A stretch of 64,000 nucleotides of DNA, taken from positions 1,585 through 65,584 of the forward strand of contig CAISZK010000072.1 in the NCBI GenBank assembly GCA_903889915.1. Direction: 5' to 3'. Position 1 is the first letter of the stretch. Each line of letters opens with the position of its first letter. The translations under genes were made by a program, and so were the position numbers. Source of the stretch: an uncultured Bacteroidota bacterium (GTDB taxonomy: Bacteria; Bacteroidota; Bacteroidia; Bacteroidales; CG2-30-32-10). Below the pieces are notes generated by a model. The model searched no databases. It had not been told where the DNA came from and was given only the letters and a program-made list of their open reading frames with translations. Positions 1-64,000 of this stretch are shown here, in pieces.

Positions 1-2
1 CA

Positions 3-623
3 TTAAATGTTGGTGATACCCTATACATTAATCTTAATAGTTCAGCATGTGATTCTGTCTCACCTTTAGTTATTGATTCAATAAAAACTATCAATATTAA
101 TGGAACAAATTTAAGGGTTCAATATGTTAAGTGTGTTTATTATTATTCAGGTGTTTGGCAAGGGCTAATAGATACAATCACTTATAAAATAATTGAAAGA
201 ATTGGGGATGATCAAGTATGCTCTTCATGTACTAATTTTATTTTCGATCCTGTATGTGATAATTGGGAATATTTTACATGGACAGGTTTGAGATGTTATC
301 AAGATTATTCAATTTTATATAAAAGTGGCAACTACCCTTATCCTTGCGATACCTTAATTGATGGGTCTACTGGAATTTCGAATTTTTCGATAGAGGAAAA
401 TATTATTGAAATTTTCCCAAACCCTTCAACAAATAATATTACTATAGAATGTTCTCCTCAATCAACAATACAAGTCTCCACCATCCACGGTCAACTAATA
501 AAAACCCTCATAACTACCGGTACTAAAACAAATGTTGATGTTTCATCATTTCAAAATGGAGTGTACATTGTGGAAGTGAAAACGGAAAAAGGAATTGCAG
601 TAAAAAAGTTTGTGAAGGAATAA
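3..623 (+). CDS. 5'-truncated secreted protein with T9SS type-A C-terminal sorting domain
   Basis: Frame 3 has no stop from base 3 to the TAA at 621-623, so the N-terminus lies outside the window. The C-terminal ~75 aa (IFPNPSTNNITIE...GVYIVEVKTEKGIAVKKFVKE) is a typical Por_Secre_tail-like domain. Confidence 0.7.
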   Translation, partial: LNVGDTLYINLNSSACDSVSPLVIDSIKTININGTNLRVQYVKCVYYYSGVWQGLIDTITYKIIERIGDDQVCSSCTNFIFDPVCDNWEYFTWTGLRCYQDYSILYKSGNYPYPCDTLIDGSTGISNFSIEENIIEIFPNPSTNNITIECSPQSTIQVSTIHGQLIKTLITTGTKTNVDVSSFQNGVYIVEVKTEKGIAVKKFVKE

Positions 624-972
624 TGATGCTAAAGCAAAAAGGAAGCAATTTTTTTTATCAGTTCACTAAAGTGAAACTGCAACAGATGGCAGCAGCAGAG
701 CATTTATTAAAGTTATTTTTGATTTAAATTATAAACAAAATGAACCTTGTTTTTATAGTTTTTTAACCTTAGTAGAAATGATGAAAAACCAAGACATCCT
801 GACCTTATTACCTTGTTTCGGGGTGAATAAGGTTATAAGGTTGAAATGTCTGTGTGGCTGCTTTTTCTATTAAGGTTGAAGAGGTGGGAAATAAGGTTAT
901 TTTCGAATAAAAATTGTGAAATAGAACCGGGGAAATTGATGAAATGTAAATGATAAAAATAAGAAAAATTCA

Positions 973-2433
973 ATGAGGAAATTCCTGACAATTTTAATTA
1001 TTATAATCCCATTTTTTTGCACTGCACAAAAGCAAGGGAATATTTGGTATTTCGGAGATTCTGCTGGCGTTAGTTTTAATAGTGGTTCGCCTGTTACTAT
1101 TTTAGGTGGGAAAACTGGAACAGATATTCCTTATAATATAGATAACCAAGAGGGGACATCGTGTGTATCTGATAGCGCAGGCAATATTTTATTTTATACT
1201 GGAGGACAAACAATCTGGAATCGCAATAATATTCCAATGCCGAATGGTACAGGTATTATGGGTGGAGTTTCTTCTACACAATCTAGTTTAATTATACCAC
1301 TTCCAGGTAGTGACAGTATTTTTTACTTGTTTACTTCTGATGAATTCCAAAGTTTTCCAAATTCAAAAGGCTATCGTTATACTGTTGTTGATATGTGTTT
1401 AAATAAAGGAATTGGGGATGTAGTTACCAGTCAGAAAAATATTTTATTACTCGATAGTTCGACAGAAAAATTAGCTGCTTGTGAAGATGCCAGTGGTAGT
1501 GGTTATTGGATTGTAGGTCATAAAATGTTTTCTGATGAATTTAATGCATGGCATTTGACATCAGGGGGGATTACTAATACGATAGTTACACATATTGGTA
1601 CAATTCATGGTTGGAATAGTTCGAATTCAACTTGGAATTCTTATGCTTCTCAAGGGCAAATGAAATTAAACTCTACAGGAACAAAACTTGCCTTGGCAAT
1701 TGGAAATTTTGATCCTGCTTATCTTGATCTATTTGACTTTAATGACAATACTGGAATAATATCGAATTATTGTCATCTGGTTATTGACAGTGCATTAAAT
1801 AAATACATTTATGGTGTTGAGTTTTCACCTGACGGTTCTAAAGTTTACGTTACAATTTTTAATAATTCTGGCACAAGCCAAATTTTTCAATATGATATTT
1901 TAGCTGGAGTTGGAAATTGTGATTCAATTAAGGCTTCATGTTTCAATTTGTTCCAATCAAATAATAATTTACGGTTTATGGGAATGCAATGTGCGCCAAA
2001 TAACAAAATATATGTGGTTTCTTCCGTGAATCAACTCGGCTGTATTAATTTCCCAGACTCATCTAAACTGGCAGCCAACTTCGATTCAATTGTAATTTCA
2101 CCAGGAAATACTTGGAATTATATGCTTCCAAGTTTTATTGCGGGATATAAATATCACAATGGAATTATTAATTGTTTGACTGATGAAATTGTAAATGTTG
2201 AAAAGATTGGGAATATTGATATTTACCCAAATCCCACTATTAATAACTTCACTATAGAAACCCCACAATTTTCCACAATAGAAATCTCAAACATCGAAGG
2301 GCAGATTATAAAAACCCTCACATCCGTTGGCACCAAAACAAACTTTGATGTTTCCTCATTCCTCAGCGGAGTCTATATCGTAGAAGTAAAAACCGAAAAA
2401 GGAATTGCCATGAAGAAATTCATCAAAGAATAA
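973..2433 (+). CDS. secreted protein with T9SS type-A C-terminal sorting domain
   Basis: ATG at 973. Signal-like N-terminus MRKFLTILIIIIPFFCTAQ. C-terminus IYPNPTINNFTIE...GVYIVEVKTEKGIAMKKFIKE. A terminator hairpin follows. Confidence 0.8.
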   Translation: MRKFLTILIIIIPFFCTAQKQGNIWYFGDSAGVSFNSGSPVTILGGKTGTDIPYNIDNQEGTSCVSDSAGNILFYTGGQTIWNRNNIPMPNGTGIMGGVSSTQSSLIIPLPGSDSIFYLFTSDEFQSFPNSKGYRYTVVDMCLNKGIGDVVTSQKNILLLDSSTEKLAACEDASGSGYWIVGHKMFSDEFNAWHLTSGGITNTIVTHIGTIHGWNSSNSTWNSYASQGQMKLNSTGTKLALAIGNFDPAYLDLFDFNDNTGIISNYCHLVIDSALNKYIYGVEFSPDGSKVYVTIFNNSGTSQIFQYDILAGVGNCDSIKASCFNLFQSNNNLRFMGMQCAPNNKIYVVSSVNQLGCINFPDSSKLAANFDSIVISPGNTWNYMLPSFIAGYKYHNGIINCLTDEIVNVEKIGNIDIYPNPTINNFTIETPQFSTIEISNIEGQIIKTLTSVGTKTNFDVSSFLSGVYIVEVKTEKGIAMKKFIKE

Positions 2434-2448
2434 ATTGATTTCCCCCCG

Positions 2449-2488
2449 AAAGGTTTCACCTTTTCTTCCAAAGGTGAAACCTTTTTTA
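2449..2488 (+). terminator. rho-independent terminator
   Basis: Stem aaaggtttcacc (2449-2460) pairs with ggtgaaaccttt (2473-2484) and is followed by a T-run, 16 bp after the stop of the 973..2433 gene. Confidence 0.65.
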
Positions 2489-2549
2489 CACTACCACCCT
2501 TCCCTCCTTCCCTCCTTCCATCCTTCCATCTCTCACCTTCTTTTCCATC

Positions 2550-2616
2550 TTAACCAAATCTTAATCCGATATTAATTCCCCCTTAATTCCGGCTATCTGT
2601 TGATTGAATAGTTTTG
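2550..2616 (+). promoter_or_regulatory. phased cTTAAt boxes plus -7 box (TAGTTTTG)
   Basis: TTAA cores at 2550, 2561, 2572 and 2583 (exact 11-bp phasing). TAGTTTTG starts at 2609, 26 bp after the last core and upstream of the 2689 gene. Confidence 0.5.
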
Positions 2617-2688
2617 GCGAAACTTAAAAATGTGCCAAAAGGAAGTCTCAAAACTTTTCAAAAATAATTTATAGATTACGTTAAAAAC

Positions 2689-3360
2689 ATGGAACAGCAT
2701 ATTGTAAAAATAAAATTGATCGAGAAGACAACTCATGATGTGCTGCATATTCTCACCGAGAAACCTCTGAAATATGTTTACACACCCGGACAAGCAACGG
2801 AAATTTCAATCAACAAACCCGGCTGGACTGATGAACGGCGGCCTTTCACCTTCATCTGCACTCCCGAACATACGTATCTTGAATTCGCCATCAAAACCTA
2901 TCCCGAACGCCACAGCGTCACCAACCAACTGCTGCAACTGAAAGTGAATGATGAGTTGATACTGCACGAGGTTTTTGGTACCATCGGCTACAAGGGTGAG
3001 GGTGTATTTATCGCCGGAGGCGCAGGCATCACTCCGTTTATTTGTATTTTCAGACAGCTTCGGGAAACAAATAAGATAGGAAACAACAAGCTCATCTTTG
3101 CCAACAAAACCATGGAAGATATTATTCTTGGGCAGGAATTTAAAAAAATGTTGGGCAGTAACTTTATCAACATACTGTCGGAGCAAAATGTGGAAGGCGT
3201 TGCTCATGGAATCATCACACAGGATTTTCTGAAAGGACATCTCGATAAACCGGGGCAAAACATCTACATCTGCGGTCCCGACCCCATGATGGATGCAGTA
3301 TGTGGCTTTTTAGCCAACCTGCATGTGGATGAAAATTTAATTATTAAAGAAGCTTTTTAA
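2689..3360 (+). CDS. FAD/NAD(P)-binding oxidoreductase (ferredoxin-reductase-like fold)
   Basis: 223-aa ORF with an RPFTF flavin-binding-type motif and a GGAGITP nucleotide-binding motif. The two-domain length fits small FNR-like reductases. Confidence 0.7.
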   Translation: MEQHIVKIKLIEKTTHDVLHILTEKPLKYVYTPGQATEISINKPGWTDERRPFTFICTPEHTYLEFAIKTYPERHSVTNQLLQLKVNDELILHEVFGTIGYKGEGVFIAGGAGITPFICIFRQLRETNKIGNNKLIFANKTMEDIILGQEFKKMLGSNFINILSEQNVEGVAHGIITQDFLKGHLDKPGQNIYICGPDPMMDAVCGFLANLHVDENLIIKEAF

Positions 3361-3422
3361 AAATACGAGGTATCCAGAATTATTCAAAAAACAACCACTA
3401 AGCACACCGGGTCCAACAGGCT

Positions 3423-3454
3423 ACACATAGAAATTATTTAGTGTTTCTATGTGT
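3423..3454. promoter_or_regulatory. perfect 11-bp inverted repeat upstream of nuoA
   Basis: acacatagaaa (3423-3433) and tttctatgtgt (3444-3454) are separated by 10 nt. No T-run follows. It lies 49 bp upstream of the nuoA ATG. Confidence 0.4.
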
Positions 3455-3502
3455 TCTCAGTGATCTTAGTGTTAAAAAAATTACAAGAACAAAACTCAAC
3501 TG

Positions 3503-3919
3503 ATGGAGCAAAATATCTCTCTTACACCCTTTATTGTCTTCGTTATTATTACGGTCGCTCTTGTGGGGATAATGATCGTTCTTTCTTATTTTTTAGGTGA
3601 ACGCCACAAAGAAAAGACCACCGACGATGCTTTCGAATCAGGCATCATTCCCACCGGCGATGCACGCCTGCGCTTCTCTTCCAGCTTTTACATCATTGCC
3701 ATGTTCTTCGTCATATTCGATCTCGATGCTGCTTTTATTTTTCTGTGGGCAGTATCATTCCGCGAGCTGGGACTGCCCGGTTATATCGGAGTATTCATCT
3801 TTATAGCCATCCTGATGGTACTTTTAATTTATGAATTAAGCATAGGCGCTATTGACTTTGGACCTAACGGCAAAAAGATACTGAAGTCAAAAAACAAATT
3901 CAAATCATCGCTTCCATGA
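3503..3919 (+). CDS. nuoA: NADH-quinone oxidoreductase subunit A
   Basis: 138 aa with three hydrophobic segments. First gene of the nuo cluster. Its stop overlaps the nuoB ATG (ATGA). Confidence 0.9.
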
Positions 3920-4539
3920 TCACAACTATCAGCAAAAATATGGTTACAGATAACCAACTCACCGAAGAAGCGATTCATAAATCAATACTTTTCGGAAAGT
4001 TGGATGAAATGGTAGCATGGGGAAGAAAAAACTCAATATGGCCTTTTGGCTTTGGTCTTTCATGTTGCTTTGTTGAAATGGCCACTTCCATTACCAGCAG
4101 GTATGACATTTCCCGCTTTGGAGGCGAGGTTATCCGCGGCACTCCCCGCGAAGCCGACATGATGGTGGTTGCAGGAACTGTCTTTATCAAGATGGCTCCT
4201 ATTATCAAAAGACTTTACGAACAAATGATGGCTCCCCGCTGGGTGATCTCCATGGGTTCCTGTGCAAATTCGGGTGGCATGTATGATATTTACAGTGTGG
4301 TGCAGGGCGTTGATAAAATTCTGCCTGTTGATGTTTATGTTCCCGGTTGCCCTCCCCGTCCGGATGCTTTTCTTGAAGGGTTGCTCTTGTTGCGCGAAGC
4401 AATAGGCAATGAACAAAGGCCTTTCAGTTGGGTGGTAGGCAGTCAGGGAGTTCATAAAATTGAAAAGAAAAACAACAGGGATTTGAAGCAGGAAGAACGC
4501 AGCAGGATGGAAAATTTAAGACCGATGAACGGAATTTAA
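3916..4539 (+). CDS. nuoB: NADH-quinone oxidoreductase subunit B
   Basis: N2 cluster ligand motifs are present: [18 protein letters not shown] and VPGCPPRP. Confidence 0.95.
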
Positions 4540-4552
4540 TTCACGTTGTTGA

Positions 4553-6307
4553 ATGAACAATACTGACCGAAACATATTATCAGAGATCGCTTCCGCATTT
4601 GGCGACAATGCCATCCTTTATCATCAGTTGACAAAGGATGACACGCCCACTATCTGGATTGAAAAAAACAGTCTGGTGAAGGTATTGCAACATCTGAAGA
4701 ACGGAATAAGCGAACCCTATAAAATGCTTTTTGACCTTACCGGCATTGACGAACGAACAAGAACGCATTTAAATGGTCAGCCAAAATGTGATTTCACAGT
4801 GGTTTATCACCTCACTTCTTTTGAACGAAATGAAGACATCCGCATCAAAGTTCCGCTCAAAGAAAACGATCTACAATTGCCCACCATTACCAATGTTTGG
4901 GAATCGGCCAACTGGTACGAGCGCGAGGTTTACGATATGTTTGGTATTGACTTCACCGGTCATCCCAAACTGACAAGGATATTAATGCCCAGGTCATGGA
5001 AAGGTTTCCCGTTAAGAAAAGAACATCCGGCAAGGGCTACGGAACTTGCACCTTATGTATTGACAGAAACAATGAGGGATGAAGAGGAAGCCGACCTGAA
5101 ATTTAACCCTGCAGAATACAGGATGGAAACAAAAAGTGAAGACAGTGATTTCATGTTTCTGAACATAGGTCCTCAACATCCCGGAACACATGGTTTATTG
5201 AGATTGATCGTTCAACTGCACGGTGAAGATATTGTGGACATCATTCCCGATATAGGTTTTCATCATCGCGGCGCTGAAAAAATGGGTGAAAGGCAGTCAT
5301 GGCATACGTACATTCCCTACACCGACCGCATTGATTACCTGAGTGGCGTTATCAACAATCATGCATACCTGCTGTCGGTTGAAAAACTTGCAGGAATAAA
5401 GATACCCGAAAGGGCTGATGTGATACGCATCATGATGAGCGAGCTTTTCCGTATTGCAAGTCACCTTGTATGGATCGGCACTTTTGCACAGGATATGGGA
5501 CAGATGTCGCCGGTGTTCTATGCCTTCAACGACAGGGAAAGAGTGTTTGATATAGTGTCGGCAATAACAGGTGGCCGCATGCATCCTTCCTGGTTCAGGA
5601 TAGGCGGTGTGGCTCATGATCTGCCCGATGGCTGGGAAAAACTTGTTCAATCCTTTGTGGATTATTTTCCGAAACGACTGAAAGAATATGACAAACTCAT
5701 TATAAAGAACTCAATTTTCAAAGCAAGAACGGTTGGCATCGGCGTTTACACAACTGAAGAAGCTATTGAATGGGGAATAACAGGCTCAGGACTCAGAGCT
5801 ACCGGATATAACTGGGATTACCGCAGGAAACGCCCTTATTCACGCTATGAAGATTTCGATTTTGAAATACCACTGGGAAAGAATGGCGATTGCTACGACA
5901 GGGCGATTGTGCGAATGGAAGAAATGCGGCAAAGTCTGAGAATAGTGCAGCAATGCATCAACAACATGCCTGCGGGGCATTACAAATCCGATCATCCGCT
6001 GACAGTACCTCCCAGAAAAGAAAAGACTATGCAGGATATTGAAACGCTCATCAACCATTTTGTAAACGTTTCATGGGGTCCTGTAATTCCTGTCGGCGAA
6101 GCAATGGTGCCGATTGAAGGAGCCAAAGGGATCAATGGTTATTATCTGATAAGCGATGGAAGCACCTCATCCTACCGCTCACGGATAAGAACGCCTTCAT
6201 TCCCGCACATGCAGATGCTGCCATTTATCAGCAAGGGATATACGATCCCTGATCTGCTTTCTATACTTGGCGCAATGGATTTTGTTTTAGCTGACCTCGA
6301 CAGATAA
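4553..6307 (+). CDS. nuoCD: NADH-quinone oxidoreductase fused subunit C/D
   Basis: 584 aa. The N-terminal part is NuoC-like ([14 protein letters not shown]). The C-terminal part is NuoD-like ([11 protein letters not shown] ... DFVLADLDR). Confidence 0.95.
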
Positions 6308-6347
6308 ATAAAGAAAAAATTAAAGATAATAACGATTTTAAATGATG

Positions 6348-6447
6348 ATAAAATCCCGAAGGGATGAAATGATTATAGTAATAAGAAGCATGAGTATTTT
6401 AAAACCCCGAAGAGGTGATATAATATCTCATACCTTCTGGATTTTGC
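6348..6447. repeat. ~100-bp three-hairpin-module repeat (copy 1) in the nuoCD-nuoE spacer
   Basis: Modules lie at 6353-6365 (ATCCCGAAGGGAT), 6404-6416 (ACCCCGAAGAGGT) and inverted at 6430-6442. The element aligns along its length with 16755-16856. Confidence 0.7.
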
Positions 6448-6469
6448 ACAACATCACACAATATTATCA

Positions 6470-6934
6470 ATGCTGACTGATATAGAAAAAAAAGAAATAA
6501 TGGAAGAAGCCGGACAATATCCTTATCCGGCTGTTGCCTGCATTGATGCTTTAAAGATCGTGCAGCACCATCGCGGATGGGTGTCGGACGATTCAGTGAA
6601 AGATATTGCACAATTACTTGAAATATCAAATGAGGATGTGGACGGTGTTGCAACATTTTACAGTCGTATATACAGAAAACCCGTTGGCAGGAATGTGATA
6701 CTGATCTGCGATAGCATTAGTTGTATGATCATGGGTTATGAATCAATGTACGAATACATCTCTTTGAAACTGGGGATACACTTTGGAGAAACAACAAACG
6801 ATGGGCGCTTCACACTGCTCCCAAATTCATGTCTCGGCGATTGCGATCATGCCCCTGCGATGATGGTAAACAATGACCATTATAACAAACTGACTTTTGA
6901 AAAAATTGATGAATTGCTTTCGAATTATAAATAA
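6470..6934 (+). CDS. nuoE: NADH-quinone oxidoreductase subunit E
   Basis: 2Fe-2S ligand motifs CDSISC and CLGDCDHAP. Position in the operon. Confidence 0.9.
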   Translation: MLTDIEKKEIMEEAGQYPYPAVACIDALKIVQHHRGWVSDDSVKDIAQLLEISNEDVDGVATFYSRIYRKPVGRNVILICDSISCMIMGYESMYEYISLKLGIHFGETTNDGRFTLLPNSCLGDCDHAPAMMVNNDHYNKLTFEKIDELLSNYK

Positions 6935-6940
6935 GCTGTG

Positions 6941-8218
6941 ATGGAAAAGCCACTGACCAAATATATAACACCCGGTTCTCCCCCTCCTGATCTGAAAGAA
7001 TACAGCAGGATTGGTGGCTATGCATCTGCTCATAAGGCTTTGAAAGAAATGTCGCCTGCTGAAATCACAAGCCTGGTAAAAGCTTCTAATCTTCTTGGCA
7101 GAGGTGGCGCAGGTTTCCCAACGGGTTTAAAATGGAGTTTTGTTCCTATGGGCGAAAACAGTCCGAAACCAAAATACCTTATTTGCAATGCTGATGAAAT
7201 GGAACCCGGCACCTTTAAAGACAGGTATCTTATGGAAGGCAATCCGCATCAGTTGATCGAAGGTATGATCATTTCCTCTTATGCCATTCAGGCTGAAAAA
7301 GCATACATCTTTATTCGCTGGGCATATAAAAAGGCTGAAAAAGAACTTCGCAAGGCATTGGCAGAAGCTTATGCAGCAGGTTATCTTGGAAAGAACATTC
7401 TGGGTTCAGGCTTTGATCTTGACATTTATATTCATTCTAGTGCCGGCAGGTATATCTGTGGAGAAGAAACCGCCCTGTTCAATTCTCTTGAAGGGAAAAG
7501 AGCTATTCCCCGCACCAAGCCTCCATTTGCAGCAATCAGTGGTTTGTTTGGCAAACCTACTATTGTGAACAATGTTGAAACACTGGTTTGGATACCTCAT
7601 ATTATTGAGCGTGGTGCGGAATGGTTTAAAAACTTAAGTATGACAGGTGCAGGAGGAACTAAACTTTATGGTGTTAGCGGAAGAGTAAAAAATCCCGGTC
7701 TTTGGGAATTGCCGTTGGGAACAACATTGCGCGAAGTTATAGAGGAACATGCAGGAGGTATGCTGGATGGATACAAATTCAGGGGAGTGATTCCCGGTGG
7801 CATTTCAACAGACTTTATGCTTGAAAAACACATGGACGTAAATATGGATTTCTCAAATGTTGGCGCTGTAGGAAGCAGACTGGGAACAGGGACGATGATC
7901 ATTCTGGATGACAAAACATGCCCCGTAGCTTTTATCCATAACATTGAAAAATTCTTTGCTCTTGAAAGTTGCGGCTGGTGCACTCCCTGCCGTGAGGGTC
8001 TTGCATGGGTTGAAAAATTGCTGGCTTCTATTGAAGAAGGTACAGGCAAAATGGAATATTTAGACATATTAAAATTTCACACAAAATACTTATGCTTCGG
8101 AAATACCTTTTGTGCGCATGCTCCCGGAGCAGCAGAACCCCTGCAAAGCGGTCTGGAATATTTTCACGATGATTTTGTTCAGCATATTAATGGAAAAAAA
8201 TGTCCCTGGAGATCATGA
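6941..8218 (+). CDS. nuoF: NADH-quinone oxidoreductase subunit F
   Basis: GRGGAGFPTGLKW (FMN/NADH site) and ESCGWCTPCREG (4Fe-4S). ATG at 6941; an in-frame GTG at 6938 is the alternative start. Confidence 0.95.
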   Translation: MEKPLTKYITPGSPPPDLKEYSRIGGYASAHKALKEMSPAEITSLVKASNLLGRGGAGFPTGLKWSFVPMGENSPKPKYLICNADEMEPGTFKDRYLMEGNPHQLIEGMIISSYAIQAEKAYIFIRWAYKKAEKELRKALAEAYAAGYLGKNILGSGFDLDIYIHSSAGRYICGEETALFNSLEGKRAIPRTKPPFAAISGLFGKPTIVNNVETLVWIPHIIERGAEWFKNLSMTGAGGTKLYGVSGRVKNPGLWELPLGTTLREVIEEHAGGMLDGYKFRGVIPGGISTDFMLEKHMDVNMDFSNVGAVGSRLGTGTMIILDDKTCPVAFIHNIEKFFALESCGWCTPCREGLAWVEKLLASIEEGTGKMEYLDILKFHTKYLCFGNTFCAHAPGAAEPLQSGLEYFHDDFVQHINGKKCPWRS

Positions 8219-10932
8219 TAGTAAAGATACGGATAGACGGAAAATATTATGAAACCAAATTAGGGAAGAATCTTCTTGAGGCTTGCCTTGAATTGGGATT
8301 GAACATACCCCATTTCTGTTATCATCCGGCTCTTGGCTCTGTGGGTGCCTGCAGACTCTGTGCTGTAAAGAGATTCAAAGACGCCGACGACAAAAAAGGC
8401 CATATCATTATGTCGTGCATGGAGCCTGTAACCGAAGGAATGATAATTTCCATTGAAGATGCCGATGCAAGTGCAATAAGAGCTGCCGTTATTGAAGGTG
8501 TGATGACCAATCACCCCCATGATTGTCCGGTTTGTGACGAAGGTGGTGAATGTCATTTGCAGGATATGACCGTGATGGCAGGGCATAACTACAGGCGATT
8601 TGATTTCAAAAAGAGAACTTATAAAGACCAGGATCTGGGATCCTTCATTAACCATGAAATGAACCGCTGTATTCAGTGTTATCGCTGCATGAGGTTCTAC
8701 AGGGATTATGTAGGTGGAAAAGATCTGAATGCTTTTGCAGCCCACAATTATGTTTATTTTGGAAGACATGAAAATGGCGCTCTTGAAAGTGAATTCAGCG
8801 GCAACCTTGTGGAAGTATGTCCTACCGGAGTGTTTACAGATAAGACCTTAAAAAAACATTTCACCCGCAAATGGGACCTTTCTAATGCACCTTCAGTTTG
8901 TGTTCATTGCAGTGTTGGTTGCAATACAATAGTTAGCGAAAGGTATGATTCTCTCAGGCGCATCATGAGCCGTTATAATGGCGCAGTGAATGGATATTTC
9001 ATCTGTGACCGTGGCAGGTTTGGTTATGAATTTGTCAATGATGAAAAACGGATAAGAAATCCTAAGATCCGGATAAATAAAAATGAAAAACAGGAAGAGG
9101 TTTCAGAAAATAATTTGATACTTACATCACTGACTGAGTCATTCTCGAAGGATAAAAAGATAATAGGAATAGGTTCACCCAGGGCATCACTAGAATCAAA
9201 TTATTCATTGTTAAGCCTTGTAGGACAAGAGAACTTTTATCATGGAATTTCAAAAAGAGAATATAATCTGACAAAAACTGCTTTGGATTTTCTAAGAAGC
9301 AGCAGTGTTAAGACTCCTTCTCTGAAACAAATTGAAAAAGCTGATGTCGTTTTTATTTTAGGTGAAGACATAACAAACACAGCGCCTATGACTGCACTGG
9401 CAGTGCGTCAGGCAGTGCGCAATAAACCAAAGGCCGCAGCTACTGAAAAAGGAATTCCATTATGGAACGAATATCCTATCAGAAACTATACTCAGGATTC
9501 CAAAAGCCCGGTTTTTATTGCAACAGCAATAAAAGATCGTCTTGATGATATTGCAGAAAAAACTTTCAGAGGCTCGAATGCAGATATTGCTGGTTTGGGA
9601 ATTGCTGTTGGATCATTATTAAATGACGAAGCTTCAACATTAAAATTATCTTCAAATGATCAGCAGGAACTTGCTGAAAAGATAGCTCTTTCATTAAAAA
9701 ATGCAAAACATCCTTTGATCATTACAGGAGTTAATTGTGGTGATGAAGAAATATTGCATGCTGCTTTAAACATTTCCATAGCACTTCGCAAGAATAATCC
9801 TGAGGCGATGCTGAGCATTGCATTACCTGAATGCAACAGTATGGGATTGGCAATGCTTCCCGGCAAACCACTTGATGAAGCAATTTCAATTGCCTCAAAT
9901 GAGATTATTGACACGCTGGTTATCTTGGAGAATGATCTTTACAGAAGAACCACTAAAGAATCTGTGGATGTTCTTTTCGAAAAGAGTAAGCAGGTAATAG
10001 TACTTGATCATTTAATAAATAAAACTTCACAAGATGTCGATATCGTGATCCCGGTTTCAACATTTGCTGAATCGGAAGGAACGCTGATAAATAATGAAGG
10101 CCGTGCTCAGCGCTATTATAAAGCGATCAATAATAAAGATGAAGTTAAAGAAAGCTGGAGATGGATAGGAGATTTAATAAAACTCAGGAATAATGATCAG
10201 TCAATCCCATGGAACAACTTTGATGAACTGGTTTCATCATTGGTGAACGAACTGCCTGCATTTTCAAAGTTAAAGGAATATATGCCCGATGCTGATTTCC
10301 GCATGTACAATGCAAAAATACCAAGGCAGAGTTTACGCTACAGTGGCAGAACTGCAATGAATGCAAATATTGCAGTGAGTGAACAAAAGGTCGCAGAAGA
10401 TAACGATTCTCCATTGGCTTTTAGTATGGAAGGGCAGGGAGAACAACCACCTTCTTCACTTGTTCCTTTCTATTGGACTCCGGGCTGGAACTCCGTTCAG
10501 GCTTCCAACAATTATCTCGATGAACTGAATGGTTCATTAAAGGGTGGTGATCCTGGGATCAGGCTGGTTGAATCAAATGGAGAAAATAAAAGCTCATATT
10601 TCAAAATAGATTCTCACACAGTTGACTTACAAAAGAACGAATTATTGATTGTCCCTGCCTACAGTATTTTCGGTAGTGAAGAATTAAGTTCGGCTGGTGA
10701 AGCTATCAAACAAAGGATACCTGAACCATTTGTTTACTTATGCGAAAAAGATGCAGATATTTTTGAGTTTAAGGATAATGATATGATCACAATTGAAATT
10801 GCAAAAAGTAAAATAGAACTGAAAGTAATAATTGAAAATAGTTTGAAACAGGGAGTAGCAGTAGTGTCAGTCAATCTGCCTGGCATGCCATTTATTGATC
10901 TGCCAGCTTCCGGAATATTCAGTAAAATGTAA
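8215..10932 (+). CDS. nuoG: NADH-quinone oxidoreductase subunit G (long form)
   Basis: N-terminal Fe-S cysteine clusters ([40 protein letters not shown]). The ATG at 8215 forms an ATGA overlap with the nuoF stop. An ATG at 8200 is an alternative start. Confidence 0.9.
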
Positions 10933-10939
10933 GCAGTAC

Positions 10940-11884
10940 ATGAATTATTTATTGATCATAGGAATTACACTTTTCGTTGTGCTGTCCATAGCAGCAGGAT
11001 TGATATGGATTGAGCGGAGGCTTCTTTCTGTGTGGCAGGACAGGCTTGGGCCAAATCGTGTCGGTCCGTTTGGGCTTTTTCAGGTGATCGCCGATACTAT
11101 CAAATTATTTTTTAAAGAAGACTGGGTTCCTCCTTTCTCTGATAAACCTGTGTTTATTCTGGCTCCGGGGATACTCATGGTTACCATCCTTCTGACATTT
11201 GCAGTTATTCCATTTGCTCCTGATTTCTATGTCTTCGATTCGAACATTGGAATACTTTTCTTCCTGGGAAATTCATCGTTGGGAGTCTATAGCATAGTAC
11301 TGGGTGGATGGGCATCCAATAATAAATACTCATTCATCGGCGCGATGAGAGCATCAGCACAGATGTTGACGTATGAGGTTTTCATGGGGCTTTCTCTTAT
11401 GGGCGTTGTTATGATGGCCGACAGTTTCAGCTTTCGTGCAATAGTGGAAGCACAAAAGGACTGCTGGTTCATCATTCCTCAATTCTTTGGATTTGTTGTG
11501 TTTTTTATTGCAGGCGTTGCCGAAACCCATCGTCTTCCGTTTGATATTCCTGAAGCTGAAGGTGAACTCATCGCAGGATATCATTCTGAATATTCAGGGA
11601 TGAAATTCGGGATGTTCTTTGTGGGTGAATACCTCGGCGTAACGCTGATATCGGCGATCATTGCTACTTTGTTTTTTGGCGGTTGGCTGGGGCCATCGTT
11701 TTTGCCCCCTGCCTTTTGGTTCTTTCTTAAGACATTCTTTTTCATTTTTGTGTTTATCCTACTTCGTGCCTCATTACCACGACCGAGATATGATCAATTG
11801 ATGTCGCTTGGATGGAAACTATTATTGCCACTTGCATTGCTTAATATACTTATTACCGGAGCCGTTCTATTATTCTTAAAATGA
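10940..11884 (+). CDS. nuoH: NADH-quinone oxidoreductase subunit H
   Basis: Polytopic protein with the conserved [16 protein letters not shown] loop. The ATG at 10940 lies just after the nuoG stop (10932). The track start at 10895 would overlap nuoG by 38 bp. Confidence 0.9.
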
Positions 11885-11910
11885 AAATAAATAATCAAAT
11901 ATAATCCCGA

Positions 11911-12426
11911 ATGTTCAGTATCCTTCGTACAATATGGTTGACTTTTCTTCACATTTTCCACAGATCGGAGACAGTAGAATATCCCGAAGTGAAGCCATAC
12001 CTAGCACCGCGCTACAGGGGAAGAATTGTTCTGACAAGGGATGATGAAAAAAAAGAACGTTGTGTGGCTTGTTATCTCTGTGCAGCCGCCTGTCCGGTTG
12101 ATTGCATTGCATTGCAGGCTGCAGAAGATGATAATGGCAGAAGATATCCCGAGTTTTTCAGGATAAACTTTTCAAGATGTATATTCTGCGGATTCTGTGA
12201 AGATGCCTGTCCAACATACGCAATCCAACTGATACCTGATTTTGAAATGGCGGAGTATGACAGGCAGAATCTGGTTTATGAAAAAGAAAACCTGCTGATA
12301 AGTGGAGAAGGAAAATACCCGGGATATAACTTCTATAAAAATGCAGGTGTTGATATGGGAGTAAAAAGAAAAGGGGATGGATTGACCGAAGAAAAGCCCG
12401 TGGATGTTAATGATCTGATGCCTTAA
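11911..12426 (+). CDS. nuoI: NADH-quinone oxidoreductase subunit I
   Basis: Two 4Fe-4S ferredoxin motifs, [12 protein letters not shown] and [12 protein letters not shown]. Confidence 0.95.
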
Positions 12427-12440
12427 AATTATTTAGAAAA

Positions 12441-12959
12441 ATGGATGTATTCTTTTATATAGCGGTTGCAATTGCCATCTTTTCAACAATAATGGCCATT
12501 TCGAGGAGAAATGCCATACATGCTTTGCTATATCTCATTCTTTCTCTTCTGGCAGTTTCGGTTGTTTTCTATTTGCTTTCCGCTCCTTTCATCGCAGCTC
12601 TCGAAGTGATCATTTATGCAGGCGCTATCATGGTGTTGTTCATTTTTGTTGTCATGATGCTGAACATCGGGCTTGAAAAAAGTATGGAAAAGAAATGGCT
12701 TAACCCGCGGATGTGGATAATTCCATCACTATTAGCCGGTATTCTTCTCGTGGTTTTGTTTCTAGCCTTGAGCAATGTTGGGAGTTTGACAGAGAATAAA
12801 GGAGATATATTACCCAAACAGGTTGGTATTTCATTATTCTCAACATATCTGCTAGGAGTTGAAATCGCCGGTATCCTATTGATGGCAGGTGTTATCGGAG
12901 CATATCATTTAAGCAGTCAAAATAAGAAAGTTACTCATCGTTTTCTTGAAAAGAAATAA
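12441..12959 (+). CDS. nuoJ: NADH-quinone oxidoreductase subunit J
   Basis: 172-aa polytopic membrane protein in the expected operon position. Confidence 0.85.
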   Translation: MDVFFYIAVAIAIFSTIMAISRRNAIHALLYLILSLLAVSVVFYLLSAPFIAALEVIIYAGAIMVLFIFVVMMLNIGLEKSMEKKWLNPRMWIIPSLLAGILLVVLFLALSNVGSLTENKGDILPKQVGISLFSTYLLGVEIAGILLMAGVIGAYHLSSQNKKVTHRFLEKK

Positions 12960-12962
12960 ATT

Positions 12963-13283
12963 ATGCTGACCATTCCAATAGAAACTCAAATATTGTTTGC
13001 CGGAATTCTCTTTTTTCTGGGGCTTATCGGCTTGCTGGTTCGCCGGAATATGATCTTTATGCTCATGTCCATTGAGATCATGCTGAACAGCGCAGGACTG
13101 GTTTTCATCATTGCAGGAAATCACTGGAAACAACCCGACGGACAGGTGATGTTTATTTTTATTCTGACAGTGGCTGCCGTCGAGGTGGCAATAGGTCTGG
13201 CATTGATACTTCAGGTTTATCATCATTATAAAACCCTTGATGCTGATGCAGTGAATAAATTAAGGGATCAAAATTCAAAGTGA
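12963..13283 (+). CDS. nuoK: NADH-quinone oxidoreductase subunit K
   Basis: 106-aa protein with three transmembrane segments in the expected operon position. Confidence 0.85.
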   Translation: MLTIPIETQILFAGILFFLGLIGLLVRRNMIFMLMSIEIMLNSAGLVFIIAGNHWKQPDGQVMFIFILTVAAVEVAIGLALILQVYHHYKTLDADAVNKLRDQNSK

Positions 13284-13284
13284 G

Positions 13285-15168
13285 ATGGAGAAATCAACAT
13301 TCATAGCTCTTTTACCTGCCATACCGCTCTTCAGCTTTTTGGTTCTTGCTCTTTTCGGGAATAAACTTTCGCGCAAAGCTACAGGATTCATAGGAGCCGG
13401 TTCAATAGGTATCGTGGCTCTTTTGACTTTAATTATTGCAACAGAGTTTTTTCATTCACTGCCTCAGATCAAAACATATACGGTTGTCGTTTGGGAATGG
13501 ATCAATGCGGGGAACTTGAAAGTAAATATATCCTTCAGCCTTGATTCTCTTTCATTGGTTTTTTGCTTTGTCATTACATTCGTTGGGTTTCTCATACATC
13601 TCTACTCCATCGCATTCATGGCAAAAGATGAGGGTATTAAAAGATTCTTTGCATACATGAATCTCTTTGTCGCCTCCATGCTCATTCTTGTTCTGGCAGA
13701 TAATATTCTTCTTCTATATCTTGGTTGGGAAGGTGTGGGTCTGTGCAGTTATCTGCTGATAGGTTTCTGGTACAAAGAACCTGCAAACGGCTATGCAGCG
13801 AGAAAAGCATTTATCATAACACGTATTGGCGACACAGCCATGATCATTGGAATTTTCATACTATTCATAACTTTTGGCACAGTCAACATTCATGAATTGA
13901 TGCAGCTTGCTTCTGCAAAATGGGCATCAGGTTCATCAATAGCAGTTATAACCGCGGCATTGTTACTTTGTGGCGCTTTGGGGAAGTCGGCACAATTGCC
14001 ATTGCAGACATGGCTGCCCGATGCTATGGCCGGTCCTTCGCCTGTGAGCGCCCTGATACATGCAGCGACCATGGTCACAGCAGGCGTTTATCTTATTGCA
14101 CGTACAAATATGTTGTTCAGTCTTGCTCCTGTTGTACAATTTGCAATAGCAATTATCGGTGCGTTGACATTGCTGATAGCCGGATTCAGTGCGCTGGCGC
14201 AACATGATCTGAAGAGGATACTTGCTTACTCCACCATTAGCCAGATAGGTTATATGTTCCTTGCCCTTGGCGTGGGAGCATGGTCGGCAGCTATATTTCA
14301 TTTTATGATACATGCCTTTTTCAAAGCGTTGCTTTTCCTCGGTGCCGGTGTGGTTATCCTGGTGCTGGACGAAGAGCATGATATTTTCAAGATGGGCGGA
14401 CTAAGAAAAAAGATGCCTGTGGTGTTTTGGACTTTCCTCATCGGCTCTGCTTCACTCTCTGCATTGCCTCTGATAACAGCAGGTTTTTACAGCAAGGACC
14501 AGATACTTTGGTTTGCCTATTCTTCCGAAAGCGGAAGCCTGTGGCTATGGATAGCAGGCATAGTGGGCGCATTCCTCACAGCATTGTATTCTTTCAGAAT
14601 GATATTTATTGTCTTTTTCGGTGAGAGCAAAACGCTTCCATCTTTTAATGCAGGTAAGCTTATGACCGTTCCACTCGTTATTCTTGCTGTTCTTTCACTT
14701 ATAGGAGGCTTTGTAGAACTTCCTGAATCCTTCGGGAACTTTCATCCTTTCTCTAAACTCATTGAAAATGTTTTGCCGGTTGTTCTCATAAAAGATATAG
14801 GTAATCTTGAAATTCTGTTCCAGTTGCTTTCGGCTGTCATCGCGCTGACGGGGGTTTATCTTGCATACATCATTTACTTTAAGAAACCGTCATTGTCAGC
14901 ATCTTTTAACCACAGCCATCTCAACAGGTTTTTTGAAAAAGGCTGGGGCTTTGATAAGTTATACGATACTTTGATAGTGGTGCCTGTTGTCTGGCTTTCT
15001 GAAATTGACAAGAATGATTTCTTTGACTGGATGAACATCGGCTTATCAAAGCTGGCGCTGCTTTTGAACAGTCTATTCAGTATTACTCAAAACGGAAAAT
15101 TAAGATGGTATCTGATGTCGTTTGTCATTGGCATCGCCTTCATTTTAACTTTTATGCTTTATAAATGA
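13285..15168 (+). CDS. nuoL: NADH-quinone oxidoreductase subunit L
   Basis: 627-aa antiporter-like subunit (WEGVGLCSYLLIGFW motif) with a long C-terminal extension. Confidence 0.9.
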   Translation: MEKSTFIALLPAIPLFSFLVLALFGNKLSRKATGFIGAGSIGIVALLTLIIATEFFHSLPQIKTYTVVVWEWINAGNLKVNISFSLDSLSLVFCFVITFVGFLIHLYSIAFMAKDEGIKRFFAYMNLFVASMLILVLADNILLLYLGWEGVGLCSYLLIGFWYKEPANGYAARKAFIITRIGDTAMIIGIFILFITFGTVNIHELMQLASAKWASGSSIAVITAALLLCGALGKSAQLPLQTWLPDAMAGPSPVSALIHAATMVTAGVYLIARTNMLFSLAPVVQFAIAIIGALTLLIAGFSALAQHDLKRILAYSTISQIGYMFLALGVGAWSAAIFHFMIHAFFKALLFLGAGVVILVLDEEHDIFKMGGLRKKMPVVFWTFLIGSASLSALPLITAGFYSKDQILWFAYSSESGSLWLWIAGIVGAFLTALYSFRMIFIVFFGESKTLPSFNAGKLMTVPLVILAVLSLIGGFVELPESFGNFHPFSKLIENVLPVVLIKDIGNLEILFQLLSAVIALTGVYLAYIIYFKKPSLSASFNHSHLNRFFEKGWGFDKLYDTLIVVPVVWLSEIDKNDFFDWMNIGLSKLALLLNSLFSITQNGKLRWYLMSFVIGIAFILTFMLYK

Positions 15169-16685
15169 TACTCTTTTATCTCATAGCTATATTATTGGGT
15201 GGCGCTTTTCTTTCATGGATGGCAGGCCGCCTGAGCGCTGCATTGCCGCGCATCATTTCGCTGGTTGCACTGACTGCCGATCTTATACTGATCGTAGCGT
15301 TCGTTTTGCAATTGGATACTCTCAACAACAAATGGCTGGTGGATCTCAACGCGGATTGGATACCTAAATTCGGCATCAGCTTTCATCTGGCGCTCGACGG
15401 GCTTAGTCTGCTGATGTTGATACTTACTTTTTTCCTTGGCATCATATCAATCATCATTTCGTGGAAAGAGATAAAAGTGCGGGTTGGTTTCTTTCATTTC
15501 AACCTGCTGCTAATCCTTGCCGGCATCATTGGTGTGTTTCTATCGCTCGATCTTTTTCTTTTCTATTTCTTCTGGGAACTGATGCTTGTTCCGATGTATT
15601 TCCTTATCGGGATATGGGGTCATGAAAAGAGGATAGCCGCTTCGTTCAAATTCTTCCTCTACACGCAGGCAAGCGGACTGCTTATGTTCATCGCCATACT
15701 TGCATTGTATTTTGTTCACGGAAGATCCACGGGAGTCTATACTTTTGATTACATGCAGTTGCTGGGAACGCAAATGGGATATACAACCGAACTATTGATC
15801 ATGCTGGGTTTTCTTGCTGCCTTTCTTGTCAAGCTGCCTGTTGTGCCTTTGCATAACTGGCTTCCCGATGCTCATTCCGAAGCGCCAACGGCAGGAAGTT
15901 TAATACTTGCAGCATTGCTATTGAAAACAGGCGCTTATGGCTTGCTCAGGTTTGTTGTTCCTTTGTTTCCCTCGGCATCCGTGTCTTTTGCACCTATCGG
16001 AATGTTGCTTGGAGTGGTTGGAATATTATACGGGGCCAAGCTTGCATTTGCGCAAACCGATCTTAAACGGCTGGTTGCCTACACCAGTGTGAGCCACATG
16101 GGATTTGTGATACTCGGAGTATTTTCTTTCAACGAAATTGCATACCAGGGCGTGGTCATGCAGATGATAGCCCATGCCATCAGCACAGGCGCCTTGTTTA
16201 TTTTAGCCGGGCAACTTTACGAACGCACGCACACAAGAGACCTCAACAAAATGGGTGGACTGTGGGAAACCGCTCCCGTGATGGGCGCCGTAGGGCTTAT
16301 CTTCGCCATGGCTTCTCTGGGCTTGCCGGGATTGGGAAATTTCATTGCCGAACTTTTGATTCTTCTTGGCGCTTTTAAAGCCAATGTTTTCATGTCGTGC
16401 CTGGCGAGTGTCGGGCTGATCGCAGCAACAATATATTCCCTGCGCATTGTTCAGAAGATCTTCCTTGGAAAGAAAATAACGGATTGGAAATTCAATGACC
16501 TTACGATACGCGAAAAAATTGTTTCCGCATCCCTGGTAATAATAATTGTATGGCTCGGGATATTCCCGCGCACTGTTTTGAACACAGCCAAACCAGCATT
16601 GCAAAAGACTTTAGAAGTGCAGAAAGAAAATAATAATGACAATAATAAAACGGAAAGTATTTTGGATTTAAGGTTTAAGAATTAA
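15165..16685 (+). CDS. nuoM: NADH-quinone oxidoreductase subunit M
   Basis: 506-aa antiporter-like subunit. ATGA overlap with the nuoL stop. Confidence 0.9.
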   Translation: MILFYLIAILLGGAFLSWMAGRLSAALPRIISLVALTADLILIVAFVLQLDTLNNKWLVDLNADWIPKFGISFHLALDGLSLLMLILTFFLGIISIIISWKEIKVRVGFFHFNLLLILAGIIGVFLSLDLFLFYFFWELMLVPMYFLIGIWGHEKRIAASFKFFLYTQASGLLMFIAILALYFVHGRSTGVYTFDYMQLLGTQMGYTTELLIMLGFLAAFLVKLPVVPLHNWLPDAHSEAPTAGSLILAALLLKTGAYGLLRFVVPLFPSASVSFAPIGMLLGVVGILYGAKLAFAQTDLKRLVAYTSVSHMGFVILGVFSFNEIAYQGVVMQMIAHAISTGALFILAGQLYERTHTRDLNKMGGLWETAPVMGAVGLIFAMASLGLPGLGNFIAELLILLGAFKANVFMSCLASVGLIAATIYSLRIVQKIFLGKKITDWKFNDLTIREKIVSASLVIIIVWLGIFPRTVLNTAKPALQKTLEVQKENNNDNNKTESILDLRFKN

Positions 16686-16754
16686 GATTTAAAATAACCT
16701 GAAAATAGAACACTGATCTCACTTATAAAACTGATAATTGATGTTAAACATTAA

Positions 16755-16913
16755 GATAAAATCCCGAAGGGATGATATTATTATAATGAGTATAGAGCCA
16801 CCGATTCTAAAACTCCGAAGGAGTGAAATTATAATGTCACCCCTTCAGGGTTTTGGAACTCTCATGATTTTATTTTCTATAATAATTTCAGTCCTTCGGA
16901 CTTTTTCCTAAAA
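16755..16913. repeat. hairpin-module repeat (copy 2, four modules) in the nuoM-nuoN spacer
   Basis: Modules at 16761-16773 (ATCCCGAAGGGAT) and 16812-16824 (ACTCCGAAGGAGT). Inverted modules at 16839-16851 and 16890-16902. The last is followed by TTTTT. Confidence 0.7.
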
Positions 16914-16948
16914 TCAACGATTGATACAGATAATAATTTGATATTATT

Positions 16949-17101
16949 GACTATTGACTAATGACTAATGACCAATGACAATTAATGACAATTAATGACC
17001 ATCAATGACCATTAATGACCATCAATGACCATTAATGACCATCAATGACCAATGACAATTAATGACCATCAATGACCATCAATGACAACTGACCAATGAC
17101 C
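16949..17101 (+). repeat. 7/10-bp tandem repeat (GACYAAT / GACMATYAAT) running into the nuoN start codon
   Basis: About 18 contiguous units. The last unit, caATGACC, supplies the nuoN ATG at 17096. Confidence 0.85.
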
Positions 17102-18517
17102 GAAACCGACTTTCTCTGCCTAACCCCCTTCCTCATCCTCGCTTTGGCTCCCATCGTGATCATGCTGGTGATCTCTATTTTCAGGAACTACGAGATCGTG
17201 TTCGGCTTTTCACTATTGTCACTGATACTTGCTTTCGCCGCACTATTTTTCATCGCACCAGCAATTCCGCACAGCATACAGCCTTTGTTCATCATCGACA
17301 TGTACAGCCTTTTCTTCCTCGGCATCATTTTTATCTCCGCGTTTATCGTGGCTTTGCTTTCTTACAATTACATAAAACGACTTGAAGGCGTGAGGGAGGA
17401 ATATTATATCATCCTTTTCACATCCACACTGGGCGCGGCTTTGCTGGCTGTGGCCAACCATTTTGTTCTCTTTTTCCTCGGCATCGAAACGCTGAGTATT
17501 TCATTGTACATCCTCATCGCTTTTCAGCGAACCAAAGACAATTCAATTGAAGCGGGCATAAAATATCTGATCCTCGCTTCGGTGTCCACCGCCTTTTTAT
17601 TGTTCGGCATGGGGCTTATCTACACGGCTTTCGGAAGCATGATGTTCAGTGAGATCGCGACAGCCATCAGTCTTCAGGGACCACTGACTTCCCTTGCCAT
17701 CACCGGTTTCGGGATGATGCTCGTGGGCATTGGCTTTAAACTTGCCCTCGTGCCTTTCCACGCGTGGACGCCCGACGTTTACCAGGGAGCGCCCGCACCC
17801 GTCAGCGCTTACATTGCCACAGTTTCAAAAGGCGCGGTGATGGCCGTGCTCATTAGGTTTTTCTTCAACATCAAAGGCTTCGACGATCACTATCTCTTCA
17901 TCATCATTTCAGCCATTGCCATCCTCTCCATGTTCATCGGCAACATTCTTGCCATCAGGCAGCAAAACATCAAGCGGCTGCTGGCTTATTCGTCTATTGC
18001 AAACATGGGATACCTCATCATCATTCTGCTCACGGGCACCAACAAAGGCATACAGGCATCGCTGTTTTACCTCATCTCCTATTTTATCACCACCATCAGC
18101 GCCTTTGGAGTGATCACGCTGCTTTCCAATGCGAAAAATGAAGCCGAAATGATCAGCGACTACAAAGGTCTTTTCTGGAAACGACCTTTTGTTGCCATTG
18201 TTTTCACACTTGCGCTGCTGTCGCTGGCCGGAATTCCCATCACCGCGGGTTTCATCGGAAAATTCTATGTCATCTTCGAAGGCATGAAAGCCGGGCTGAT
18301 GCTGCTTGTGTTTGCGATGATCATCAGCAGCGTTATCGGTTTATACTATTACCTGCGCGTCATCACCACCATGTTTTCGCCCGCTGGTGAAACAACATTG
18401 CCACAAATAACTTTCATGGGAAAATTCACCCTTGCCGCAATTACAATAAGCATTCTCATTCTGGGAATTTACCCGGGATGGTTGATTGATATCATCACAA
18501 GATTTGTGGGATTGTAG
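17096..18517 (+). CDS. nuoN: NADH-quinone oxidoreductase subunit N
   Basis: 473-aa antiporter-like polytopic protein, last gene of the cluster. Confidence 0.9.
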   Translation: MTETDFLCLTPFLILALAPIVIMLVISIFRNYEIVFGFSLLSLILAFAALFFIAPAIPHSIQPLFIIDMYSLFFLGIIFISAFIVALLSYNYIKRLEGVREEYYIILFTSTLGAALLAVANHFVLFFLGIETLSISLYILIAFQRTKDNSIEAGIKYLILASVSTAFLLFGMGLIYTAFGSMMFSEIATAISLQGPLTSLAITGFGMMLVGIGFKLALVPFHAWTPDVYQGAPAPVSAYIATVSKGAVMAVLIRFFFNIKGFDDHYLFIIISAIAILSMFIGNILAIRQQNIKRLLAYSSIANMGYLIIILLTGTNKGIQASLFYLISYFITTISAFGVITLLSNAKNEAEMISDYKGLFWKRPFVAIVFTLALLSLAGIPITAGFIGKFYVIFEGMKAGLMLLVFAMIISSVIGLYYYLRVITTMFSPAGETTLPQITFMGKFTLAAITISILILGIYPGWLIDIITRFVGL

Positions 18518-18813
18518 GGTTGTGTGATATGTTTATTGTTTCGGTGATTAAAGACTTATAACGATTCTGAACTTTTGAAGTGCCGATTTTTGAAAAAAAA
18601 ATCTATGCTGCCATTGCGAACTTAGATAGCGCGTGCTTCAAACGCGTGCTCCAAAAAATTCCAGACCATACCTGGGTCATGATAAAGCTTCTTTATTTAA
18701 TTTTACAACTATATCATTATACACCTGCAGAAAAATTAAAATAACTTTGCACAATAAAAAAAACGAAATGATTTTAGTATCAAAAAAATATTGAAGAAAA
18801 AAATCACCTGAAA

Positions 18814-19293
18814 ATGAAATCATGTGTTTCCCTTATATCTCTCATACTTATCTTGAGTTTTTGTTCACCTCATCATGATATGAAGGAGTGTAAGAACAAT
18901 GATCTTTTGGGCAAATGGAAAACGGAAAAATTTTCAGTAGGTCAATTCTTTGGTTTTTGGCAAATTTCTCTTAATGATTCTCTGAAAATCCCAGGTACAT
19001 GTTTAAGTGATGAGTTTAATTTAAATGTCTTGAATGATTCGTTATTCACTTATAGGAACAAACCTGGAAAGACTGTCTTTGGAAAATATGAAAGAAAAAA
19101 TGACACTTTAAAATTGAGAAAAGGAAACGAAAAGTTTGCCTGGATTGATTTCAAAATTGACAGTGTAAACTTCAACCATATTTACCTTTGTCGTGATAAG
19201 CCTTCATTAATTTATTTCATTGAAAAGGATACAATAGCATTTTACACAGGTAGAAAAATTAAAATAACTTTGCTTAAAGAAAAAACCAATTGA
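18814..19293 (+). CDS. hypothetical lipoprotein
   Basis: ATG start. Signal peptide with a lipobox-like LILSFCS. A TAACTTTG -7 box lies 65 bp upstream. No recognisable family. Confidence 0.5.
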   Translation: MKSCVSLISLILILSFCSPHHDMKECKNNDLLGKWKTEKFSVGQFFGFWQISLNDSLKIPGTCLSDEFNLNVLNDSLFTYRNKPGKTVFGKYERKNDTLKLRKGNEKFAWIDFKIDSVNFNHIYLCRDKPSLIYFIEKDTIAFYTGRKIKITLLKEKTN

Positions 19294-19361
19294 ATCAATA
19301 AAACTGTTGGCAACAATTTCAAAAACACCCTTCATATAACTACATCCACCAACTGATTCCA

Positions 19362-19790
19362 ATGAAAAAAATAGCAATAGATCTGGGTTGTGGTTTGATA
19401 TTTACATTGCTCATTTGGCTGATCACTTTTAATAACCATTTCGTTTTTGGGATCTTCACACTTTTTATTTTTCCAATCCTCATGGTGTTGTTTTATTTTG
19501 CAACTTCCCATCTCAAATGGTATTTCTCAACACTCAATTTTATTCTCTGTTTTTTCATTGCCGGACATCTGACAGATGTGTTTGGATCCTATTTCCCCAA
19601 TCTTGAAATGGTGAACGATGAATATTTTGCCTTGTCAGATTACTATATTTTTTATTCCATTTTTTGGATCCTTTTGAAAAATATTTTTGAAATCCTTCTT
19701 AAAATAATTCTCCCTAAAAGATTTTATTACAAATCGGAAATTGAAAAACTTTATGATAGGATCAAAAATAAATTCAACGTTAGCCTTTGA
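19362..19790 (+). CDS. hypothetical membrane protein
   Basis: ATG start and about four hydrophobic segments. An identical 22-bp promoter core lies upstream at 19252-19273. Confidence 0.45.
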   Translation: MKKIAIDLGCGLIFTLLIWLITFNNHFVFGIFTLFIFPILMVLFYFATSHLKWYFSTLNFILCFFIAGHLTDVFGSYFPNLEMVNDEYFALSDYYIFYSIFWILLKNIFEILLKIILPKRFYYKSEIEKLYDRIKNKFNVSL

Positions 19791-20219
19791 TTGCGCGCGT
19801 TTCAAACTCGTGCCCCCCCAAAATCCAATCCCCCCGAAACCTGCCAGCGTTTCCTTCCAAAAACTGGCAGCGTTTAATCAAAAAATTCAACTCCATCCCC
19901 ACCGTCCCCTTTTTCTATTTTCTATCATCAATCTTCTATCAATAAAAAAAGCCCCTTTTCAGAGGCTTTGTATTTGGAATTTTAAATTTACTTCCCAAAT
20001 CAAAAATCCTAACTAGGAATCCATGTAATCTTCACCCTTGTAGCCTCACTCTTACTTGTTTCTTTCGTTAGTGTCACTGTAACTTCTTTTACAATCAGTT
20101 AAAAGTATAGCATCTTTAATCGTAATGAAAATCTACTCTATGAAATTACTTATTCGCTAAATTAAAAATGCAGACAACCCAATAGAGTTGTATATTTCCT
20201 AAATGATGATGGCATTCTC

Positions 20220-20555
20220 CTTAATTGAAATGCAATTCTCCTTAATTATTTGTTCTTCTTCCTTAATTATTGTTTTGTTTTACTTAATTGAGATTCTATT
20301 TTCCTTAATTGAGTCACCGTTTTACTTAATGATAACTCCATCGGACTTTATGACAGTTGCGGACACCATTATAGACATGACGTTGGACATTATGACAGTT
20401 ACAGACACCATTATAGACATGACGTTGGACATTATGACAGTTACAGACACCATTATAGACCTTACATCGGACATTATGACAGTTACAGACACCATTATAG
20501 AGATGACAGACACCATTATTGAAGTGAAAGACTCCATTATTGAAAAATCACACTT
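20220..20555. repeat. 21-bp-period array A (16 units)
   Basis: cTTAAt/cATTAt heads occur every 21 bp from 20220 to 20535. The central part is a 42-bp repeat x4 (ggacattatgacagttacagacaccattatagacatgacgtt). Confidence 0.85.
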
Positions 20556-20724
20556 TGTTAGATTCGTTGAAAAACCCTCCCTTTTGTATAAAGTTACTCA
20601 TTTCAAGCATTTGCTCATTAAAAGCTCTTTTCAATCAGTCCTAATCAGCCTTTTCAGTTACTGGATAACCCACGTTTCCATCGCATGCTCCAAATAATTT
20701 CCAATTCCCAATTTCCCTGCCTTC

Positions 20725-20791
20725 TTAATACAATCTTAATTTTCATTTAATTCTTTCTTAATTTACCTCTCTGCTTTCAGCTATACTTTTG
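20725..20791 (+). promoter_or_regulatory. phased cTTAAt boxes plus -7 box (TACTTTTG)
   Basis: TTAA cores at 20725, 20736, 20747 and 20758. TACTTTTG starts at 20784 (26 bp after the last core), 20 bp before the ATG at 20811. Confidence 0.5.
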
Positions 20792-20810
20792 ACGATTAAT
20801 TTCACAGCAA

Positions 20811-21365
20811 ATGAAGGATTCCAAAAAGGAAATTGATGAAATATTAAAAGAATTTCCTGAAAATATTGCACAGCTATTCCACCATCTGCAGCAGGAAACA
20901 AACACCATTGCCAGAATTGATGCGAAAAACAGTCTCGAGAAAATGGGAAAAAGCATTCTTCCTTATTTGAATAAACTCCTCTTTGTGCACGATGAAATGT
21001 TCCGCAGGGAAGTTGCAAAGATCATGGAATTTATAGCTGACAAAACATCCATCCCGGTATTTATTGATCTTCTTGAGGACAGTGATGGCGGCATCCGCTG
21101 GACCGCTGCCGTAGGTTTGATCAGCATTGGCCGCGACAGCATCATCCCGCTTCTCAAAGCAATTCTCGACGATGAAAATGGTTCCTATTTCCTGCGGTTG
21201 GGCGCCCATCATGCTTTTGAATCTTTATTTAACGACGATGAAAAGATCACACTGAAACCCTTGCTCCTTAGCCTGAATAACTACCTTGGCATGGGCGAAA
21301 CCGTGTCACTCGAAACCCTCCATGCTCTGAAAAAATTTGAACAAAAGAATAATAAAAAGAGGTAA
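20811..21365 (+). CDS. HEAT-repeat protein
   Basis: 184 aa with repeated helical-hairpin motifs of HEAT/PBS-lyase type (LLEDSDGGIRWTAAVGLISIG). Confidence 0.6.
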   Translation: MKDSKKEIDEILKEFPENIAQLFHHLQQETNTIARIDAKNSLEKMGKSILPYLNKLLFVHDEMFRREVAKIMEFIADKTSIPVFIDLLEDSDGGIRWTAAVGLISIGRDSIIPLLKAILDDENGSYFLRLGAHHAFESLFNDDEKITLKPLLLSLNNYLGMGETVSLETLHALKKFEQKNNKKR

Positions 21366-21368
21366 AAT

Positions 21369-21438
21369 TCCAAGATCCAAGATCCAAATTCCAAATTCCA
21401 AATTCCAAGATCCAATATCCAATATCCAATATCCAACA
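21369..21438 (+). repeat. heptamer microsatellite TCCAARW x10
   Basis: Ten contiguous 7-bp units fill the HEAT-tal spacer and end 5 bp before the tal ATG. Confidence 0.9.
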
Positions 21439-21442
21439 AATT

Positions 21443-22573
21443 ATGAAAATAAATCCACTAAAACTATTAGAATCATTTGGCCAGTCAGTCTGGCTCGATT
21501 ATATCAGCCGCGACCTTATTGCAAGCGGGGAACTGCGCAAACTCATCAATGACGACGGGCTTAAAGGAATCACCTCAAACCCCTCCATCTTTGAACAAGC
21601 CATCGCAAAAAGTTCTGATTATGATTTCGACATTAAGAAACTGGCAATTCAGGGAAAAAGTCCCGATGAAATTTACGAATCCATCAGCCAGCACGACATC
21701 CTTCGTGCCGCTGATGAACTCAAACAAGTATATGAAAAATCCGAAGGCAGGGATGGCTATGTCAGTCTTGAAGTAAACCCTCATCTTGCCCACGACACCA
21801 ATGGAACCATTGAAGAAGCCCGCCGCCTCTGGACAGCCCTCAACCGTCAGAATGTTTTTATCAAAGTTCCCGCTACCAAAGAAGGCTTACCCGCCATTCA
21901 ACAACTCATCACCGACGGCATCAATGTAAATGTAACTTTATTGTTCGGACTGCCCCGCTACAGAGAGGTGATTGACGCATATATTGCAGGAATTGAAGCC
22001 AGGATTGAGCAGGGAAAACCTGTGAAGAATATCAGCTCAGTGGCCAGTTTCTTCATCAGCCGCATAGATACCATCATTGATCCGCAAGACCTGGATTATA
22101 TGGCAATGGGTGGCGAACAGGTGCATTTTGCAACCAACATCCGTGGTCAGGTTGCAATATCGAGCGCCAAGATCGCTTACAATATTTACAGAGAAATTTT
22201 TGAAAGCCGCGGGTTCGCCCAACTTGTTGAACAGGGCGCCAGACCACAGCGTCTCTTATGGGCAAGCACAGGCACAAAAAATCCTGAGTACAGCAACATC
22301 AAATATATTGAATCCCTCATCGCACCCAATACCATCAGTACAATGCCACCAGACACTATGGATGCTTATCGCGATCATGGGCACCCTTCATACCGCCTGA
22401 TAGATCATTTTATGAAAGCATGCTGGATCATGTCCGAACTGACTGAGCTTGGTATTGACATTGATCAGGTCACACAAAAATTGGAAGATGAAGGAGTGGA
22501 GAAATTTATTGTATCGTTCGACAAATTGCTGGCAACTATTACAGGCAAATCATTAGAGTTCCTTAGAAAGTAA
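21443..22573 (+). CDS. tal: transaldolase (long type)
   Basis: 376 aa with GITSNPSIF and FIKVPATKEG (Schiff-base lysine context) motifs. Confidence 0.85.
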   Translation: MKINPLKLLESFGQSVWLDYISRDLIASGELRKLINDDGLKGITSNPSIFEQAIAKSSDYDFDIKKLAIQGKSPDEIYESISQHDILRAADELKQVYEKSEGRDGYVSLEVNPHLAHDTNGTIEEARRLWTALNRQNVFIKVPATKEGLPAIQQLITDGINVNVTLLFGLPRYREVIDAYIAGIEARIEQGKPVKNISSVASFFISRIDTIIDPQDLDYMAMGGEQVHFATNIRGQVAISSAKIAYNIYREIFESRGFAQLVEQGARPQRLLWASTGTKNPEYSNIKYIESLIAPNTISTMPPDTMDAYRDHGHPSYRLIDHFMKACWIMSELTELGIDIDQVTQKLEDEGVEKFIVSFDKLLATITGKSLEFLRK

Positions 22574-22681
22574 AAGGTTTAAAATAAAATTTTTAAAAAT
22601 ATTATTTCAATGAAATAATCAGTGAGAAAGCTATTTTGAAATTCTGACTTATTCATTCAAATAAAAATTAAACTGAACAAT

Positions 22682-24094
22682 ATGGATACACAACAAAAAC
22701 CATGTGAAATCGGAATCATTGGGCTTGGTGTGATGGGAAGAAACCTTATGCTGAACATCGCCGAAAAAGGATTTCTTGTAGCCGGTTATGACACTGACAT
22801 TACAAAGGTAAAGTCAGTGCAGGAGGAACACGAAGATAAAACGATCATCAGTACGGGCGATCTGGCAAAATTTATTTCCTCCTTACGCCTGCCTCGCGCC
22901 ATCATCATCCTTGTCCCGGCAGGCAGCCCTGTTGATGCTGTCATCAATAATATTCAGCCATTGCTCCACCAGGGTGACATTATTATTGACGCAGGCAATT
23001 CGTTTTTCAAAGACACGGATATTCGTGCATCAAAACTTGAACAGAAAGGAATTTTATTTATTGGCTCCGGCATTTCAGGAGGCAAGGAAGGCGCCCGCCG
23101 CGGTCCGAGTATCATGCCCGGCGGCAACAAGGAAGCCTATCTGAGAGTATGTCATGTGTTCTCGCTCATTGCAGCAAAAGCCAATGATATGCCTTGTGTT
23201 GCTTATCTCGGATCAGGTTCCGTAGGCCATTATGTGAAGATGGTTCACAACGGGATTGAGTATGCTATGATGCAACTCATCTCAGAAGTTTATGACTTTA
23301 TGAAACGCGGGCTTTGCCTGAACAATGATGAAATTTGCACCGTTATTCACGAATGGAACCAGGGCGAATTAAACTGTTATCTGCTCGAAATTACAGAGCA
23401 AATCTTCAGGAAAAAAGATGTCAAAACAGGAAAGTTTTTGATTGACGAAATACTGGATGTTGCAGGACAGAATGGAACAGGAATGTGGACATCAGAAAGC
23501 GCAATGGAGTTACAGGTACCCGTTCCTACAATAGATACAGCCGTCGTCATGCGTAATTTCTCGGCAATGCACAATGAACGTGATACGGCAAGCAAGACAC
23601 TGCTGAGACTTATCAGCAGTTTCGACGGAGATAAAAATGCGGCGCTCATTCAACTTCACGGAGCACTCTACACAGCGATGATCATTACCTATGCACAGGG
23701 TTTTTCACTTTTAAGTAAAGCCTCCGGGAAATATAATTTTCATCTGAATCCCTCTACTGTCGCTCAGATCTGGAGGGGCGGCTGCATCATTCGTTCAGCA
23801 ATGCTCAATGATATAATGAAAGCTTTTGACAATGTCAATAAATTGCCAAACCTCCTGCTGTATCCTGAATTGTCGAAAAAGATAAAGGACAATGAAAAAT
23901 ATCTGCGCCATATTATTATTACAGGGATCAAATCAAGTGTTCCTGTTCCCGCAATGATGTCTTCGCTCGCCTATCTTGACACATTGAGAAGCAAGTGGCT
24001 TCCGGCAAATTTGATACAGGCACAACGCGATTATTTTGGCGATCATAAATATCAGCGTTATGACTCAGAGGGTACATTCCACACCAAATGGTAA
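22682..24094 (+). CDS. gnd: 6-phosphogluconate dehydrogenase, decarboxylating
   Basis: 470 aa. N-terminal Rossmann motif IGLGVMGRNLMLN. Typical length and C-terminal domain. Confidence 0.9.
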   Translation: MDTQQKPCEIGIIGLGVMGRNLMLNIAEKGFLVAGYDTDITKVKSVQEEHEDKTIISTGDLAKFISSLRLPRAIIILVPAGSPVDAVINNIQPLLHQGDIIIDAGNSFFKDTDIRASKLEQKGILFIGSGISGGKEGARRGPSIMPGGNKEAYLRVCHVFSLIAAKANDMPCVAYLGSGSVGHYVKMVHNGIEYAMMQLISEVYDFMKRGLCLNNDEICTVIHEWNQGELNCYLLEITEQIFRKKDVKTGKFLIDEILDVAGQNGTGMWTSESAMELQVPVPTIDTAVVMRNFSAMHNERDTASKTLLRLISSFDGDKNAALIQLHGALYTAMIITYAQGFSLLSKASGKYNFHLNPSTVAQIWRGGCIIRSAMLNDIMKAFDNVNKLPNLLLYPELSKKIKDNEKYLRHIIITGIKSSVPVPAMMSSLAYLDTLRSKWLPANLIQAQRDYFGDHKYQRYDSEGTFHTKW

Positions 24095-24106
24095 AAATCT
24101 ATAATT

Positions 24107-25636
24107 ATGAAAACAAATGAACCGGCAGCTCCTGCAATCTTTGTCATCTTTGGTGGCACAGGTGATCTTGCATGGCGAAAATTAGTGCCTGCTTTATTTG
24201 ATCTCTTCCAGGATCAATGTATATCCCTGCATTTTTCAATCATCATTATTGGCAGAAAGCCATTAAAAGATTCTGATTTGCTGGAACGTTTTTTTGATGG
24301 AGTAAAAAAGTTTTCACGCCAAAAAGAAAAGGTTGAACAGGGATGGAAATACTTTGCAAAACATATTTCTTATCATTATGGCGATCTGAATTCAATCGAA
24401 ACTTACAACAAACTGGCTGAACGTTGCACGGTCATTGAGAATGAATGGGGGATTAAATCCCAGCATATTTTTTACATGGCTACTCCTCCCCTGACCTTTG
24501 GAGAAATTCCAAAATTGCTTGCAGAAGCCGGTTTGACAAAGGATAAGTTGAGGTCACGGATTGTGATTGAAAAGCCAATAGGATTTGATGTGGAATCAGC
24601 AACCAAACTGAACAAAACCCTCTCACGGCATTTCAGCGAATCCCAGATTTACCGTATAGATCATTATCTGGGGAAAGAAACAGTGCAGAATATTCTTGCA
24701 CTAAGGTTTGCAAATTCAATATTTGAACCGGTCTGGAACCGCCGCTATATTGATCATGTCTGCATCACCGTTGCAGAAGAAATAGGGATAGGACACCGCG
24801 CAGGATATTATAACGAAGCGGGTGCCTTGAGAGATATGATACAAAACCACCTGATGCAGTTATTGTGTCTTGTTGCAATGGAACCCATGGTTTCTTTTGA
24901 AGCCAATGAAGTCCGTAATAAAAAGGCAGACGTTCTTTGTGCTGTCCGTCCGATACCTCATGATCTGGTAGATCAATTTGTGATCAGAGGTCAGTATGGA
25001 AAAGGGATCATCGGAGGACAGGAAGTATTGGGATATCGCGAAGAGCCCGGAATTCCTCACGATTCTCAAACGGAAACTTATGTGGCAATGAAACTATTTA
25101 TTGATAACTGGCGCTGGCAGAATATTCCTTTTTATATCAGAACGGGAAAGAGGATGACAAAGCAGGTATCTGAAATAGTTGTCAGGTTTCGTTCAGTTCC
25201 TCATCGTTCATTTCCCCTTGATGCTTATCATGGCTGGCATGAAAATGAGCTTATCATTTCCATACAACCGGATGAAGGAATAGTGCTGCGTTTTCAGGCT
25301 AAACGACCGGGGCCTAAAATAATTTTGAAACCCGTTGACATGCGCTTCAGCTACAAAGATAGTTTTGCAATGTCAATTCCTGATGCCTACGAAACACTGC
25401 TCTGGGACATCATGACCAGCGATGCCACACTGTTCATGCGCGCTGATCAGGTGAAAACAGCATGGGAAATATTATCGCCGGTACTTCAGGTATGGTCAGA
25501 AAAAACACCTACCGATTTCCCGAATTATGAAGCAGGTTCATGGGGGCCTGATTCAACAAAATTCTTATTTGAAAAGGTCAATCAACACTGGCCTTTGCCT
25601 GAAGTTTTGTCATCATCAGTAATTAAAACAACTTAA
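24107..25636 (+). CDS. zwf: glucose-6-phosphate 1-dehydrogenase
   Basis: FGGTGDLAWRKL NADP motif and RIDHYLGKE active-site motif. Confidence 0.95.
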   Translation: MKTNEPAAPAIFVIFGGTGDLAWRKLVPALFDLFQDQCISLHFSIIIIGRKPLKDSDLLERFFDGVKKFSRQKEKVEQGWKYFAKHISYHYGDLNSIETYNKLAERCTVIENEWGIKSQHIFYMATPPLTFGEIPKLLAEAGLTKDKLRSRIVIEKPIGFDVESATKLNKTLSRHFSESQIYRIDHYLGKETVQNILALRFANSIFEPVWNRRYIDHVCITVAEEIGIGHRAGYYNEAGALRDMIQNHLMQLLCLVAMEPMVSFEANEVRNKKADVLCAVRPIPHDLVDQFVIRGQYGKGIIGGQEVLGYREEPGIPHDSQTETYVAMKLFIDNWRWQNIPFYIRTGKRMTKQVSEIVVRFRSVPHRSFPLDAYHGWHENELIISIQPDEGIVLRFQAKRPGPKIILKPVDMRFSYKDSFAMSIPDAYETLLWDIMTSDATLFMRADQVKTAWEILSPVLQVWSEKTPTDFPNYEAGSWGPDSTKFLFEKVNQHWPLPEVLSSSVIKTT

Positions 25637-25637
25637 T

Positions 25638-26387
25638 ATGCCTCTTCAAATTTATGCCGATCTTGAATCCCTTAGCATGGCCGCTGCTGATTTATTTGTT
25701 GCGAAAGCAAAAAAGGCAATCATAGATCATAACAGGTTTTGTGTAGCGCTGTCAGGCGGTTTAACACCAATGCGGACATTCGAAATTCTTGCACAAAAGC
25801 AATGGCAAAAGAAAATGCCATGGAACGATACCCATGTTTTCTGGAGCGACGAACGTTTTGTTCCGGAAAACAATGTACTCCGGAATTCCCTGATGGCGGC
25901 GAAGGCTTTGCTTGATCATGTTCCAGTTCCTTTAGAGCAGGTTTACAAGTTTAACTGCAATCTCTCTCCTAAAGAAAGTGCGGAGCAATATGACAGTTTA
26001 CTGCACTCTTATTTTTCGAAACATCAATATTTCGATCTGCTGATGCTGGGTCTGGGCGCTGAGGGTCATGCTGCCTCAATATTTCCTGGCTCAACAGCAA
26101 TTGAAGAACATGAACGTTGGGTTACTTCTGTAAACCTGCCCGGACAGGAACTACAAAGAATTACTCTCACACTTCCTATCATCAACCGCTCCGCATGTAT
26201 CCTTTTTCTTGTTGCAGGAGCTGAGAAGGCCGGCATTTTAAAAGAAGTCCTGGAGCCAAAGCATGGAAAACCGGGTCTTCCTGCCCAGTTGGTTTGTCCG
26301 AAATATAAAAATGCTGAAATTTACTGGATGGTTGATAAAGCTGCAGCTTTGCTATTGAAGAATGTTGAGCTGGCACATATTCATTGA
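25638..26387 (+). CDS. pgl: 6-phosphogluconolactonase
   Basis: 249 aa with the ALSGGLTP motif. It follows zwf directly. Confidence 0.85.
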
Positions 26388-26449
26388 TAGAAATAAACGG
26401 GAATGAAAAGAGGGCTTATGAAAAAAGAATATTACTCTCCCAGAAAATT

Positions 26450-28540
26450 ATGAAAGAAGAACAAATAAACCCTAAAGATAAAACTATAGTTGATTCTGCG
26501 GAATTGGAACAACTCTCCATAAATACTATTCGTTTTCTGAGTGTAGATGCAGTAGAAAAAGCCAACAGCGGTCATCCCGGTTTACCTTTGGGAGCGGCCC
26601 CAATGGCTTACGTGCTTTGGACAAAATTCCTCAAACATAATCCTGCCAACCCTGATTGGATCAATCGTGACAGGTTTGTGCTTTCGGCCGGACATGGATC
26701 AATGTTGCTTTATTCTCTTTTGTATCTGACAGGTTACAAATTGCCGCTTGAACAGATTGAGCAATTCCGTCAGTGGAAAAGCATCACTCCGGGGCACCCT
26801 GAACGGAAGCTGACCCCGGGCGTAGAAACAACAACCGGTCCTCTGGGACAAGGATTTGCAAATGGTGTGGGAATGGCCATTGCTGAAGCATATTTGTCGG
26901 AACGTTACAATCAGTGTGGTTTCAATATGATTGATCATTACACTTATGGCCTTGTAAGCGATGGTGATTTGATGGAAGGTGTTGCTTCCGAAGCTGCATC
27001 ACTAGCCGGACATCTTAAGCTGAGAAAACTCATTTATCTTTATGATTGCAATCACATAACCCTTGCTGCTTCCACACGTCTGACATTTACAGAAGACGTT
27101 GCGAAACGCTTTGAATCCTATTGCTGGAACGTCATTACTGTTGAAGATGGAAATAACACTCTGGATATTGAAAATGCAATCCGAAAGGCACAATTCGATT
27201 CAACACGACCTTCACTCATCATTGTGAACACGCATATTGGTTTTGGTTCTCCAAACAAACAGGACACTTTTGCAGCTCATGGATCACCACTGGGAAAAGA
27301 AGAAGTCAGGCTTACAAAGGAGAATCTTGGATGGCCGGCGGAACCTTTATTTTTTATTCCTGAGAATGTTCTCAGTCATTTCAGACAAGCGGCAGACTGG
27401 GGAATAGAAGTAGAGGACTTATGGCAACAATCATTTGAAGATTATCAAACCCTGTTCCCTGAACTTGCTAAGGAATTAAATCAACTTTTAAAGGGGCAAC
27501 CAATTCCCGGATGGGATGAGAATATCCCTCACTTTGCAGCCGATGTAAAAGGAATTGCGACAAGGGTGGCTTCAGGAAAAATACTGGAATATGCCAGTCA
27601 ATTTTTTCCCGGGCTTATTGGGGGCTCTGCTGATCTGAACCCTTCAACAATGACGGAAATTAAAAATGGTGGAAATTTTGAAAACCCTGAAACAGCAATA
27701 GGAGATTTACAAGGCGAATCTTCAGGAGGCTGGAATTACAATGGCCGCAATATCCATTTTGGAGTTCGTGAACATGGAATGGGAGCCATATTGAATGGCA
27801 TCGCTGCGCATGGCGGCCTGATCCCTTTTGGTTCAACATTTCTTACTTTCTCCGATTATATGCGCCCATCCATTCGATTGGCTGCCTTAATGGGTTTGCA
27901 GGTGATCTATGTTTTCACGCATGACAGTATTGCAATGGGAGAAGATGGCCCGACACATCAGCCTGTAGAACATCTTGCGAGTCTTCGTGCTATTCCAAAT
28001 CTGATTGTAATTCGTCCATGCGATGCCAATGAGACCGCGGTTTCATGGCAAGTTGCACTCGAAACAAATGATCATCCCACTGCACTTGTACTTACCAGGC
28101 AAAATGTACCGATTATTGACCGTGACAAATTTGCAAAGGCTGACAATCTTCGCAAAGGAGCCTACATATTAGCTGATGCAGCCAATGCTGATCCAGAACT
28201 TATTTTAATAGCCAGTGGTTCGGAGGTACATCTGGTTGTCGAAGCTTATAGAATATTAACGGAAAAAAATATCAGAGTCCGTATCGTATCAATGCCATGT
28301 TGGGAATTGTTCGAAATGCAGACAGCCGAATATCGGGATGCTGTATTGCCCCCGTCAGTGAAAAAAAGATTGTCAATTGAAGCAGGGGTTGCACAGGGAT
28401 GGCACAAATATGTCGGAGAAAAAGGTGCGATCATAAGTCTTGATCATTTTGGTGCATCCGCTCCGGGCGCTGTCCTGATGAAAGAATTTGGATTTACAGT
28501 TGAAAATTTATGCTCAATAGCGTTGGCAATGCCGGAGTGA
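26450..28540 (+). CDS. tkt: transketolase
   Basis: [12 protein letters not shown] and SDGDLMEGV ThDP-binding motifs. The ATG at 26450 is preferred over the track start at 26384, which adds 22 non-conserved residues. Confidence 0.9.
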
Positions 28541-28749
28541 AAGTTGTTTTGGATTAATTTCTTCTCTACCTTTATTTTTACATTTCAGTAATAGACCGGC
28601 ATGATGAAAAAACTATTGATAAGATTTGCTCTGGCTTTTTGTGCATAGTAATTTATCTCTGTTCAACAACCACTGAGAAAAGTAATATCAATGATTCATC
28701 ACTGGTGATAATTTCCATCAATATCAGAACTTTCTAACGAATAATTAAG

Positions 28750-28823
28750 TGACCCCGGAGGGATTCAAACCCCCGACTTTCAGAACCGGAATCTGATGTT
28801 CTATTCAGCTGAACTACGGGGCC
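28750..28823 (-). tRNA. tRNA-Arg (anticodon CCG)
   Basis: The reverse complement folds as a cloverleaf. Acceptor GGCCCCG/CGGGGTC, D arm GTTC/GAAC, anticodon stem TCAGA/TCTGA with loop TTCCGGT, T arm GGGGG-TTTGAAT-CCCTC. 74 nt, with no encoded CCA. Confidence 0.85.
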
Positions 28824-28939
28824 GGCAATGCGGCAAATTTAGATATTTTTAATGATTTTTTAGGTTTTGCACAATAAAAACGCTAGAAAATAGTTATCGG
28901 TTATTATTTGTTTAGTAATATTGCATTAAGAAAGTACTT

Positions 28940-31288
28940 ATGAGAAATCAATTTAAACTCATTTTAGCCTTCCTGTTCATTACACAGACATTCGTCCTGC
29001 ACTCACAGGGCGTGGCTATTGGTGATTGGCGCGACCATTTGCCATGGAATAATTGTATATCGGTGACAGAAGGCAATGGCATGGTTTACTGTGCCACAAC
29101 TTATGCCGTGTTTTCATTCGACAAAAGCGATAACAGCATTCAACGGCTCACAAAAGTCAATATGTTGTCCGATATTGGTGTCAGCAGAGTAGCCTTCCAC
29201 AAAGGCTTAAACATGTTGGTGGTTACTTATTCAAACGGAAACATTGACCTGATAGAAGGCACTACTGTTACCAACATTTCAGATATAAAACGTGACCCCG
29301 CACCGGGATTGAAATCCATCAACAACATTTTATTTATTGGTGATTATGCTTACCTGTCCTGTGGTTTTGGCATTGTGGTTTTGGATCTTGTCAGAAAAGA
29401 AATTTCTGATACTTATTACATCGGAGCATTGGGCGCTCATATCAATGTACTCGACATGACCTGCGATGGAACAAACTTATATGCAGCAACAGAGGCGGGA
29501 ATTTTTGAAGCCGATATTAACGACCCAAATCTGGCAGACTACAATGCATGGTTTCAACATACGGAAATGCCACATCCTGCCGCTAAGTACAATGCGATTG
29601 TTTATTTTAATAATGCACTTTACGTTAACCTTAGTGTGGATGCGTTTAATTCAGATACCATGTATAAGTTTTCAAACGGAGCATGGAACTATTTTAATTT
29701 ACCGACCATGTCTGTCAATGCAAGAAAATATAACCTGAGAACTTACAATAATAATCTGGTCGTAGTTAATGAAGGTGATGTTTCATTATTGGATTCCAAC
29801 GATTCCCTTTACCAGGTTGTTTACACTTATAATCCCGGCACTCCATCTCCACGTGATGCTGTAATGGATACTGACAATATTTTGTGGATAGCAGATATGC
29901 ATCTTGGTCTTGTTAAAAACTATAATTATGGATGGAGTTCGCAGTTTGCCCAGCCCAGCGGGCCTTCTTCAGCAAACGTAATTGACATGTCTGTTGAAGG
30001 AAGTAATCTATGGGTAGCGCCCGGAGGATATAATGACCAATGGAATAATTTATACAACCTTGATGGGGTGTTTTCATTCATCAATGAAGAATGGACCACG
30101 TACAACGGCGTGACCAATCCAATTATTGATACCATTTATGATGTGGTTCGCGTTGCCGTTAATCCAGCAAATCCGAATCAGGCTTTCGCAGGTACATGGA
30201 GCGGAGGATTGCTGGAGTTCGACAACCAGGTGTTGACCAAAATTTACAATGAGTCAAACAGTACATTGAAAGGAACAATAGCGGATATAACTTCCAGCCT
30301 TTACAGATTAAGGATTGGTGGTATCGCATTCGATACGCTGGGAAATATGTGGGTAACAAATTCTGATGTGAATACTGCAATAAATGTCAGGACTTCTTCA
30401 GGTACCTGGAAAGCCTTTGACATGAGCGGTTTTTTGGATAAAAATACTATTGGCAGTATTGTCATTGACAAGAATAATTATAAGTGGGTGATACTTCCAA
30501 GAACCAATGGCCTGCTTGTTTTTAATGATAACGGGACAATATCCAATACCTCCGATGACCAGGTAAAGAAACTTTCAAATGCGGCCGGTTATGGCGGACT
30601 GCCAAGTGCAAATGTTTACAGCATTGCCGTTGATCTTACAGGAGAGATCTGGGTTGGGACTGATGCGGGTGTCGGAGTTTTTTATTCACCGGAAAATGTT
30701 TTTACCGGAAGTAATTTTGATGCACAACAAATTCTTGTTAATGAAGGAGGGTTTATTCAGCCTTTGTTACAGTCTGAAATAGTAACAGCAATTGCTGTTG
30801 ACGGAGCAAACAGGAAATGGATTGGCACTCAAAAAGCAGGTGTTTTCCTGATGTCGGCTGATGGAACAACACAACTGGCACATTTCACAGTTGACAACAG
30901 TCCTTTATTCTCGAACACCATCAACTGCATCGCTATTGATGGCATAACCGGAGAAGTTTTCTTTGGCACAGATAAGGGAATCATTTCTTTCAAAGGCACA
31001 GCAACAAAAGGAAAAGAGACCTATACAAACGTATTGGTTTATCCAAATCCTGTCAGTGAAGCATACACAGGAACTATTGGAATCAGAGGCCTCGTGGCTG
31101 ATGCGGATGTTAAGATCACCGACATTACCGGAACACTTATTTATAAGACTAAAGCTTATGGTGGGCAGGCTGTATGGAACGGGAAAAACTTCAATGGCGA
31201 CAGGGCTAAGACTGGTGTTTATCTTGTGTTTTGTTCCAATGCTGATGGCTCAGCAAAGCTGGTTACAAAAATCATGTTCATCAATTAA
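28940..31288 (+). CDS. beta-propeller protein with T9SS C-terminal domain (PorZ-like)
   Basis: 782 aa with a signal peptide and repeated propeller-blade-like segments (Reg_prop style). C-terminus VYPNPVSEAYTGTIGIRGL...VYLVFCSNADGSAKLVTKIMFIN. Size and architecture match the PorZ family. Confidence 0.6.
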   Translation: MRNQFKLILAFLFITQTFVLHSQGVAIGDWRDHLPWNNCISVTEGNGMVYCATTYAVFSFDKSDNSIQRLTKVNMLSDIGVSRVAFHKGLNMLVVTYSNGNIDLIEGTTVTNISDIKRDPAPGLKSINNILFIGDYAYLSCGFGIVVLDLVRKEISDTYYIGALGAHINVLDMTCDGTNLYAATEAGIFEADINDPNLADYNAWFQHTEMPHPAAKYNAIVYFNNALYVNLSVDAFNSDTMYKFSNGAWNYFNLPTMSVNARKYNLRTYNNNLVVVNEGDVSLLDSNDSLYQVVYTYNPGTPSPRDAVMDTDNILWIADMHLGLVKNYNYGWSSQFAQPSGPSSANVIDMSVEGSNLWVAPGGYNDQWNNLYNLDGVFSFINEEWTTYNGVTNPIIDTIYDVVRVAVNPANPNQAFAGTWSGGLLEFDNQVLTKIYNESNSTLKGTIADITSSLYRLRIGGIAFDTLGNMWVTNSDVNTAINVRTSSGTWKAFDMSGFLDKNTIGSIVIDKNNYKWVILPRTNGLLVFNDNGTISNTSDDQVKKLSNAAGYGGLPSANVYSIAVDLTGEIWVGTDAGVGVFYSPENVFTGSNFDAQQILVNEGGFIQPLLQSEIVTAIAVDGANRKWIGTQKAGVFLMSADGTTQLAHFTVDNSPLFSNTINCIAIDGITGEVFFGTDKGIISFKGTATKGKETYTNVLVYPNPVSEAYTGTIGIRGLVADADVKITDITGTLIYKTKAYGGQAVWNGKNFNGDRAKTGVYLVFCSNADGSAKLVTKIMFIN

Positions 31289-31300
31289 CCTGCTTTGTCA

Positions 31301-32026
31301 ATGCTTGAGAAGACTAAGGGAATTGTATTGCATTCTTTAAAGTATTCCGAAAACAGCATTATTGTCAAGATCTATACTGAGTCATTTGGATTGGTTTCCT
31401 ATATTGTAAGATCAGTAAGAAGCAAGAAATCCTCCATGAAAGCGGGCATCTTCCAACCTCTGACAATTCTGGAAATGGTGGCATATCATAAAAAAAAACC
31501 TGTTCTTCAGACTTTGAAAGAGATCACACACGTTCATCAGTTCACAGGGATCCCTTACGACATTAAAAAAAGCTCAGTTGCTATTTTTATTGCAGAAGTT
31601 CTTAATAAAACTATCAGGGAAGAAGAGCAGAATGCAGAATTATTTGATTTTATTTGCCGGTCTGTTGAACTGCTCGATGCAACACAAGGAAGGATCTCAG
31701 AATTCCATCTCTATTTCTTAATTGAGTTATCTAAATTTTTAGGATTTTATCCTCACAACAATTTTGATAATGATAAAGTTTACTTCAACCTTTATGATGG
31801 CCATTTCCAGGAGTTTTTACCGGAACATCCTTACTATATTCAGGAAGAACTGAGCAGCCATTTCTCAAAGTTATTAAACTCTTCTTATGATGCATCAGGC
31901 ATTGAGGGGATCACTGCTTCAATACGCAAAGAGCTCATGAATAAAATTCTTGATTATTACCGGATACACCTGAATGGCTTTAACACGTTGCGTTCACTCA
32001 ACGTTCTTGAAGAAGTTTTTATTTAA
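31301..32026 (+). CDS. recO: DNA repair protein RecO
   Basis: N-terminus MLEKTKGIVLHSLKYSENSIIVKIYT is typical of the RecO OB-fold. ATG at 31301; the track start at 31295 is TTG. Confidence 0.8.
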   Translation: MLEKTKGIVLHSLKYSENSIIVKIYTESFGLVSYIVRSVRSKKSSMKAGIFQPLTILEMVAYHKKKPVLQTLKEITHVHQFTGIPYDIKKSSVAIFIAEVLNKTIREEEQNAELFDFICRSVELLDATQGRISEFHLYFLIELSKFLGFYPHNNFDNDKVYFNLYDGHFQEFLPEHPYYIQEELSSHFSKLLNSSYDASGIEGITASIRKELMNKILDYYRIHLNGFNTLRSLNVLEEVFI

Positions 32027-34229
32027 TCCTCAACTTTTGAAACTAAGAATTGAAAATATAAAAAGCTTTAAGTACCTGCCGCAAATCCTGCTGATCCCTG
32101 TTGCCATACTTGGTTATTGGCAGGTAAGTATGATGTTGCACCCTTTGAATTTTGACATCATAGATTGTACTTACCCCTGGAAATATTTTGTTGGTGAATG
32201 TCTTCAACATCATATTTTGCCTCTTTGGAATCCTTATCAAACGCTGGGTTATCCCATTCATGCAGACCCGCAGGTTGGAGTGTGGTATCCGTTGACATGG
32301 ATCATTGGGTCATTACATGGATATGATATTTACACTATTCATTTCGAGTTTGTACTTCACATTTATTTTGCTTCGTTGGGGATGTTCATACTTGGAAGAA
32401 CACTGAAGTTCTCAAAAAGCGTAGCTTTCTTTATGGCTGTCGCTTATATGTTCTCAGGCATTTTCATTGGAAATTCTCAACATTATATGATCATCACAAG
32501 CGCTGCCTGGTTGCCATTTGTGATCAATTATTACATTCGTTTTTCAGAAGAATTCAGTTATAAAAAGGATTTGATTGCAGCCTTCTTTATGTTTCTTATG
32601 ATCTCGGGTGGTTACCCGTCGTATATTATCATCCTTGCTTATTTCCTGTTTTTTTTCTTCGTATTTTTTATTTACAAAAAAATCAGGGAAAAGAATCGTA
32701 CTGCAATTTTCAGGCTTGTAAAATTGAATCTTCTATTTGCGTTGGTAGCATTGCTTTTTTCAACCGTAGTAATTGTTTCAGGGCTTTCAGTTAATGGATA
32801 TATTACCAGAGGAGGCAGGTTGCCACTTGCAACTGTGTTGATGAATCCCTTTTCTCCGCAGAGCCTGCTGAGTATTATTGTGCCTTATGCTTCTGTGAAA
32901 AACACACCTTTTTTCGACACTGATGTTTCAATGAGCAATATCTATATCGGATTATTACCATTGCTTTTTTTCGTATTCGCATTGTTTAAAAAGATGCCGA
33001 AAATGTTTTATTTCTTCATTATCTTCGGTGTTTTTGCACTCTTTGCCTCAATGGGAAAATATACTCCTGTCAGAACATTTTTGTATGATTACATTCCATT
33101 CATGGGGATATTCAGGTTCCCAGGTCTCTTCAGATTATTTACGATCATTGGATTGATAATACCGGCGGGCTATGCTCTTCAGCAGTTTCAAACAAGAACA
33201 ACAATCAATACAAAACCGCTAAAGATTATCATAATCTCGTTCATGATACTTTTAACCGGAACGATCATCTGTCTGCGTTTTAATGGTTATCTGAGCATGA
33301 TTGATTTTATTAAAAATGCTTTATTTGCCAACTCCGCAAGTTCAACAATTATTCAGCACCTGGCCTTTCAATGCGGCATTCAGATCATCTTTCTTGGAAT
33401 AATTCTTCTGATACTTATAAAAGTCAAAGAAAGAAAAAATGCAGTGAATTTCTTCCTCCTGATTTTATTTGCTGACATGATCTTCTCAGCACAATTGAAT
33501 GAACCTTATACCACCTTCTCCAAAAATTATGACGTAGCAAGCATTAAAAAACACAGCGAATCTTTTCCTGATGGGTTTCCCATTCCATCAACCAACAATG
33601 TCATCGGAAACACTGACATTGGATTGGGGTTCGGTCCTATATGGAGAAATTTAAACTGTTTCAATAAACAAATTGCATGGGATGGATTTACTTCATTTGA
33701 ATTGAACAGCTATGAAAACATGTCTGATTCTATGCCCGGCATTTTCAAAAGCGCTTTAGCCAATCCGCCGGTATTCCTTACGGACAAGATATTCCCATTG
33801 GATTCCATGAAAAAACATTCAGATATGAACAGGTTTGATAATAAAAATATTTACCTGACGGCAAAGGATCTTTCAATGATAAAGAAAAATGAGATAACCA
33901 ATAGTAAGGAAAATACTGCTGTCATTACTTCGTTCAGCCCTGTTGACATAAAAGTTCAGGTATCTTCAAGGCTTGCACAGATGCTGGTTTTACAACAAAA
34001 CTATTATCCCGGATGGAAGGTTACAATCAACGATCATCAGGAAACAATTGTTCAAAACAACAAGGAGAGAATGAGTGTCCTTGTTCCGAAAGGAAAAAAT
34101 ATTGTTGAATTCACATACAGTAATAACAAAGTTGTCTATGCTGCGTTGATAAGTTTGTTGTCGTTGATAGCTTTCATTGTTCTTCTTTTCATGAGAAAAA
34201 CATCAGGGGGAAGCAAAGAAGTGGTATAA
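31974..34229 (+). CDS. YfhO-like polytopic membrane protein (putative extracytoplasmic glycosyltransferase)
   Basis: About 750 aa with many TM segments and a C-terminal soluble part plus a terminal TM, as in the YfhO family. The start is uncertain: the ATG at 31974 overlaps recO by 53 bp and the next ATG is at 32130. Confidence 0.55.
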   Translation: MALTRCVHSTFLKKFLFNPQLLKLRIENIKSFKYLPQILLIPVAILGYWQVSMMLHPLNFDIIDCTYPWKYFVGECLQHHILPLWNPYQTLGYPIHADPQVGVWYPLTWIIGSLHGYDIYTIHFEFVLHIYFASLGMFILGRTLKFSKSVAFFMAVAYMFSGIFIGNSQHYMIITSAAWLPFVINYYIRFSEEFSYKKDLIAAFFMFLMISGGYPSYIIILAYFLFFFFVFFIYKKIREKNRTAIFRLVKLNLLFALVALLFSTVVIVSGLSVNGYITRGGRLPLATVLMNPFSPQSLLSIIVPYASVKNTPFFDTDVSMSNIYIGLLPLLFFVFALFKKMPKMFYFFIIFGVFALFASMGKYTPVRTFLYDYIPFMGIFRFPGLFRLFTIIGLIIPAGYALQQFQTRTTINTKPLKIIIISFMILLTGTIICLRFNGYLSMIDFIKNALFANSASSTIIQHLAFQCGIQIIFLGIILLILIKVKERKNAVNFFLLILFADMIFSAQLNEPYTTFSKNYDVASIKKHSESFPDGFPIPSTNNVIGNTDIGLGFGPIWRNLNCFNKQIAWDGFTSFELNSYENMSDSMPGIFKSALANPPVFLTDKIFPLDSMKKHSDMNRFDNKNIYLTAKDLSMIKKNEITNSKENTAVITSFSPVDIKVQVSSRLAQMLVLQQNYYPGWKVTINDHQETIVQNNKERMSVLVPKGKNIVEFTYSNNKVVYAALISLLSLIAFIVLLFMRKTSGGSKEVV

Positions 34230-34261
34230 GGTATCAGGGAAATTTATGCTCTTAAATCCCT

Positions 34262-35590
34262 TTATTTAATATCCCTTTCCTGGGGAATAATGTAAAATGC
34301 TTTGTTCAACACCCTGTTATAATTCACCCATGTCCAGTCGGGTCTCACCCAGCATTGTTCCACATAATAGAATTCGGACATCCTTAAATTCAAAAAGGAA
34401 AAAATAGTGAGGAAAAAAGCGAGGATAATCAATGCCACTTTCCTTTTTGCACCAAGCGCTTTTTGAATGATGAAAGCTACGGGAATAATAAATACAGGAT
34501 AATATTCTATCAGCGCTCTTTGCCCAAACGAACACGAAAAGGTATAGCACCACCAGCTTGCATTGGCATAGAGAATGAGAATAAACAATGTGAGGATTGC
34601 AAATGAATGATGAATTCGCTTAATCAATGTCCACACCAGCCCGGCAAAGAAAAGGAAAAACACAGGAGAGTAAACAAGCCAGCCGCTTTCGACACCAAAA
34701 AGAGTATAGCCAATTTTAGGACTGTTCCAGTAAATAAAACTTTCAGAACCGCCCTGGGAATAGTCATAAGAATAAGCTACGTATTGCCCAAGCACTGCAT
34801 GCCAGTATAACATTTGAGGAATGAAAACAATGAAAGTTATCAAAGCAATCAGCAGAAAATACCAGGTCTTTTTAAATATCCAGACTACTCTTTCCTTTAA
34901 ACTTTTGAAAGTATAAACATCATAGAGCAGGAACAGGAAAACATAAAAAACATTGGTAGGCCTGATCAGTACGGCAAGTCCTATTCCAAGGCCGCAAATG
35001 ATCGTATTCCCGACAGTAGGTTTTTTCAGGAACTTGTCGAGTCCATACACGAATAAAACAAGAACAAAAAACCCGTAAGCATGTGCATAACCGGGATTGA
35101 ATAGTGTATAATAAAACAGGTTTGTTCCATAGAAAAGCACCAAAACCGTAATAAACGAAGCCCATCTGCTGAACCATTTTCTGAGTATGTTGAACAACAT
35201 GACCAGTCCTGCATAGACATAAAATACGGCAGCAATCCATATAGACATGCCATACACACTTGTGACACCATCATCAATAAACCCAAATATCTGATTGTAT
35301 AAATGTGCTACAAGGAAAAAAGGCATTTCAAGCAAGGCTACTCCACAGGGATATTTGTCAAATGTCATCCCGCCTGCAACAGGAACCGCATAACAAATGT
35401 GTGTGATGTCATGGAAAATAAAATAGAATGGAAGGTATTCATAATATCCCTCGGCATCGCTCCAGATGATATAGCCTGATTGCAGGTGAAAGAGTAGTGT
35501 CAGTATATAATTTGCTGTAAAAAACAGTATCCCCAACATAACAACATTGAAGGCAACATGTTTTTTACCGGCTCGGAAAAAGTTCACCAT
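34262..35590 (-). CDS. polytopic membrane protein, GT-C/ArnT-PMT-like glycosyltransferase candidate
   Basis: 442 aa with about 11 hydrophobic segments, set among glycosylation genes. No motif confirmed. Confidence 0.45.
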   Translation of the reverse strand: MVNFFRAGKKHVAFNVVMLGILFFTANYILTLLFHLQSGYIIWSDAEGYYEYLPFYFIFHDITHICYAVPVAGGMTFDKYPCGVALLEMPFFLVAHLYNQIFGFIDDGVTSVYGMSIWIAAVFYVYAGLVMLFNILRKWFSRWASFITVLVLFYGTNLFYYTLFNPGYAHAYGFFVLVLFVYGLDKFLKKPTVGNTIICGLGIGLAVLIRPTNVFYVFLFLLYDVYTFKSLKERVVWIFKKTWYFLLIALITFIVFIPQMLYWHAVLGQYVAYSYDYSQGGSESFIYWNSPKIGYTLFGVESGWLVYSPVFFLFFAGLVWTLIKRIHHSFAILTLFILILYANASWWCYTFSCSFGQRALIEYYPVFIIPVAFIIQKALGAKRKVALIILAFFLTIFSFLNLRMSEFYYVEQCWVRPDWTWVNYNRVLNKAFYIIPQERDIK

Positions 35591-35744
35591 AAAATAATTT
35601 ATTGTCTCAATTCAGAGAAAGATTTAATTTTGCGCGCTGAAACGGATAACTGTTTTTTATTAAAATTATTACTGCCGTATTTATTACAGCAATGTGAAAA
35701 CAAATTTATGCAATTTTTTCGTTTCGGAAACTGAATAAAGAAAA

Positions 35745-36485
35745 ATGAATAATTTCAAATACAAAGAAAAAGATATCGAGGGTCACAAAACCCTTGATGT
35801 TTTTTCAGAGGCTGACAAGTATAATCAATGGATATTTGATATTATTCGCCCTTATTGCAAAGGCAATATCATTGAGATCGGCAGCGGCATCGGCAACATT
35901 TCACAATTATTACTCAAAGAAAATTTATCAGTTGTTCTGAGTGACCTGCGCGAAAATTATTGCCAGACACTTCGTGATGAATTCGGGCATCTTGAAAATC
36001 CTCCGCGCATCGTTAATCTTGATCTCGCCCATCCTGATTTCAATAATGTTTATACAGGCCTTCTCAATAGTTTCGACTCACTGGTCATTCTGAATGTTCT
36101 TGAACATATCAAAGATGATCATCAGGCAATTCAAAACTGCTATAGTTTATTGAAAGATGGCGGACATCTGATTGTATTCGTGCCTGCGCTGCAAAGCCTT
36201 TATAACCGCTTCGACAAGGGACTTGAGCATTACAGACGTTACAATAAAAAAACTCTTTCGGAAGTAATCAGTCAAAACAAATTCACTGTACTGCATCGTC
36301 AATACATGAACTTCGTTGGCATTTTCGGATGGTTTGTTTCAGGAAAAATTCTTGGAAATAAAATAGTGCCTGACAAACAAGTGAGGCTTTACAATAAACT
36401 TGTGCCGGTATTTAAAGTGGTAGATAAAATAATCCTCAACAGCATTGGGCTGGGCGTGATCTGCGTCGGGAAAAAAACAGTATAA
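35745..36485 (+). CDS. class I SAM-dependent methyltransferase
   Basis: Motif I IIEIGSGIGNISQLL, plus a post-I acidic residue and the LNVLEHI motif. Confidence 0.75.
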   Translation: MNNFKYKEKDIEGHKTLDVFSEADKYNQWIFDIIRPYCKGNIIEIGSGIGNISQLLLKENLSVVLSDLRENYCQTLRDEFGHLENPPRIVNLDLAHPDFNNVYTGLLNSFDSLVILNVLEHIKDDHQAIQNCYSLLKDGGHLIVFVPALQSLYNRFDKGLEHYRRYNKKTLSEVISQNKFTVLHRQYMNFVGIFGWFVSGKILGNKIVPDKQVRLYNKLVPVFKVVDKIILNSIGLGVICVGKKTV

Positions 36486-36486
36486 A

Positions 36487-36546
36487 GTTCAAGGTTCAAA
36501 GTTCCCGGACCTTGGAATTTGGTTCTTGGTTCTTGGATCTTGGGAC
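36487..36546. repeat. heptamer microsatellites (GTTCAAR then TTGGWWY) filling a convergent spacer
   Basis: Contiguous 7-bp units span 36487-36546, between stops at 36485 (+) and 36550 (-). The TTGG units are the reverse complement of the TCCAA family at 21369. Confidence 0.8.
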
Positions 36547-36549
36547 TTT

Positions 36550-37287
36550 TTACTTTAGGAATTTCCTGTCAAAAATACTATACTTGAGAATGCACCATAT
36601 CGCCCTGAATCCATCTTTCCAATTGATCTTTTTCCCTTCATTCGGTGTGCGACCATAATAAGAAATTCCAACTTCATAGATCCTTATTTCCGGAAATCTT
36701 GAAATCTTGGCAGTCACTTCAGGTTCGAAACCAAAACGGTTTTCCTTGAAATAAATCTTTTTCAATTGATCCGCCCTGAAAAGTTTGTAACATGTTTCCA
36801 TATCTGTGAGGTTAAGATTGGTGAACATATTCGACATAAAGGTGAGTAACCTGTTTCCTATGGTATGCCAGAAGAACAGCGCCCTGTGCGGGTTTCCGCC
36901 TATAAATCGCGAACCATATACAACATCTGCAAAGCCCTTGACCACCGGCTGAATTAATACTTTGTATTCCTCGGGATCGTATTCAAGGTCGGCATCCTGT
37001 ATGATGATATAATCACCTGTTGCCTCTGCAATACCTGTGTGCAGCGCTGCTCCTTTGCCTTTGTTGACCTCGTGCGAAAAGAGTTTTATATCATGAGATT
37101 TGTGACTGTCTATATATTTTTCAATACTTCCTTTTGTATTATCCTTTGAACAATCGTTGACAATGATAAGCTCTTTTGCAATACCGCCGGGCAATTCAAC
37201 TTCCAAAACCAAATCAAGGATCTGATGAATTGTTTTTTCCTCATTGTAAACAGGTATGATGACTGATAGTTTTTTGAATTGATCCAT
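36550..37287 (-). CDS. family 2 glycosyltransferase (polyprenyl-phosphate sugar synthase type, GtrB/CsbB/DPM1-like)
   Basis: [12 protein letters not shown]-terminus and a DADLEYDP (DxD) motif. The ~245-aa size is typical of the Dpm1/GtrB-like class. Confidence 0.75.
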
Positions 37288-37520
37288 AGATAACTTTATT
37301 TACTGAACCTTATCTTTCAAATTAGTAACGGGCAAAATTAGAAAAAATCCTCAATAAATATCAGGCTTTTATGAAATAAGTAAAAAGTTCAAAATAATTC
37401 TAACAATCCCGAAGCTCTCTATGGGGTAGTTATTTTGGAAATTTCACTTCTTGGTTTGTGACTGAAGTTAACCAGGCATACACAAATAGGCGAAGCATCT
37501 AATCATTCTTATCTTTAAAT

Positions 37521-37688
37521 CATTTAATGACGTCAAGGAATCACTCACTGACGTTCAGGAATCACTCAAAGTAGTCTTGTAATGATTTATTGAAGTCTTT
37601 GAGTCATTTATTGAAGTCTTTGAGTCATTTATTGAAGTCTTTGAGTCATTTCCTGAAGTCAGTGGGGCATTCCCTGACATCAGTGAGG
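37521..37688. repeat. 21-bp-period array B (8 units)
   Basis: Units start at 37521, 37542 and so on to 37668. The core is catttattgaagtctttgagt x3. Unit heads carry TGA(C/A)GTC. Confidence 0.85.
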
Positions 37689-37789
37689 AGCAAAAAGAAC
37701 GCTCATTTTGGATTATTTAATTTAGGATTCATGAAAAAGTAAAAAGGTATAAGAAATTTGAAATGCCCTTTTATACCTTATCCCCAGAT

Positions 37790-37866
37790 GACCATTGACC
37801 ATTGACCATTGACTAATGACCATTGACTATTGACTATTGACTATTGACTAATGACCATTGACAATA
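37790..37866 (+). repeat. heptamer microsatellite GACYAWT x11
   Basis: Eleven contiguous 7-bp units lie 56 bp upstream of the glyQS ATG. Confidence 0.9.
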
Positions 37867-37921
37867 ACACTAATTAACTCTTACAACTTGCAATATCATT
37901 GGACTTTTGTACTTTTGCCGC

Positions 37922-39448
37922 ATGGCAAACAATGAAGATCTTTTCAAAAAAATAATTTCCCATGCCAAGGAGTATGGGTTTGTATTTCCTTCAAGTGAAA
38001 TATACGACGGACTTAGCGCTGTGTATGATTACGGGCAGTATGGTTCAGAACTGAAAAAGAATATCCGCGATTACTGGTGGAAGTCTATGGTGCAATTCAA
38101 TGAAAATATTGTGGGCATTGATGCTGCTATTTTCATGCATCCCACGGTGTGGAAAGCCTCGGGACATGTGGATGCTTTCAACGATCCTTTGATTGACAAT
38201 AAAGATTCGAAGAAACGTTACCGTGCCGACGTGCTGGTTGAAGAATATCTTGCAAAGATCGAAGACAAGATCAATAAAGAAGTTGAAAAAGCTTCGAAAC
38301 GCTTTGGCGACGCTTTCAATAAAGAACAATATCTAACTACGAATCCAAGAGTGGTTGAGTATAAAACCAAAATGGATACTGTCAGCCACAGATTATATTC
38401 TTCGCTTGAAAAAAATGATCTTGTTGCCGTAAAAGAACTCATCGAAGAGCTTGAGATCGTCTGTCCCGTTTCCGGTTCAAGAAACTGGACGGAAGTACGA
38501 CAATTCAACCTGATGTTCGCAACCCAGATGGGTTCAACAGCAGAAGGCGCCGACACTATTTTTCTTCGTCCCGAAACAGCACAGGGAATATTTGTGAATT
38601 TCCTGAACGTAATGAAAACAGGCAGAATGAAAATTCCTTTCGGCATCGCACAAACAGGAAAAGCATTCCGCAATGAGATCGTTGCACGCCAGTTTATTTT
38701 CCGTATGCGCGAATTCGAACAAATGGAAATGCAGTATTTCATCAAGCCGGGAAATGAAATGGAATGGTATCACTACTGGAAAGAGAAACGTTTGAACTGG
38801 CATCTTTCATTGGGGATACCAAGAGAAAAATACCGTTTTCACGATCATGAAAAACTTGCTCATTATGCCAATGCCGCCGCTGACATCGAGTTTGAATTCC
38901 CCTTTGGTTTCAAAGAACTCGAAGGCATACATTCACGCACTGATTTTGATCTGGGCGCTCATCAAAAATTCTCAGGTAAAAAGCTTCAGTATTTTGATCC
39001 CGAAACCAACGAAAGTTATGTTCCTTATGTTGTAGAAACCTCCATTGGACTCGACAGAACTTTTCTTGCTGTGCTTAGCTATGCTTATAATGAAGAAAAG
39101 CTTGAAGACGGCTCAGAAAGGGTTGTGCTTAAAATACCACCCATGCTTGCTCCCATCAAAATAGCTGTGATGCCACTTGTAAAAAAAGATGGTCTTGCAG
39201 AAAAGGCAAGGGAAATTATGGATAGTTTAAAAATTGACTACATGTGTCAGTATGATGAGAAGGATGCTATCGGACGCCGATACCGCCGCCAGGATGCTAT
39301 CGGAACTCCTTATGCAGTTACTGTGGATTACGACACCATGAAAGATAATACAGTCACAATCCGTGAACGTGATTCAATGCTCCAGGTAAGAATACCCATT
39401 GAAAGGATTTCGGAAATAGTTCGTGAAAGACTTAAGCCCGTTGTTTAA
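37922..39448 (+). CDS. glyQS: glycine--tRNA ligase (dimeric class II type)
   Basis: N-terminus MANNEDLFKKIISHAKEYGFVFPSSEIYDGLSAVYDYGQYG plus class II motifs. ATG at 37922; the track start at 37907 is TTG. Confidence 0.9.
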   Translation: MANNEDLFKKIISHAKEYGFVFPSSEIYDGLSAVYDYGQYGSELKKNIRDYWWKSMVQFNENIVGIDAAIFMHPTVWKASGHVDAFNDPLIDNKDSKKRYRADVLVEEYLAKIEDKINKEVEKASKRFGDAFNKEQYLTTNPRVVEYKTKMDTVSHRLYSSLEKNDLVAVKELIEELEIVCPVSGSRNWTEVRQFNLMFATQMGSTAEGADTIFLRPETAQGIFVNFLNVMKTGRMKIPFGIAQTGKAFRNEIVARQFIFRMREFEQMEMQYFIKPGNEMEWYHYWKEKRLNWHLSLGIPREKYRFHDHEKLAHYANAAADIEFEFPFGFKELEGIHSRTDFDLGAHQKFSGKKLQYFDPETNESYVPYVVETSIGLDRTFLAVLSYAYNEEKLEDGSERVVLKIPPMLAPIKIAVMPLVKKDGLAEKAREIMDSLKIDYMCQYDEKDAIGRRYRRQDAIGTPYAVTVDYDTMKDNTVTIRERDSMLQVRIPIERISEIVRERLKPVV

Positions 39449-39530
39449 AGTAAAAGGTATAAGGGAATAAGCCCCCCTTCAAATAACTTTACTACTATAC
39501 CGCCATACTTTATTCTTTCAAACCTTGATT

Positions 39531-39633
39531 TTTTCGTCAATCATGATAGATAAATTCTAATGATTGGTGATTTTCGTCAATCATAATAGATAAAATTGTA
39601 ATTTTGCATAAAATTTCAATTATGATAGATGAT
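39531..39633 (+). repeat. ~40-bp direct triplication of the ATPase gene 5' end
   Basis: ttttcgtcaatcatgatagataaa (39531-39554) and ttttcgtcaatcataatagataaa (39571-39594) are followed by tttcaattatgatagat, which overlaps the ATG at 39622. Confidence 0.75.
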
Positions 39634-40851
39634 ATTAGAAAAGCAAGACCCTATATTGAACGTCCGCTTTACATAGATCCAATCAGACCTTTTATTGGAA
39701 AGGAAATTATTAAAGTAATAACGGGACAGCGGCGTGTGGGGAAGAGTTATATTCTATTTCAACTGATGGATTTGATTGAAAAAAAAGTCCCCAAATCCAA
39801 CATTATCTATATTAATAAAGAATTCCGACCTCATTCGTTTATCAAAAACGATGCTGATTTGTACAATTATGTGCAATCAGTATTAAATAAAAAAAAGAAG
39901 AACTTTCTGTTTATTGATGAGATTCAGGAAATACAAAATTTCGAGATAGCTTTGAGAAGCCTCTTATTAGAAAACACATGCGACATTTTCTGTACAGGTA
40001 GCAATGCCAAGATGCTTTCCGGTGAGTTGTCAACTCATCTTGGAGGCAGATACATGGAGTTTCAGGTTCATAGTCTTGTGTATGTTGAATTTTTGAAATT
40101 TTTCAATTTAGAAAATACTACTGAGTCCCTATATAAATATCTTACGTTTGGTGGAATGCCTTATTTAAATGTGATAGGGCTTGAAGAAAACGCCGTTTAC
40201 GAATACCTGCGAAATGTTTATTCAACAATATTATTGAAAGATGTGGTTGCACGGGAAAACCTTCGCAGTGTGTCATTTCTTGAAAACCTTGTTGAATACC
40301 TTGCCGATAATGTGGGTAACCTATTCTCTTCTTCAAATATCAGCAAATATTTAAAATCGCAACAAATCGAGATGACCACCCAATCGGTAATAAATTATTT
40401 AAAACCCCTGTTAAATGCTTATTTTATTCACAAGGTTTCCCGTTCGGATCTGAAAGGATTGAAAATATTTGAGATTGGTGAAAAATATTATTTTGAAGAC
40501 CTTGGTCTGAGAAATTCCTTTCATGGTTTTGACAGGCTTAAAGACATAAATAAACTGATGGAAAATGCAGTGTATTTATTTTTGTTAAGTCACAATTTCG
40601 AAGTAACAATAGGTAAAATTGGGGCAACAGAAATTGATTTTGTAGCTGAAAAAAAAGGAAAAAAAATCTACGTTCAGGTCACTTACATATTAGTTGATGA
40701 AACTACTATTGAGAGAGAGTTTGGAAATCTTTTAAAGATTGAAGATAATTATCCAAAGTATGTTGTGTCTATGGATGAAAATTATCTCCACTCCAATTAT
40801 CAGGGAATAGAACAAGTTCATTTACGCAAATTCCTTTGTATGGATTTATAG
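39622..40851 (+). CDS. AAA-type ATPase with DUF4143-like C-terminal domain
   Basis: Walker A GQRRVGKSY and Walker B FLFIDEIQ. The ~410-aa architecture is typical of the AAA_14/DUF4143 family. Confidence 0.7.
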   Translation: MIDDIRKARPYIERPLYIDPIRPFIGKEIIKVITGQRRVGKSYILFQLMDLIEKKVPKSNIIYINKEFRPHSFIKNDADLYNYVQSVLNKKKKNFLFIDEIQEIQNFEIALRSLLLENTCDIFCTGSNAKMLSGELSTHLGGRYMEFQVHSLVYVEFLKFFNLENTTESLYKYLTFGGMPYLNVIGLEENAVYEYLRNVYSTILLKDVVARENLRSVSFLENLVEYLADNVGNLFSSSNISKYLKSQQIEMTTQSVINYLKPLLNAYFIHKVSRSDLKGLKIFEIGEKYYFEDLGLRNSFHGFDRLKDINKLMENAVYLFLLSHNFEVTIGKIGATEIDFVAEKKGKKIYVQVTYILVDETTIEREFGNLLKIEDNYPKYVVSMDENYLHSNYQGIEQVHLRKFLCMDL

Positions 40852-40867
40852 AAACTTACTCATATCT

Positions 40868-40917
40868 GACAATTGACCAATGACTCAATGACTATTGACT
40901 ATTGACAATTGACTATA
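40868..40917 (+). repeat. heptamer microsatellite GACNAWT x7
   Basis: gacaatt gaccaat gactcaat gactatt gactatt gacaatt gactata. Same family as the arrays at 16949 and 37790. Confidence 0.85.
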
Positions 40918-41049
40918 AACATGCTTAACTATAATTAACACTAATTTCCCCTTCCATTATTCAAATACTCAGTACTTTTACATCGGGTAAAAATTAATGG
41001 CGCAAGACGAAAAGCCTAAACAGAGTAGTCAACCTTAAAAACTTATTTT

Positions 41050-41409
41050 ATGTTATTCATTCTCAGTTTCACATTATCTGTTCTAACTTTAGCAGCAGGT
41101 GTTTTTCTTCTTATGAAGTCCAGGCAGCAGGGACTTGGAAAGTTTTTCAGCATTATGTCGTGGATCATTTTTGCTTTCGGCATCTTTGCTATTGTAGCTT
41201 CTGTTCACATGGCTGCTATGAAGCACATGATGATGCACAGGGATGGCGAATCTTTCATGACAAGACATGCCATGTTTTATGACGACGACATGGACAAAGA
41301 CATGAAATTCGAAAAGTGCGAAAAGATGTGCGATTCCAAAAAATCCTGCGATATGGATATGGAAAAGACAGTGATAAAAAAGATTGATACCATTGTAAAA
41401 AAGAAGTAG
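41050..41409 (+). CDS. small membrane protein with Met/His/Asp-rich tail
   Basis: Two N-terminal TM segments followed by HMAAMKHMMMHRDGESFMTRHAMFYDDDMDKDM...CEKMCDSKKSCDMDM. A strong terminator lies downstream. Confidence 0.5.
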   Translation: MLFILSFTLSVLTLAAGVFLLMKSRQQGLGKFFSIMSWIIFAFGIFAIVASVHMAAMKHMMMHRDGESFMTRHAMFYDDDMDKDMKFEKCEKMCDSKKSCDMDMEKTVIKKIDTIVKKK

Positions 41410-41473
41410 AACAATGGCTGAAACTAAAAAGCAAGCTTCACAGGCCCCAAGCCCGTAAAGTTTAAAGGCATTA

Positions 41474-41517
41474 AAAAGATCCATTGTACGACGCAAGTTG
41501 TACAATGGATTTTTTGT
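41474..41517 (+). terminator. rho-independent terminator
   Basis: 11-bp stem atccattgtac (41479-41489) / gtacaatggat (41500-41510), followed by TTTTTT. Confidence 0.75.
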
Positions 41518-41569
41518 TTCTCTAAAACAAACATTCTTGATTTTTTATGTGAGAAAGACATTCAATAAT

Positions 41570-41603
41570 AAAAAAAGGCAGCCTCACGACTGCCTTTTTT
41601 TAT
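41570..41603 (-). terminator. rho-independent terminator of ssb (bidirectional shape)
   Basis: Stem aggcag (41576-41581) / ctgcct (41590-41595), flanked by an A-run and a T-run, 16 bp downstream of the ssb stop. Confidence 0.6.
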
Positions 41604-41618
41604 TGCATTTCCCATTGA

Positions 41619-41951
41619 TCAGGCAATGGCAGGAAGTTCAAATGTTGTTGCCAGAATTTCAAAGATATTCTTTTTGTTACCCAGTTTATCTGTGTACTGT
41701 CTGTTGACCAATTTTCCGGTCAGTGACAACTGGATACCCTTCTTCGCAATTTCTGCTGCTTTTTCAGCAGTTTTGTTCCACATCACAATGTTGTGCCATG
41801 TTGTGTTCTTTACCCACTCGCCTGCTTTGCTCTTGTAATCTTCACTTGTAGCAAGCGAAAATCTCAGCATTTTGCTGCCATTGCTTAATGTTTTTACTTC
41901 AGGTTCTACACCAATGTACCCACTCAATTCCACTTTGTTTGTTGTTTTCAT
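41619..41951 (-). CDS. ssb: single-stranded DNA-binding protein (short, no acidic tail)
   Basis: 110-aa OB-fold pattern (VELSGYIGVEPEVKTLSNGSKMLRFSLAT ... WHNIVMW ... LTGKLVNRQY). It ends ...ELPAIA. Confidence 0.75.
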   Translation of the reverse strand: MKTTNKVELSGYIGVEPEVKTLSNGSKMLRFSLATSEDYKSKAGEWVKNTTWHNIVMWNKTAEKAAEIAKKGIQLSLTGKLVNRQYTDKLGNKKNIFEILATTFELPAIA

Positions 41952-42291
41952 AACTCTTTTTTTAATGATACTTTAAAGTTTTTTAAAATTATGATACAAA
42001 GGAACACTCTCTGCGGAAGCTGATTCGGTTATTAAGCGCTTACATTCGTTTAATATCCGTTTGTAGTCGTTTGTTGTCGGATAGTTACTTTCATTAAACT
42101 GAATTACAAGGAAATAATTGGAGTAGAGTTTTTAAGAAAATTGTTGAATAATTTTTCAATTCCTGGCTAAAATGCTATTTTTTATCCAACCTTTCATTTT
42201 ATCATTGTGATATCAGGAGTTGAAAGCAGGATGGAAATGGAAAAGAAAAATAGAAATGTAATAACTTTAATATTTAATAATGCTATTGCAA

Positions 42292-45276
42292 TTATTTTTC
42301 TGCAGCTATTTGTAACTCATTACTATCAGCAACATACTTTTTAACCGATGCCTCATTTAATTCATCTGTCAATAAATTAAAAAACCTACTGACGAGATAA
42401 TTGGCCAATCCTTTATCCTTTGAAAGCTTGTTCATGAATTTAATAGGAGGTTCAGCATTCTTCAATAAAGCTTTATCAATACTCTCTCTCAATTTAATTC
42501 TTTTAACCTCTTCAATATTATTGGCTCGGAGACTTGCCATCAAAGACATGTCTTGTTTAAGTGAGTTATACATTTCTTTTACTACTTTATCATCCTCTCC
42601 CAAATCAATGGCATATTTATCATTGATTTCCTTAACGATTACTTTTAGGACTTCTTTAGGGTCCTGACGCGGACCATACCCGCCTCCCTGTTTGTTCTCG
42701 ATAACAGCATCTTCCGGGCTAAGAATAATACTTCCGTTTTCTTCTTCCTGAATTTTGAATTTGTCCATGTCAACCATTTGAGTAACCTCCAATGGCAGGG
42801 TTTCCTTTTCATAAGGAAGGTATTTGAAAAGTAGCTTGGTGAACAAATAAAACTTCTCAAGGTCTGTATCAATAAATGTAATGATCTGCGAAATGAAGGA
42901 ATACTGACGAACATATTTGTTAACATTCTTTCTGAATTTGTCCTTATCATCAGGAGAAAGAATTAAATATTTTTCGTCAACAATCTTTTTAAAGAAGGAT
43001 GAAAGCACCTCTGATTTTACCTTCTTGCGAACAAACATTTCAATAAAGTAATCCACCTCTTCCTTTGTAAATACATCAGCTTTCTCAATTTCATATTTTA
43101 AATTGTATAGCTTCTGCTTGTCTGTTGCTTTATCAAGAATGGTGCTTTGATAATAATTTTGAAAATCGCTTTGAATATCTTCCTGTTTGTTTACAAAATC
43201 TATGATAAAAGTATCCTGCTTTCCTTTTGCTGTTCTGTTAATACGGCTAAGAGTTTGAACAGTGGCTACGCCGCCCAGAGCTTTATCAACATACATTGTG
43301 TGTAACAGAGGCTGGTCAAATCCTGTCTGGAATTTATTTGCTACGATCAAAATTTTATACCCGGGTTTTTTAAATTCTTCTGCTATATCTTTTACTTTGG
43401 GGCCATTCATATTGCCTTCAGTATATTTTTCGCCTTCAAGTTCAACAGTACCGGAAAAAGCCACCAATGTTTGAATATTCCATCCCTGTACTTTAATGAT
43501 CTTATCAAATGCTTGTTTGTAAAGTACGGCATGTGCCCTTGAACAAGTAACTAACATTGCTTTTGCCTTACCACTAATTTTATGAATAGTCTTCTCCATA
43601 AAATGATTTAGCATGATATGGCTTTTGGATGCAATAGAAAAAGGATGTTTGTTTACCTCCTTTAAAAGTAATCTTTTTGCTTTTAGTTTTTCAAATGCTT
43701 TATTGTCTTCGGCATTTTCATTTTCTATTAATTCGAAATAAGAGCTTTTTGTAATGTAATTATCCAAAACATTTAAAATAAATCCTTCATCAATCGCCTG
43801 CCGCATCGTATATTCATGGAAAGCACGAAAATTTGCTTTTTGAGAAATATCCGGGATGCCAAACAATTCTAAGGTTTTAGGTTTTGGAGTTGCAGTAAAA
43901 GCAAAGAAAGATAAATGCGCCAATTTCTGGCGGCTTGCCATTATTTTCTCTAATTGTGCTTCAACGGTATCTTTAGGTTCTTTGTTTTCATCGTCCTGTG
44001 AGATTATTTTCTTTAATGCCTCGTCTGTAGTAAGGCTCAATTTTAAATCTTTTACATTTTCACCGCTTTGGCTACTGTGAGCTTCATCAACTATTATTGC
44101 AAAACGTTTTCCATTTAGTTTGGCAACTTCACCGATATAGCCAAATTTCTGAAGCGTACTGATGATGATCTTATCACCTTCAATCAATGCCTGCAATAAT
44201 TGTTTGCTTCCTTTTTTAATACTTTTTACCGTACCATTAATTTTCTCAAATTGTTTGATCTGCTTTTGCAATTGCTTATCTAAAACTATCTTGTCGGTAA
44301 TTACAATGATGCTGTCAAATATAGGCTCCTGATTCTGTCCAAATAAATTGGCAAGTTGGTGGGCAAGCCAGGCAATGGTTTTGCTCTTGCCGCTTCCGGC
44401 GCTATGCTGAATAAGGTAATTATGCCCTGTACCGTCTTTTTTAACCTGAGCTAATAATTTACGGACACAGTCTCTCTGATGATAACGAGGAAAAACAGTG
44501 CTTATCTCCTTGGTCTTTTCATCCTCTTCATAGAAAATGTAATTGTTCAGCATTTCCAGTAAACTATCAGCCTGCAGTATTTCTTCCCATAAATAGCTGC
44601 TTGCAAATTTATCAGGTATAACAGGGTTATGTGTATCTCTGTTAAATGGAAGAAAACGGGTGTTGCCGTTTTCCAATTTTGTTGTCATCAATACTGCATT
44701 ATTATCAACAGCAAAATGCACCAAACAGTTTTTCAAAAACGGATCTTTGCTATCACGTCGTTTACTGTATTGTTCAACAGCATGAGTTAGATTTTGTCCT
44801 GTAAATTCATTTTTTAATTCTAAGGTAATTATTGGGATGCCATTAATTGCAATTACTAAATCCAAACTGTTATCCGGAAATTGGCTGCTATAATGCACTT
44901 GCCTTATAATAGAGAATCTGTTTGCTTCATAATTCTTTAAATGTTCAGGGTTCAAACCAGATGACGGTTTGAATGAAATCAATTTAATGCTTGCACCCTG
45001 CAATACAAAACCTTCGCGTAACAAAGTAAGCACACCTCTTTTATCACGAAGCTTGGAAAATTCATTGGCAACTGCTTCCATAGTGTTTGAAGGAAATTGT
45101 TTTTCTAATCTCCGCCATGTATCGGGTTGAGTATTGTGTATAAATTGCTCCAGCAATTCTTTATCCAAAATATACTCTAAATCGAAGTCTGTACTTTTAC
45201 GAAGCGTAAATAATTTACTTTCCTTTAGTAAATCAAATACAGTGTCTTCAAAATTTACTTCTCTTGTTTCACTCAT
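42292..45276 (-). CDS. hsdR: Type I restriction enzyme R subunit
   Basis: 994 aa. N-terminal PD-(D/E)xK-like DLVIAINGIPIITLELK, helicase motif I HSAGSGKS, and DEAH box IVDEAHSSQ. Confidence 0.9.
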   Translation of the reverse strand: MSETREVNFEDTVFDLLKESKLFTLRKSTDFDLEYILDKELLEQFIHNTQPDTWRRLEKQFPSNTMEAVANEFSKLRDKRGVLTLLREGFVLQGASIKLISFKPSSGLNPEHLKNYEANRFSIIRQVHYSSQFPDNSLDLVIAINGIPIITLELKNEFTGQNLTHAVEQYSKRRDSKDPFLKNCLVHFAVDNNAVLMTTKLENGNTRFLPFNRDTHNPVIPDKFASSYLWEEILQADSLLEMLNNYIFYEEDEKTKEISTVFPRYHQRDCVRKLLAQVKKDGTGHNYLIQHSAGSGKSKTIAWLAHQLANLFGQNQEPIFDSIIVITDKIVLDKQLQKQIKQFEKINGTVKSIKKGSKQLLQALIEGDKIIISTLQKFGYIGEVAKLNGKRFAIIVDEAHSSQSGENVKDLKLSLTTDEALKKIISQDDENKEPKDTVEAQLEKIMASRQKLAHLSFFAFTATPKPKTLELFGIPDISQKANFRAFHEYTMRQAIDEGFILNVLDNYITKSSYFELIENENAEDNKAFEKLKAKRLLLKEVNKHPFSIASKSHIMLNHFMEKTIHKISGKAKAMLVTCSRAHAVLYKQAFDKIIKVQGWNIQTLVAFSGTVELEGEKYTEGNMNGPKVKDIAEEFKKPGYKILIVANKFQTGFDQPLLHTMYVDKALGGVATVQTLSRINRTAKGKQDTFIIDFVNKQEDIQSDFQNYYQSTILDKATDKQKLYNLKYEIEKADVFTKEEVDYFIEMFVRKKVKSEVLSSFFKKIVDEKYLILSPDDKDKFRKNVNKYVRQYSFISQIITFIDTDLEKFYLFTKLLFKYLPYEKETLPLEVTQMVDMDKFKIQEEENGSIILSPEDAVIENKQGGGYGPRQDPKEVLKVIVKEINDKYAIDLGEDDKVVKEMYNSLKQDMSLMASLRANNIEEVKRIKLRESIDKALLKNAEPPIKFMNKLSKDKGLANYLVSRFFNLLTDELNEASVKKYVADSNELQIAAEK

Positions 45277-45287
45277 AAAAAATCCTT

Positions 45288-47135
45288 TTAATTAAAATAC
45301 TCAACAGACCAAAGCTTTTCACAAATGCGCTGAAATAATTTTAAACGTTCTCCAATATCTTTACACTTAAAATGTGGGTGAGCCTTGAATTCCAAATCCC
45401 GTATAACTTCTGAATTTAAAAAATTAGGATTTTTTGAATAAAACAAAGGATGCAGAGTTTGTGCATAAATGTTTTCTTTCAAATAGTGTTCAAGTTTATC
45501 TTCATATATATCGCTACTAAAGGATTGATTTGTTCCATTCGGCAATAGCAAAAGCGCACCAATTGAATTCCTCCAATCCTGAAATTCATTTTCCTGTTCA
45601 AATTCATCTCTATGCTCCTCAAATTTATTTGCCCAAATGTGTTCTATTTCAAATTGTTTTCCATTAGGGTGATGATAGAAAACATAATTAGTACCTTTCC
45701 CTGCAAGATTATCAATATAGCTGCTCGTACGAGAAAGTAGATGCTTTACAAATTTTCCATTTTGTCCATTTAAACAAAAATTCCAGGTACCATCCCAATC
45801 CACATCCATTTTTTCAATTTCAACAGATAAATTTTTCCCAAGCAAAGCAGTATCATTGTTCCGAATAAGTTTAATCACATTGAACATGCTATATTTAATG
45901 GAGGTTTGACCAAACTTTCGAGAATTAATTGCTCGTTTTACAGCAAAGGTTTCAATATAACGAGAAACAAAATCAATTTTCTTTTGAATTGTTTCATTAT
46001 CGTCAGCAAAATTAATGGGAGCTATTAATAATGGATTCTGTAAAGATTCTGCAATTCCCCATCGGGTTATATAATTTGCATGAGGCATGTTTGAATTAAA
46101 ATCTATTTCTGCATCCCAAATTTTCAAATACCATTTAACATAAAATGGAAATTGATTTTTGAAGAAATTATAAAAATCATCAGATGATTTTAGTTTAAAT
46201 AAAGTTCTATAATTATCCTTAAACCAATTATGAAAACGCGAACCAATCAATTCAAAATCCTTATCCTCTGAATCTACTTTTCCTGGACGGATTGAAACTG
46301 CATACTTACCCCTAAACCAAGCCTGGAAGAAGCCCTGATCTGCATTTTCATCATAATCATGAAGCTTTTGTATTTCGGTTTTCCAAAGGTCATTGATTTC
46401 ATTTCGTTGCTTTTTATCTGTAATCTTTGATAATACGAATCCCTTTAACATTTCTGTTGGGGTAAGATTTAATCCACGATCATTCATCGTTTCAAAAATC
46501 ATATAGGCATTATCATCTGAATACGCAGTAATTTCAACTAATACAACATTTTCAACGAACCAGTCAATAAAAAATGGCAATGCGTTTTGAGTTAATTCCT
46601 CAGGAAAGCATTGTTCAATATCATTATAACGTTCAACCATATTTTTAACGGTTTCATCATCATCATCCTTTATGAAATATTCCCCATTTTCAAACAATGC
46701 TTTTAAGCAAGGCTCTCTCATTTCATCACTCATGTTAAAAGATTTCTCACCGTACTTTTCAGAGAATACAAGCTCACTTATTGACACTTTTTGTTCGCTG
46801 TCTTTCTGCAAATGGTTGAGGTATATTAAAAGCAAAGTGATAGAAGTAATGCGTTGCTGCCCATCAATAATAGACTTTTTACCATTGACAGGATTAATAC
46901 TAAACACCACAGGTCCTAAATAATAATTTTGGTAATTGGCAACATCTGAACGTTTATTCTCTTCTTTATATGATTTATTAAATGTAGAAGTTAAATCTTC
47001 TACCATAAGTTTAATATGCTTTTCCTGCCAGCGAAATTCCCGTTGGAAATAATCAATTGTAAACTTCTGATCCTTTAACAATGCGCTAATGCTGGTGTCT
47101 TTGGCTTCAATTTTGTTTTTTAGTTTCTGACTCAT
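45288..47135 (-). CDS. DUF262 + DUF1524 protein (GmrSD-family Type IV restriction-like)
   Basis: N-terminal IIDGQQRITS (DGQQR motif of DUF262/ParB-like NTPase). C-terminal FEIEHIWA His-Me-finger-like motif (DUF1524). Confidence 0.7.
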   Translation of the reverse strand: MSQKLKNKIEAKDTSISALLKDQKFTIDYFQREFRWQEKHIKLMVEDLTSTFNKSYKEENKRSDVANYQNYYLGPVVFSINPVNGKKSIIDGQQRITSITLLLIYLNHLQKDSEQKVSISELVFSEKYGEKSFNMSDEMREPCLKALFENGEYFIKDDDDETVKNMVERYNDIEQCFPEELTQNALPFFIDWFVENVVLVEITAYSDDNAYMIFETMNDRGLNLTPTEMLKGFVLSKITDKKQRNEINDLWKTEIQKLHDYDENADQGFFQAWFRGKYAVSIRPGKVDSEDKDFELIGSRFHNWFKDNYRTLFKLKSSDDFYNFFKNQFPFYVKWYLKIWDAEIDFNSNMPHANYITRWGIAESLQNPLLIAPINFADDNETIQKKIDFVSRYIETFAVKRAINSRKFGQTSIKYSMFNVIKLIRNNDTALLGKNLSVEIEKMDVDWDGTWNFCLNGQNGKFVKHLLSRTSSYIDNLAGKGTNYVFYHHPNGKQFEIEHIWANKFEEHRDEFEQENEFQDWRNSIGALLLLPNGTNQSFSSDIYEDKLEHYLKENIYAQTLHPLFYSKNPNFLNSEVIRDLEFKAHPHFKCKDIGERLKLFQRICEKLWSVEYFN

Positions 47136-47146
47136 TTTATAGTATA

Positions 47147-47527
47147 TTAAAGTTTTTCTAATGATAATTTCGTGTTCGTTAATACTTTTTCAAAATCTTC
47201 ATTGACTTGTGTTGCTTTATGAAAAGACGAGAATATTTCGATAATTGAAGGATAAAGCATATCGGTTTCCATTACACGAATCTGAATGTGTTTATAAAGT
47301 TTTCTGCTTTCACTAAATAATGCTGACTGCATCTCGTAAATATCATCAGTTGCTTTTTTAATGTTTCCAAAATTATATCCAAGAGCCATTATATCCGTAT
47401 AGACATTATCCAAATAACCTTCCTTTCCAAGATCAGGGTTTGCTCGGTATGCCTCTTCTTTGACAATTTGCTCTAATTTTTCAATAAAGCATTTTTTAAT
47501 TTCAGCTAATAGCTCGTTATAATTCAT
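47147..47527 (-). CDS. hypothetical protein (126 aa) embedded in the Type I R-M operon
   Basis: ATG start, same strand, with 11-bp and 32-bp gaps to its neighbours. Predicted helical, with no recognisable motif. Confidence 0.5.
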   Translation of the reverse strand: MNYNELLAEIKKCFIEKLEQIVKEEAYRANPDLGKEGYLDNVYTDIMALGYNFGNIKKATDDIYEMQSALFSESRKLYKHIQIRVMETDMLYPSIIEIFSSFHKATQVNEDFEKVLTNTKLSLEKL

Positions 47528-47559
47528 GGTTTGTTTTTTAAATTATTTTTTATCCTATT

Positions 47560-48936
47560 TTAGTTTTCTGCGGCAATTGACAAGGGTCGCTCTTCGCTGC
47601 CATATTGATTCTCCTTCTTTTTAGCTTCCCATCCCCTCACATCTATTTTCCCCGTTACTGCCTGACTTATTAATGATGTCCGGTATTCTTGCATTAAATC
47701 TATTTGCTTTTGGTATTTGGTGATTAATGTATCAATGGTTGAGGTTTCTTTATTTATATAATCTATGATTGCCTGTTGCTCATCAATTGGAGGAATCGTA
47801 AATTCAAATATTTCAAAAACATTTTGGTATAAATGCAAAATTGTTGTTCCTGTTGTCGTAATATTTATGAATTGTGTGAATACATTTGAATTTAAAATAA
47901 AATATAAGAAATCTGATTTGTATTTCCGCAAAGGTCGAACAACAAAAACGCCACTATTTAAAGATGCAAAACCTTTCAGACCTTTAACAACTGCTGTTTT
48001 GCCAATTGTTCCGTCTTTCGTTATAAGCAAATCATCTTCTCTCAATTGAATATGTTTGTCTTGCAAATACCTTTCTTTTGTAATTTGGTAGCAAGTTTTC
48101 CAATTGACAGTTCCATTGATAAAATCTGTTCCTGTAACTAAAAATGCATATTCATTCTCGAAAAATTCATCTGACCTTAAACCATCCCAACCTATTCGTC
48201 CTTTAATATAGGAGGTGTGTTTAATTTTCCAAATCTCCCAATGTTCCGGTATATCCCCAATCCACCCAATTCCGCTCGCCTTTAACTTTACATTTTGGTC
48301 AATGCCTTTTGTTACCGCTTTATTGATAATCCCTGCCTTCTGCTCCTTCAACAATTCAATCTGCTTTTGACGGCTTGCAATAAACCTATCTATCTGCCCT
48401 GTTTTGTAATCAAGAAAACGAACGATGGAGTGTTGTTCGCGGAGGGAGGGGTATGGAATGAATATTCTTGATTGAGATGTTTTATTAATTATTGCAACAA
48501 CATTTGTCGTTGAATTCTTCCATTGCTCATCTTCACTCGCAATAAAAGAATATACTCCAAATTTTGGATTTATTTTTTCAGGATTAAAAGTAAAGGAATT
48601 TATCTGCTGATTTGTTATACAGTTAGAACCAGCAATACCAAATTTACCAATAGTGCCTATAGCACAAGTTAACAGAGAAAATTCCTTTATCAGTCTTGAG
48701 TTTTCAAGTGCTTTTTTTGTAATTTTTTCTTTACTATCAATAATTGGAGTAAACCCATTTAATTCGTCCGGTTTAACGAATAAAATATTTCCCCCTTCGT
48801 AATTTGAATTATCTACTTTGGGAGGTGTTGAGCCCGTTTCAATATTTGCTACAAATTTAAATTTAATTGCATCCCATTCTGATGGAATTTCTTTTACCCA
48901 ATCCCTTCTCTCTTTATATGCTGGATACTTTTTCAT
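47560..48936 (-). CDS. hsdS: Type I R-M specificity subunit
   Basis: Two target-recognition halves are separated by conserved coiled regions (LREQHSIVRFLDYKTGQIDRFI... and IDEQQAIIDYINKETSTIDTLI...). ATGA overlap with hsdM. Confidence 0.85.
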   Translation of the reverse strand: MKKYPAYKERRDWVKEIPSEWDAIKFKFVANIETGSTPPKVDNSNYEGGNILFVKPDELNGFTPIIDSKEKITKKALENSRLIKEFSLLTCAIGTIGKFGIAGSNCITNQQINSFTFNPEKINPKFGVYSFIASEDEQWKNSTTNVVAIINKTSQSRIFIPYPSLREQHSIVRFLDYKTGQIDRFIASRQKQIELLKEQKAGIINKAVTKGIDQNVKLKASGIGWIGDIPEHWEIWKIKHTSYIKGRIGWDGLRSDEFFENEYAFLVTGTDFINGTVNWKTCYQITKERYLQDKHIQLREDDLLITKDGTIGKTAVVKGLKGFASLNSGVFVVRPLRKYKSDFLYFILNSNVFTQFINITTTGTTILHLYQNVFEIFEFTIPPIDEQQAIIDYINKETSTIDTLITKYQKQIDLMQEYRTSLISQAVTGKIDVRGWEAKKKENQYGSEERPLSIAAEN

Positions 48937-51080
48937 TCAACAACTTCTTTAATCTCATTCAGCAATTCTTCCGTTTGTTCTTCTAATGCTTCAATATCAT
49001 TCATAATTTTTTTCAAATCACGCAGTGGTTTGTATTCATAAAAGAATTTAGTAAAAGGTATTTCGTAACCAATTTTATCTTTTTCCCTGTCCATCCAGGC
49101 ATCGGGTGCAAAGGGCAATACTTCGCGTTCAAAATATTCGGTAATATCTTCTTTCCATTTAATATTTTCGCTATCGCGCAAGTCGCTATCGAACAAAGGT
49201 TTTTCTTTCCAATCACATATTCTTCCTTTTTGTACCGGCACATCAAAGGGGTCGGCAAAAACCACTTCGGCTTCTTCGTTTTTTTCGCCCAATATATCAC
49301 GATACATTTTCAGCAAAGCTTTGCCCGGTTGGTTTCCAAAAGCTTTTTCAAAAGCGGCAAAGAAATTTGCATCATCCATTTCTCTCGTATGCTGCGCCTG
49401 TCGAATGGTTTCTATTGCTTTCAATATTTTTTCCTGCATGGCTTTGCCTTTAGCAATATCAGCTTCGGCTGCCGCTTTGTCCTTCTTTTTGCTGGTGGCA
49501 AACTCTTTAAACTTGCTATGCTCTTTTAATGCTTCAATTTTTTCGTCTGTTATTTCATAAGCCAAACGCAGTGGCCTTTCTACTATTACCTTGGTATATT
49601 TAAAATCTGTAACATCGTAAATCTTGCTCACCTCTATTGCCCGCTTAATCTTTTCGCCCGGCTTATGAGGATTTTCCTCTTCCACTTCTATGCTGTGATT
49701 TTGGAAGGCTTTATACATGTCGGTTATCAGGCTTATGCCATCTTCGCTTATTTCATATTGCTTTTTACCGAGGGATTTTATTTTCTTCGTAAAACTTGAA
49801 TGAACAGCATTTATCAACTGAACTTTTCCTTTTCTATTGTCAGGTTTTTTATTGTTCAATATCCAAATGTACGATCCAATGCCAGTGCCATAGAACAGGT
49901 CCTTTGGCATGGCGACAATGCAATCCAATAAATCGTTGGGGTCGTCCATAATCCAACCGCGAATATTGCTCCATCCACCGCCGGCATCACCATTAAACAA
50001 GGGGGAACCATTAAACACTATGCCTATGGTACTGCCAGTTGGATTCATTTTACTGATCATGTGTTGCAGAAATAAAAACGAACCATCGCTTACATCGGGA
50101 GTCCCTGCACCAAAGCGACCACTAAATCCATCTTCCTCTGATTCATTTTCCACAAACTCACGGATGTTTTTCCAGTCATCACCAAAGGGAGGGTTGGTAA
50201 GCATGTAGTTAAAGGTTCTTCCTTTCAGTTGGTCTTTGGTGATGGTGTTTCCATGCTTGATGTTTTCGGCATCTTCACCTTTCATCAGTAGGTCAGATTT
50301 GGCAATAGCATAAGTTTTTTCGTTTATTTCCTGTCCATAAACCCAAACATCAAGATTTTTATTAACGCTTTGCTGCAAATAATCTTTTGCCGTTGTAAGC
50401 ATACCGCCAGTTCCGCAACATGGATCATAAATATTAATACCTGCTCCGGCTTTTTGTAGCTTCTCCGTTTCGTTCGCAAACACAAGGTTTACCATCAGGC
50501 GCACAATTTCTCTTGGAGTAAAATATTGCCCTGCCTTTTCGTTGCTTGTTTCTTTCGATTTACGAATAAGGATTTCGAAAATGGTTCCCATGTCGTGATT
50601 ACTCACTTTGTCGGGATGCAGATCAATTTTAGGAGAAACAAATTCTTTGGTAACTATCAGCAAAAGATCTTTGCGCAATAGCGTTTCGTAAATAGGTGAT
50701 AAACCCTTTTCAGGTCCGCCGCTAAAATTGTAAAGTATTTCTTTGATGTTATCGCTAAAGCCTTTGAGATATGCATCAAAGTTTACCCCAATGTTGTCAA
50801 TATCTTTGGTAAGCCCCGACAGAGTATAATCAGACGTGTTATAAAAATTCTTGCCCGATGCTTTCTTTAAAAGTTGGTCAAGCACACCCGGTGTTGCCTT
50901 ATCTTTGAATTTCTCAAATTCCTTTACTACTTTTTCGTGAGATCCCTCCAATTCGCAGTCAATGCGCCTCAATAAAGTAAAAGGAAGAATAACATCTTCA
51001 TAATCCTTCTCGGCATATTCGTCCCTGATGTGTTCTTTGATTCCCCAAATAAATTCGGATATCTCGTTGTGGTTTTCCAT
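48933..51080 (-). CDS. hsdM: Type I R-M N6-adenine DNA methyltransferase subunit (long form)
   Basis: Motif I YDPCCGTGGML, motif IV LTNPPFGDDW, plus an HsdM N-terminal-like region and a long C-terminal extension (715 aa). Confidence 0.9.
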   Translation of the reverse strand: MENHNEISEFIWGIKEHIRDEYAEKDYEDVILPFTLLRRIDCELEGSHEKVVKEFEKFKDKATPGVLDQLLKKASGKNFYNTSDYTLSGLTKDIDNIGVNFDAYLKGFSDNIKEILYNFSGGPEKGLSPIYETLLRKDLLLIVTKEFVSPKIDLHPDKVSNHDMGTIFEILIRKSKETSNEKAGQYFTPREIVRLMVNLVFANETEKLQKAGAGINIYDPCCGTGGMLTTAKDYLQQSVNKNLDVWVYGQEINEKTYAIAKSDLLMKGEDAENIKHGNTITKDQLKGRTFNYMLTNPPFGDDWKNIREFVENESEEDGFSGRFGAGTPDVSDGSFLFLQHMISKMNPTGSTIGIVFNGSPLFNGDAGGGWSNIRGWIMDDPNDLLDCIVAMPKDLFYGTGIGSYIWILNNKKPDNRKGKVQLINAVHSSFTKKIKSLGKKQYEISEDGISLITDMYKAFQNHSIEVEEENPHKPGEKIKRAIEVSKIYDVTDFKYTKVIVERPLRLAYEITDEKIEALKEHSKFKEFATSKKKDKAAAEADIAKGKAMQEKILKAIETIRQAQHTREMDDANFFAAFEKAFGNQPGKALLKMYRDILGEKNEEAEVVFADPFDVPVQKGRICDWKEKPLFDSDLRDSENIKWKEDITEYFEREVLPFAPDAWMDREKDKIGYEIPFTKFFYEYKPLRDLKKIMNDIEALEEQTEELLNEIKEVVE

Positions 51081-51192
51081 TTATGTTTGATTAAGTATTA
51101 AAGTGGTAAATAAGGTATTTGTTATTTAAAATCCAAAAGTAAATAAAAATGGAATCAAACTAAATTTAAAATGGAATCTTAAGAATGTCATT

Positions 51193-51597
51193 TTATTGTT
51201 CCTTCCCTACTCTTCTCACTGTCACTGTCACTTTCTCAATCCCCTTATTCATTAATATCTGCTCAAGTATTTTTTCCGGGCAATCAAATTGCAATGTCAG
51301 ATCTTTTAAAGAAATAACATTCAAATAGCGCTCTAAAACCACCTTTTGTCTTTCCTTAGAGTAAGATAATTTATTGGCAATAGAAATGGTTTTTGAAATT
51401 ACGTTTTGATAGTACTGCAAAACAAATATCAGTTCAGTTAAAATTTTCGGATTAATTATCAATTCCTGATGTGATTTTTTTCTTTCAACATTTTGTTGAA
51501 TCCGCACATATTTTTCCCATAATTTATGATTGATTATGCCAATCAAAAAAGGATTTTTGTTGTATTCCTGTAAAGTTGATCGTTGTAGTCCTACCAT
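51193..51597 (-). CDS. hypothetical protein with C-terminal HTH-like segment
   Basis: ATG at 51597, 112 bp upstream of hsdM on the same strand. The C-terminal SKERQKVVLERYLNVISLKDLTLQFDCPEKILEQIL resembles sigma-70 region 4 / LuxR-type HTH spacing. Confidence 0.45.
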   Translation of the reverse strand: MVGLQRSTLQEYNKNPFLIGIINHKLWEKYVRIQQNVERKKSHQELIINPKILTELIFVLQYYQNVISKTISIANKLSYSKERQKVVLERYLNVISLKDLTLQFDCPEKILEQILMNKGIEKVTVTVRRVGKEQ

Positions 51598-51875
51598 GCT
51601 GAAACGGGTTATTTGAGGATAAAATTAATGTCAGGTTTTCCTCAAATGAAACAAGGCGTAAAAGTATAACAATTTATTTTGTCAGCAAATAAAAATCTCA
51701 TCTTCCTTTTATTTATCGGCTAGAAAAATAGTCATTCATTCCACTTTTACAGACTCCAACTTCCATCACTTTTATTCATCGTCCCTAACATTCATTTTTT
51801 AGTATTTTTAGTGTTTCGCTTGTCAAAATAATAGCTTTTCAACGCCCGGAATCACCCTCTATTTTATCCATAAAA

Positions 51876-52169
51876 GTTGCAACTTTTTCCGAAGTTGCGT
51901 CAACTTTTTCCGAACTAGTTGCAGCAAGTTCCAAAAAAGTTGCAACTTTTTCCAAAGAAGTTGCAACTTTGTTCAAATTAGTTGCAGCAACTTCCGAAGA
52001 AGTGTCAACTTTTTCCGAAGAAGTTGCAACTTTGTTCAAATTAGTTGCAGCAAGTTCCGAAAAAGTGTCAACTTTTTCCGAAGAAGTTGCAACTTTTTCC
52101 AAACTAGTTGCAACTTTATTGGAAAAAGTCGCAACTAGTTCCAATAAAGTTGCGACTTTTTCCGAAGTA
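51876..52169. repeat. 21-bp-period array C (14 units) built on the palindrome AAAGTTGCAACTTT
   Basis: Units start at 51876, 51894 and 51918, then every 21 bp to 52149. Six units carry perfect GTTGCAAC. A 63-bp higher-order repeat runs 51960-52022 and 52023-52085. Confidence 0.9.
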
Positions 52170-52241
52170 TTTGAGGTAATAAAAACATCACAATATACAT
52201 TATCAGGCAGTTGCTAAAATTTCATAGGATTTGATAAGGCC

Positions 52242-52281
52242 AAAAAAAAATTGCCGGACCAAATTCAGTCCGGCAATTTTC
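52242..52281 (-). terminator. rho-independent terminator of the 259-aa gene
   Basis: 10-bp stem attgccggac (52250-52259) / gtccggcaat (52268-52277). Nine T follow on the minus strand. Confidence 0.8.
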
Positions 52282-52308
52282 ATTTGATTTTAAATTTTTT
52301 CAATGCAA

Positions 52309-53088
52309 TCAGTGAGTAAGTTTTATTTTCAATATAGTTCCCCACTCCTGGGGGATATCGTCAATTATTAACCTGTGGCGGAAAAACAGGTCAACATTTA
52401 TTGGCATACCTCCTATTATTTTTTTTGATCTGTGTTGGCAGGTAATAGGATATTCGTACCACCGTTTAGGATCGTTTTGATCAAGATTTACCTGGATTTC
52501 ATGAATTGCATTTTTTCCGGGTTTTGTTCTGCATTTAAATTCAACCTCACCATCAATACCGGTGGCAGCAACTTTGTCCTCATTAGGTCTGCGGCCTTTT
52601 GATATTTTGGTGTCCATTCCACAAGACTGGGCAATTTCTTTTTCATGTCCGATTGTTGCATCAACCAACTGTTGTACGTATCCGGTTGCAATTTGAGAGA
52701 TCATTCTTTTCACAACTTTCAATTCAGCCAGGCGGGCTTCGGCAGTTCCATCGGCATGTGTATTTGCGAGTGCAGTGGCAGTATCGAGTTTTCCTATCTC
52801 AGTGGCCACATCTGTGAGAGAAGGTTTCACATCGGCAGGAGTTACCCATGTGGTGTGATTCATTTTGTAAACAACATCTTTGCAAGTTGAAATTTGACCA
52901 TCAATGTCGTCAGGGAATTTCACAACAACTGTGTGGTGTGGGGAAGGTAACGGAACAGGGGTGCTGAACATAACAAAAATTACTCTTCTCTTTGCAAATT
53001 TGCCGGATCTGTATCTTTTTGGTATGGTTCCCCTTCTTAGTTGACGTTGAGTTATCACCCACGGCAACAATGAAATTTTTTCATACAT
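52309..53088 (-). CDS. hypothetical protein (259 aa), no recognisable family
   Basis: Long ORF with an ATG start, its own -7 box and a strong terminator. No signal peptide or TM segment. An internal alternative start is MFSTPVPLP. Confidence 0.6.
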   Translation of the reverse strand: MYEKISLLPWVITQRQLRRGTIPKRYRSGKFAKRRVIFVMFSTPVPLPSPHHTVVVKFPDDIDGQISTCKDVVYKMNHTTWVTPADVKPSLTDVATEIGKLDTATALANTHADGTAEARLAELKVVKRMISQIATGYVQQLVDATIGHEKEIAQSCGMDTKISKGRRPNEDKVAATGIDGEVEFKCRTKPGKNAIHEIQVNLDQNDPKRWYEYPITCQHRSKKIIGGMPINVDLFFRHRLIIDDIPQEWGTILKIKLTH

Positions 53089-53274
53089 AATTCAAAAAAT
53101 TTAAACAGTTAATAAAATGATGGATTGTTGTACCCTCCTTACGTGGTTTTTGATTGTTATTACTCTGTGAACGGTTCGTGCAACTAAGGAAAAACAAAAA
53201 ACTGCTTTTGCGGATTTTACTTTTAAGACCGGCGGTAATTTTAGTTTTCATTTGTAATTCCTGTGTGCTTCGCA

Positions 53275-53369
53275 CAAAGGTAAATCACGGAGAAAGGGAT
53301 TTTATCTGTTTTTTTTTAAACGGTAGGATTTTTTGACGAACGGTAGGATTTTTTTTTAAACGGTAAAAG
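53275..53369 (-). promoter_or_regulatory. -7 box (TACCTTTG) plus three 20-bp-phased direct repeats (candidate LytTR operator)
   Basis: The minus-strand TACCTTTG lies at 53282-53275. cggtaggatt at 53321 and 53341, and cggtaaaagc at 53361, give an exact 20-bp period. The middle repeat reads CCGTTCGTC on the minus strand (53343-53335). Confidence 0.5.
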
Positions 53370-53373
53370 CGCC

Positions 53374-53862
53374 CTAACAACTAATGCCATTTCTGAGCCT
53401 GTAATTGAAAAGAGCATCACTAAAAAACGGGTAAATATCTCTTGTACATTTAGGGTTGAGTTCGGGAATGTCCATCTTAATAAAATGTCCGCTATACGAC
53501 TTATCGGTTGGGAAAACAGTTACTATATGGCCAAGATTTAAGTACCACGATTTATGTGTGCGGTAAAAACAATCAGTTTGCCGGTTAAGCTCCTCCTCAA
53601 TCTCGCAAAGACCTATAACCACGAGTTCCTGAACCATGATTTTTTGGGGCTGATAAAATGCAAACAATTTTGAGTAGCTGCCATCGGCATGAAAACAGAT
53701 TATATCCGGAAAATAAATGAGGGGCTTGTTACAATTTTCGTTGTAAAAACATCCTGATTTTATTTTGTACGAACTTCCCATCTCTGATTGATGAAAAGGC
53801 TGATTCCTGTTGGCAGACAGTGGCATTTTAAAGTCCATTGGAGGCAGGAAATTATAAGCCAT
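53374..53862 (-). CDS. stand-alone LytTR-domain DNA-binding protein (no receiver domain)
   Basis: DIICFHADGSYSKLF ... GLCEIEEELN ... FYRTHKSWYLNLGHI ... IKMD...NPKCTRDIYPFF matches the LytTR pattern (adgnYt..h, sL.ele..L, F.R.HRS..VNl..I, vSR). ATG at 53862; the track start at 53904 is TTG. Confidence 0.7.
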   Translation of the reverse strand: MAYNFLPPMDFKMPLSANRNQPFHQSEMGSSYKIKSGCFYNENCNKPLIYFPDIICFHADGSYSKLFAFYQPQKIMVQELVVIGLCEIEEELNRQTDCFYRTHKSWYLNLGHIVTVFPTDKSYSGHFIKMDIPELNPKCTRDIYPFFSDALFNYRLRNGISC

Positions 53863-54356
53863 AATTACGCCTATAAAGATATGCAATAAATATAGAAAAA
53901 GCAAGTTATTTATCGAAAAAAGTTATTAACATTTACCCTTTAAATAAAAGTATATTGACAATAAATAAACCGGAGATTGGGAGAAAATAAAATTAGAAAT
54001 TTGTGAGGAAAAATACCCAAGGCAATCCTGTGCGTTCTCAGTGTAATTCCATGAAATAAAAAAATGATTTGTCATTAAACCATGTATTTTCTTTATTCAA
54101 TATGATTACCCGATTGAACTTTATTGTTCTTCACTTTTTATGATCTACCAGCATATTATTGCAATGCGGTATTATCTATACAAAGTGGCTTTGTTTCATT
54201 TGTCCGCCTTTATAATTTTCAATCTCTTTATTCTATCAATAATTTTCTTTTCCACCTCTTATCAGGCTTTCTCCTGTTCTGATATTATTCTCATCTCCTG
54301 ATTTTCTGCTTCCTACCACATACACAAACTCATATATGTTAAGATGGTTAACAAAA

Positions 54357-54423
54357 TTAATCCCGGGTTAATCTTAATTCAATCTCATTTTAATTTCTGA
54401 TTTCCTGAATCAGCCAACCTTTG
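54357..54423 (+). promoter_or_regulatory. phased TTAA boxes plus -7-like box (AACCTTTG)
   Basis: TTAA cores at 54357, 54368 and 54390, on an 11-bp grid with a degenerate site at 54379. AACCTTTG starts at 54416, 26 bp after the last core. Confidence 0.4.
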
Positions 54424-54475
54424 CCAAAGATTTTTTTTCATACTATTTTAATTTACTTTTAATTCAAGTTTAATT

Positions 54476-57400
54476 ATGACACGTCTTATTATCAACAATT
54501 TAAAAATTTTTAAACTACTTATAGTTCTAACTTTATTTTCATTTTCTAACCTGAGTTTTGCCATAACAAACACTGCAAATTCATCAGGACCCTGGGAAAC
54601 TGCATCCAACTGGTCGCAGGGACATGTTCCCCTAAGTACGGAGGATGTTGTGATTTCCTCAAACTATAATTTGACTATAAATTCTGCCGCAGTTTGTTTA
54701 AGTTTAAACATTACCCCTAATGCACAACTTACAATTAGTGCATCATACAGTTTAACCGTTAGCGGAAATCTGCAAAACAATGGGACTTTTACAGCAGGGG
54801 CTAACACTACCCTGACCTTTAATGGTGCAAATAATTCAACAGTGGGCGGCACAGGAACCTTTACTATTAATTATATTGTGCTCAACATGTCAACCAAGAC
54901 AACCGTTCTTGACATACAGTCGAATAATTTTATTGCAGGCATTAATTCAGCAGCAGGCTATAATTTTACTTTCACCAGCGGCACCTTCAAATACAATAAC
55001 ACCGCATCGCTGAATGATTGTCATGATAATAATTCTGCTACAACACTGACAATACCTTTTAATGTGATCATTGAATCCGATAAGGGGACGCTGGATCTTT
55101 GCCCCAACGGATCAAACAGCGGTGTGGTTTTATCAGGCAAGTTATTTATGAACGGTGGAACAGTTTATGTTCAGGAAGGACAGGCTTACAATGCTGCATT
55201 TGATTTTGTTTATAAGGTCAATGGAGGAACTCCTCAATTATATGTCACTTCAGGTTCTCTAAGTATTGGTGGTGGATTCCATTCAAACAGCGGCAGCGAT
55301 TTTATTGACTTTAATATGACAGGAGGCAATGTTACTATTGCTAACCGGGGAATGTCAGTATCCTATTCCTTTCAACTGGCAAATGTGACAGGAGGAAGCA
55401 CTGTGATGTCGGGAGGCACGATCATGATACAGGATGCGTGTAATGTTAATTTACCTGATATAGATATGGGAGGGGCGAATGTGAGTCCTTATTCAGTAAC
55501 GGGTGGAACAGTTCAATTTGGCAATCTTCTTACACAGGGTGGAGCAACATATTTTGGTGTGCAGCCTAACGGAGCTCATAATTATCCTAACCTGGATTTT
55601 GAAGGAGGAATAGCAAAATCAGTGTCACCATGGGTTGCCGGTGATTTCAGTGTGATCAGCATTTTCATCTGTCCGGCTATGACATTTGACATTTCAGGTT
55701 ATAACCCTAATGTTACATTTATCGGTACCAATGGAACATTTGCATTAAACAATTCAGGCACTTTCAATATGGGTTCAGGTTCATTTATTTTTCAATGCCC
55801 TTCAATATTACAACTTGTCACAGGGACATCAACAAATGTTTTTGGGAATGTTGTGGTTGATAATCCTAAGGGAGTCACTTTCCAGATTCCATCAACCATC
55901 ACAGGAACCCTTTACTTAACAAATGGCAATTTATTGATCATGTCGAATTCAATAATCTTTGAAGATGGGAATACTCCTATTGTGAGGACCAATGGAACAA
56001 TGTCGTACAATGCAACTGCCAATTTGATTTTCGGAATGCCTGGTCATACAGGAGGTGCTGCATTTACTATTCCCTCAGGCACTTTCCTAACTGGTCTGCC
56101 ATTGGATACCCTTGCCATAAACAGGGCAAATAATCTTAAAATGAGTTCAGGTCTTATAATCAGCGGAACACTCATACTTACAAGCGGCTCTCTTGATATG
56201 AGCGATTTATCATTAACGTTTCAGGATGGCAATATTCCTATATCAAGGGTATCGGGAAATATTATCACCTCCATTAACACCACTCTTGCTTTTGGATCAG
56301 CAGGGCACACTGCAGGCAATCCCTTTACAATTCCCTCGGGTACATTTGCCGGATCACCATCATTCAGGACGTTCACTTTAAGCAGAAGCAAAGACCTCAC
56401 ATTAAGTCAGTCTATAATTATTAATGGATCCCTCATAATGGCAGGAGGTATTCTTAACCTGGCAGAAAACACACTGACACTGGGAACAGGCGTTAATAAT
56501 CCGGGCACTTTATCACACCCCGGAACGGCTGCAGGAGGCTGGATAAATGGAGCGAATTTCATAAGATATTTCAATACAAATACTATTGCAGACAGAAATG
56601 TTGCAGGTTTATTCCCTTTGGGAAGTTCAACTGATTTCAGACCTTTATACATTTCATTTCCCGCAGCGGCTCTTACATCCGGAGGAACAATAAATGTTGC
56701 GCACACTGCTTCTAATACTGCAGTGAATGTTAATATTGCAGATGGATCGAACACTATTATCCGCAGAAATAATTCTTATTGGACAATCACTCCCGGCGGA
56801 GGTTTAGCTGTTTCAGGGACTCCATTTAATATCAGTGTGGAAGGAACAGGTTTCGGAACAGTAACCAAAGTAAATGATCTTAGGTTAACATTAACAGGAA
56901 GTGTAGTGGGAACAGCAGGAACTAACGGCGGAACAACACTCAATCCGCAGATAAACAGAACAGGGCTTTCTTTACAAAACCTTGCAAATAATTGGTATCC
57001 CGGTTCAATAAGTTTGTCGTCGCCTTTGCCAATAGAACTTATCAATTTTGATGCAGTTTGCGATGGCAACAAAGCAAAACTGAACTGGTCAACCGCTTCA
57101 GAAACGAATAATGATTACTTTACAATTTTTAAAAGCCGGGATGCATCAACATGGAATGAAATAAGTAACATTGCAGGTGCTGGAAACAGCAACGAAACAA
57201 AATCCTATTCGTTTACAGACAACAATTATGATGGAAGCGTTACTTATTACAAACTAAAGCAAACAGATTATAACGGCCATTCAACTGAGTTCAATGCCAC
57301 ATCCGTTGATTGTTCCAAAGCTGATGTTCCTGCAGTTTCGATCTATCCCAATCCATTCACTTCACAAACTACCATTTCACTTGAAGATGCGTCGTCCACC

Positions 57401-57574
57401 AACATTTATGAATTTAGTCTTTACAATATTCTTGGAGCAGAAGTAATGCATACGGTCATTTCAAACCACATTACGCCGATTGAAACAAGTATGTTTCCGG
57501 CAGGGTTTTATTCATATACAGTTACAGGAAGTGGCAGGATACTTCAATCAGGAAAACTGGTTTCTCAAAATTAA
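54476..57574 (+). CDS. large T9SS-sorted surface protein (beta-helix-like, G/T/N/S-rich), paralog 1
   Basis: 1032 aa with a signal peptide and the N-terminal motif SSGPWETASNWSQGHVPLSTEDVVI. Near the C-terminus is an Ig/FN3-like LNWSTASETNNDYFTIFKSRD...YYKLKQTDYNG module. C-terminus IYPNPFTSQTTISL...GKLVSQN is a sorting domain. Confidence 0.85.
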   Translation: MTRLIINNLKIFKLLIVLTLFSFSNLSFAITNTANSSGPWETASNWSQGHVPLSTEDVVISSNYNLTINSAAVCLSLNITPNAQLTISASYSLTVSGNLQNNGTFTAGANTTLTFNGANNSTVGGTGTFTINYIVLNMSTKTTVLDIQSNNFIAGINSAAGYNFTFTSGTFKYNNTASLNDCHDNNSATTLTIPFNVIIESDKGTLDLCPNGSNSGVVLSGKLFMNGGTVYVQEGQAYNAAFDFVYKVNGGTPQLYVTSGSLSIGGGFHSNSGSDFIDFNMTGGNVTIANRGMSVSYSFQLANVTGGSTVMSGGTIMIQDACNVNLPDIDMGGANVSPYSVTGGTVQFGNLLTQGGATYFGVQPNGAHNYPNLDFEGGIAKSVSPWVAGDFSVISIFICPAMTFDISGYNPNVTFIGTNGTFALNNSGTFNMGSGSFIFQCPSILQLVTGTSTNVFGNVVVDNPKGVTFQIPSTITGTLYLTNGNLLIMSNSIIFEDGNTPIVRTNGTMSYNATANLIFGMPGHTGGAAFTIPSGTFLTGLPLDTLAINRANNLKMSSGLIISGTLILTSGSLDMSDLSLTFQDGNIPISRVSGNIITSINTTLAFGSAGHTAGNPFTIPSGTFAGSPSFRTFTLSRSKDLTLSQSIIINGSLIMAGGILNLAENTLTLGTGVNNPGTLSHPGTAAGGWINGANFIRYFNTNTIADRNVAGLFPLGSSTDFRPLYISFPAAALTSGGTINVAHTASNTAVNVNIADGSNTIIRRNNSYWTITPGGGLAVSGTPFNISVEGTGFGTVTKVNDLRLTLTGSVVGTAGTNGGTTLNPQINRTGLSLQNLANNWYPGSISLSSPLPIELINFDAVCDGNKAKLNWSTASETNNDYFTIFKSRDASTWNEISNIAGAGNSNETKSYSFTDNNYDGSVTYYKLKQTDYNGHSTEFNATSVDCSKADVPAVSIYPNPFTSQTTISLEDASSTNIYEFSLYNILGAEVMHTVISNHITPIETSMFPAGFYSYTVTGSGRILQSGKLVSQN

Positions 57575-58230
57575 AGCTTTCAGTCTGTTTATAATTGAGA
57601 TTATTAATTTCACAATAAGTTTATTGAGTATCCGTTATTGTACCAGTTTAATTAATTTGATTATTTTTTTTGTGATGGAAAGAAAGACCTTATTACCTAA
57701 GTAACATTATAATGTGCCAGAGAATCCAACCTTATTATCTTATTAATTTACGATATTGTCAGAAGATTGGTGGAAACCGGAAATTAATTGAAATCATTAG
57801 AAATTGGAAATTTGTAGGGGAAAACACTCTGAATAATTCTGTGATTCTCCCTATAACTCTGAGAAGCAATTATAATAAAATCTGAGAAAATCGGACATTT
57901 TATGAAGGGGTTGCAAAGAATGGAAATTTTATAGCTTTTCCAAACACCGTATATATACAGTGCAATAAAAATAATGTCCACATCGAACTTGGTAAAAATA
58001 CTTAGTTTTACAGTCGGGAAATTAATAAGCTTATTAATATTTATTAAATGCCTGGTATAATTTTTGAATAATTTATCACAAACCACAACAACCTCATTTA
58101 CTGTCTATTTATTACTAATATCCGTATATCCACATGTTCATATTTAACTTTACCCCATTCTTTCCTTTCCCAATTTCCGTACACTAAAACCCATTTTATC
58201 AGCCTTAAAAAGCAAATTAAATTAACAATC

Positions 58231-58297
58231 TTAATGTATTCTTAATGTCTTCTTAATGTCTTCTTAATCTCTGGGCTTCTTAATATGTGCAAATTTG
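58231..58297 (+). promoter_or_regulatory. phased cTTAAt boxes plus -7-like box (CAAATTTG)
   Basis: TTAA cores at 58231, 58242, 58253 and 58264, plus an extra core at 58280. CAAATTTG starts at 58290, 26 bp after 58264. Confidence 0.45.
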
Positions 58298-58374
58298 CAA
58301 GGCTCAAAATTCAAGCTATTTATAAACTATATAAACTATAAACTAATAAAATATAATTAGTTAGCCCAAATAAA

Positions 58375-61300
58375 ATGTATAATTACCTAACTTATCAGAA
58401 GACATTAGTAAAACTACTTACGCTAGGACTCTTGTTTTTAATTTCAAACAGGAGTCTCGCATTAACAAACACCGCCTCTTCATCAGGAACATGGGAAACA
58501 ATATCCAACTGGTCTCTCGGCCATGTTCCACTAAGCAATGAAGATGTTGCAATTCCGGCAACAATTTTAGTCACAATAAATTCATCAGCAGTTTGCGCCA
58601 ACCTCTCCATCGTTGAATTGGGGCAGATCACAGTTAATTCAGGCTTTAGTCTGACCATTGGCGGAAACTTACTAAACAGCGGAACACTGACAGCCGGTGG
58701 AAACACTACCCTTGCTTTCAACGGGGCAGCCAATTCCTCTATTGCCGGTAACGGAAATTTCCTGGTCAATTACCTTGTCATGAATATGTCATCGAAAACT
58801 ACGATACTGGATGTTCAGTCACCCAATTTCATTAACGGGATCAATGCGGCTGCAGGATATAATTTCACTTTTACAAGTGGCACATTCAAGTATAACACTG
58901 TCGCTACTCTCAATGATTGTCATGATCTGAATTCAGCCTCATCTTTAACAATACCTTTTAATGCGATCATTGAATCTGATAAAGGTATCTTTAACCTTTG
59001 CCCGAATGGTGCAAACTATGCAGTCATCCTTTCAGGGAAATTGTTTATCAATGGCGGAACTGTGAATGTTCAGGGCGGACAAGGATACAATGCAGGTTTC
59101 GACTTTGACTACTATGTGAATGGAGGAACACCTCAGTTATATGTTACTTCAGGCATTTTAAGTGTAGGTGGAGGGTTTCATGCCTATAGTGGCAACGATT
59201 TTATTGATTTCAACATGTCAGGTGGTGAAATTACAGTAGCAGATAAAGGAATGTCAGTTAATTATTCTTTCCAGTTAGCCAATGTAACCGGAGGAAGCAC
59301 CATCATGACGGGAGGGACCATCATAATAGAAGATGCATGCAATGTGAACCTGCCAGACATTGATATGGGCGGAGCCAATGTTTCTCCTTATTCCGTAACA
59401 GGTGGAACCGTTCAATTTGGAAATGCCCAGTCGCAGGGAGGGTCAACTTATTTCGGGATTCAACCAAACGGAGCGCACAATTATCCAAATCTTGATTTTG
59501 AAGGAGGAATAGCAAAAAATGTTAGCCCCTGGACAGGCGGCGACTTCAGTGTGATCAGTATGTATATTTGCCCGGCTATGACATTTGATATCTCAAGTTA
59601 TAATCCCAATGTTACTTTCACAGGTTCGAATGGAACTTTTGCACTGAACAATTCAGGAACTTTTAATATGGGAACCGGAACTTTTACTTTTAAAAGTTCA
59701 ACAGTACCTCAACTTGTCACTGGAACTTCAACCATCACTTTCGGCAGCAACTTGGTTATTGATAATCCAAAAGGTGTTACTTTACAAATCCCAACCACAG
59801 TCACAGGAACGCTTTATCTTACAAATGGTAACTTGCTGATCATGTATAAGTCAATTATCTTTCAGAATGGAAATCTTCCAATAGTCAGAACCAACGGAAC
59901 AATGTCGTACAATTCGACTGCAAACCTTGTTTTTGGAACTCCAGGCAACACAGGAGGAGCGCCTTTCTCTGTTCCCGCTGGTACCTTCTTTAACGGATTG
60001 CCCCTTGATACACTTTCAATAAACCGCGATAATACACTTGCTCTGAACACAAGCATTGTTGTAAACGGAACCCTTATCCTTACCAAAGGAACTCTTGACA
60101 TAAGCGGGGTAACTGTTACTTTTCAGGACGGCAATAATCCCATTTCAGCAGAATCAGGGTCAATTATTACTTCGCCTTCAACAAATATTATTTTCGGGAC
60201 TCCGGGACACACAGGCGGCAGTGCAAGCACTATTCCCACCGGAGCATTTGCAGGAACACCTTCGTTCAACAATTTTTCAATTTACAGAACCAATGCTTTG
60301 ACTTTAGGCCAGAATATTATTATTAACGGAACCTTCACCATGAATAGTGGAAGATTGAACCTGGCAGGAAACACACTCACACTGGGAACATCCGTTTCAA
60401 GTCCCGGTACTTTGGTTCATTCAGGAACGGCCGCAAGCGGATGGATATATGGTGGAAACTTCACAAGGTATTTTAATACCAATACTGTTGCCGACAGAGA
60501 TATTACAGGTTTGTTCCCAATGGGAAGTGCTGCCGATTTCAGACCTCTCTATATTTCGCACCCTAATGTAGCCCTCACCTCTGGTGGCACCATTTCAGTG
60601 ACACATACTCCTAAAACAACAGCAGTGAATGTCAATTTTCAGGACAGCACAAAAACTATTGTCCGCAGAAACGATTCTTACTGGACAATCAGCGCAACCG
60701 ATGGAATGGCAGTGGCCGGAACTCCTTTCAACATCAGTGTGGAAGGTACAGCTTTCGGTCTTGTTAACAACGTAAATGACCTGAGATTATCACAGATTGG
60801 AAGCGTCGTGGGAAAAGCGGGCATAAACGGTGGAACCACACTGAATCCACAAATCAACAGAAACGGACTTTCTTTGCAAAATCTTGCAAACAATTTTTAT
60901 CCTGCTTCCGTAAGCTGGGACTCACCACTCCCTATTCAGCTTATTAGTTTTGACGCAGCATGCAATGGTGACAAAGTTAACCTGAATTGGGCAACAGCTT
61001 CTGAGACCAATAATGATTTCTTTACTGTTTATAAAAGTAAAGATGCTGCAACCTGGATTGAGTTAACAACGGTTGCCAGTGCCGGAAACAGCAATGAGAT
61101 TAAAAACTATTCTTTTGTTGACAACGATTATGATGGAAATGTTACTTATTACAGGCTTAAACAAACAGATTTTAATGGCAGCAGTACCTTCTTCAACAGC
61201 ACTTCCGTTGACTGTTCCAAAACAATAGTTCCTTCAGTGACGATATATCCCAATCCATTCAGTGTGCAGGCAACAATTGCCATTGATGATGCTTCACCAA

Positions 61301-61476
61301 CCAACATTTATGAGATCAGCATTTACAATATTCTGGGTGCAGAATTAAGACATTCCATTATTACCAACCAGTTGACAACAATAGAAACTGGCGATCTCCC
61401 TTCAGGAATTTATTCTTACAGGGTGACCAGTAACGATAAAGTGATTCAATCAGGAAAATTGATCTCACAGCAATAG
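58375..61476 (+). CDS. large T9SS-sorted surface protein, paralog 2
   Basis: 1033 aa and colinear with 54476..57574 along its whole length (by eye roughly two thirds identical), with the same N- and C-terminal modules. Confidence 0.85.
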   Translation: MYNYLTYQKTLVKLLTLGLLFLISNRSLALTNTASSSGTWETISNWSLGHVPLSNEDVAIPATILVTINSSAVCANLSIVELGQITVNSGFSLTIGGNLLNSGTLTAGGNTTLAFNGAANSSIAGNGNFLVNYLVMNMSSKTTILDVQSPNFINGINAAAGYNFTFTSGTFKYNTVATLNDCHDLNSASSLTIPFNAIIESDKGIFNLCPNGANYAVILSGKLFINGGTVNVQGGQGYNAGFDFDYYVNGGTPQLYVTSGILSVGGGFHAYSGNDFIDFNMSGGEITVADKGMSVNYSFQLANVTGGSTIMTGGTIIIEDACNVNLPDIDMGGANVSPYSVTGGTVQFGNAQSQGGSTYFGIQPNGAHNYPNLDFEGGIAKNVSPWTGGDFSVISMYICPAMTFDISSYNPNVTFTGSNGTFALNNSGTFNMGTGTFTFKSSTVPQLVTGTSTITFGSNLVIDNPKGVTLQIPTTVTGTLYLTNGNLLIMYKSIIFQNGNLPIVRTNGTMSYNSTANLVFGTPGNTGGAPFSVPAGTFFNGLPLDTLSINRDNTLALNTSIVVNGTLILTKGTLDISGVTVTFQDGNNPISAESGSIITSPSTNIIFGTPGHTGGSASTIPTGAFAGTPSFNNFSIYRTNALTLGQNIIINGTFTMNSGRLNLAGNTLTLGTSVSSPGTLVHSGTAASGWIYGGNFTRYFNTNTVADRDITGLFPMGSAADFRPLYISHPNVALTSGGTISVTHTPKTTAVNVNFQDSTKTIVRRNDSYWTISATDGMAVAGTPFNISVEGTAFGLVNNVNDLRLSQIGSVVGKAGINGGTTLNPQINRNGLSLQNLANNFYPASVSWDSPLPIQLISFDAACNGDKVNLNWATASETNNDFFTVYKSKDAATWIELTTVASAGNSNEIKNYSFVDNDYDGNVTYYRLKQTDFNGSSTFFNSTSVDCSKTIVPSVTIYPNPFSVQATIAIDDASPTNIYEISIYNILGAELRHSIITNQLTTIETGDLPSGIYSYRVTSNDKVIQSGKLISQQ

Positions 61477-61510
61477 TTTGAATATTGTTTTATTTTAAGG
61501 GTAGTTAGTG

Positions 61511-61550
61511 AAAAGAGGAAAAATTAAGTTTTTTCCTCTTTTGCTTTTTC
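61511..61550 (+). terminator. rho-independent terminator
   Basis: Stem aaaagaggaaaaa (61511-61523) / tttttcctctttt (61530-61542), followed by a T-rich tail. Confidence 0.65.
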
Positions 61551-61699
61551 AGGAAAATGTTTTCTTCCCTCTGGAAGACTTAAATTGAACGAAGAAAAGA
61601 CCAATTACCAACTTTGTAAAAGTACAGTAAACTTTCGGGAATATTTCGCCACCAAAATCCTTATTTAATAGATGTTATATCAGGAAGTGCCATTCCTCA

Positions 61700-61766
61700 T
61701 TAACTTCTTTTTAACCTTCACTTAATTGTACTTTAATTCTACCATTCTCTATTCTAATTACTTTTG
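61700..61766 (+). promoter_or_regulatory. phased TTAA boxes plus -7 box (TACTTTTG)
   Basis: TTAA cores at 61700, 61711, 61722 and 61733. TACTTTTG starts at 61759 (26 bp after the last core). Confidence 0.5.
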
Positions 61767-61879
61767 TAAAATTTTTATTTATAAATACAATTTATCAAAT
61801 GGAGGTGAATATGAAAAACGACCTATTTTTATTTGAGAAAAGAACTGCATTCTTGAACAGGAATAATAAAAAAGGTCTT

Positions 61880-63838
61880 ATGAAAAGACTTAAATACTTA
61901 TTCCTACCGGTAATATTTCTAACCCTAAACCTGCTTTCAACAGTGAAAGCACAGGATGTAGAAAGAACCATGCCAACCTGGTGGTGGGGGGCTTCAGTTG
62001 CAGCCAATTTAAACAGGTACGATGGAACAACACAAATGTTGAATTCATCAATGACAACCCCGGTTGCATTTCATGATGCAAGAGGAGTTGCTCCTTATGG
62101 CTCCCTGTTCGCAGAATACCAAAAAAGCAAAATGTGGGGGCTTATGCTTAATGTCGCTTATGATGGAAGATGGGCAAGTTTTACCCATACTACCGTCCCA
62201 CCCGACAATCACCATGCTGAATTGAGCACAATGATGAGTTATCTTTCAATTGAACCCAGTTTTAAATTCATGCCTTTCAAACAGGGCTTTTATTTGTTTC
62301 TGGGACCGGAAGTCAATTTCAATGTTGATAAACAATTCAGATATGAAAATGAAGATACGAGAGCCAATACCAAAGCTGATATAAGTAGTGTCCGAAACAC
62401 AATAGTTTCAGCACAACTTGGAGCAGGTTATGATTTTCTGGTTAGTTCCAGAACCAACAATACCTGGGTTGAATTATCGCCATTCATTTCTTACCAGTCG
62501 AATTTCGGAACAGAAATCAGGTATGGACAGGATTTGGATCTGATGACTGCAAGGGCCGGGGTTGCCGTTAAATTTGGAAGATCAAAAGAAATGGTAAAAC
62601 CCGTAGTGCAGGAAGTCCCGCCTGTTGTTATTCCGGAAAAAGAAGTTAAGTTCTCTGTTGTATCTCCGGGAACGATCAACATGAAACGTAATGTCAAAGA
62701 AACTTTCCCATTAAGGAACTATATATTTTTCGACAACAATTCAACAACCATTCCCAGCAGATATGCAACGATCACAAAGGAAGAAGCTCCCGGATTCAGG
62801 GAAAACCAATTGCTGAATCTTGCAACAGCAGATGTTACCGGTCCTTTGACGCAACAGTTAAATGTGTATTACAACATTTTGAACATTATTGGCTCCCGAA
62901 TGAGAGACAATGCAGGATCAACTATTATGCTGATAGGTTCAAATTCAATGGGTGCTGCACAGGGCAATCAGTTGGCCATGGAGGTCAAGAATTATCTTGT
63001 CAACACTTTTGCAATTGATGGCTCAAGGATCATGACTGAAGGACGCGTAAAACCACTTGTTCCCTCAGAAGAAGCAGGATTTATGGCTTATATAGACGAG
63101 CAGCGTGTTGAAGATAACAGGGTGGATATCACTTCAACTTCTCCGGGTCTGCTAATGGAAGCCGGAACCAGTGATTCTACGCTGATGAATCCTGTTCAAT
63201 TGGTGACAGTGCAGGAAGACCCTATGGATAATAATGTGGTTTTCGATGCCGATGGTGCAACTGAAGCTTTAAATTCATGGAACATCGAGATCACTGATCA
63301 AAATGGCAAGATGCAGACTTATGGACCATACATGCAAGACAAGGTGAACCTTTCGGGTAAAACCATTTTAGGTGATGCTTACCAGGGCAACTATACTGTT
63401 ACCATGGTAGGTCAGACAAAAAGCGGAAAAGAAGTGCGCAAAGTAAGCACGATGAGCCTTGTCCGTAAAGATGAAACAGAAACAGGGTTACGGTTCAGCA
63501 TACTTTTCGATTTCGATAAATATGTTACCGTTGGTACCTACAAAGATTTTCTGTCGAATGTGGTTGCTCCGTTGATCCCCGATTCAGGGAAAGTGATCAT
63601 ACAGGGACATACTGACATAATTGGGCAGAAAGATTACAACCAAAAATTATCCGAAAACAGAGCTGATGAAGTTAAAAACATACTGATGACCTGTACATTG
63701 AAAGATGGCAAAAAAAGTGTGGATTATACAACTTATGGCTTTGGTCAGGATGAAACGAAAGCTCCTTTTGCAAATAAACTTCCTGAAGAGCGTTGCTATA
63801 ACAGGACAGTTATTATTGATATTATTCCAAAAGAATAA
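61880..63838 (+). CDS. OmpA-family outer-membrane protein (N-terminal beta-barrel-like, degenerate plus canonical OmpA-like domains)
   Basis: The ATG at 61880 gives the signal peptide MKRLKYLFLPVIFLTLNLLSTVKAQ. C-terminus IIQGHTDIIGQKDYNQKLSENRADEVKNIL is a canonical OmpA_C motif. The middle segment NYIFFDNNSTTIPSRY...GNQLAMEVKNYL looks like a second, degenerate copy. Confidence 0.8.
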   Translation: MKRLKYLFLPVIFLTLNLLSTVKAQDVERTMPTWWWGASVAANLNRYDGTTQMLNSSMTTPVAFHDARGVAPYGSLFAEYQKSKMWGLMLNVAYDGRWASFTHTTVPPDNHHAELSTMMSYLSIEPSFKFMPFKQGFYLFLGPEVNFNVDKQFRYENEDTRANTKADISSVRNTIVSAQLGAGYDFLVSSRTNNTWVELSPFISYQSNFGTEIRYGQDLDLMTARAGVAVKFGRSKEMVKPVVQEVPPVVIPEKEVKFSVVSPGTINMKRNVKETFPLRNYIFFDNNSTTIPSRYATITKEEAPGFRENQLLNLATADVTGPLTQQLNVYYNILNIIGSRMRDNAGSTIMLIGSNSMGAAQGNQLAMEVKNYLVNTFAIDGSRIMTEGRVKPLVPSEEAGFMAYIDEQRVEDNRVDITSTSPGLLMEAGTSDSTLMNPVQLVTVQEDPMDNNVVFDADGATEALNSWNIEITDQNGKMQTYGPYMQDKVNLSGKTILGDAYQGNYTVTMVGQTKSGKEVRKVSTMSLVRKDETETGLRFSILFDFDKYVTVGTYKDFLSNVVAPLIPDSGKVIIQGHTDIIGQKDYNQKLSENRADEVKNILMTCTLKDGKKSVDYTTYGFGQDETKAPFANKLPEERCYNRTVIIDIIPKE

Positions 63839-63891
63839 TGTGTTTTATTAGTATCAAAACAACATCTTTTTCATAAAAGGATGAGAAAAAT

Positions 63892-63935
63892 AAAGGGATG
63901 GCAGGCAACATGAATGTCATCCCTTATTTTTTTAT
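63892..63935 (+). terminator. rho-independent terminator
   Basis: Stem aagggatg (63893-63900) / catccctt (63918-63925), followed by a T-run. Confidence 0.5.
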
Positions 63936-64000
63936 TCAGAAAATTTATCAAACACAGACTTTGATAAATGTATCCAATAACCTAATGTACATTGGCTTAT

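Follow-up and report, generated by a model that had tools for sequence, protein, structure and literature searches.

The PmrA box consists of two XTTAAY hexamers separated by a 5-nt spacer, and the DNA-binding domain of PmrA prefers CTTAAT and binds head-to-tail. The site overlaps or replaces the -35 element, and direct contact with RNA polymerase was revealed in a cryo-EM structure of the complex. In Helicobacter pylori, HP1043 (HsrA) binds TTTAAG-N5-TTTAAG on the coding strand, with 11 bp from centre to centre and the -35 element absent. The nuoA promoter was footprinted in that work, activation was inferred by its authors, and the regulator was linked to oxidative and homeostatic stress. 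For Streptomyces PhoP, multi-copy 11-nt direct-repeat units (DRus) have been described. For ArcA, sites of 2-5 direct repeats at 11-bp spacing have been described, which mostly serve to repress redox and respiratory genes.

Four TTAACA-like repeats are found in the sites of Bacillus subtilis PhoP, and the content of the Escherichia coli SoxRS regulon includes sodA, fumC, zwf and fpr. The established housekeeping -7 consensus of Bacteroidota is TAnnTTTG. To our knowledge, how transcription is activated in this phylum has hardly been worked out past the -33/-7 consensus and a few regulators of gut and oral species.

We analysed a 64-kb stretch of DNA from an uncultured Bacteroidota bacterium (64,000 nucleotides, called the window below). 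An earlier reading of its letters, here called the original prediction, had placed TTAA-cored boxes on an 11-bp grid in five intergenic regions, each locked to a downstream -7-like octamer. Reading the five regions directly, we found that all the predicted core and octamer positions were correct:

2549..2592, + strand: array 1, units CTTAAC / CTTAAT / ATTAAT / CTTAAT, 11 bp each; TTAA cores at 2550, 2561, 2572 and 2583
2609..2616, + strand: -7 box of array 1, TAGTTTTG, 22 nt past the last TTAA
20724..20767, + strand: array 2, units CTTAAT / CTTAAT / TTTAAT / CTTAAT; TTAA cores at 20725, 20736, 20747 and 20758
20784..20791, + strand: -7 box of array 2, TACTTTTG
54356..54399, + strand: array 5 (degenerate), units ATTAAT / GTTAAT / TTCAAT / TTTAAT; cores at 54357, 54368, 54379 (TTCA) and 54390
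54416..54423, + strand: -7-like box of array 5, AACCTTTG, imperfect
54447..54475, + strand: partial three-unit array, TTTAAT in each unit, in a presumed 5' leader; cores at 54448, 54459 and 54470
58230..58273, + strand: array 3, four copies of CTTAATGTCTT, a near-perfect 11-bp tandem repeat; TTAA cores at 58231, 58242, 58253 and 58264, with an additional off-grid core at 58280
58290..58297, + strand: -7-like box of array 3, CAAATTTG, imperfect
61699..61742, + strand: array 4, units ATTAAC / TTTAAC / CTTAAT / TTTAAT; TTAA cores at 61700, 61711, 61722 and 61733
61759..61766, + strand: -7 box of array 4, TACTTTTG

In all five arrays the distance from the last on-grid core to the start of the octamer was exactly 26 bp, as had been predicted. 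The five octamers all end in TTTG, and three of them match TAnnTTTG in full. Every array runs in the same direction as the gene downstream and all units are head-to-tail. We found no TTTG at the -33 position of the window arrays, where the proximal unit occupies the place of the -33 element. The proposal that the boxes share one face of the helix held approximately, as a period of 11 instead of 10.5 bp produces a drift of about 1.5 bp over an array. The array 2 region also occurs in four metagenome strain copies (L001-L004), which are uninformative on conservation because the region is identical in all of them. Two further box groups were absent from the original prediction. One is the partial array (54448/54459/54470), which at 54448-54473 stops 2 nt before the ATG at 54476 with no -7 box after it; the other comprises six CTTAAT(T) boxes with a 21-bp period at 20221-20326.

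The array pattern is real and far above chance. Runs of at least three TTAA on a fixed grid occurred five times at period 11 and zero times or once at each other period from 5 to 24. The four-box pattern TTAA-N7 x4 gave 4 matches in the window, and 100 shuffles that preserved dinucleotides averaged 0.00. Two boxes followed by TTTG at the fixed offset matched 4 times, with 0.10 expected. When one mismatch in the 16 core bases was allowed, the 64 kb yielded six sites, namely the five claimed arrays and the partial array at 54448-54473. With a weight matrix of the 11-mer unit, the five arrays scored 31-44 bits, a range that is circular because the same arrays trained the matrix, while the untrained sixth site scored 22.6 and nothing elsewhere on either strand scored above 12. 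A k-mer search of the window revealed no period-11 arrays of k-mers unrelated to the TTAA boxes, and Rfam returned one tRNA only for the window, with no match overlapping the arrays.

These controls also bear on the possibility that the arrays are functionless short tandem repeats of a kind common in the intergenic regions of this genome. The window does hold many intergenic tandem repeats of 7, 10 and 21 bp, and the near-perfect repetition in array 3 suggests that arrays can regenerate by unit duplication. However, arrays 1, 2, 4 and 5 conserve only the box and differ in their spacers, and the architecture with its -7 register recurs in many genera and on more than 120 metagenome contigs. The shuffles of the window gave 0.00. 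We regard the probability of a functionless repeat as negligible.

The genes downstream of the window arrays have the identities that had been claimed for them:

2689..3360, + strand: FNR/Fpr-like flavoprotein, FAD/NAD-binding, 223 aa, the first gene after array 1
3503..18517, + strand: nuoA-N (complex I), directly after the FNR-like gene
20811..28540, + strand: HEAT-repeat gene, then tal, gnd, zwf, pgl and tkt (pentose-phosphate operon)
54476..57574, + strand: 1032-aa protein with a T9SS C-terminal sorting domain, after array 5
58375..61476, + strand: 1033-aa T9SS-sorted protein, after array 3
61799..63838, + strand: 679-aa OmpA-family outer-membrane protein, after array 4

Several sources name homologues of the FNR-like protein flavodoxin or ferredoxin-NADP reductase. 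Its direct succession by nuoA-N had been overlooked in the original prediction. The 142-bp gap between the FNR-like gene and nuoA contains neither a terminator-like site nor a TTTG-containing -7 candidate; the sigma-70-type promoter scanner used is unsuited to Bacteroidota and served for terminator-like sites only. The gap between the HEAT-repeat gene and tal is heptamer repeat throughout. Transcription from arrays 1 and 2 may therefore extend through complex I and the entire pentose-phosphate operon, and nuoA-N is possibly co-transcribed with the FNR-like gene. An inverted repeat lies at 3424-3452 in the FNR-like/nuoA gap. The 1033-aa and 1032-aa T9SS proteins are presumed to be paralogues, given their near-identical length and domain layout. 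At five loci of more distant FNR-like orthologues (65-70 % identity) there was no array upstream, and array membership of the window genes is therefore lineage-specific. The neighbours of these array-less orthologues include Usp, ferritin, SOD, rubrerythrin and DHOD-like genes.

The same architecture was found in other genomes and in metagenomes. The genome scan covered one genome per species and used TTAA-N7 x4 followed, after a free gap of 12-32 nt, by TANNTTTG; the matches listed are a sample. Among the 132 listed, the gap was exactly 22 nt in 47 and 23 nt in 10, and every other gap length occurred 1-7 times. The 22-nt matches listed came from Bacteroidales-labelled MAGs, Prolixibacteraceae, Flavobacterium, Hymenobacter, Pedobacter, Cytophagales and Ignavibacteria. 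Since the 22-nt lock recurs across these taxa, it is a property of a phylum-level group and not of the window genome alone. Sub-classes could be told apart by the base after TTAA, with TTAAT in Bacteroidales-type MAGs, TTAAG in Flavobacterium, TTAAC in Ignavibacteria and alternating T and G in Hymenobacter. A strict metagenome pattern, TTAAT-N6 x4, N21 and TANNTTTG (26 specified bases), returned at least 129 arrays on at least 120 contigs, often several per contig.

Among the matches listed, 115 non-identical arrays had exactly four units, no fifth unit and no -33 TTTG. The bases ahead of the units are T-C for units 1, 2 and 4 but 'a' for unit 3, a design that window arrays 1 and 2 share. G is almost excluded before the box, and a T-rich stretch lies ahead of the -7 box. 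The TAnnTTTG -7 box was present in all 129 arrays listed for the strict pattern, which ends in TANNTTTG. When promoters of ECF sigma genes from four species were aligned, the invariant columns included the TTAA cores and the TTTG of the -7 box, with variable spacers between boxes. Likewise, more than a dozen distinct SOD promoter sequences kept the boxes and the register and varied in the rest. This fixed four-unit architecture, with its T-C and 'a' pattern, suggests two dimer sites.

The original prediction had left room for a curved-DNA or UP-like module. Such an element would be protein-independent curved or flexible DNA, or a contact for the RNA polymerase alpha subunit, and the arrays would simply lend these promoters their strength. 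The boxes are indeed A/T-cored, phased near the helical repeat and placed at about -33 to -75, partly in UP-element territory. Neither curvature nor an alpha-subunit contact calls for a conserved C before the box, the exclusion of G or exactly four units of the T-C-TTAAT type. Moreover, the class is lineage-restricted and lies at stress genes and regulators, not at a recognizable housekeeping set, and the tRNA gene and the tRNA-synthetase gene of the window have no array upstream. We therefore consider this explanation very unlikely.

We then asked which genes follow the arrays elsewhere; the genome and metagenome counts below are samples, and the gene-family frequencies may lean towards abundant taxa. 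Of the strict TTAAT metagenome arrays listed, 97 had a downstream ORF, and by Pfam 22 of these were followed by an Fe/Mn superoxide dismutase, 9 by an ECF sigma factor, 8 by a small AraC regulator (a BLAST cluster contained 12), 7 by Dps/ferritin, 5 by a response-regulator receiver and 2 by FumC (class II fumarase). Phosphofructokinase, fatty-acid desaturase, OmpA and others were singletons among the 97. The array-linked SOD proteins are 29-100 % identical to one another. In the genome scan, the TTAAT class precedes genes for ECF sigma factors, small AraC proteins, Usp, Dps/ferritin, OmpA, a TolC-like protein and an OmpR-type response regulator. Downstream of the TTAAC(A) x4 class, which keeps the same gap, lie genes for phosphate-selective porins, a PHO4 transporter and a TonB receptor, as expected if PhoB-type regulators share the docking geometry; in Ignavibacteria and some Bacteroidota this class is likelier to be the Pho box. 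In Flavobacterium, the TTAAG class is followed by a ferritin and, alone among the array classes, by sulfatase-family membrane enzymes.

In the window, the Fpr-like flavoprotein and the pentose-phosphate operon with zwf resemble members of an oxidative-stress regulon, a reading that draws on gene content. The T9SS and OmpA targets have no obvious fit to such a role.

The frequency of ECF sigma genes in the candidate regulon could be taken to mean that an alternative (ECF) sigma factor recognizes these promoters, with the TTAAT box as its upstream element, and a distinct sigma factor was among the options of the original prediction. The arrays argue otherwise. At the normal downstream position the promoters carry the housekeeping TAnnTTTG -7 box, one upstream element would suffice for a sigma factor where four phased copies are present, and the ECF genes lie downstream of arrays as their targets, with a second canonical-looking promoter nearer their start codons. 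We regard the sigma-factor option as highly improbable.

The small AraC regulators lead to the main alternative, in which the arrays would be bound by an AraC-family protein of about 186 aa that governs a superoxide regulon in the manner of SoxS or MarA. Two monomers would span the four boxes, each inserting two helix-turn-helix motifs into adjacent major grooves. AraC genes are among the commonest targets listed (8 of 97 by Pfam, the BLAST cluster of 12, and also the loci L018 and L071), self-activation is typical of marA, and a regulon with sod, fumC, zwf and an fpr-like gene recalls that of E. coli SoxS. However, AraC monomers carry two unlike helix-turn-helix motifs and read an asymmetric box of about 20 bp, whereas units 1, 2 and 4 are alike and show no A-B-A-B order. 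In addition, the hexamer, the 5-nt spacer and the head-to-tail layout are exactly those of winged-helix regulators. We therefore disfavour the AraC protein and judge it unlikely.

Our preferred explanation, which we consider probable as a whole, is that the arrays are class II activator sites of the OmpR/PhoB family, serving an oxidative or redox-stress regulon under a CopR/CusR/HprR-like regulator lineage. Each array would bind a winged-helix response regulator that works as an activator of the housekeeping sigma factor. The consensus unit is T-C-TTAAT plus 4-5 variable bases with an 11-bp period, and four head-to-tail units would hold two dimers; the array is read as two dimer sites because it matches the published OmpR/PhoB geometry. 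The proximal unit fills the site of the absent Bacteroidota -33 element (TTTG). As this element is absent, we propose that the promoter stays weak without the phosphorylated regulator, which would bind and then touch RNA polymerase in the way seen in the PmrA structure. The regulon would include superoxide dismutase, Dps/ferritin, FumC, Usp and second-tier ECF sigma and AraC regulators. Its members in the window would be the Fpr-like flavoprotein, probably together with complex I, as well as the zwf/gnd operon, the two T9SS proteins and the OmpA-family protein. The sequences directly show the motif with its statistics, the locked spacing, the conservation across species and the genes that follow, whereas we infer that a protein binds and activates, what induces it and which regulator it is. 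Of the options in the original prediction, an activator regulon is the one supported, by the OmpR/PhoB-type box, its spacing, its orientation and its place over the missing -33 element, the locked distance to the -7 box and the coherent set of stress genes.

A repressor, or a dual regulator like ArcA, might also use such arrays as operators and occlude the promoter. ArcA itself offers a precedent with its 2-5 direct repeats at 11-bp spacing, through which it mainly represses redox and respiratory genes, and the three-box array at 54448-54473 sits in the presumed leader, a typical position for repression. A repressor, however, needs neither a base-pair lock to the -7 box nor a systematic loss of the -33 element. 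Both features point to contact with the polymerase and argue for activation, not repression, and we find occlusion distinctly unlikely.

The likeliest regulator belongs to an as yet unnamed CopR/CusR/HprR-like, OmpR-family lineage of environmental Bacteroidales. One genome match (L113) has its array in front of an OmpR-family regulator, homologues of which, 72-93 % identical, are found in many environmental Bacteroidales. Three independent lineage members (L113, the second tandem copy in L131, and L197; 78-84 % identical) have an array upstream, and so do two receiver-only paralogues, an arrangement that hints at autoregulation. Neighbours of the lineage genes encode large GAF/PAS histidine kinases, and one genome also has a KaiC-KaiB-KaiB cluster beside them. 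At L129/L130 the regulator is followed immediately by an FNR-like orthologue with 54 % identity to that of the window over the full length. We found no array upstream of the single-copy members of the lineage (L126-L129), and the window itself lacks a response-regulator gene; for these two reasons the candidate is suggestive only.

Against curated models, the candidate scored 227 bits for CopR/CusR/HprR, the nearest group, below its cut-off of 279. Other identities were rejected: PmrA (164 bits, cut-off 330), Bacteroidota PhoB (180 bits, cut-off 270) and RprY of Porphyromonas and Bacteroides (129 bits, cut-off 370), which we kept only as a loose functional parallel. In the literature searched we found no published RprY motif for comparison, and work on RprY binding in Porphyromonas gingivalis has used the sod promoter as its negative control. 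The DNA-binding domain of the candidate is closest to PcoR/CusR (E 2e-24), compared with E 3e-8 for PmrA, and the shared half-site is therefore not explained by orthology. A likeness of the recognition helix to that of PmrA (residues T-N...V-H) was set aside as not diagnostic, since PcoR, the closest solved domain, has these residues too.

These results lead us to a linked pair of wider proposals, which we put forward tentatively and regard as doubtful in combination. According to the first, a docking rule for OmpR-family activators would operate at the level of the phylum, so that Bacteroidota and Ignavibacteria alike use four 11-bp units and keep exactly 22 nt between the final TTAA and the -7 box. 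The rule would be reused by the TTAAT stress class, the TTAAC(A) phosphate class, the TTAAG envelope class of Flavobacterium and the alternating class of Hymenobacter, because the unusual housekeeping sigma factor would offer a single contact geometry. According to the second, the TTAAT class would be a two-component counterpart of SoxRS/OxyR. It would belong to anaerobic, uncultured Bacteroidales, with GAF/PAS kinases supplying its input and a KaiBC module next to it in at least one genome.

A promoter class that can be scanned for could allow an oxidative-stress regulon of uncultured wetland and freshwater Bacteroidales to be predicted straight from metagenomes, and a concrete candidate regulator with its sensor kinases can now be named. 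The fixed geometry between activator and -7 box may be usable for inducible Bacteroidota promoters. In addition, the scheme suggests a way in which anaerobes, strict or facultative, might tie together superoxide dismutase, Dps, the supply of NADPH (through the pentose-phosphate pathway and the Fpr-like reductase), respiration and surface proteins in sediments where redox conditions fluctuate.

How new is this class? The original prediction had not recognized the boxes as a described motif. This did not hold for the half-site, which is of the known PmrA/HsrA type; it did hold for the rest, as the literature searched contained no description of a four-unit TTAAT class with a 22-nt lock to the -7 box and a regulon of SOD, Dps, FumC, pentose-phosphate and Fpr-like genes. 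The type of mechanism is thus already known, but neither the four-unit promoter class of Bacteroidota nor the regulon it serves seems to have been described. The likeness to SoxRS lies in gene content only (superoxide dismutase, FumC, zwf and fpr) and is a functional analogy, as SoxRS combines a MerR-type sensor with an AraC-type activator that reads an asymmetric 20-bp box. Like Pho boxes, the arrays are built from 11-nt units in which about 6-7 bases are conserved and 4-5 vary, they have more than two such units, and they lie in an activator position just upstream of the -10 element or its counterpart. Unlike the Pho regulon, which answers phosphate starvation, the TTAAT class precedes oxidative-stress genes, and no phosphate-acquisition genes follow the window arrays. 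The arrays resemble the HP1043/HsrA sites in that 11-bp repeats replace the upstream element in promoters of the housekeeping sigma factor, and in a possible link to nuoA. They differ in having four units instead of two and T instead of G as the sixth base, and they belong to Bacteroidota and Ignavibacteria, whereas HP1043/HsrA is an orphan, essential global regulator of an epsilonproteobacterium. With the PmrA/BasR box of Enterobacteria they share the CTTAAT-type hexamer, the 5-nt spacer, the 11-bp period, the head-to-tail order and the position at the upstream element. They depart from it in comprising four units in place of two half-sites, in being paired with the Bacteroidota -7 box at a 22-nt gap where PmrA is paired with a sigma-70 -10 element, and in the genes that follow, since the PmrA regulon serves lipopolysaccharide modification (arn/pbgP, ugd and eptA/pmrC) and the targets of the TTAAT class are stress and redox genes.

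We found that arrays with the 22-nt gap of the window recur upstream of other genes, with box sequences that differ between groups. CTTAAC(A) arrays of four units with this gap are present at seven loci from other genomes or metagenome contigs (L031, L035, L109 and L120, and also L052, L055 and L111). They precede genes for phosphate-selective porins, a PHO4 transporter and a TonB receptor, and their hosts are Ignavibacteria and some Bacteroidota. The CTTAAC(A) arrays are probably Pho boxes of these two phyla. In Flavobacterium species (L022, L024, L066, L073), arrays of three to four aTTAAG units, again with the 22-nt gap, lie upstream of genes for membrane proteins of 645-697 aa with a sulfatase/alkaline-phosphatase-type domain, an arrangement that recalls PmrA control of eptA-type enzymes. 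The Hymenobacter arrays (L009, L010, L122) alternate TTTAAT(G) and TTAAG units, giving a 22-bp super-period, and are followed by genes for ABC exporters and a TetR regulator.

Arrays also precede ECF sigma genes with a long leader (L034, L080, L102). Alignment of these promoters across species (alignment A2, columns ~300-370) revealed that the leaders hold, near the start codon, a second promoter that is conserved and looks canonical (TTTG ... TATATTTG). In one Bacteroidales genome (L126, 1-5765), the gene for the candidate regulator, the OmpR-family response regulator proposed to bind the arrays, is divergent and adjoins genes for one KaiC-like protein, two KaiB proteins and a pair of PAS histidine kinases.

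The FNR-like protein encoded downstream of array 1 may be an electron-transfer partner of a DHOD-like enzyme of the PRK07565 family. A single cluster at L256 (1851-4775) combines SOD with genes for rubrerythrin-like, FNR-like and DHOD-like proteins. At L145 (5039-6046), on a contig whose sample of origin also yielded one copy of the window, a DHOD-like gene of this family carries a TTAAT array itself. Directly upstream of array 1 is an 8-bp tandem repeat, CCATCCTT x4.6, with a pyrimidine-rich tract (2494-2530). A perfect 10-bp inverted repeat (CACATAGAAA ... TTTCTATGTG) lies between the FNR-like gene and nuoA (3424-3452), and no T-run was found past it.

Array 5, upstream of one of the two T9SS-sorted protein genes, is followed 3' of its -7 box by a three-unit TTTAAT array (54447-54475) that ends 2 nt before the ATG at 54476. 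No -7 box was found after these three units, which may represent either an operator in the leader or a remnant. Six CTTAAT(T) boxes recur with a 21-bp period, or two helical turns (20221-20331), some 400 bp ahead of array 2, the array that precedes the HEAT-repeat gene; five read CTTAATT and the last CTTAATG. No -7 box was found 26 bp past the last one. The boxes fall within a doubtful ORF (20203-20697), whose start is placed at 20203 or 20349 by different metagenome gene calls.

Other tandem repeats of the window have periods of 21, 42 or 63 bp, or form long intergenic arrays of heptamer or decamer units:

Tandem repeats in the window
20343-20540, 37528-37688 and 51872-52167, further repeats of period 21/42/63 bp, part within small ORFs
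16948-17086, intergenic, TGACTAA x4.6 running into CAATGACCAT x11.7
21365-21436, intergenic, AAAATCC x10.3
36519-36543, intergenic, TTGGTTC x3.6
37789-37862, intergenic, TGACCAT x10.6
40867-40916, intergenic, TGACTAT x7

The small ORFs holding some of the 21/42/63-bp repeats had no family matches, and these repeats may either encode heptad-repeat peptides or be non-coding. The heptamers of the window differ in sequence from those published for Bacteroidetes, Cyanobacteria and Beggiatoaceae, but their arrays resemble the 'heptamer direct repeats upstream of start codons' described in some members of these groups.

Follow-up and report, generated by a model that had tools for sequence, protein, structure and literature searches.

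Five genes lie on the minus strand between positions 42292 and 51080 of the window, by which we mean the whole 64,000-nucleotide stretch of DNA from an uncultured Bacteroidota bacterium that was analysed here. According to the ORF listing they follow one another in the order hsdM, hsdS, a 126-aa ORF (p126), a gene for a 615-aa protein with DUF262 and DUF1524 domains, and hsdR (Table 1). The catalytic motifs expected of HsdM, HsdR, and the 615-aa protein are all intact.

Table 1. Genes and candidate promoter element of the locus, in positions of the window.
Feature	Positions	Strand	Basis
hsdM, Type I m6A DNA methyltransferase subunit, 715 aa	48933..51080	-	Pfam, PADLOC, motifs
hsdS, Type I specificity subunit, 458 aa, two target-recognition domains	47560..48936	-	Pfam, PADLOC
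p126, 126-aa all-helical protein of a small uncharacterised family	47147..47527	-	ORF listing, AF2, homologues
GmrSD-family protein, single-chain, 615 aa	45288..47135	-	Pfam, PADLOC, motifs
hsdR, Type I restriction/translocase subunit, 994 aa	42292..45276	-	Pfam, TIGR00348, motifs
Candidate Bacteroidota-type -7 promoter element	51134..51141	-	TACTTTTG, fits TAnnTTTG, 61 nt 5' of the hsdM start; pattern match

The start of hsdS overlaps the hsdM stop as ATGA, and the junction sequences leave 32 bp between hsdS and p126, 11 bp between p126 and the 615-aa gene, and 11 bp between the latter and hsdR, with no terminator-like site in the gaps between the five genes. In the 200 nt stretches that precede each of the five start codons, the pattern TAnnTTTG occurs a single time, ahead of hsdM, where it is a candidate promoter element; a sigma-70 promoter scan gave fewer matches than shuffled sequence and is uninformative in a Bacteroidota-like genome. 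Because the spacing is this tight, the gaps are free of terminators, and the pattern stands only before hsdM, the five genes probably form one operon and are co-transcribed, in keeping with the gene order, close spacing, and single transcript of the original prediction.

The locus encodes an intact, complete Type I restriction-modification enzyme, as judged from the sequences of its three subunits. HsdM matches N6_Mtase (4.9e-61) and HsdM_N (2.7e-16) in Pfam and, over its full length, MTase_I (PDLC03029, 8.5e-241) in PADLOC. It carries motif I (xGxG) and motif IV (NPPF/Y) of the gamma-class N6-adenine methyltransferases, with DPCCGTG at residue 219 and NPPF at residue 296, and ends in a C-terminal extension of ~250 aa in which Pfam recognises no domain. 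HsdS, which adjoins hsdM as expected of a Type I specificity subunit, has two target-recognition domains and matches Methylase_S in two stretches (1.4e-24, Pfam) and Specificity_I over its full length (1e-102, PADLOC). HsdR combines an N-terminal PD-(D/E)xK nuclease with an SF2 translocase motor, as seen in its matches to HSDR_N (3.6e-14), SWI2_SNF2 (4.9e-24), ResIII, and a T1R_D3-like domain in Pfam and to TIGR00348 (1.9e-64), and in the motifs D..ELK at residue 135, GSGKS at 294, and DEAH at 397. An HsdM2-HsdS complex would thus methylate the recognition sites of the host, and the addition of HsdR would lead to translocation along, and cutting of, unmethylated DNA.

In the 615-aa protein, a DUF262/ParB-like NTPase-sensor domain at the N-terminus is joined through a helical linker to a DUF1524 His-Me-finger nuclease domain at the C-terminus. 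Both domains named in the original prediction score above their Pfam cutoffs: GmrSD_N (PF03235) at 4.7e-32, with 112 bits against a cutoff of 33, and GmrSD_C (PF07510) at 2.2e-8, with 34.5 bits against 23. The two motifs that it had pointed out are likewise in place, DGQQR at residue 91 (IIDGQQRITS) and EIEHIW at residue 496 (FEIEHIWA). The former is accompanied by FQRE at residue 30 and FETMNDRG at 214, which complete the QR, DGQQR, and FxxxN set of GmrSD_N, and the latter by NGTNQS. The best PADLOC match is HEC-06 (8e-34), with the SspE models far lower (7e-13).

The His-Me finger includes E498-H499 and N536, which are invariant, and the canonical Asn of its GNL motif is replaced by Ala (GAL). 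This position holds a structural Asn in most members of the family, and its replacement is a point against the role proposed below for the enzyme. Across 119 homologues, the catalytic H499 and N536 are invariant and the segments FEIEHIWA, WRNSIGAL, and LPxGTNQS are conserved. We considered decay of the nuclease domain as the origin of the change from GNL to GAL and rejected it because WRNSIGAL is kept throughout the clade, so the substitution is a trait of the clade. Sequence conservation of this kind indicates that the clade is under strong constraint. It is also very common: the best 120 clusters, 73-81% identical to the window's protein, come from Bacteroidota, Bacillota, and Gammaproteobacteria. 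Some members lie inside Type I loci, accompanied by a p126 gene or not, and others stand by themselves.

The sole significant relative of the 615-aa protein among solved structures, by sequence (E 2.4e-8) as well as by fold (E 1.3e-7, TM 0.49), is DndI (PDB 9jfl), at 16% identity. The AF2 model behind the fold match is mediocre (pLDDT 70), with low confidence in the nuclease segment, and for this reason it was used for the DndI match only and not for active-site geometry.

The product of the 126-aa ORF is the sole unfamiliar element of the locus. Searches of Pfam, PADLOC, NCBIfam, and PHROGs found nothing similar to it, and its AF2 model, predicted with confidence (pLDDT 93.3, pTM 0.87) as an all-helical fold of seven helices, has no significant Foldseek counterpart (best E 1.1 in PDB and 2.2 in BFVD). 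Profile matches to PDB sequences were designed coiled coils only and were dismissed as spurious. The family is tiny: a set of 5.8 billion proteins yielded 9 clusters of it, and one of 1.84 billion yielded 58 representatives. p126 is a genuine gene and is conserved, with a conserved MALGYN-GD/FSxFH surface, and in one Bacteroidales genome the corresponding slot is filled by a tandem form with three domains. Longer and fused relatives were scanned for informative extra domains, and nothing significant was found; nor did homology, fusion partners, or catalytic signatures point to a specific role. We rejected two further candidates, namely a fragment split off from HsdS, HsdM, HsdR, or the linker of the GmrSD protein (all hhalign probabilities <0.5%) and a HEPN-like RNase (no Rx4-6H motif, the otherwise conserved His103 lost in distant members, R84 unconserved).

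Genomic contexts of the p126 family were gathered in part through a locus search with a 9-sequence alignment. Of 22 that were distinct and informative, 16-17 have a gene for HsdS or HsdR, a DUF262 protein, McrBC, or a PLD nuclease no more than two genes away from p126; in 5 of the 22, one of them beside a conjugative coupling protein (L026), no restriction gene is nearby. The usual place is straight after hsdS or beside a DUF262 gene. The divergence of p126 tracks the HsdM/HsdR backbone while the cargo downstream is exchanged, and what occupies the slot varies among RhuM, Fic, Sacsin-domain, DEAD helicase, and DUF2971 proteins.

We think it likely that the locus is a complete Type I operon with two nested genes, in which the GmrSD-family enzyme complements the Type I enzyme and p126 acts as an accessory or regulator. 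By analogy with Eco94GmrSD, BrxU, TgvAB, and HEC-06, the DUF262 domain would bind and hydrolyse NTP and sense the state of the DNA, and this sensing would license the C-terminal DUF1524 nuclease to cut foreign DNA. Its likeliest target, on the same analogy, would be hypermodified phage DNA against which the Type I enzyme fails, and for that reason the two systems, expressed together, would cover each other's blind spots. The idea of a Type IV-like GmrSD enzyme that complements a Type I system is reasonable and has precedents, and it is not new. We take p126 most probably for an accessory or regulator associated with nucleases, which would bind one or more of the neighbouring nucleases without being required by the GmrSD enzyme. 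More tentatively, it may be the founding member of a new family of small helical restriction-nuclease accessories, with a fold unlike solved ones, that would bind and modulate an adjacent HsdR, GmrSD-type, McrBC, or PLD-type nuclease, perhaps serving as its safety catch, as an adaptor, or to decoy anti-restriction proteins of phages, a possibility to which we give limited credence. Such a role would explain why p126 retains the first slot after hsdS amid the exchange of cargo.

The original prediction also held that the 615-aa protein attacks modified DNA. This may well apply by extension from relatives, but the substrate is unpredictable from sequence, and the closest solved relative, DndI, targets unmodified DNA and is held in check by the modification of its host (PMC11662687). 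SspE behaves likewise, which speaks against a modified substrate. The 615-aa protein might accordingly be imagined as a second effector of the SspE/DndI kind, attacking unmodified invading DNA and released from host DNA, or switched off there, through the m6A mark of HsdM-HsdS. DndI senses the phosphorothioate (PT) of its host and restricts PT-deficient phage (PMC11662687), and its standing as the only significant solved relative, together with the position of the 615-aa gene after the modification module hsdM-hsdS, with the p126 ORF intervening, is what such a role has in its favour. The identity to DndI is nevertheless low, the SspE models match far less well than HEC-06, and no dndBCDE or sspABCD genes are linked to the locus (PADLOC, E<=1e-5, 35 other window ORFs of >=130 aa), so that a phosphorothioate-linked function was rejected. 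Furthermore, the GmrSD clade, at ~75% identity, adjoins HsdS proteins whose identity to the HsdS of the window is only 35-40% and stands alone in Sporosarcina with no methyltransferase neighbour, which argues against reliance on one particular host mark. We consider an SspE/DndI-like role improbable and retain the reading in which the GmrSD enzyme complements the Type I system.

Two other accounts of p126 have to be weighed against that of a nuclease accessory. The original prediction saw the 126-aa protein as the partner of the 615-aa protein and proposed their co-occurrence in other genomes as a check, and the extreme form of such a partnership would be an obligate two-protein system like TgvA-TgvB. 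The two genes are 11 bp apart, the pair does recur in at least 4 other Type I loci, and distant p126 relatives adjoin DUF262 proteins outside Type I loci (L006, L032, L019, L039, and L040). The pairing is not specific, however, as each protein occurs without the other. The GmrSD clade counts more than 100 clusters (at 73-81% identity) against 9 for p126, and is found without p126 in Methylovulum, as hsdS-GmrSD-hsdR, as well as in the Sporosarcina standalone; p126 in turn occurs without a GmrSD gene in the arrangements hsdS-126-hsdR, 126-hsdR, hsdS-125-Sacsin-domain protein, and 126-McrB-McrC, and in locus L023 it persists although the GmrSD protein has been swapped for a DUF262 protein just 20% identical. 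Since p126 has no DUF262 domain, it is not an analogue of TgvA. An obligate pair is thus largely refuted by distribution, and we regard it as very unlikely. It is also unlikely, if less so, that p126 is an anti-restriction or restriction-alleviation modulator borne on mobile DNA, which would damp the nuclease or nucleases while the cassette becomes established, or that it is a mere hitch-hiking gene of a mobile element with no bearing on what the operon does. The Type I backbone and the GmrSD clade are clearly horizontally mobile, the locus is AT-rich (31-34% GC against 40-44% in the flanks), some family members lie beside a conjugative coupling protein (L026/L031) or ParA (L019/L020), and the median pI of the family, 5.0, is mildly acidic. 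Yet p126 itself, with a pI of 5.1 and a net charge of about -5, is far from the DNA mimics Ocr and ArdA, and it resembles no solved anti-restriction protein in fold or sequence, with no Pfam or PHROG match and no Foldseek E<1 in PDB or BFVD that would link it to ArdA, Ocr, or KlcA/ArdB. A phage or plasmid origin was rejected on the finding of no homologues in IMG/VR, 50,697 INPHARED phage records, or 72,556 PLSDB plasmid records, and the stable same-strand place in the operon, with divergence parallel to that of HsdM and HsdR, fits a mobile-element gene poorly.

The main architecture extends to an uncultured Bacteroidota lineage a principle documented and tested elsewhere, whereby the hsdS-hsdR gap of Type I operons is a slot for added defence genes, very often of the GmrSD type; in this respect it brings little news. 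The added value is modest and lies in one highly conserved GmrSD clade (~75% identity across phyla) that moves in and out of the slot, and in the rare p126 family, which has no assigned structure and recurs beside several mechanistically different restriction nucleases. Should p126 prove to regulate or tether nucleases, restriction systems would have gained a new type of accessory factor; if it does neither, it would be one more defence-island ORF annotated without a function.

Known systems resemble the locus to different degrees. EcoprrI has the order hsdM-hsdS-prrC-hsdR, and PrrC, an anticodon nuclease of ~400 aa with an ABC-type ATPase domain, interacts functionally with the Type I enzyme. 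This extra gene between hsdS and hsdR is a possible model for p126, which differs in being a 126-aa helical protein without ATPase or nuclease domains of the PrrC kind. PrrC is also mentioned in a recent account of GmrSD-like defences (bioRxiv 10.1101/2024.01.29.577857).

The combination had gone unrecognised in the original prediction, but a DUF262/GmrSD gene between hsdS and hsdR has been documented (PMC4619093), put to experimental test in the case of TgvAB (PMC11411939), and described as a frequent arrangement (bioRxiv 10.1101/2024.01.29.577857), and Type I domains are the most enriched neighbours of GmrSD genes (PMC4619093). Campylobacter RloF, as cited there, is a DUF262 protein encoded between hsdS and hsdR (Miller et al. 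2005, cited in PMC4619093), and the R-linked ORFs of Campylobacter jejuni share with our locus a slot with variable cargo. These loci belong to another phylum and Type I lineage, and no p126 equivalent has been described from them.

TgvAB of Vibrio cholerae VPI-2, encoded inside a Type I cluster, acts against phages with glucosyl-hmC or arabinosyl-hmC and is inactive when its DGQQR or His-Me motif is mutated (PMC11411939). The likeness lies in nested GmrSD-family genes that share the orientation of the Type I operon around them, and complementarity towards modified and unmodified DNA has been proposed there as well (PMC11411939; PMC11014532). TgvAB nevertheless needs two proteins, TgvA (DUF262 only) and TgvB (DUF262 and DUF1524), whereas the window encodes a single-chain enzyme and an unrelated p126 (hhalign probability 0.4% against GmrSD proteins), and the sequences are only distantly related. 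DndI and SspE, phosphorothioate-sensing DUF262 nickases (PMC11662687), offer a different parallel: DndI couples an NTPase DUF262 sensor to nuclease activity and is encoded next to a DNA-modification module (PMC11662687), but the dnd/ssp genes are missing from the window, the identity to DndI is slight, and the logic is opposite, with host modification protecting from the nuclease instead of triggering it.

HEC-06 and BrxU (HEC-05) are GmrSD-like defences that sit inside Hma, BREX, and Type I systems (bioRxiv 10.1101/2024.01.29.577857; Picton et al. 2021, cited there). Payne et al. 2024 found GmrSD-like genes often embedded in Type I RM systems, HEC-06 to be active alone, and its defence profile to differ from that of BrxU (bioRxiv 10.1101/2024.01.29.577857). 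The HEC-06 models match mainly the N-terminal 260 residues of the 615-aa protein, and the nuclease motif reads EHIWA...GAL in the latter, EHICP in HEC-06, and DHIYP in BrxU. As single-chain DUF262 and DUF1524 enzymes that work alone, HEC-06 and BrxU share with the 615-aa protein the same logic of embedding.

The five minus-strand genes of the locus comprise a complete Type I gene set and a single-chain GmrSD-family gene, motifs intact, in one tight same-strand cluster (see table). The ORF list and junction sequences reproduced exactly the five-gene order, coupling and spacing of the original prediction: the hsdM stop and the hsdS start share ATGA, and the hsdS/p126, p126/GmrSD and GmrSD/hsdR gaps measure 32, 11 and 11 bp. 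Catalytic motifs are intact in HsdM (DPCCGTG, NPPF), HsdR (D..ELK, GSGKS, DEAH) and the 615-aa protein (FQRE, DGQQR, FETMNDRG, EIEHIW, NGTNQS), and an HMM check bore out the DUF262 and DUF1524 domains proposed for the latter, both matches exceeding Pfam gathering scores. Co-transcription of all five genes can reasonably be inferred from spacing, gap scan and the position of a candidate promoter motif. The intergenic gaps are too short for a terminator and contain no terminator-like site, and the Bacteroidota -7 element TAnnTTTG, searched for 200 nt upstream of each start codon in place of the unsuited generic sigma-70 model, was found upstream of hsdM only (one of five), at -61. Residues about 465-715 of HsdM form a C-terminal extension of ~250 residues without a Pfam domain; since a single PADLOC MTase_I model (PDLC03029) spans the whole protein, the long HsdM represents a recognised subfamily. 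The NCBIfam hsdM and hsdR models score 78.9 and 218.4 bits on the window proteins, against trusted cutoffs of 242.75 and 284.55.

Features of the locus, its surroundings and related loci. L handles denote related loci or contigs, whose own positions are given; M, S and R, hsdM, hsdS and hsdR; 125, 126 and the like, lengths (aa) of p126 homologues
Feature	Positions	Strand	Description
hsdM	48933-51080	-	715 aa; Pfam N6_Mtase 4.9e-61, HsdM_N; PADLOC MTase_I 8.5e-241
hsdS	47560-48936	-	458 aa; Pfam Methylase_S, two stretches; PADLOC Specificity_I 1e-102
p126 ORF	47147-47527	-	126 aa; no HMM-library match
GmrSD gene	45288-47135	-	615 aa; GmrSD_N/PF03235 4.7e-32, GmrSD_C/PF07510 2.2e-8; PADLOC HEC-06 8e-34
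hsdR	42292-45276	-	994 aa; Pfam HSDR_N, SWI2_SNF2/ResIII, T1R_D3-like; PADLOC REase_I 3.4e-38
Short SSB gene	41619-41951	-	110 aa; Pfam SSB 2.9e-25; 340 bp downstream of hsdR, same strand
AAA_14 + DUF4143 ATPase	39604-40851	+	415 aa; PADLOC candidate defence family PDC-S01, 3.2e-140; 1.4 kb from hsdR
21-bp tandem array	51872-52167	both	~12.7 copies; higher-order periods 42 and 63 bp
tRNA Arg-CCG	28749-28823		sole window tRNA
This locus			M-S-126-GmrSD-R
L001			M-S-126-GmrSD-RhuM-R
L004			M-S-126-GmrSD-339aa-Fic-R
L030			M-S-126-DUF2971-GmrSD-Sacsin
L023			M-S-(377-aa triple p126)-DUF262 protein-R; DUF262 protein only 20% identical to window enzyme
L023, triple p126 protein	8001-9134		377 aa; Bacteroidales MAG JAXLTR010000011.1; three diverging tandem domains, profile E 2e-46, 7e-13, 7e-8
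L033			M-S-129-DEAD helicase-R
L018			S-126-R
L034			126-R
L010			S-125-Sacsin-domain protein
L009	662-5074		126-McrB-McrC, without Type I genes; p126 homologue 66% identical, 4-bp overlap with McrB start
L006; L032	4198-8378; 451-4009		DUF262/DUF7834-GmrSD-(121 aa)-125; TgvAB-like pair, no Type I genes nearby
L019			GmrSD-128-ParA, without Type I genes
L039, L040/41			distant p126 members upstream of DUF262 proteins, without Type I genes
L046			distant p126 member downstream of DUF262/DUF7834 protein, without Type I genes
L037			distant p126 member two genes upstream of PLD nuclease, without Type I genes

The 615-aa enzyme belongs to a very large and remarkably well conserved clade, with 6,616 database proteins matching at E<=1e-20. 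Every one of the best 120 clusters is 73-81% identical to it, and their named sources (Paludibacter, Niabella, Nafulsella, Flavobacterium, Methylovulum, Sporosarcina, Clostridium and Syntrophomonadaceae) imply frequent horizontal transfer. The nuclease region across 119 close homologues reads FEIEHIWA ... WRNSIGAL ... LPxGTNQS; in the window protein (residues 521-539, WRNSIGAL...LPNGTNQS) Ala replaces the structural Asn of GNL, and more distant GmrSD proteins carry the canonical GNL/GNY at this point. We rejected nuclease decay as the cause, as the Ala is kept in all 119 close homologues examined; being conserved clade-wide, GAL sets these proteins apart as a separate sub-clade of DUF1524 nucleases. 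Neither H499 nor N536 varies in the homologue alignment. The enzyme is an autonomous module, often but not always in the hsdS-hsdR slot, because the same clade occurs in the slot, without p126, and alone: Methylovulum psychrotolerans CP022129.1 has hsdS-GmrSD-hsdR, the genes overlapping and p126 absent, another member lies in a GmrSD-339aa-Fic-hsdR arrangement, and a Sporosarcina member is entirely solitary. More distant plasmid homologues fill 21 matching records, and two of those inspected are solitary.

Judging from tested relatives, HsdM2S would methylate host sites and HsdR2M2S would cut unmethylated DNA, with NTP hydrolysis in the DUF262 domain controlling the His-Me nuclease of the GmrSD enzyme, which would most probably attack hypermodified phage DNA missed by the Type I enzyme. 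We regard phage DNA of this class, escaping Type I restriction, as a reasonably probable substrate by analogy. An alternative, kept alive by the nearest solved relative, is that the enzyme resembles DndI or SspE and restricts unmodified DNA, held back by a host mark. Among solved structures the nearest, both in sequence (9jfl, E 2.4e-8) and in fold (E 1.3e-7, TM 0.49, using a model of mediocre quality, pLDDT 70), is DndI, a DUF262 nickase sensing host phosphorothioate (PMC11662687). However, a PADLOC scan of 35 other window ORFs revealed no Dnd or Ssp family, PADLOC SspE models fit the protein much more poorly than HEC-06, and members of its clade also neighbour HsdS proteins that share only 35-40% identity with that of the window, or have no methyltransferase beside them, so that we consider a host-mark-restrained enzyme improbable.

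The 126-aa protein, p126, is the product of a real gene. It matches nothing in Pfam, NCBIfam, PADLOC or PHROGs, and forms nine 90%-identity clusters (44-100% identical) among 5.8 billion proteins; searching 1.84 billion representatives exhaustively by profile yielded a family of 58 members, 26 at E<1e-10. Aligned members share a conserved core, YTDIMALGYN-GD..KA..DIYE plus FSxFH..TQ, and AlphaFold2 confidently predicts a seven-helix bundle (pLDDT 93.3, pTM 0.87) with no significant structural match (best E 1.1 in PDB, 2.2 in BFVD). Its pI of 5.1, close to the family median of 5.0, makes it mildly acidic, and profile comparisons gave no sign of kinship with HsdS, HsdM, HsdR or GmrSD proteins. 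The 185,579 species genomes searched contain four loci of the family, every one in Bacteroidota, and the JGI metagenome collection 20; no homologue was found in IMG/VR, INPHARED phages or PLSDB plasmids. Variants include a two-copy protein (P0065), C-terminally extended ones (P0053, P0048, P0061) and the triple-domain protein of L023, which fills the p126 slot between hsdS and the DUF262 protein.

By our count, a restriction-type gene lies at most two genes from p126 in 16-17 of 22 informative, non-redundant contexts; none is near the homologues of L026/L031, L025, L035, L038 and L043/44, and in L026/L031 a TrwB-type coupling protein gene adjoins p126. In the Type I loci, p126 identities of 59-67% accompany 82-87% for HsdM and 81-83% for HsdR, 41% accompanies 45% and 42%, and 37% accompanies 35% for HsdR. 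Because p126 diverges in step with HsdM and HsdR while the downstream gene is exchanged, p126 stably holds the first position of the hsdS-hsdR slot in a single Type I lineage. It has a separate affinity for DUF262 loci, and in L009 it adjoins McrBC (a 918-aa McrB-like GTPase with DUF8425/DUF8426/AAA_5/McrB_lid, then McrC), a Type IV system of a mechanistic class wholly different from GmrSD. The pairing of the 126-aa and 615-aa proteins suggested in the original prediction proved not to be specific in the co-occurrence check: p126 is no obligate partner of an enzyme whose clade is orders of magnitude commoner and occurs without it. We propose, with low confidence, that p126 is a protein-binding accessory or regulator of the neighbouring nuclease; alternatively, it may be a restriction modulator of the mobile-element type, or just a passenger.

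The locus sits between glyS and cell-surface genes, the neighbouring genes encoding SprB/CHU_C-type proteins. Its GC content (31-34% over hsdR, GmrSD, p126 and hsdS, positions 42000-49000, versus 40-44% in most of the window) is consistent with horizontal acquisition, and the nearby PDC-S01 gene makes the Type I locus part of a small defence island adjoining glyS, probably horizontally acquired. Neither an integrase nor a tRNA gene adjoins it, and all contigs carrying the identical locus are environmental. This, the SprB/CHU_C-type neighbours and the Bacteroidota origin of every p126 relative from a genome record led us to assign the organism to Bacteroidota. The short SSB, followed by a terminator-like hairpin, looks like the mobile-element type rather than a housekeeping SSB; the same gene also follows hsdR in L012 and L013. 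The 21-bp array, ~800 bp upstream of hsdM and past a 134-aa ORF, is built on the palindrome AAGTTGCAACTT (11 exact matches versus 0.04 expected by chance), the number of exact matches varying among same-organism contigs (9 in L012). A role as an iteron array or as binding sites for a regulator is possible, and the 101-aa and 82-aa ORFs over it are probably repeat artefacts. Among 35 other window ORFs scanned, one weakly matched mad2, a methyltransferase model of MADS (5e-10), and a second one ZorB/MotB (3e-7).

What is new here beyond known architecture is a side product, the rare, uncharacterised p126 family. The original prediction holds as to domains, operon reading and complementary logic, but the arrangement had already been described, so its central point is correct yet known. 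In the survey of Machnicka et al. (2015), no neighbours of GmrSD homologues were more enriched than Type I domains (Methylase_S, N6_Mtase, HsdM_N, HSDR_N), and the authors noted that Campylobacter jejuni encodes a DUF262 protein, RloF, in the hsdS-hsdR interval (PMC4619093). Payne et al. reported that GmrSD-like genes are often embedded in Type I systems and that 96.7% of embedded genes are co-oriented with their host system, and validated HEC-06 experimentally (bioRxiv 10.1101/2024.01.29.577857). In Vibrio cholerae, the Blokesch laboratory showed tgvAB, two genes within the VPI-2 Type I cluster, to be a Type IV system of the GmrSD family acting against Tevenvirinae whose hmC is glucosylated or arabinosylated, and has already proposed for it the same complementary coverage of unmodified and hypermodified phage DNA (PMC11411939). 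The L006 pair, set among toxin-antitoxin and WYL-regulator genes, and that of L032 resemble TgvAB in that a DUF262+DUF7834 protein is followed by a DUF262+DUF1524 protein, each pair preceding a p126 homologue.

Follow-up and report, generated by a model that had tools for sequence, protein, structure and literature searches.

The strict two-turn phase and the perfect dyad of array C, which lies at positions 51876–52169 of the window (the whole 64-kb stretch of DNA analyzed here), pose the question of whether such elements are hairpin-driven minisatellites or cooperative binding platforms upstream of a defence operon. In our assessment, there is about an even chance (a probability of roughly 0.5) that array C is a non-coding, lineage-specific, hairpin-prone intergenic minisatellite of the VNTR type, one of many in this chromosome.

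Organization and symmetry of array C

Array C was found to consist of 14 head-to-tail 21-bp units (no strand assigned), whose consensus, AAAGTTGCAACTTTTTCCGAA (register shifted by 3), is a perfect dyad. The same number of units had been given in the initial annotation of this DNA, and it agreed both with direct reading and in-register parsing of the sequence and with TRF, which reported periods of 21, 42 and 63 bp (score 346 at period 63, indels 0%). The units follow a strict register (51876, 51897, 51918 and so on), not the starts at 51876, 51894 and 51918 (18 + 24 bp) proposed initially, and there is no net indel across all 14 of them. As annotated, exact GTTGCAAC occurs in six units (at 51876, 51939, 51960, 52023, 52086 and 52107); the 8-bp palindrome is thus kept intact in only 6 of 14. 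The full 14-bp palindrome AAAGTTGCAACTTT, however, which had also been assigned to six units, is present in only two (51873 and 51936), and 12-bp AAGTTGCAACTT was found in five. All of the previously listed core variants were detected (GTTGCGTCAAC at 51894, GTTGCAGCAAC at 51981, GTGTCAAC at 52002 and 52065, GTCGCAAC at 52128 and GTTGCGAC at 52149), together with an additional one, GTTGCAGCAAG, at 51918 and 52044. Conservation is even along the unit and is not focused on a core.

A 63-bp higher-order repeat of three unit types occurs twice, as had been noticed before (51960–52022 and 52023–52085, the pair spanning 51960–52085, no strand assigned). Its copies are identical at 61 of 63 positions, and one of them is missing in 11-unit variants of other assemblies. 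At the left edge, a degenerate half-unit (51859–51875, no strand assigned) reads TTTTATCCATAAAA, which by eye resembles TTTTTCCGAAGAA and includes a DnaA-box-like site, TTATCCATA, matching at 8 of 9 positions (51864–51872). That this is not a CRISPR array was borne out: the units abut without spacers, and the Rfam CRISPR-DR match reached 19 bits, where the threshold is 40. What array C does show, non-coding head-to-tail repeats organized at a higher order, is the pattern of a minisatellite.

The symmetry of array C is larger than noted earlier, as the whole consensus unit is palindromic. AAAGTTGCAACTTTTTCCGAA is self-complementary at 20 of 21 positions, the maximum possible for a 21-mer and a value reached by 38 of 200,000 shuffles (about 2e-4). 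There are two dyad centres per unit, 10.5 bp apart (GTTG|CAAC and TTC-C-GAA), and the identity of the array to its own reverse complement is 0.69, compared with 0.67 to itself at lag 21. By eye, the core of unit 13 (GTCGCAAC) is the exact reverse complement of that of unit 14 (GTTGCGAC), as would be expected from hairpin-templated correction. A 7-bp sub-period, which would have made the unit a set of three decayed heptamers, is absent (lag-7 identity 0.23).

In the minisatellite reading, the array would arise and change length in unit register via slipped-strand mispairing, or via unequal recombination where identical units lie 21 or 63 bp from each other. Since the units are self-complementary, displaced strands may fold into hairpins in many alternative registers, and we propose that these hairpins stabilize slipped intermediates. 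Intra-strand template switching in quasi-palindromes might keep driving the arms to perfect symmetry. We infer that the array has no dedicated function, and any cellular effect would then be exerted at the DNA level, either by the array acting as a phased, cruciform-prone spacer with T-tracts ahead of the next promoter or by opportunistic protein docking. One feature fits this reading less well. Although the units contain T5 runs prone to slippage and diverge at up to about one third of positions, all of them have kept their exact length, and type-b units differ from type-a units by an apparently compensated +GCA/-TTT change. This absence of indels suggests some constraint on unit length, for which a purely neutral repeat would have no need.

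Coding potential and folding

Open reading frames at 51839–52144 (minus strand) and 51969–52217 (plus strand) do exist, each starting with TTG inside array C, and the initial view that coding is unlikely held for both. Before the repeats begin, neither open frame contains an ATG, GTG or TTG, the first starts being TTG codons within the repeats, and no homologs of the called 101-aa ORF were detected at E ≤ 1e-3 among 5.8 billion proteins. In addition, there is no single strand-specific frame: the frames are open on both strands because the unit is palindromic, and the two peptides are mirror images. Array C is thus non-coding.

A translated heptad-repeat protein, i.e., a small coiled-coil-like product with heptads of the KVATFSE type (plus strand) or EKVATSS type (minus strand, the 101-aa ORF), was considered very unlikely. 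Such a product would agree with the two frames that are stop-free across the array, with V and mostly F/L at the a/d positions of the plus-frame heptad, and with a unit length that is a multiple of 3 and apparent indels of +3/-3. Moreover, gene callers annotate a 101- or 80-aa gene at array C in public metagenomes, with a borderline match to Pfam TMP_N (27.8 bits; cut-off 27). However, sequence variation shows no bias towards third codon positions. Comparable, strictly phased arrays either contain stops in every frame (array B of the window, and L020 from a different Bacteroidota MAG, in which stops in all six frames rule coding out) or have alternating 20/21-bp units (L019). The TMP_N, PHROG and PADLOC matches are weak and mutually inconsistent, as periodic low-complexity sequence would give. 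Being annotated as a gene and just reaching a Pfam threshold, the array is a source of false proteins in public annotations.

Both strands were predicted to fold equally well as RNA (-129.5 and -125.2 kcal/mol, z about -12.8), and the DNA z-score was -12.2. The low MFE frequency in the ensemble and a plus-strand centroid far from the MFE indicate many folding registers, with no strand bias and no dominant structure. We asked in this connection whether array C might be a structured RNA, that is, a minus-strand multi-hairpin transcript co-oriented with the flanking genes and acting as a 5' leader, as an insulator or tandem terminator, or as an RNA that sequesters a protein. The very stable predicted folding (z about -12.9) is in line with this idea, as are GGA in 11 of 14 units, many dyad centres that read cUUCGg on the minus strand, terminator-like hairpins flagged at the array edge on both strands, and the location of some analogous arrays (L022 and L026) between convergent genes. 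However, a strong minus-strand intrinsic terminator, that of the 259-aa gene (52238–52280), is located immediately upstream. It consists of a hairpin (52247–52280) with a 13-bp stem (AAAATTGCCGGAC/GTCCGGCAATTTT) followed by a minus-strand T run, and it separates the array from upstream transcription. The Bacteroidota promoter motif TAnnTTTG, which is not enriched in the window, was absent between this terminator and the start of the 134-aa gene on the other side of the array. The equal folding of the two strands and the ensemble without a dominant structure also argue against an RNA element. Nor are CsrA-type partner proteins known from Bacteroidota. Finally, no Rfam family was detected at the gathering threshold, and a permissive search gave only generic hairpin (miRNA-type) models of at most 40 bits, far below their cut-offs. 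An RNA function of array C is accordingly quite improbable.

Genomic context and related arrays

The terminator described above agrees with the original placement of array C, with the 259-aa gene's terminator on one side and the 134-aa gene on the other. The 711-bp spacer that holds the array separates this terminator from the promoter region of a string of genes comprising the 134-aa gene (51193–51597, minus strand), whose start codon is 279 bp from the array edge, and a downstream, co-oriented type I restriction-modification (RM) cluster (HsdM, HsdS, a 126-aa unknown, GmrSD and HsdR; 42292–51080, minus strand). Upstream of the array are the near-orphan 259-aa gene (52309–53088, minus strand), whose product had no family match in profile scans (Pfam, PHROGs, NCBIfam, PADLOC) and has one relative, 45% identical, and a gene for a stand-alone 176-aa LytTR-like protein (53374–53904, minus strand) 1.2 kb from the array. 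The scanned flanking genes thus included the type I RM system, GmrSD, a T9SS cargo protein, the 134-aa protein with its PUR repeat and HTH, the orphan and the LytTR-like protein. An SSB gene described initially as being near the array is 10 kb off (41619–41951). The window backbone is ordinary chromosome (nuo operon, transaldolase, 6PGD, glyS, PorZ), and array C is at one edge of a defence island; the far flank of this island varies from strain to strain.

Tandem repeats are common in this genome. In the 64-kb window, TRF arrays occupy 15.8% of intergenic bases and 0.07% of genic bases, and 8 of the 20 intergenic spacers of at least 150 bp contain a tandem array. Three arrays of the window, array C and two others, have a 21-bp period with units unrelated to one another; the other two adjoin housekeeping genes, and all three end 210–280 bp upstream of the next co-oriented start codon. 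A tandem array at this place is therefore the rule rather than the mark of a replicon. Heptamer arrays, TGAC[CT]A[AT] and AAAATCC, also lie immediately in front of start codons in this genome, and about 12 kb of further genome sequence outside the window contained more heptamer arrays and no additional 21-bp array.

The same array C sequence was present in independent JGI, ENA and Logan assemblies, so it is not an assembly artefact. Assemblies from JGI, BUCK and Logan all show 14 units. Two different 11-unit versions, each corresponding to a deletion between identical units 63 bp apart, were found only in MEGAHIT k141 assemblies of strains otherwise 99.6–100% identical. These variants may have resulted from collapse during assembly and not from true length polymorphism. 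Array C breaks short-read assemblies, and many contigs end within it. If copy number truly varies, array C could serve directly to mark strains in this lake Bacteroidota population. There were zero SNPs in the 294 bp of the array among strains 99.6–100% identical overall, which are too alike for a test of constraint; as all copies of the locus come from such near-clonal strains, they do not bear on its conservation. In more distant comparisons, array C was missing from four loci encoding relatives of the 134-aa gene (one of them has different repeats at the corresponding place); a locus search with the 134-aa family alignment returned only three loci, all without an array.

Palindromic sites at intervals of two helical turns were taken initially as iteron- or centromere-like. 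The layout is indeed of the kind used by dimeric DNA-binding proteins; the identity with iterons or centromeres was not supported, as the locus is chromosomal, has no Rep/Par genes among the scanned neighbours and gave no plasmid or phage match. Plasmid iterons (R6K, RK2, pPS10, F, P1) have units of about 17–22 bp in 4–14 copies with helical phasing, and are classically directional, not palindromic. Partition centromeres are built of short tandem repeats, some of them dyad-symmetric, that are bound cooperatively by RHH or HTH dimers; examples are pSK41 parC (4 x 20 bp), R1 parC (10 x 11 bp) and F sopC (12 x 43 bp). The 14 x 21 bp of array C fall within the range of iterons and some centromeres in unit length, copy number and phasing. 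Dyad-symmetric units, a single 8/9 DnaA-box-like site that abuts the array, and a position at the edge of a defence island with a strain-variable far flank would also fit an integrated or former mobile element, with array C as the iterons of its replication origin or as its partition centromere. Against this, the dyad symmetry is atypical for iterons, and the DnaA box stands alone rather than in a cluster. The scanned neighbours (Pfam, PHROGs, NCBIfam, PADLOC) included no Rep, ParA/ParB, ParM/ParR, integrase or relaxase, and no partition operon (a ParA/ParM/TubZ NTPase with a centromere-binding protein). DNA similar to array C was absent from 72,556 plasmids and 50,697 phages, and homologs of the 134-aa protein were absent from plasmid and phage collections. 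The chromosomal backbone, the two 21-bp arrays next to housekeeping genes in the same window and the four array-less loci of 134-aa relatives further argue against this origin or centromere proposal, which we regard as extremely unlikely. That array C serves plasmid replication or partition is not supported, as nothing ties it to either process.

It is possible, albeit doubtful, that array C is a phased operator or docking array, whose 14 dyad sites, two helical turns apart on one helix face, would be bound cooperatively by a dimeric protein regulating or insulating the 134-aa and type I RM genes. A perfect dyad unit in a strict 21-bp phase with no net indel is what such an array would show, and the position of all three 21-bp arrays relative to the next start codon is consistent with it. 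The adjacent 134-aa protein is a concrete candidate binder. Its predicted structure (pLDDT 87) has an N-terminal PUR repeat (four strands and a helix) and a C-terminal three-helix HTH (HTH_7/HTH_38-like), and the N-terminal half superposes on Borrelia Pur-alpha (3nm7; TM 0.76 normalized to target, probability 1.00). PUR repeats dimerize, so that the modeled protein might present two HTHs. Members of its family, which comprises about 130 clusters and is without a Pfam family of its own, match HTH_7, HTH_38 and PurA. The 176-aa protein, with weak matches to Pfam LytTR (E 0.005) and to the LytTR structure 3d6w (E 0.08), is a second candidate.

However, several observations are difficult to reconcile with dedicated binding sites. 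Only 6 of 14 units retain the intact palindrome, and in type-b units the half-sites are 3 bp further apart (GTTGC-A-GCAAC), a spread that a rigid dimer would not tolerate; conservation likewise shows no core peak. A search for the palindrome beyond the array, as the initial annotation had advised, showed that within the 64 kb the core is confined to array C except for one exact GTTGCAAC at 6647 and two matches to AGTTGCAACT with at most one mismatch (compared with 8 in the array), 2.7 such matches being expected for the whole window. The absence of a comparable array from the four loci of 134-aa relatives also counts against this view, and the unrelated units of the three 21-bp arrays would each need their own protein.

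Arrays with a 21-bp phase and a AGTTGCAACT core were also found in Acidobacteriota (L022, L030), Geomonas (L019, with 20/21-bp units) and other Bacteroidota (L020, L026, L029). In L020, a strictly 21-bp array, and in array A of the window, also strictly 21 bp, the core and the phase are kept whereas the rest of the unit (the spacer) drifts freely, a pattern seen in several of the arrays with this core; such a fixed phase with free drift is the signature of phased binding sites. An XRE-type HTH gene and a 251-aa gene follow the L020 array, but no relationship of these to the 134-aa or 259-aa protein was detected, and no gene common to the present locus and the six analogous arrays was found by tblastn and Pfam; the lack of a common neighbour weighs against docking. 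It is rather unlikely that 21-bp arrays with the core (A/G)GTTRCAACT, itself a palindrome, belong to a hitherto undescribed, recurrent type of docking platform on DNA, where a widespread dimeric DNA-binding or nucleoid-associated protein would assemble along one helix face. If true, they would be a chromosomal analogue of centromere-like nucleoprotein filaments. The same core with the same period across phyla is worth a proper census.

Comparison with known systems

Plasmid iterons are similar to array C in unit length, copy number and helical phasing; unlike them, array C is palindromic, lacks a rep gene and a plasmid or mobile backbone, and shows no clear module of DnaA boxes or AT-rich unwinding DNA. 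Partition centromeres are also short tandem repeats, some with dyads, and the period of pSK41 is near two helical turns, but array C is chromosomal, has no adjacent parA/parM-type NTPase or adaptor gene and has no match in the 72,556 plasmids.

LytTR repeats are 9 bp long, which together with a 12-bp separation gives a 21-bp period, and their consensus is [TA][AC][CA]GTTN[AG][TG]. By eye, AAAGTTGCA matches 6 of its 8 specified positions, a weak fit. Direct repeats recognized by LytTR regulators are mostly separated by 12 bp (PMC6193735); the period of array C is that of direct repeats 11–13 bp apart, and a LytTR-like gene is 1.2 kb away. However, known LytTR sites are pairs, direct rather than dyad-symmetric, that abut the -35 element, whereas array C has 14 copies about 200 bp or more upstream of the likely promoter, with its edge 279 bp from the start codon and no adjacent promoter motif.

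REPs are scattered over tens to hundreds of loci and are tagged by GTAG or CGTC (PMC3733652). Like array C, REP/BIME elements are extragenic palindromes, and their clusters in alternating orientation are locally self-complementary. However, within 64 kb the unit of array C is limited to a single locus, and it bears no GTAG/CGTC tag; membership in this group was rejected because the core is not dispersed through the 64 kb and the tag is absent from the unit.

TAACTGA heptamer repeats are located upstream of start codons (PMC4679880). The heptamer arrays before start codons in this genome are similar and point to a general propensity for intergenic tandem repeats, which has been reported for a few Bacteroidetes as well. 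Array C differs from them in lacking a 7-bp sub-period, in being palindromic and in its distance of about 280 bp from the next start codon.

The surveys of prokaryotic VNTRs, or long simple-sequence repeats (Mrazek et al. 2007), covered classes of 1–11 nt as far as they are summarized in PMC4679880. The unit of array C is longer than this, is a perfect dyad and measures exactly 21 bp across diverged units. At the same time, the repeats in that summary resemble array C in their head-to-tail intergenic units, genome-specific abundance, length changes by whole units (the copy-number variation of array C possibly being an assembly artefact) and sporadic phylogenetic distribution.

Structure and variation of the 21-bp array

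Array C occupies positions 51876–52169 and, on direct reading, is made up of 14 units arranged head to tail, each exactly 21 bp long. Tandem Repeats Finder called it with periods of 21, 42 and 63, the last with a score of 346, 84% matches and no indels. The initial annotation had already recognized 14 tandem units; its parsing of the first two as 18 and 24 bp was unneeded, as the 21-bp register is strict throughout. The 63-bp higher-order repeat it described is indeed present twice (51960–52022 and 52023–52085, differing at 2 of 63 positions), and its count of six units with exact GTTGCAAC was correct. A search beyond the array found this palindrome only once more in the whole 64 kb. With up to one mismatch, AGTTGCAACT occurs 8 times in array C and twice outside; the whole window would be expected to have 2.7.

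The units are palindromic, as had been proposed, and their symmetry exceeds that claimed. The consensus AAAGTTGCAACTTTTTCCGAA and its reverse complement agree at 20 of 21 positions, the ceiling for an odd-length unit, and only 38 of 200,000 composition-preserving shuffles of the unit reached this value. One dyad centre lies between GTTG and CAAC and the other at the middle C of TTCCGAA. The longer 14-bp palindrome exists, but in two units only, with a 12-bp version in five. Array C is 0.69 identical to its own reverse complement, versus 0.67 to itself shifted by one unit. It is a real and tidy feature.

The best-supported reading, to which we assign a probability of about one half, is that array C is a non-coding, lineage-specific and hairpin-prone minisatellite. 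Slippage or unequal recombination would make such an array grow, shrink and homogenize in register with its units, and its dyad symmetry could be maintained by quasi-palindrome template switching. The cores of units 13 and 14 (GTCGCAAC and GTTGCGAC), which are exact reverse complements, fit such switching. The locus was also found in at least 13 metagenome contigs of other samples, with flanks 99.6–100% identical; some of these contigs have 14 units and some have 11. Two versions of the shorter form exist, and each fits a deletion between two identical units that lie 63 bp from one another; however, every 11-unit contig is a MEGAHIT k141 assembly, and therefore assembly collapse is possible. 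No SNPs occur in the 294 bp of array C, which is uninformative on constraint because the flanks have just about 0.3%.

Coding and RNA readings

Plus frame 1 and minus frame 2 are stop-free across array C because the units are palindromic, and both read ...V-A-T.... A coding sequence nevertheless appears very unlikely, in agreement with the earlier assessment: neither open frame has an ATG, GTG or TTG ahead of the repeats, the earliest start codons are TTG within them, and the 101-aa ORF had no homologs at E ≤ 1e-3 among 5.8 billion proteins. Its family matches, to TMP_N, a PHROG tail protein, Cas11a and ZorA, are weak and disagree with one another, as expected of a periodic low-complexity peptide; the Pfam TMP_N match scored 27.8 bits with a cut-off of 27. 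Variable sites in array C showed no excess at third codon positions. In public metagenomes, 51839–52144 (minus strand) is annotated as a 101-aa (or 80-aa) gene, and this annotation, with its TMP_N match, is likely a false positive from periodicity.

Folding of array C is strong (−129.5 versus −125.2 kcal/mol on the two strands, z about −12.8), which could suggest a structured RNA. However, the strands fold equally and the MFE structure is infrequent in the ensemble, arguing against a strand-specific structure. Rfam gave no family at threshold and only generic hairpin models at permissive settings. We thus regard a structured RNA as unlikely.

Gene neighborhood and candidate binding proteins

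On the minus strand, a LytTR-like gene (176 aa, 53904–53374) and a near-orphan gene (259 aa, 53088–52309) are followed by a strong intrinsic terminator with a hairpin (52280–52247) and T run, array C, 279 bp of unique sequence, the 134-aa gene (51597–51193), and genes for HsdM, HsdS, a 126-aa unknown, GmrSD and HsdR. The array is therefore located between the terminator of the 259-aa gene and the 134-aa gene, as the initial annotation stated, but the SSB gene it placed nearby is 10 kb away. Within the type I RM cluster (42292–51080), the GmrSD gene and the 126-aa unknown are inserted between hsdS and hsdR. The flank past ~53929 differs among strains (a comparison locus, L001, has SprB/PKD and AhpC genes there, at 1–5160), and thus the type I RM region is a variable defence island. 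The remaining genes (nuo operon, transaldolase, 6-phosphogluconate dehydrogenase, glyS, PorZ and T9SS cargo proteins) make the rest of the window an ordinary Bacteroidota chromosome. Short repeats also occur between the 259-aa and LytTR-like genes (20-bp unit TTTTTTTTTAAACGGTAGGA, 2.8 copies, 53309–53365) and between the 134-aa gene and hsdM (22-bp unit, two copies, 51136–51178). The sole relative of the 259-aa gene (L042, 45% identity) carries an in-frame TAA at 842–844, past which C-terminal homology continues in the same frame. The same TAA is found in L043, i.e., in two independent assemblies, and this relative appears to be a pseudogene or nonsense allele.

The AlphaFold2 model of the 134-aa protein (pLDDT 87, 61-sequence alignment) has four strands and a long helix, then a three-helix bundle. 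In Foldseek searches its N-terminal half resembled Borrelia, Drosophila and human Pur-alpha (Borrelia 3nm7: TM 0.76, normalized to target; probability 1.00), and family members match HTH_7, HTH_38 and PurA. The protein is thus predicted to combine one PUR repeat of the Pur-alpha fold with an HTH_7-like domain and a basic tail. Borrelia Pur-alpha reportedly dimerizes; by analogy, a dimer with two HTHs would be expected. The family (about 130 clusters at 50% identity, members all about 140 aa) lacks a dedicated Pfam entry, and none of its members was found in 72,556 plasmids and 50,697 phages. The 176-aa protein is a weak LytTR match (Pfam E 0.005; PDB 3d6w E 0.08), stands alone and has no paralog in the window. 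LytTR repeats are 9 bp long. Direct repeats 12 bp apart have been described for LytTR regulators (PMC6193735). These lengths add up to a 21-bp period, as in array C.

The main rival to the minisatellite places upstream of the PUR-HTH and type I RM genes a docking array, with sites spaced at two helical turns, to which a dimeric DNA-binding protein would bind. What speaks most strongly for it is that the units have strictly kept their length of 21 bp. However, the 8-bp palindrome is intact in only six of the 14 units, the half-sites of type-b units (GTTGC-A-GCAAC) are displaced 3 bp apart, conservation is even across the unit, and isolated sites are absent elsewhere in the window. For these reasons we consider a docking array possible but doubtful, and the 134-aa and 176-aa proteins are candidate binders as leads only. 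Four loci with 134-aa relatives (43–62% identical) had no comparable array, and thus array C is not a conserved cis-element of this family. In one of these relatives' loci, L041, unrelated repeats (a 116-bp unit, 2.3 copies, and A/C-rich 9–25-bp repeats) fill its position. In L046, a 56-nt inverted repeat (4710–4822, 98% complementary) built of 11-bp tandem units (CTTGTGTGCTT) lies 300 bp downstream of a PUR-HTH homolog.

Related repeats and known systems

At a score of at least 50, Tandem Repeats Finder arrays cover 15.8% of intergenic versus 0.07% of genic bases in the window. Of the 20 spacers that reach 150 bp, 8 contain such an array. Intergenic tandem repeats are unusually abundant in this genome; a tandem array is therefore the rule here and does not mark a special locus. 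Two other arrays, A and B, share the 21-bp period, with unrelated units. Array A (20220–20555, 16 units in strict register) combines a conserved 9-bp head, C[TA]TTA[AT]KRA, with a freely varying 12-bp tail. It contains one open frame from an ATG (20203–20697, 164 aa) with hydrophobic heptad a/d positions, and represents either a set of phased sites or a coiled-coil ORF. Array B (37528–37695, 8 units of 21 bp), whose units 1–2 hold the perfect palindrome TGACGTCA, lies upstream of a heptamer array and glyS.

A scan for AGTTGCAACT-N11-AGTTGCAACT, with each species represented by one genome, yielded 18 loci, versus about 0.5 expected in random sequence. Six of these loci are long tandem arrays that share the core of array C and, in essence, its period: L020 (1245–1643, Bacteroidota MAG, 19 units), L022 (1667–1968, Acidobacteriota, 14), L030 (5787–5964, Acidobacteriota, 8), L026 (1546–1776, Bacteroidales, 11), L029 (1135–1557, Tenuifilaceae, 20) and L019 (7046–7667, Geomonas silvestris, Desulfuromonadota, about 27 units of 20/21 bp). 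These intergenic arrays share the core (A/G)GTTRCAACT; five have 0% indels at 69–88% unit identity, and most have 42/63-bp higher-order structure. The core is kept while other bases drift in L020 and L022, a pattern that is the signature of phased sites. Coding was rejected for array B and L020, which have stops in all six frames, and for the Geomonas array, in which 20- and 21-bp units alternate. No neighboring genes are common to the six arrays, and some sit between convergent genes. The shared core may reflect chance convergence, since the search pattern itself selects for it.

In Acidobacteriota, a dispersed element carries two AGTTGCAACT copies exactly 21 bp apart with variable spacers (L017 3877, L018 870, L021 5498, L028 4858 and L031 2437). 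It adjoins ATTTCTAATCG...CGATTAGAAAT hairpins in unrelated gene contexts and looks like a MITE- or REP-like family. Related phage contigs (L032–L034, L037–L040) have several TTGCAAC-containing repeats at 21-bp spacing (…AGTTGCAACTTTTGCGCC.ATAGTTGCAACTTTTGCAACTGT…).

Heptamer arrays are found in the window at 16948–17101, 21365–21436, 37789–37862 and 40867–40916, and also in L047 (7800–7862) and L042 (about 135–170). Their units are TGACTAA, TGACCAT, TGACTAT, CAATGACCAT and AAAATCC, summarized as TGAC[CT]A[AT] and AAAATCC. Cyanobacterial STRR2 is TTGGTCA, with TGACCAA its reverse complement. Directly downstream are the start codons of a nuoN-like gene, transaldolase, glyS and an ACR_tran gene; one array lies inside the nuo operon. 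TAACTGA repeats of the same layout occur in Beggiatoaceae, cyanobacteria and a few Bacteroidetes (PMC4679880), and the heptamer arrays resemble them in lying directly upstream of start codons.

The initial annotation compared array C with plasmid iterons and partition centromeres. Among its scanned neighbors we found no Rep initiator, partition NTPase/adaptor, integrase or relaxase; a single DnaA-box-like site (8/9 match) adjoins it, and neither the array nor the 134-aa protein matched any of 72,556 plasmids and 50,697 phage genomes. An iteron set or centromere was therefore rejected as highly improbable. Although the defining partners of these systems are missing and the backbone is chromosomal, the unit length, copy number and helical phasing of array C do recall those of iterons and some centromeres.
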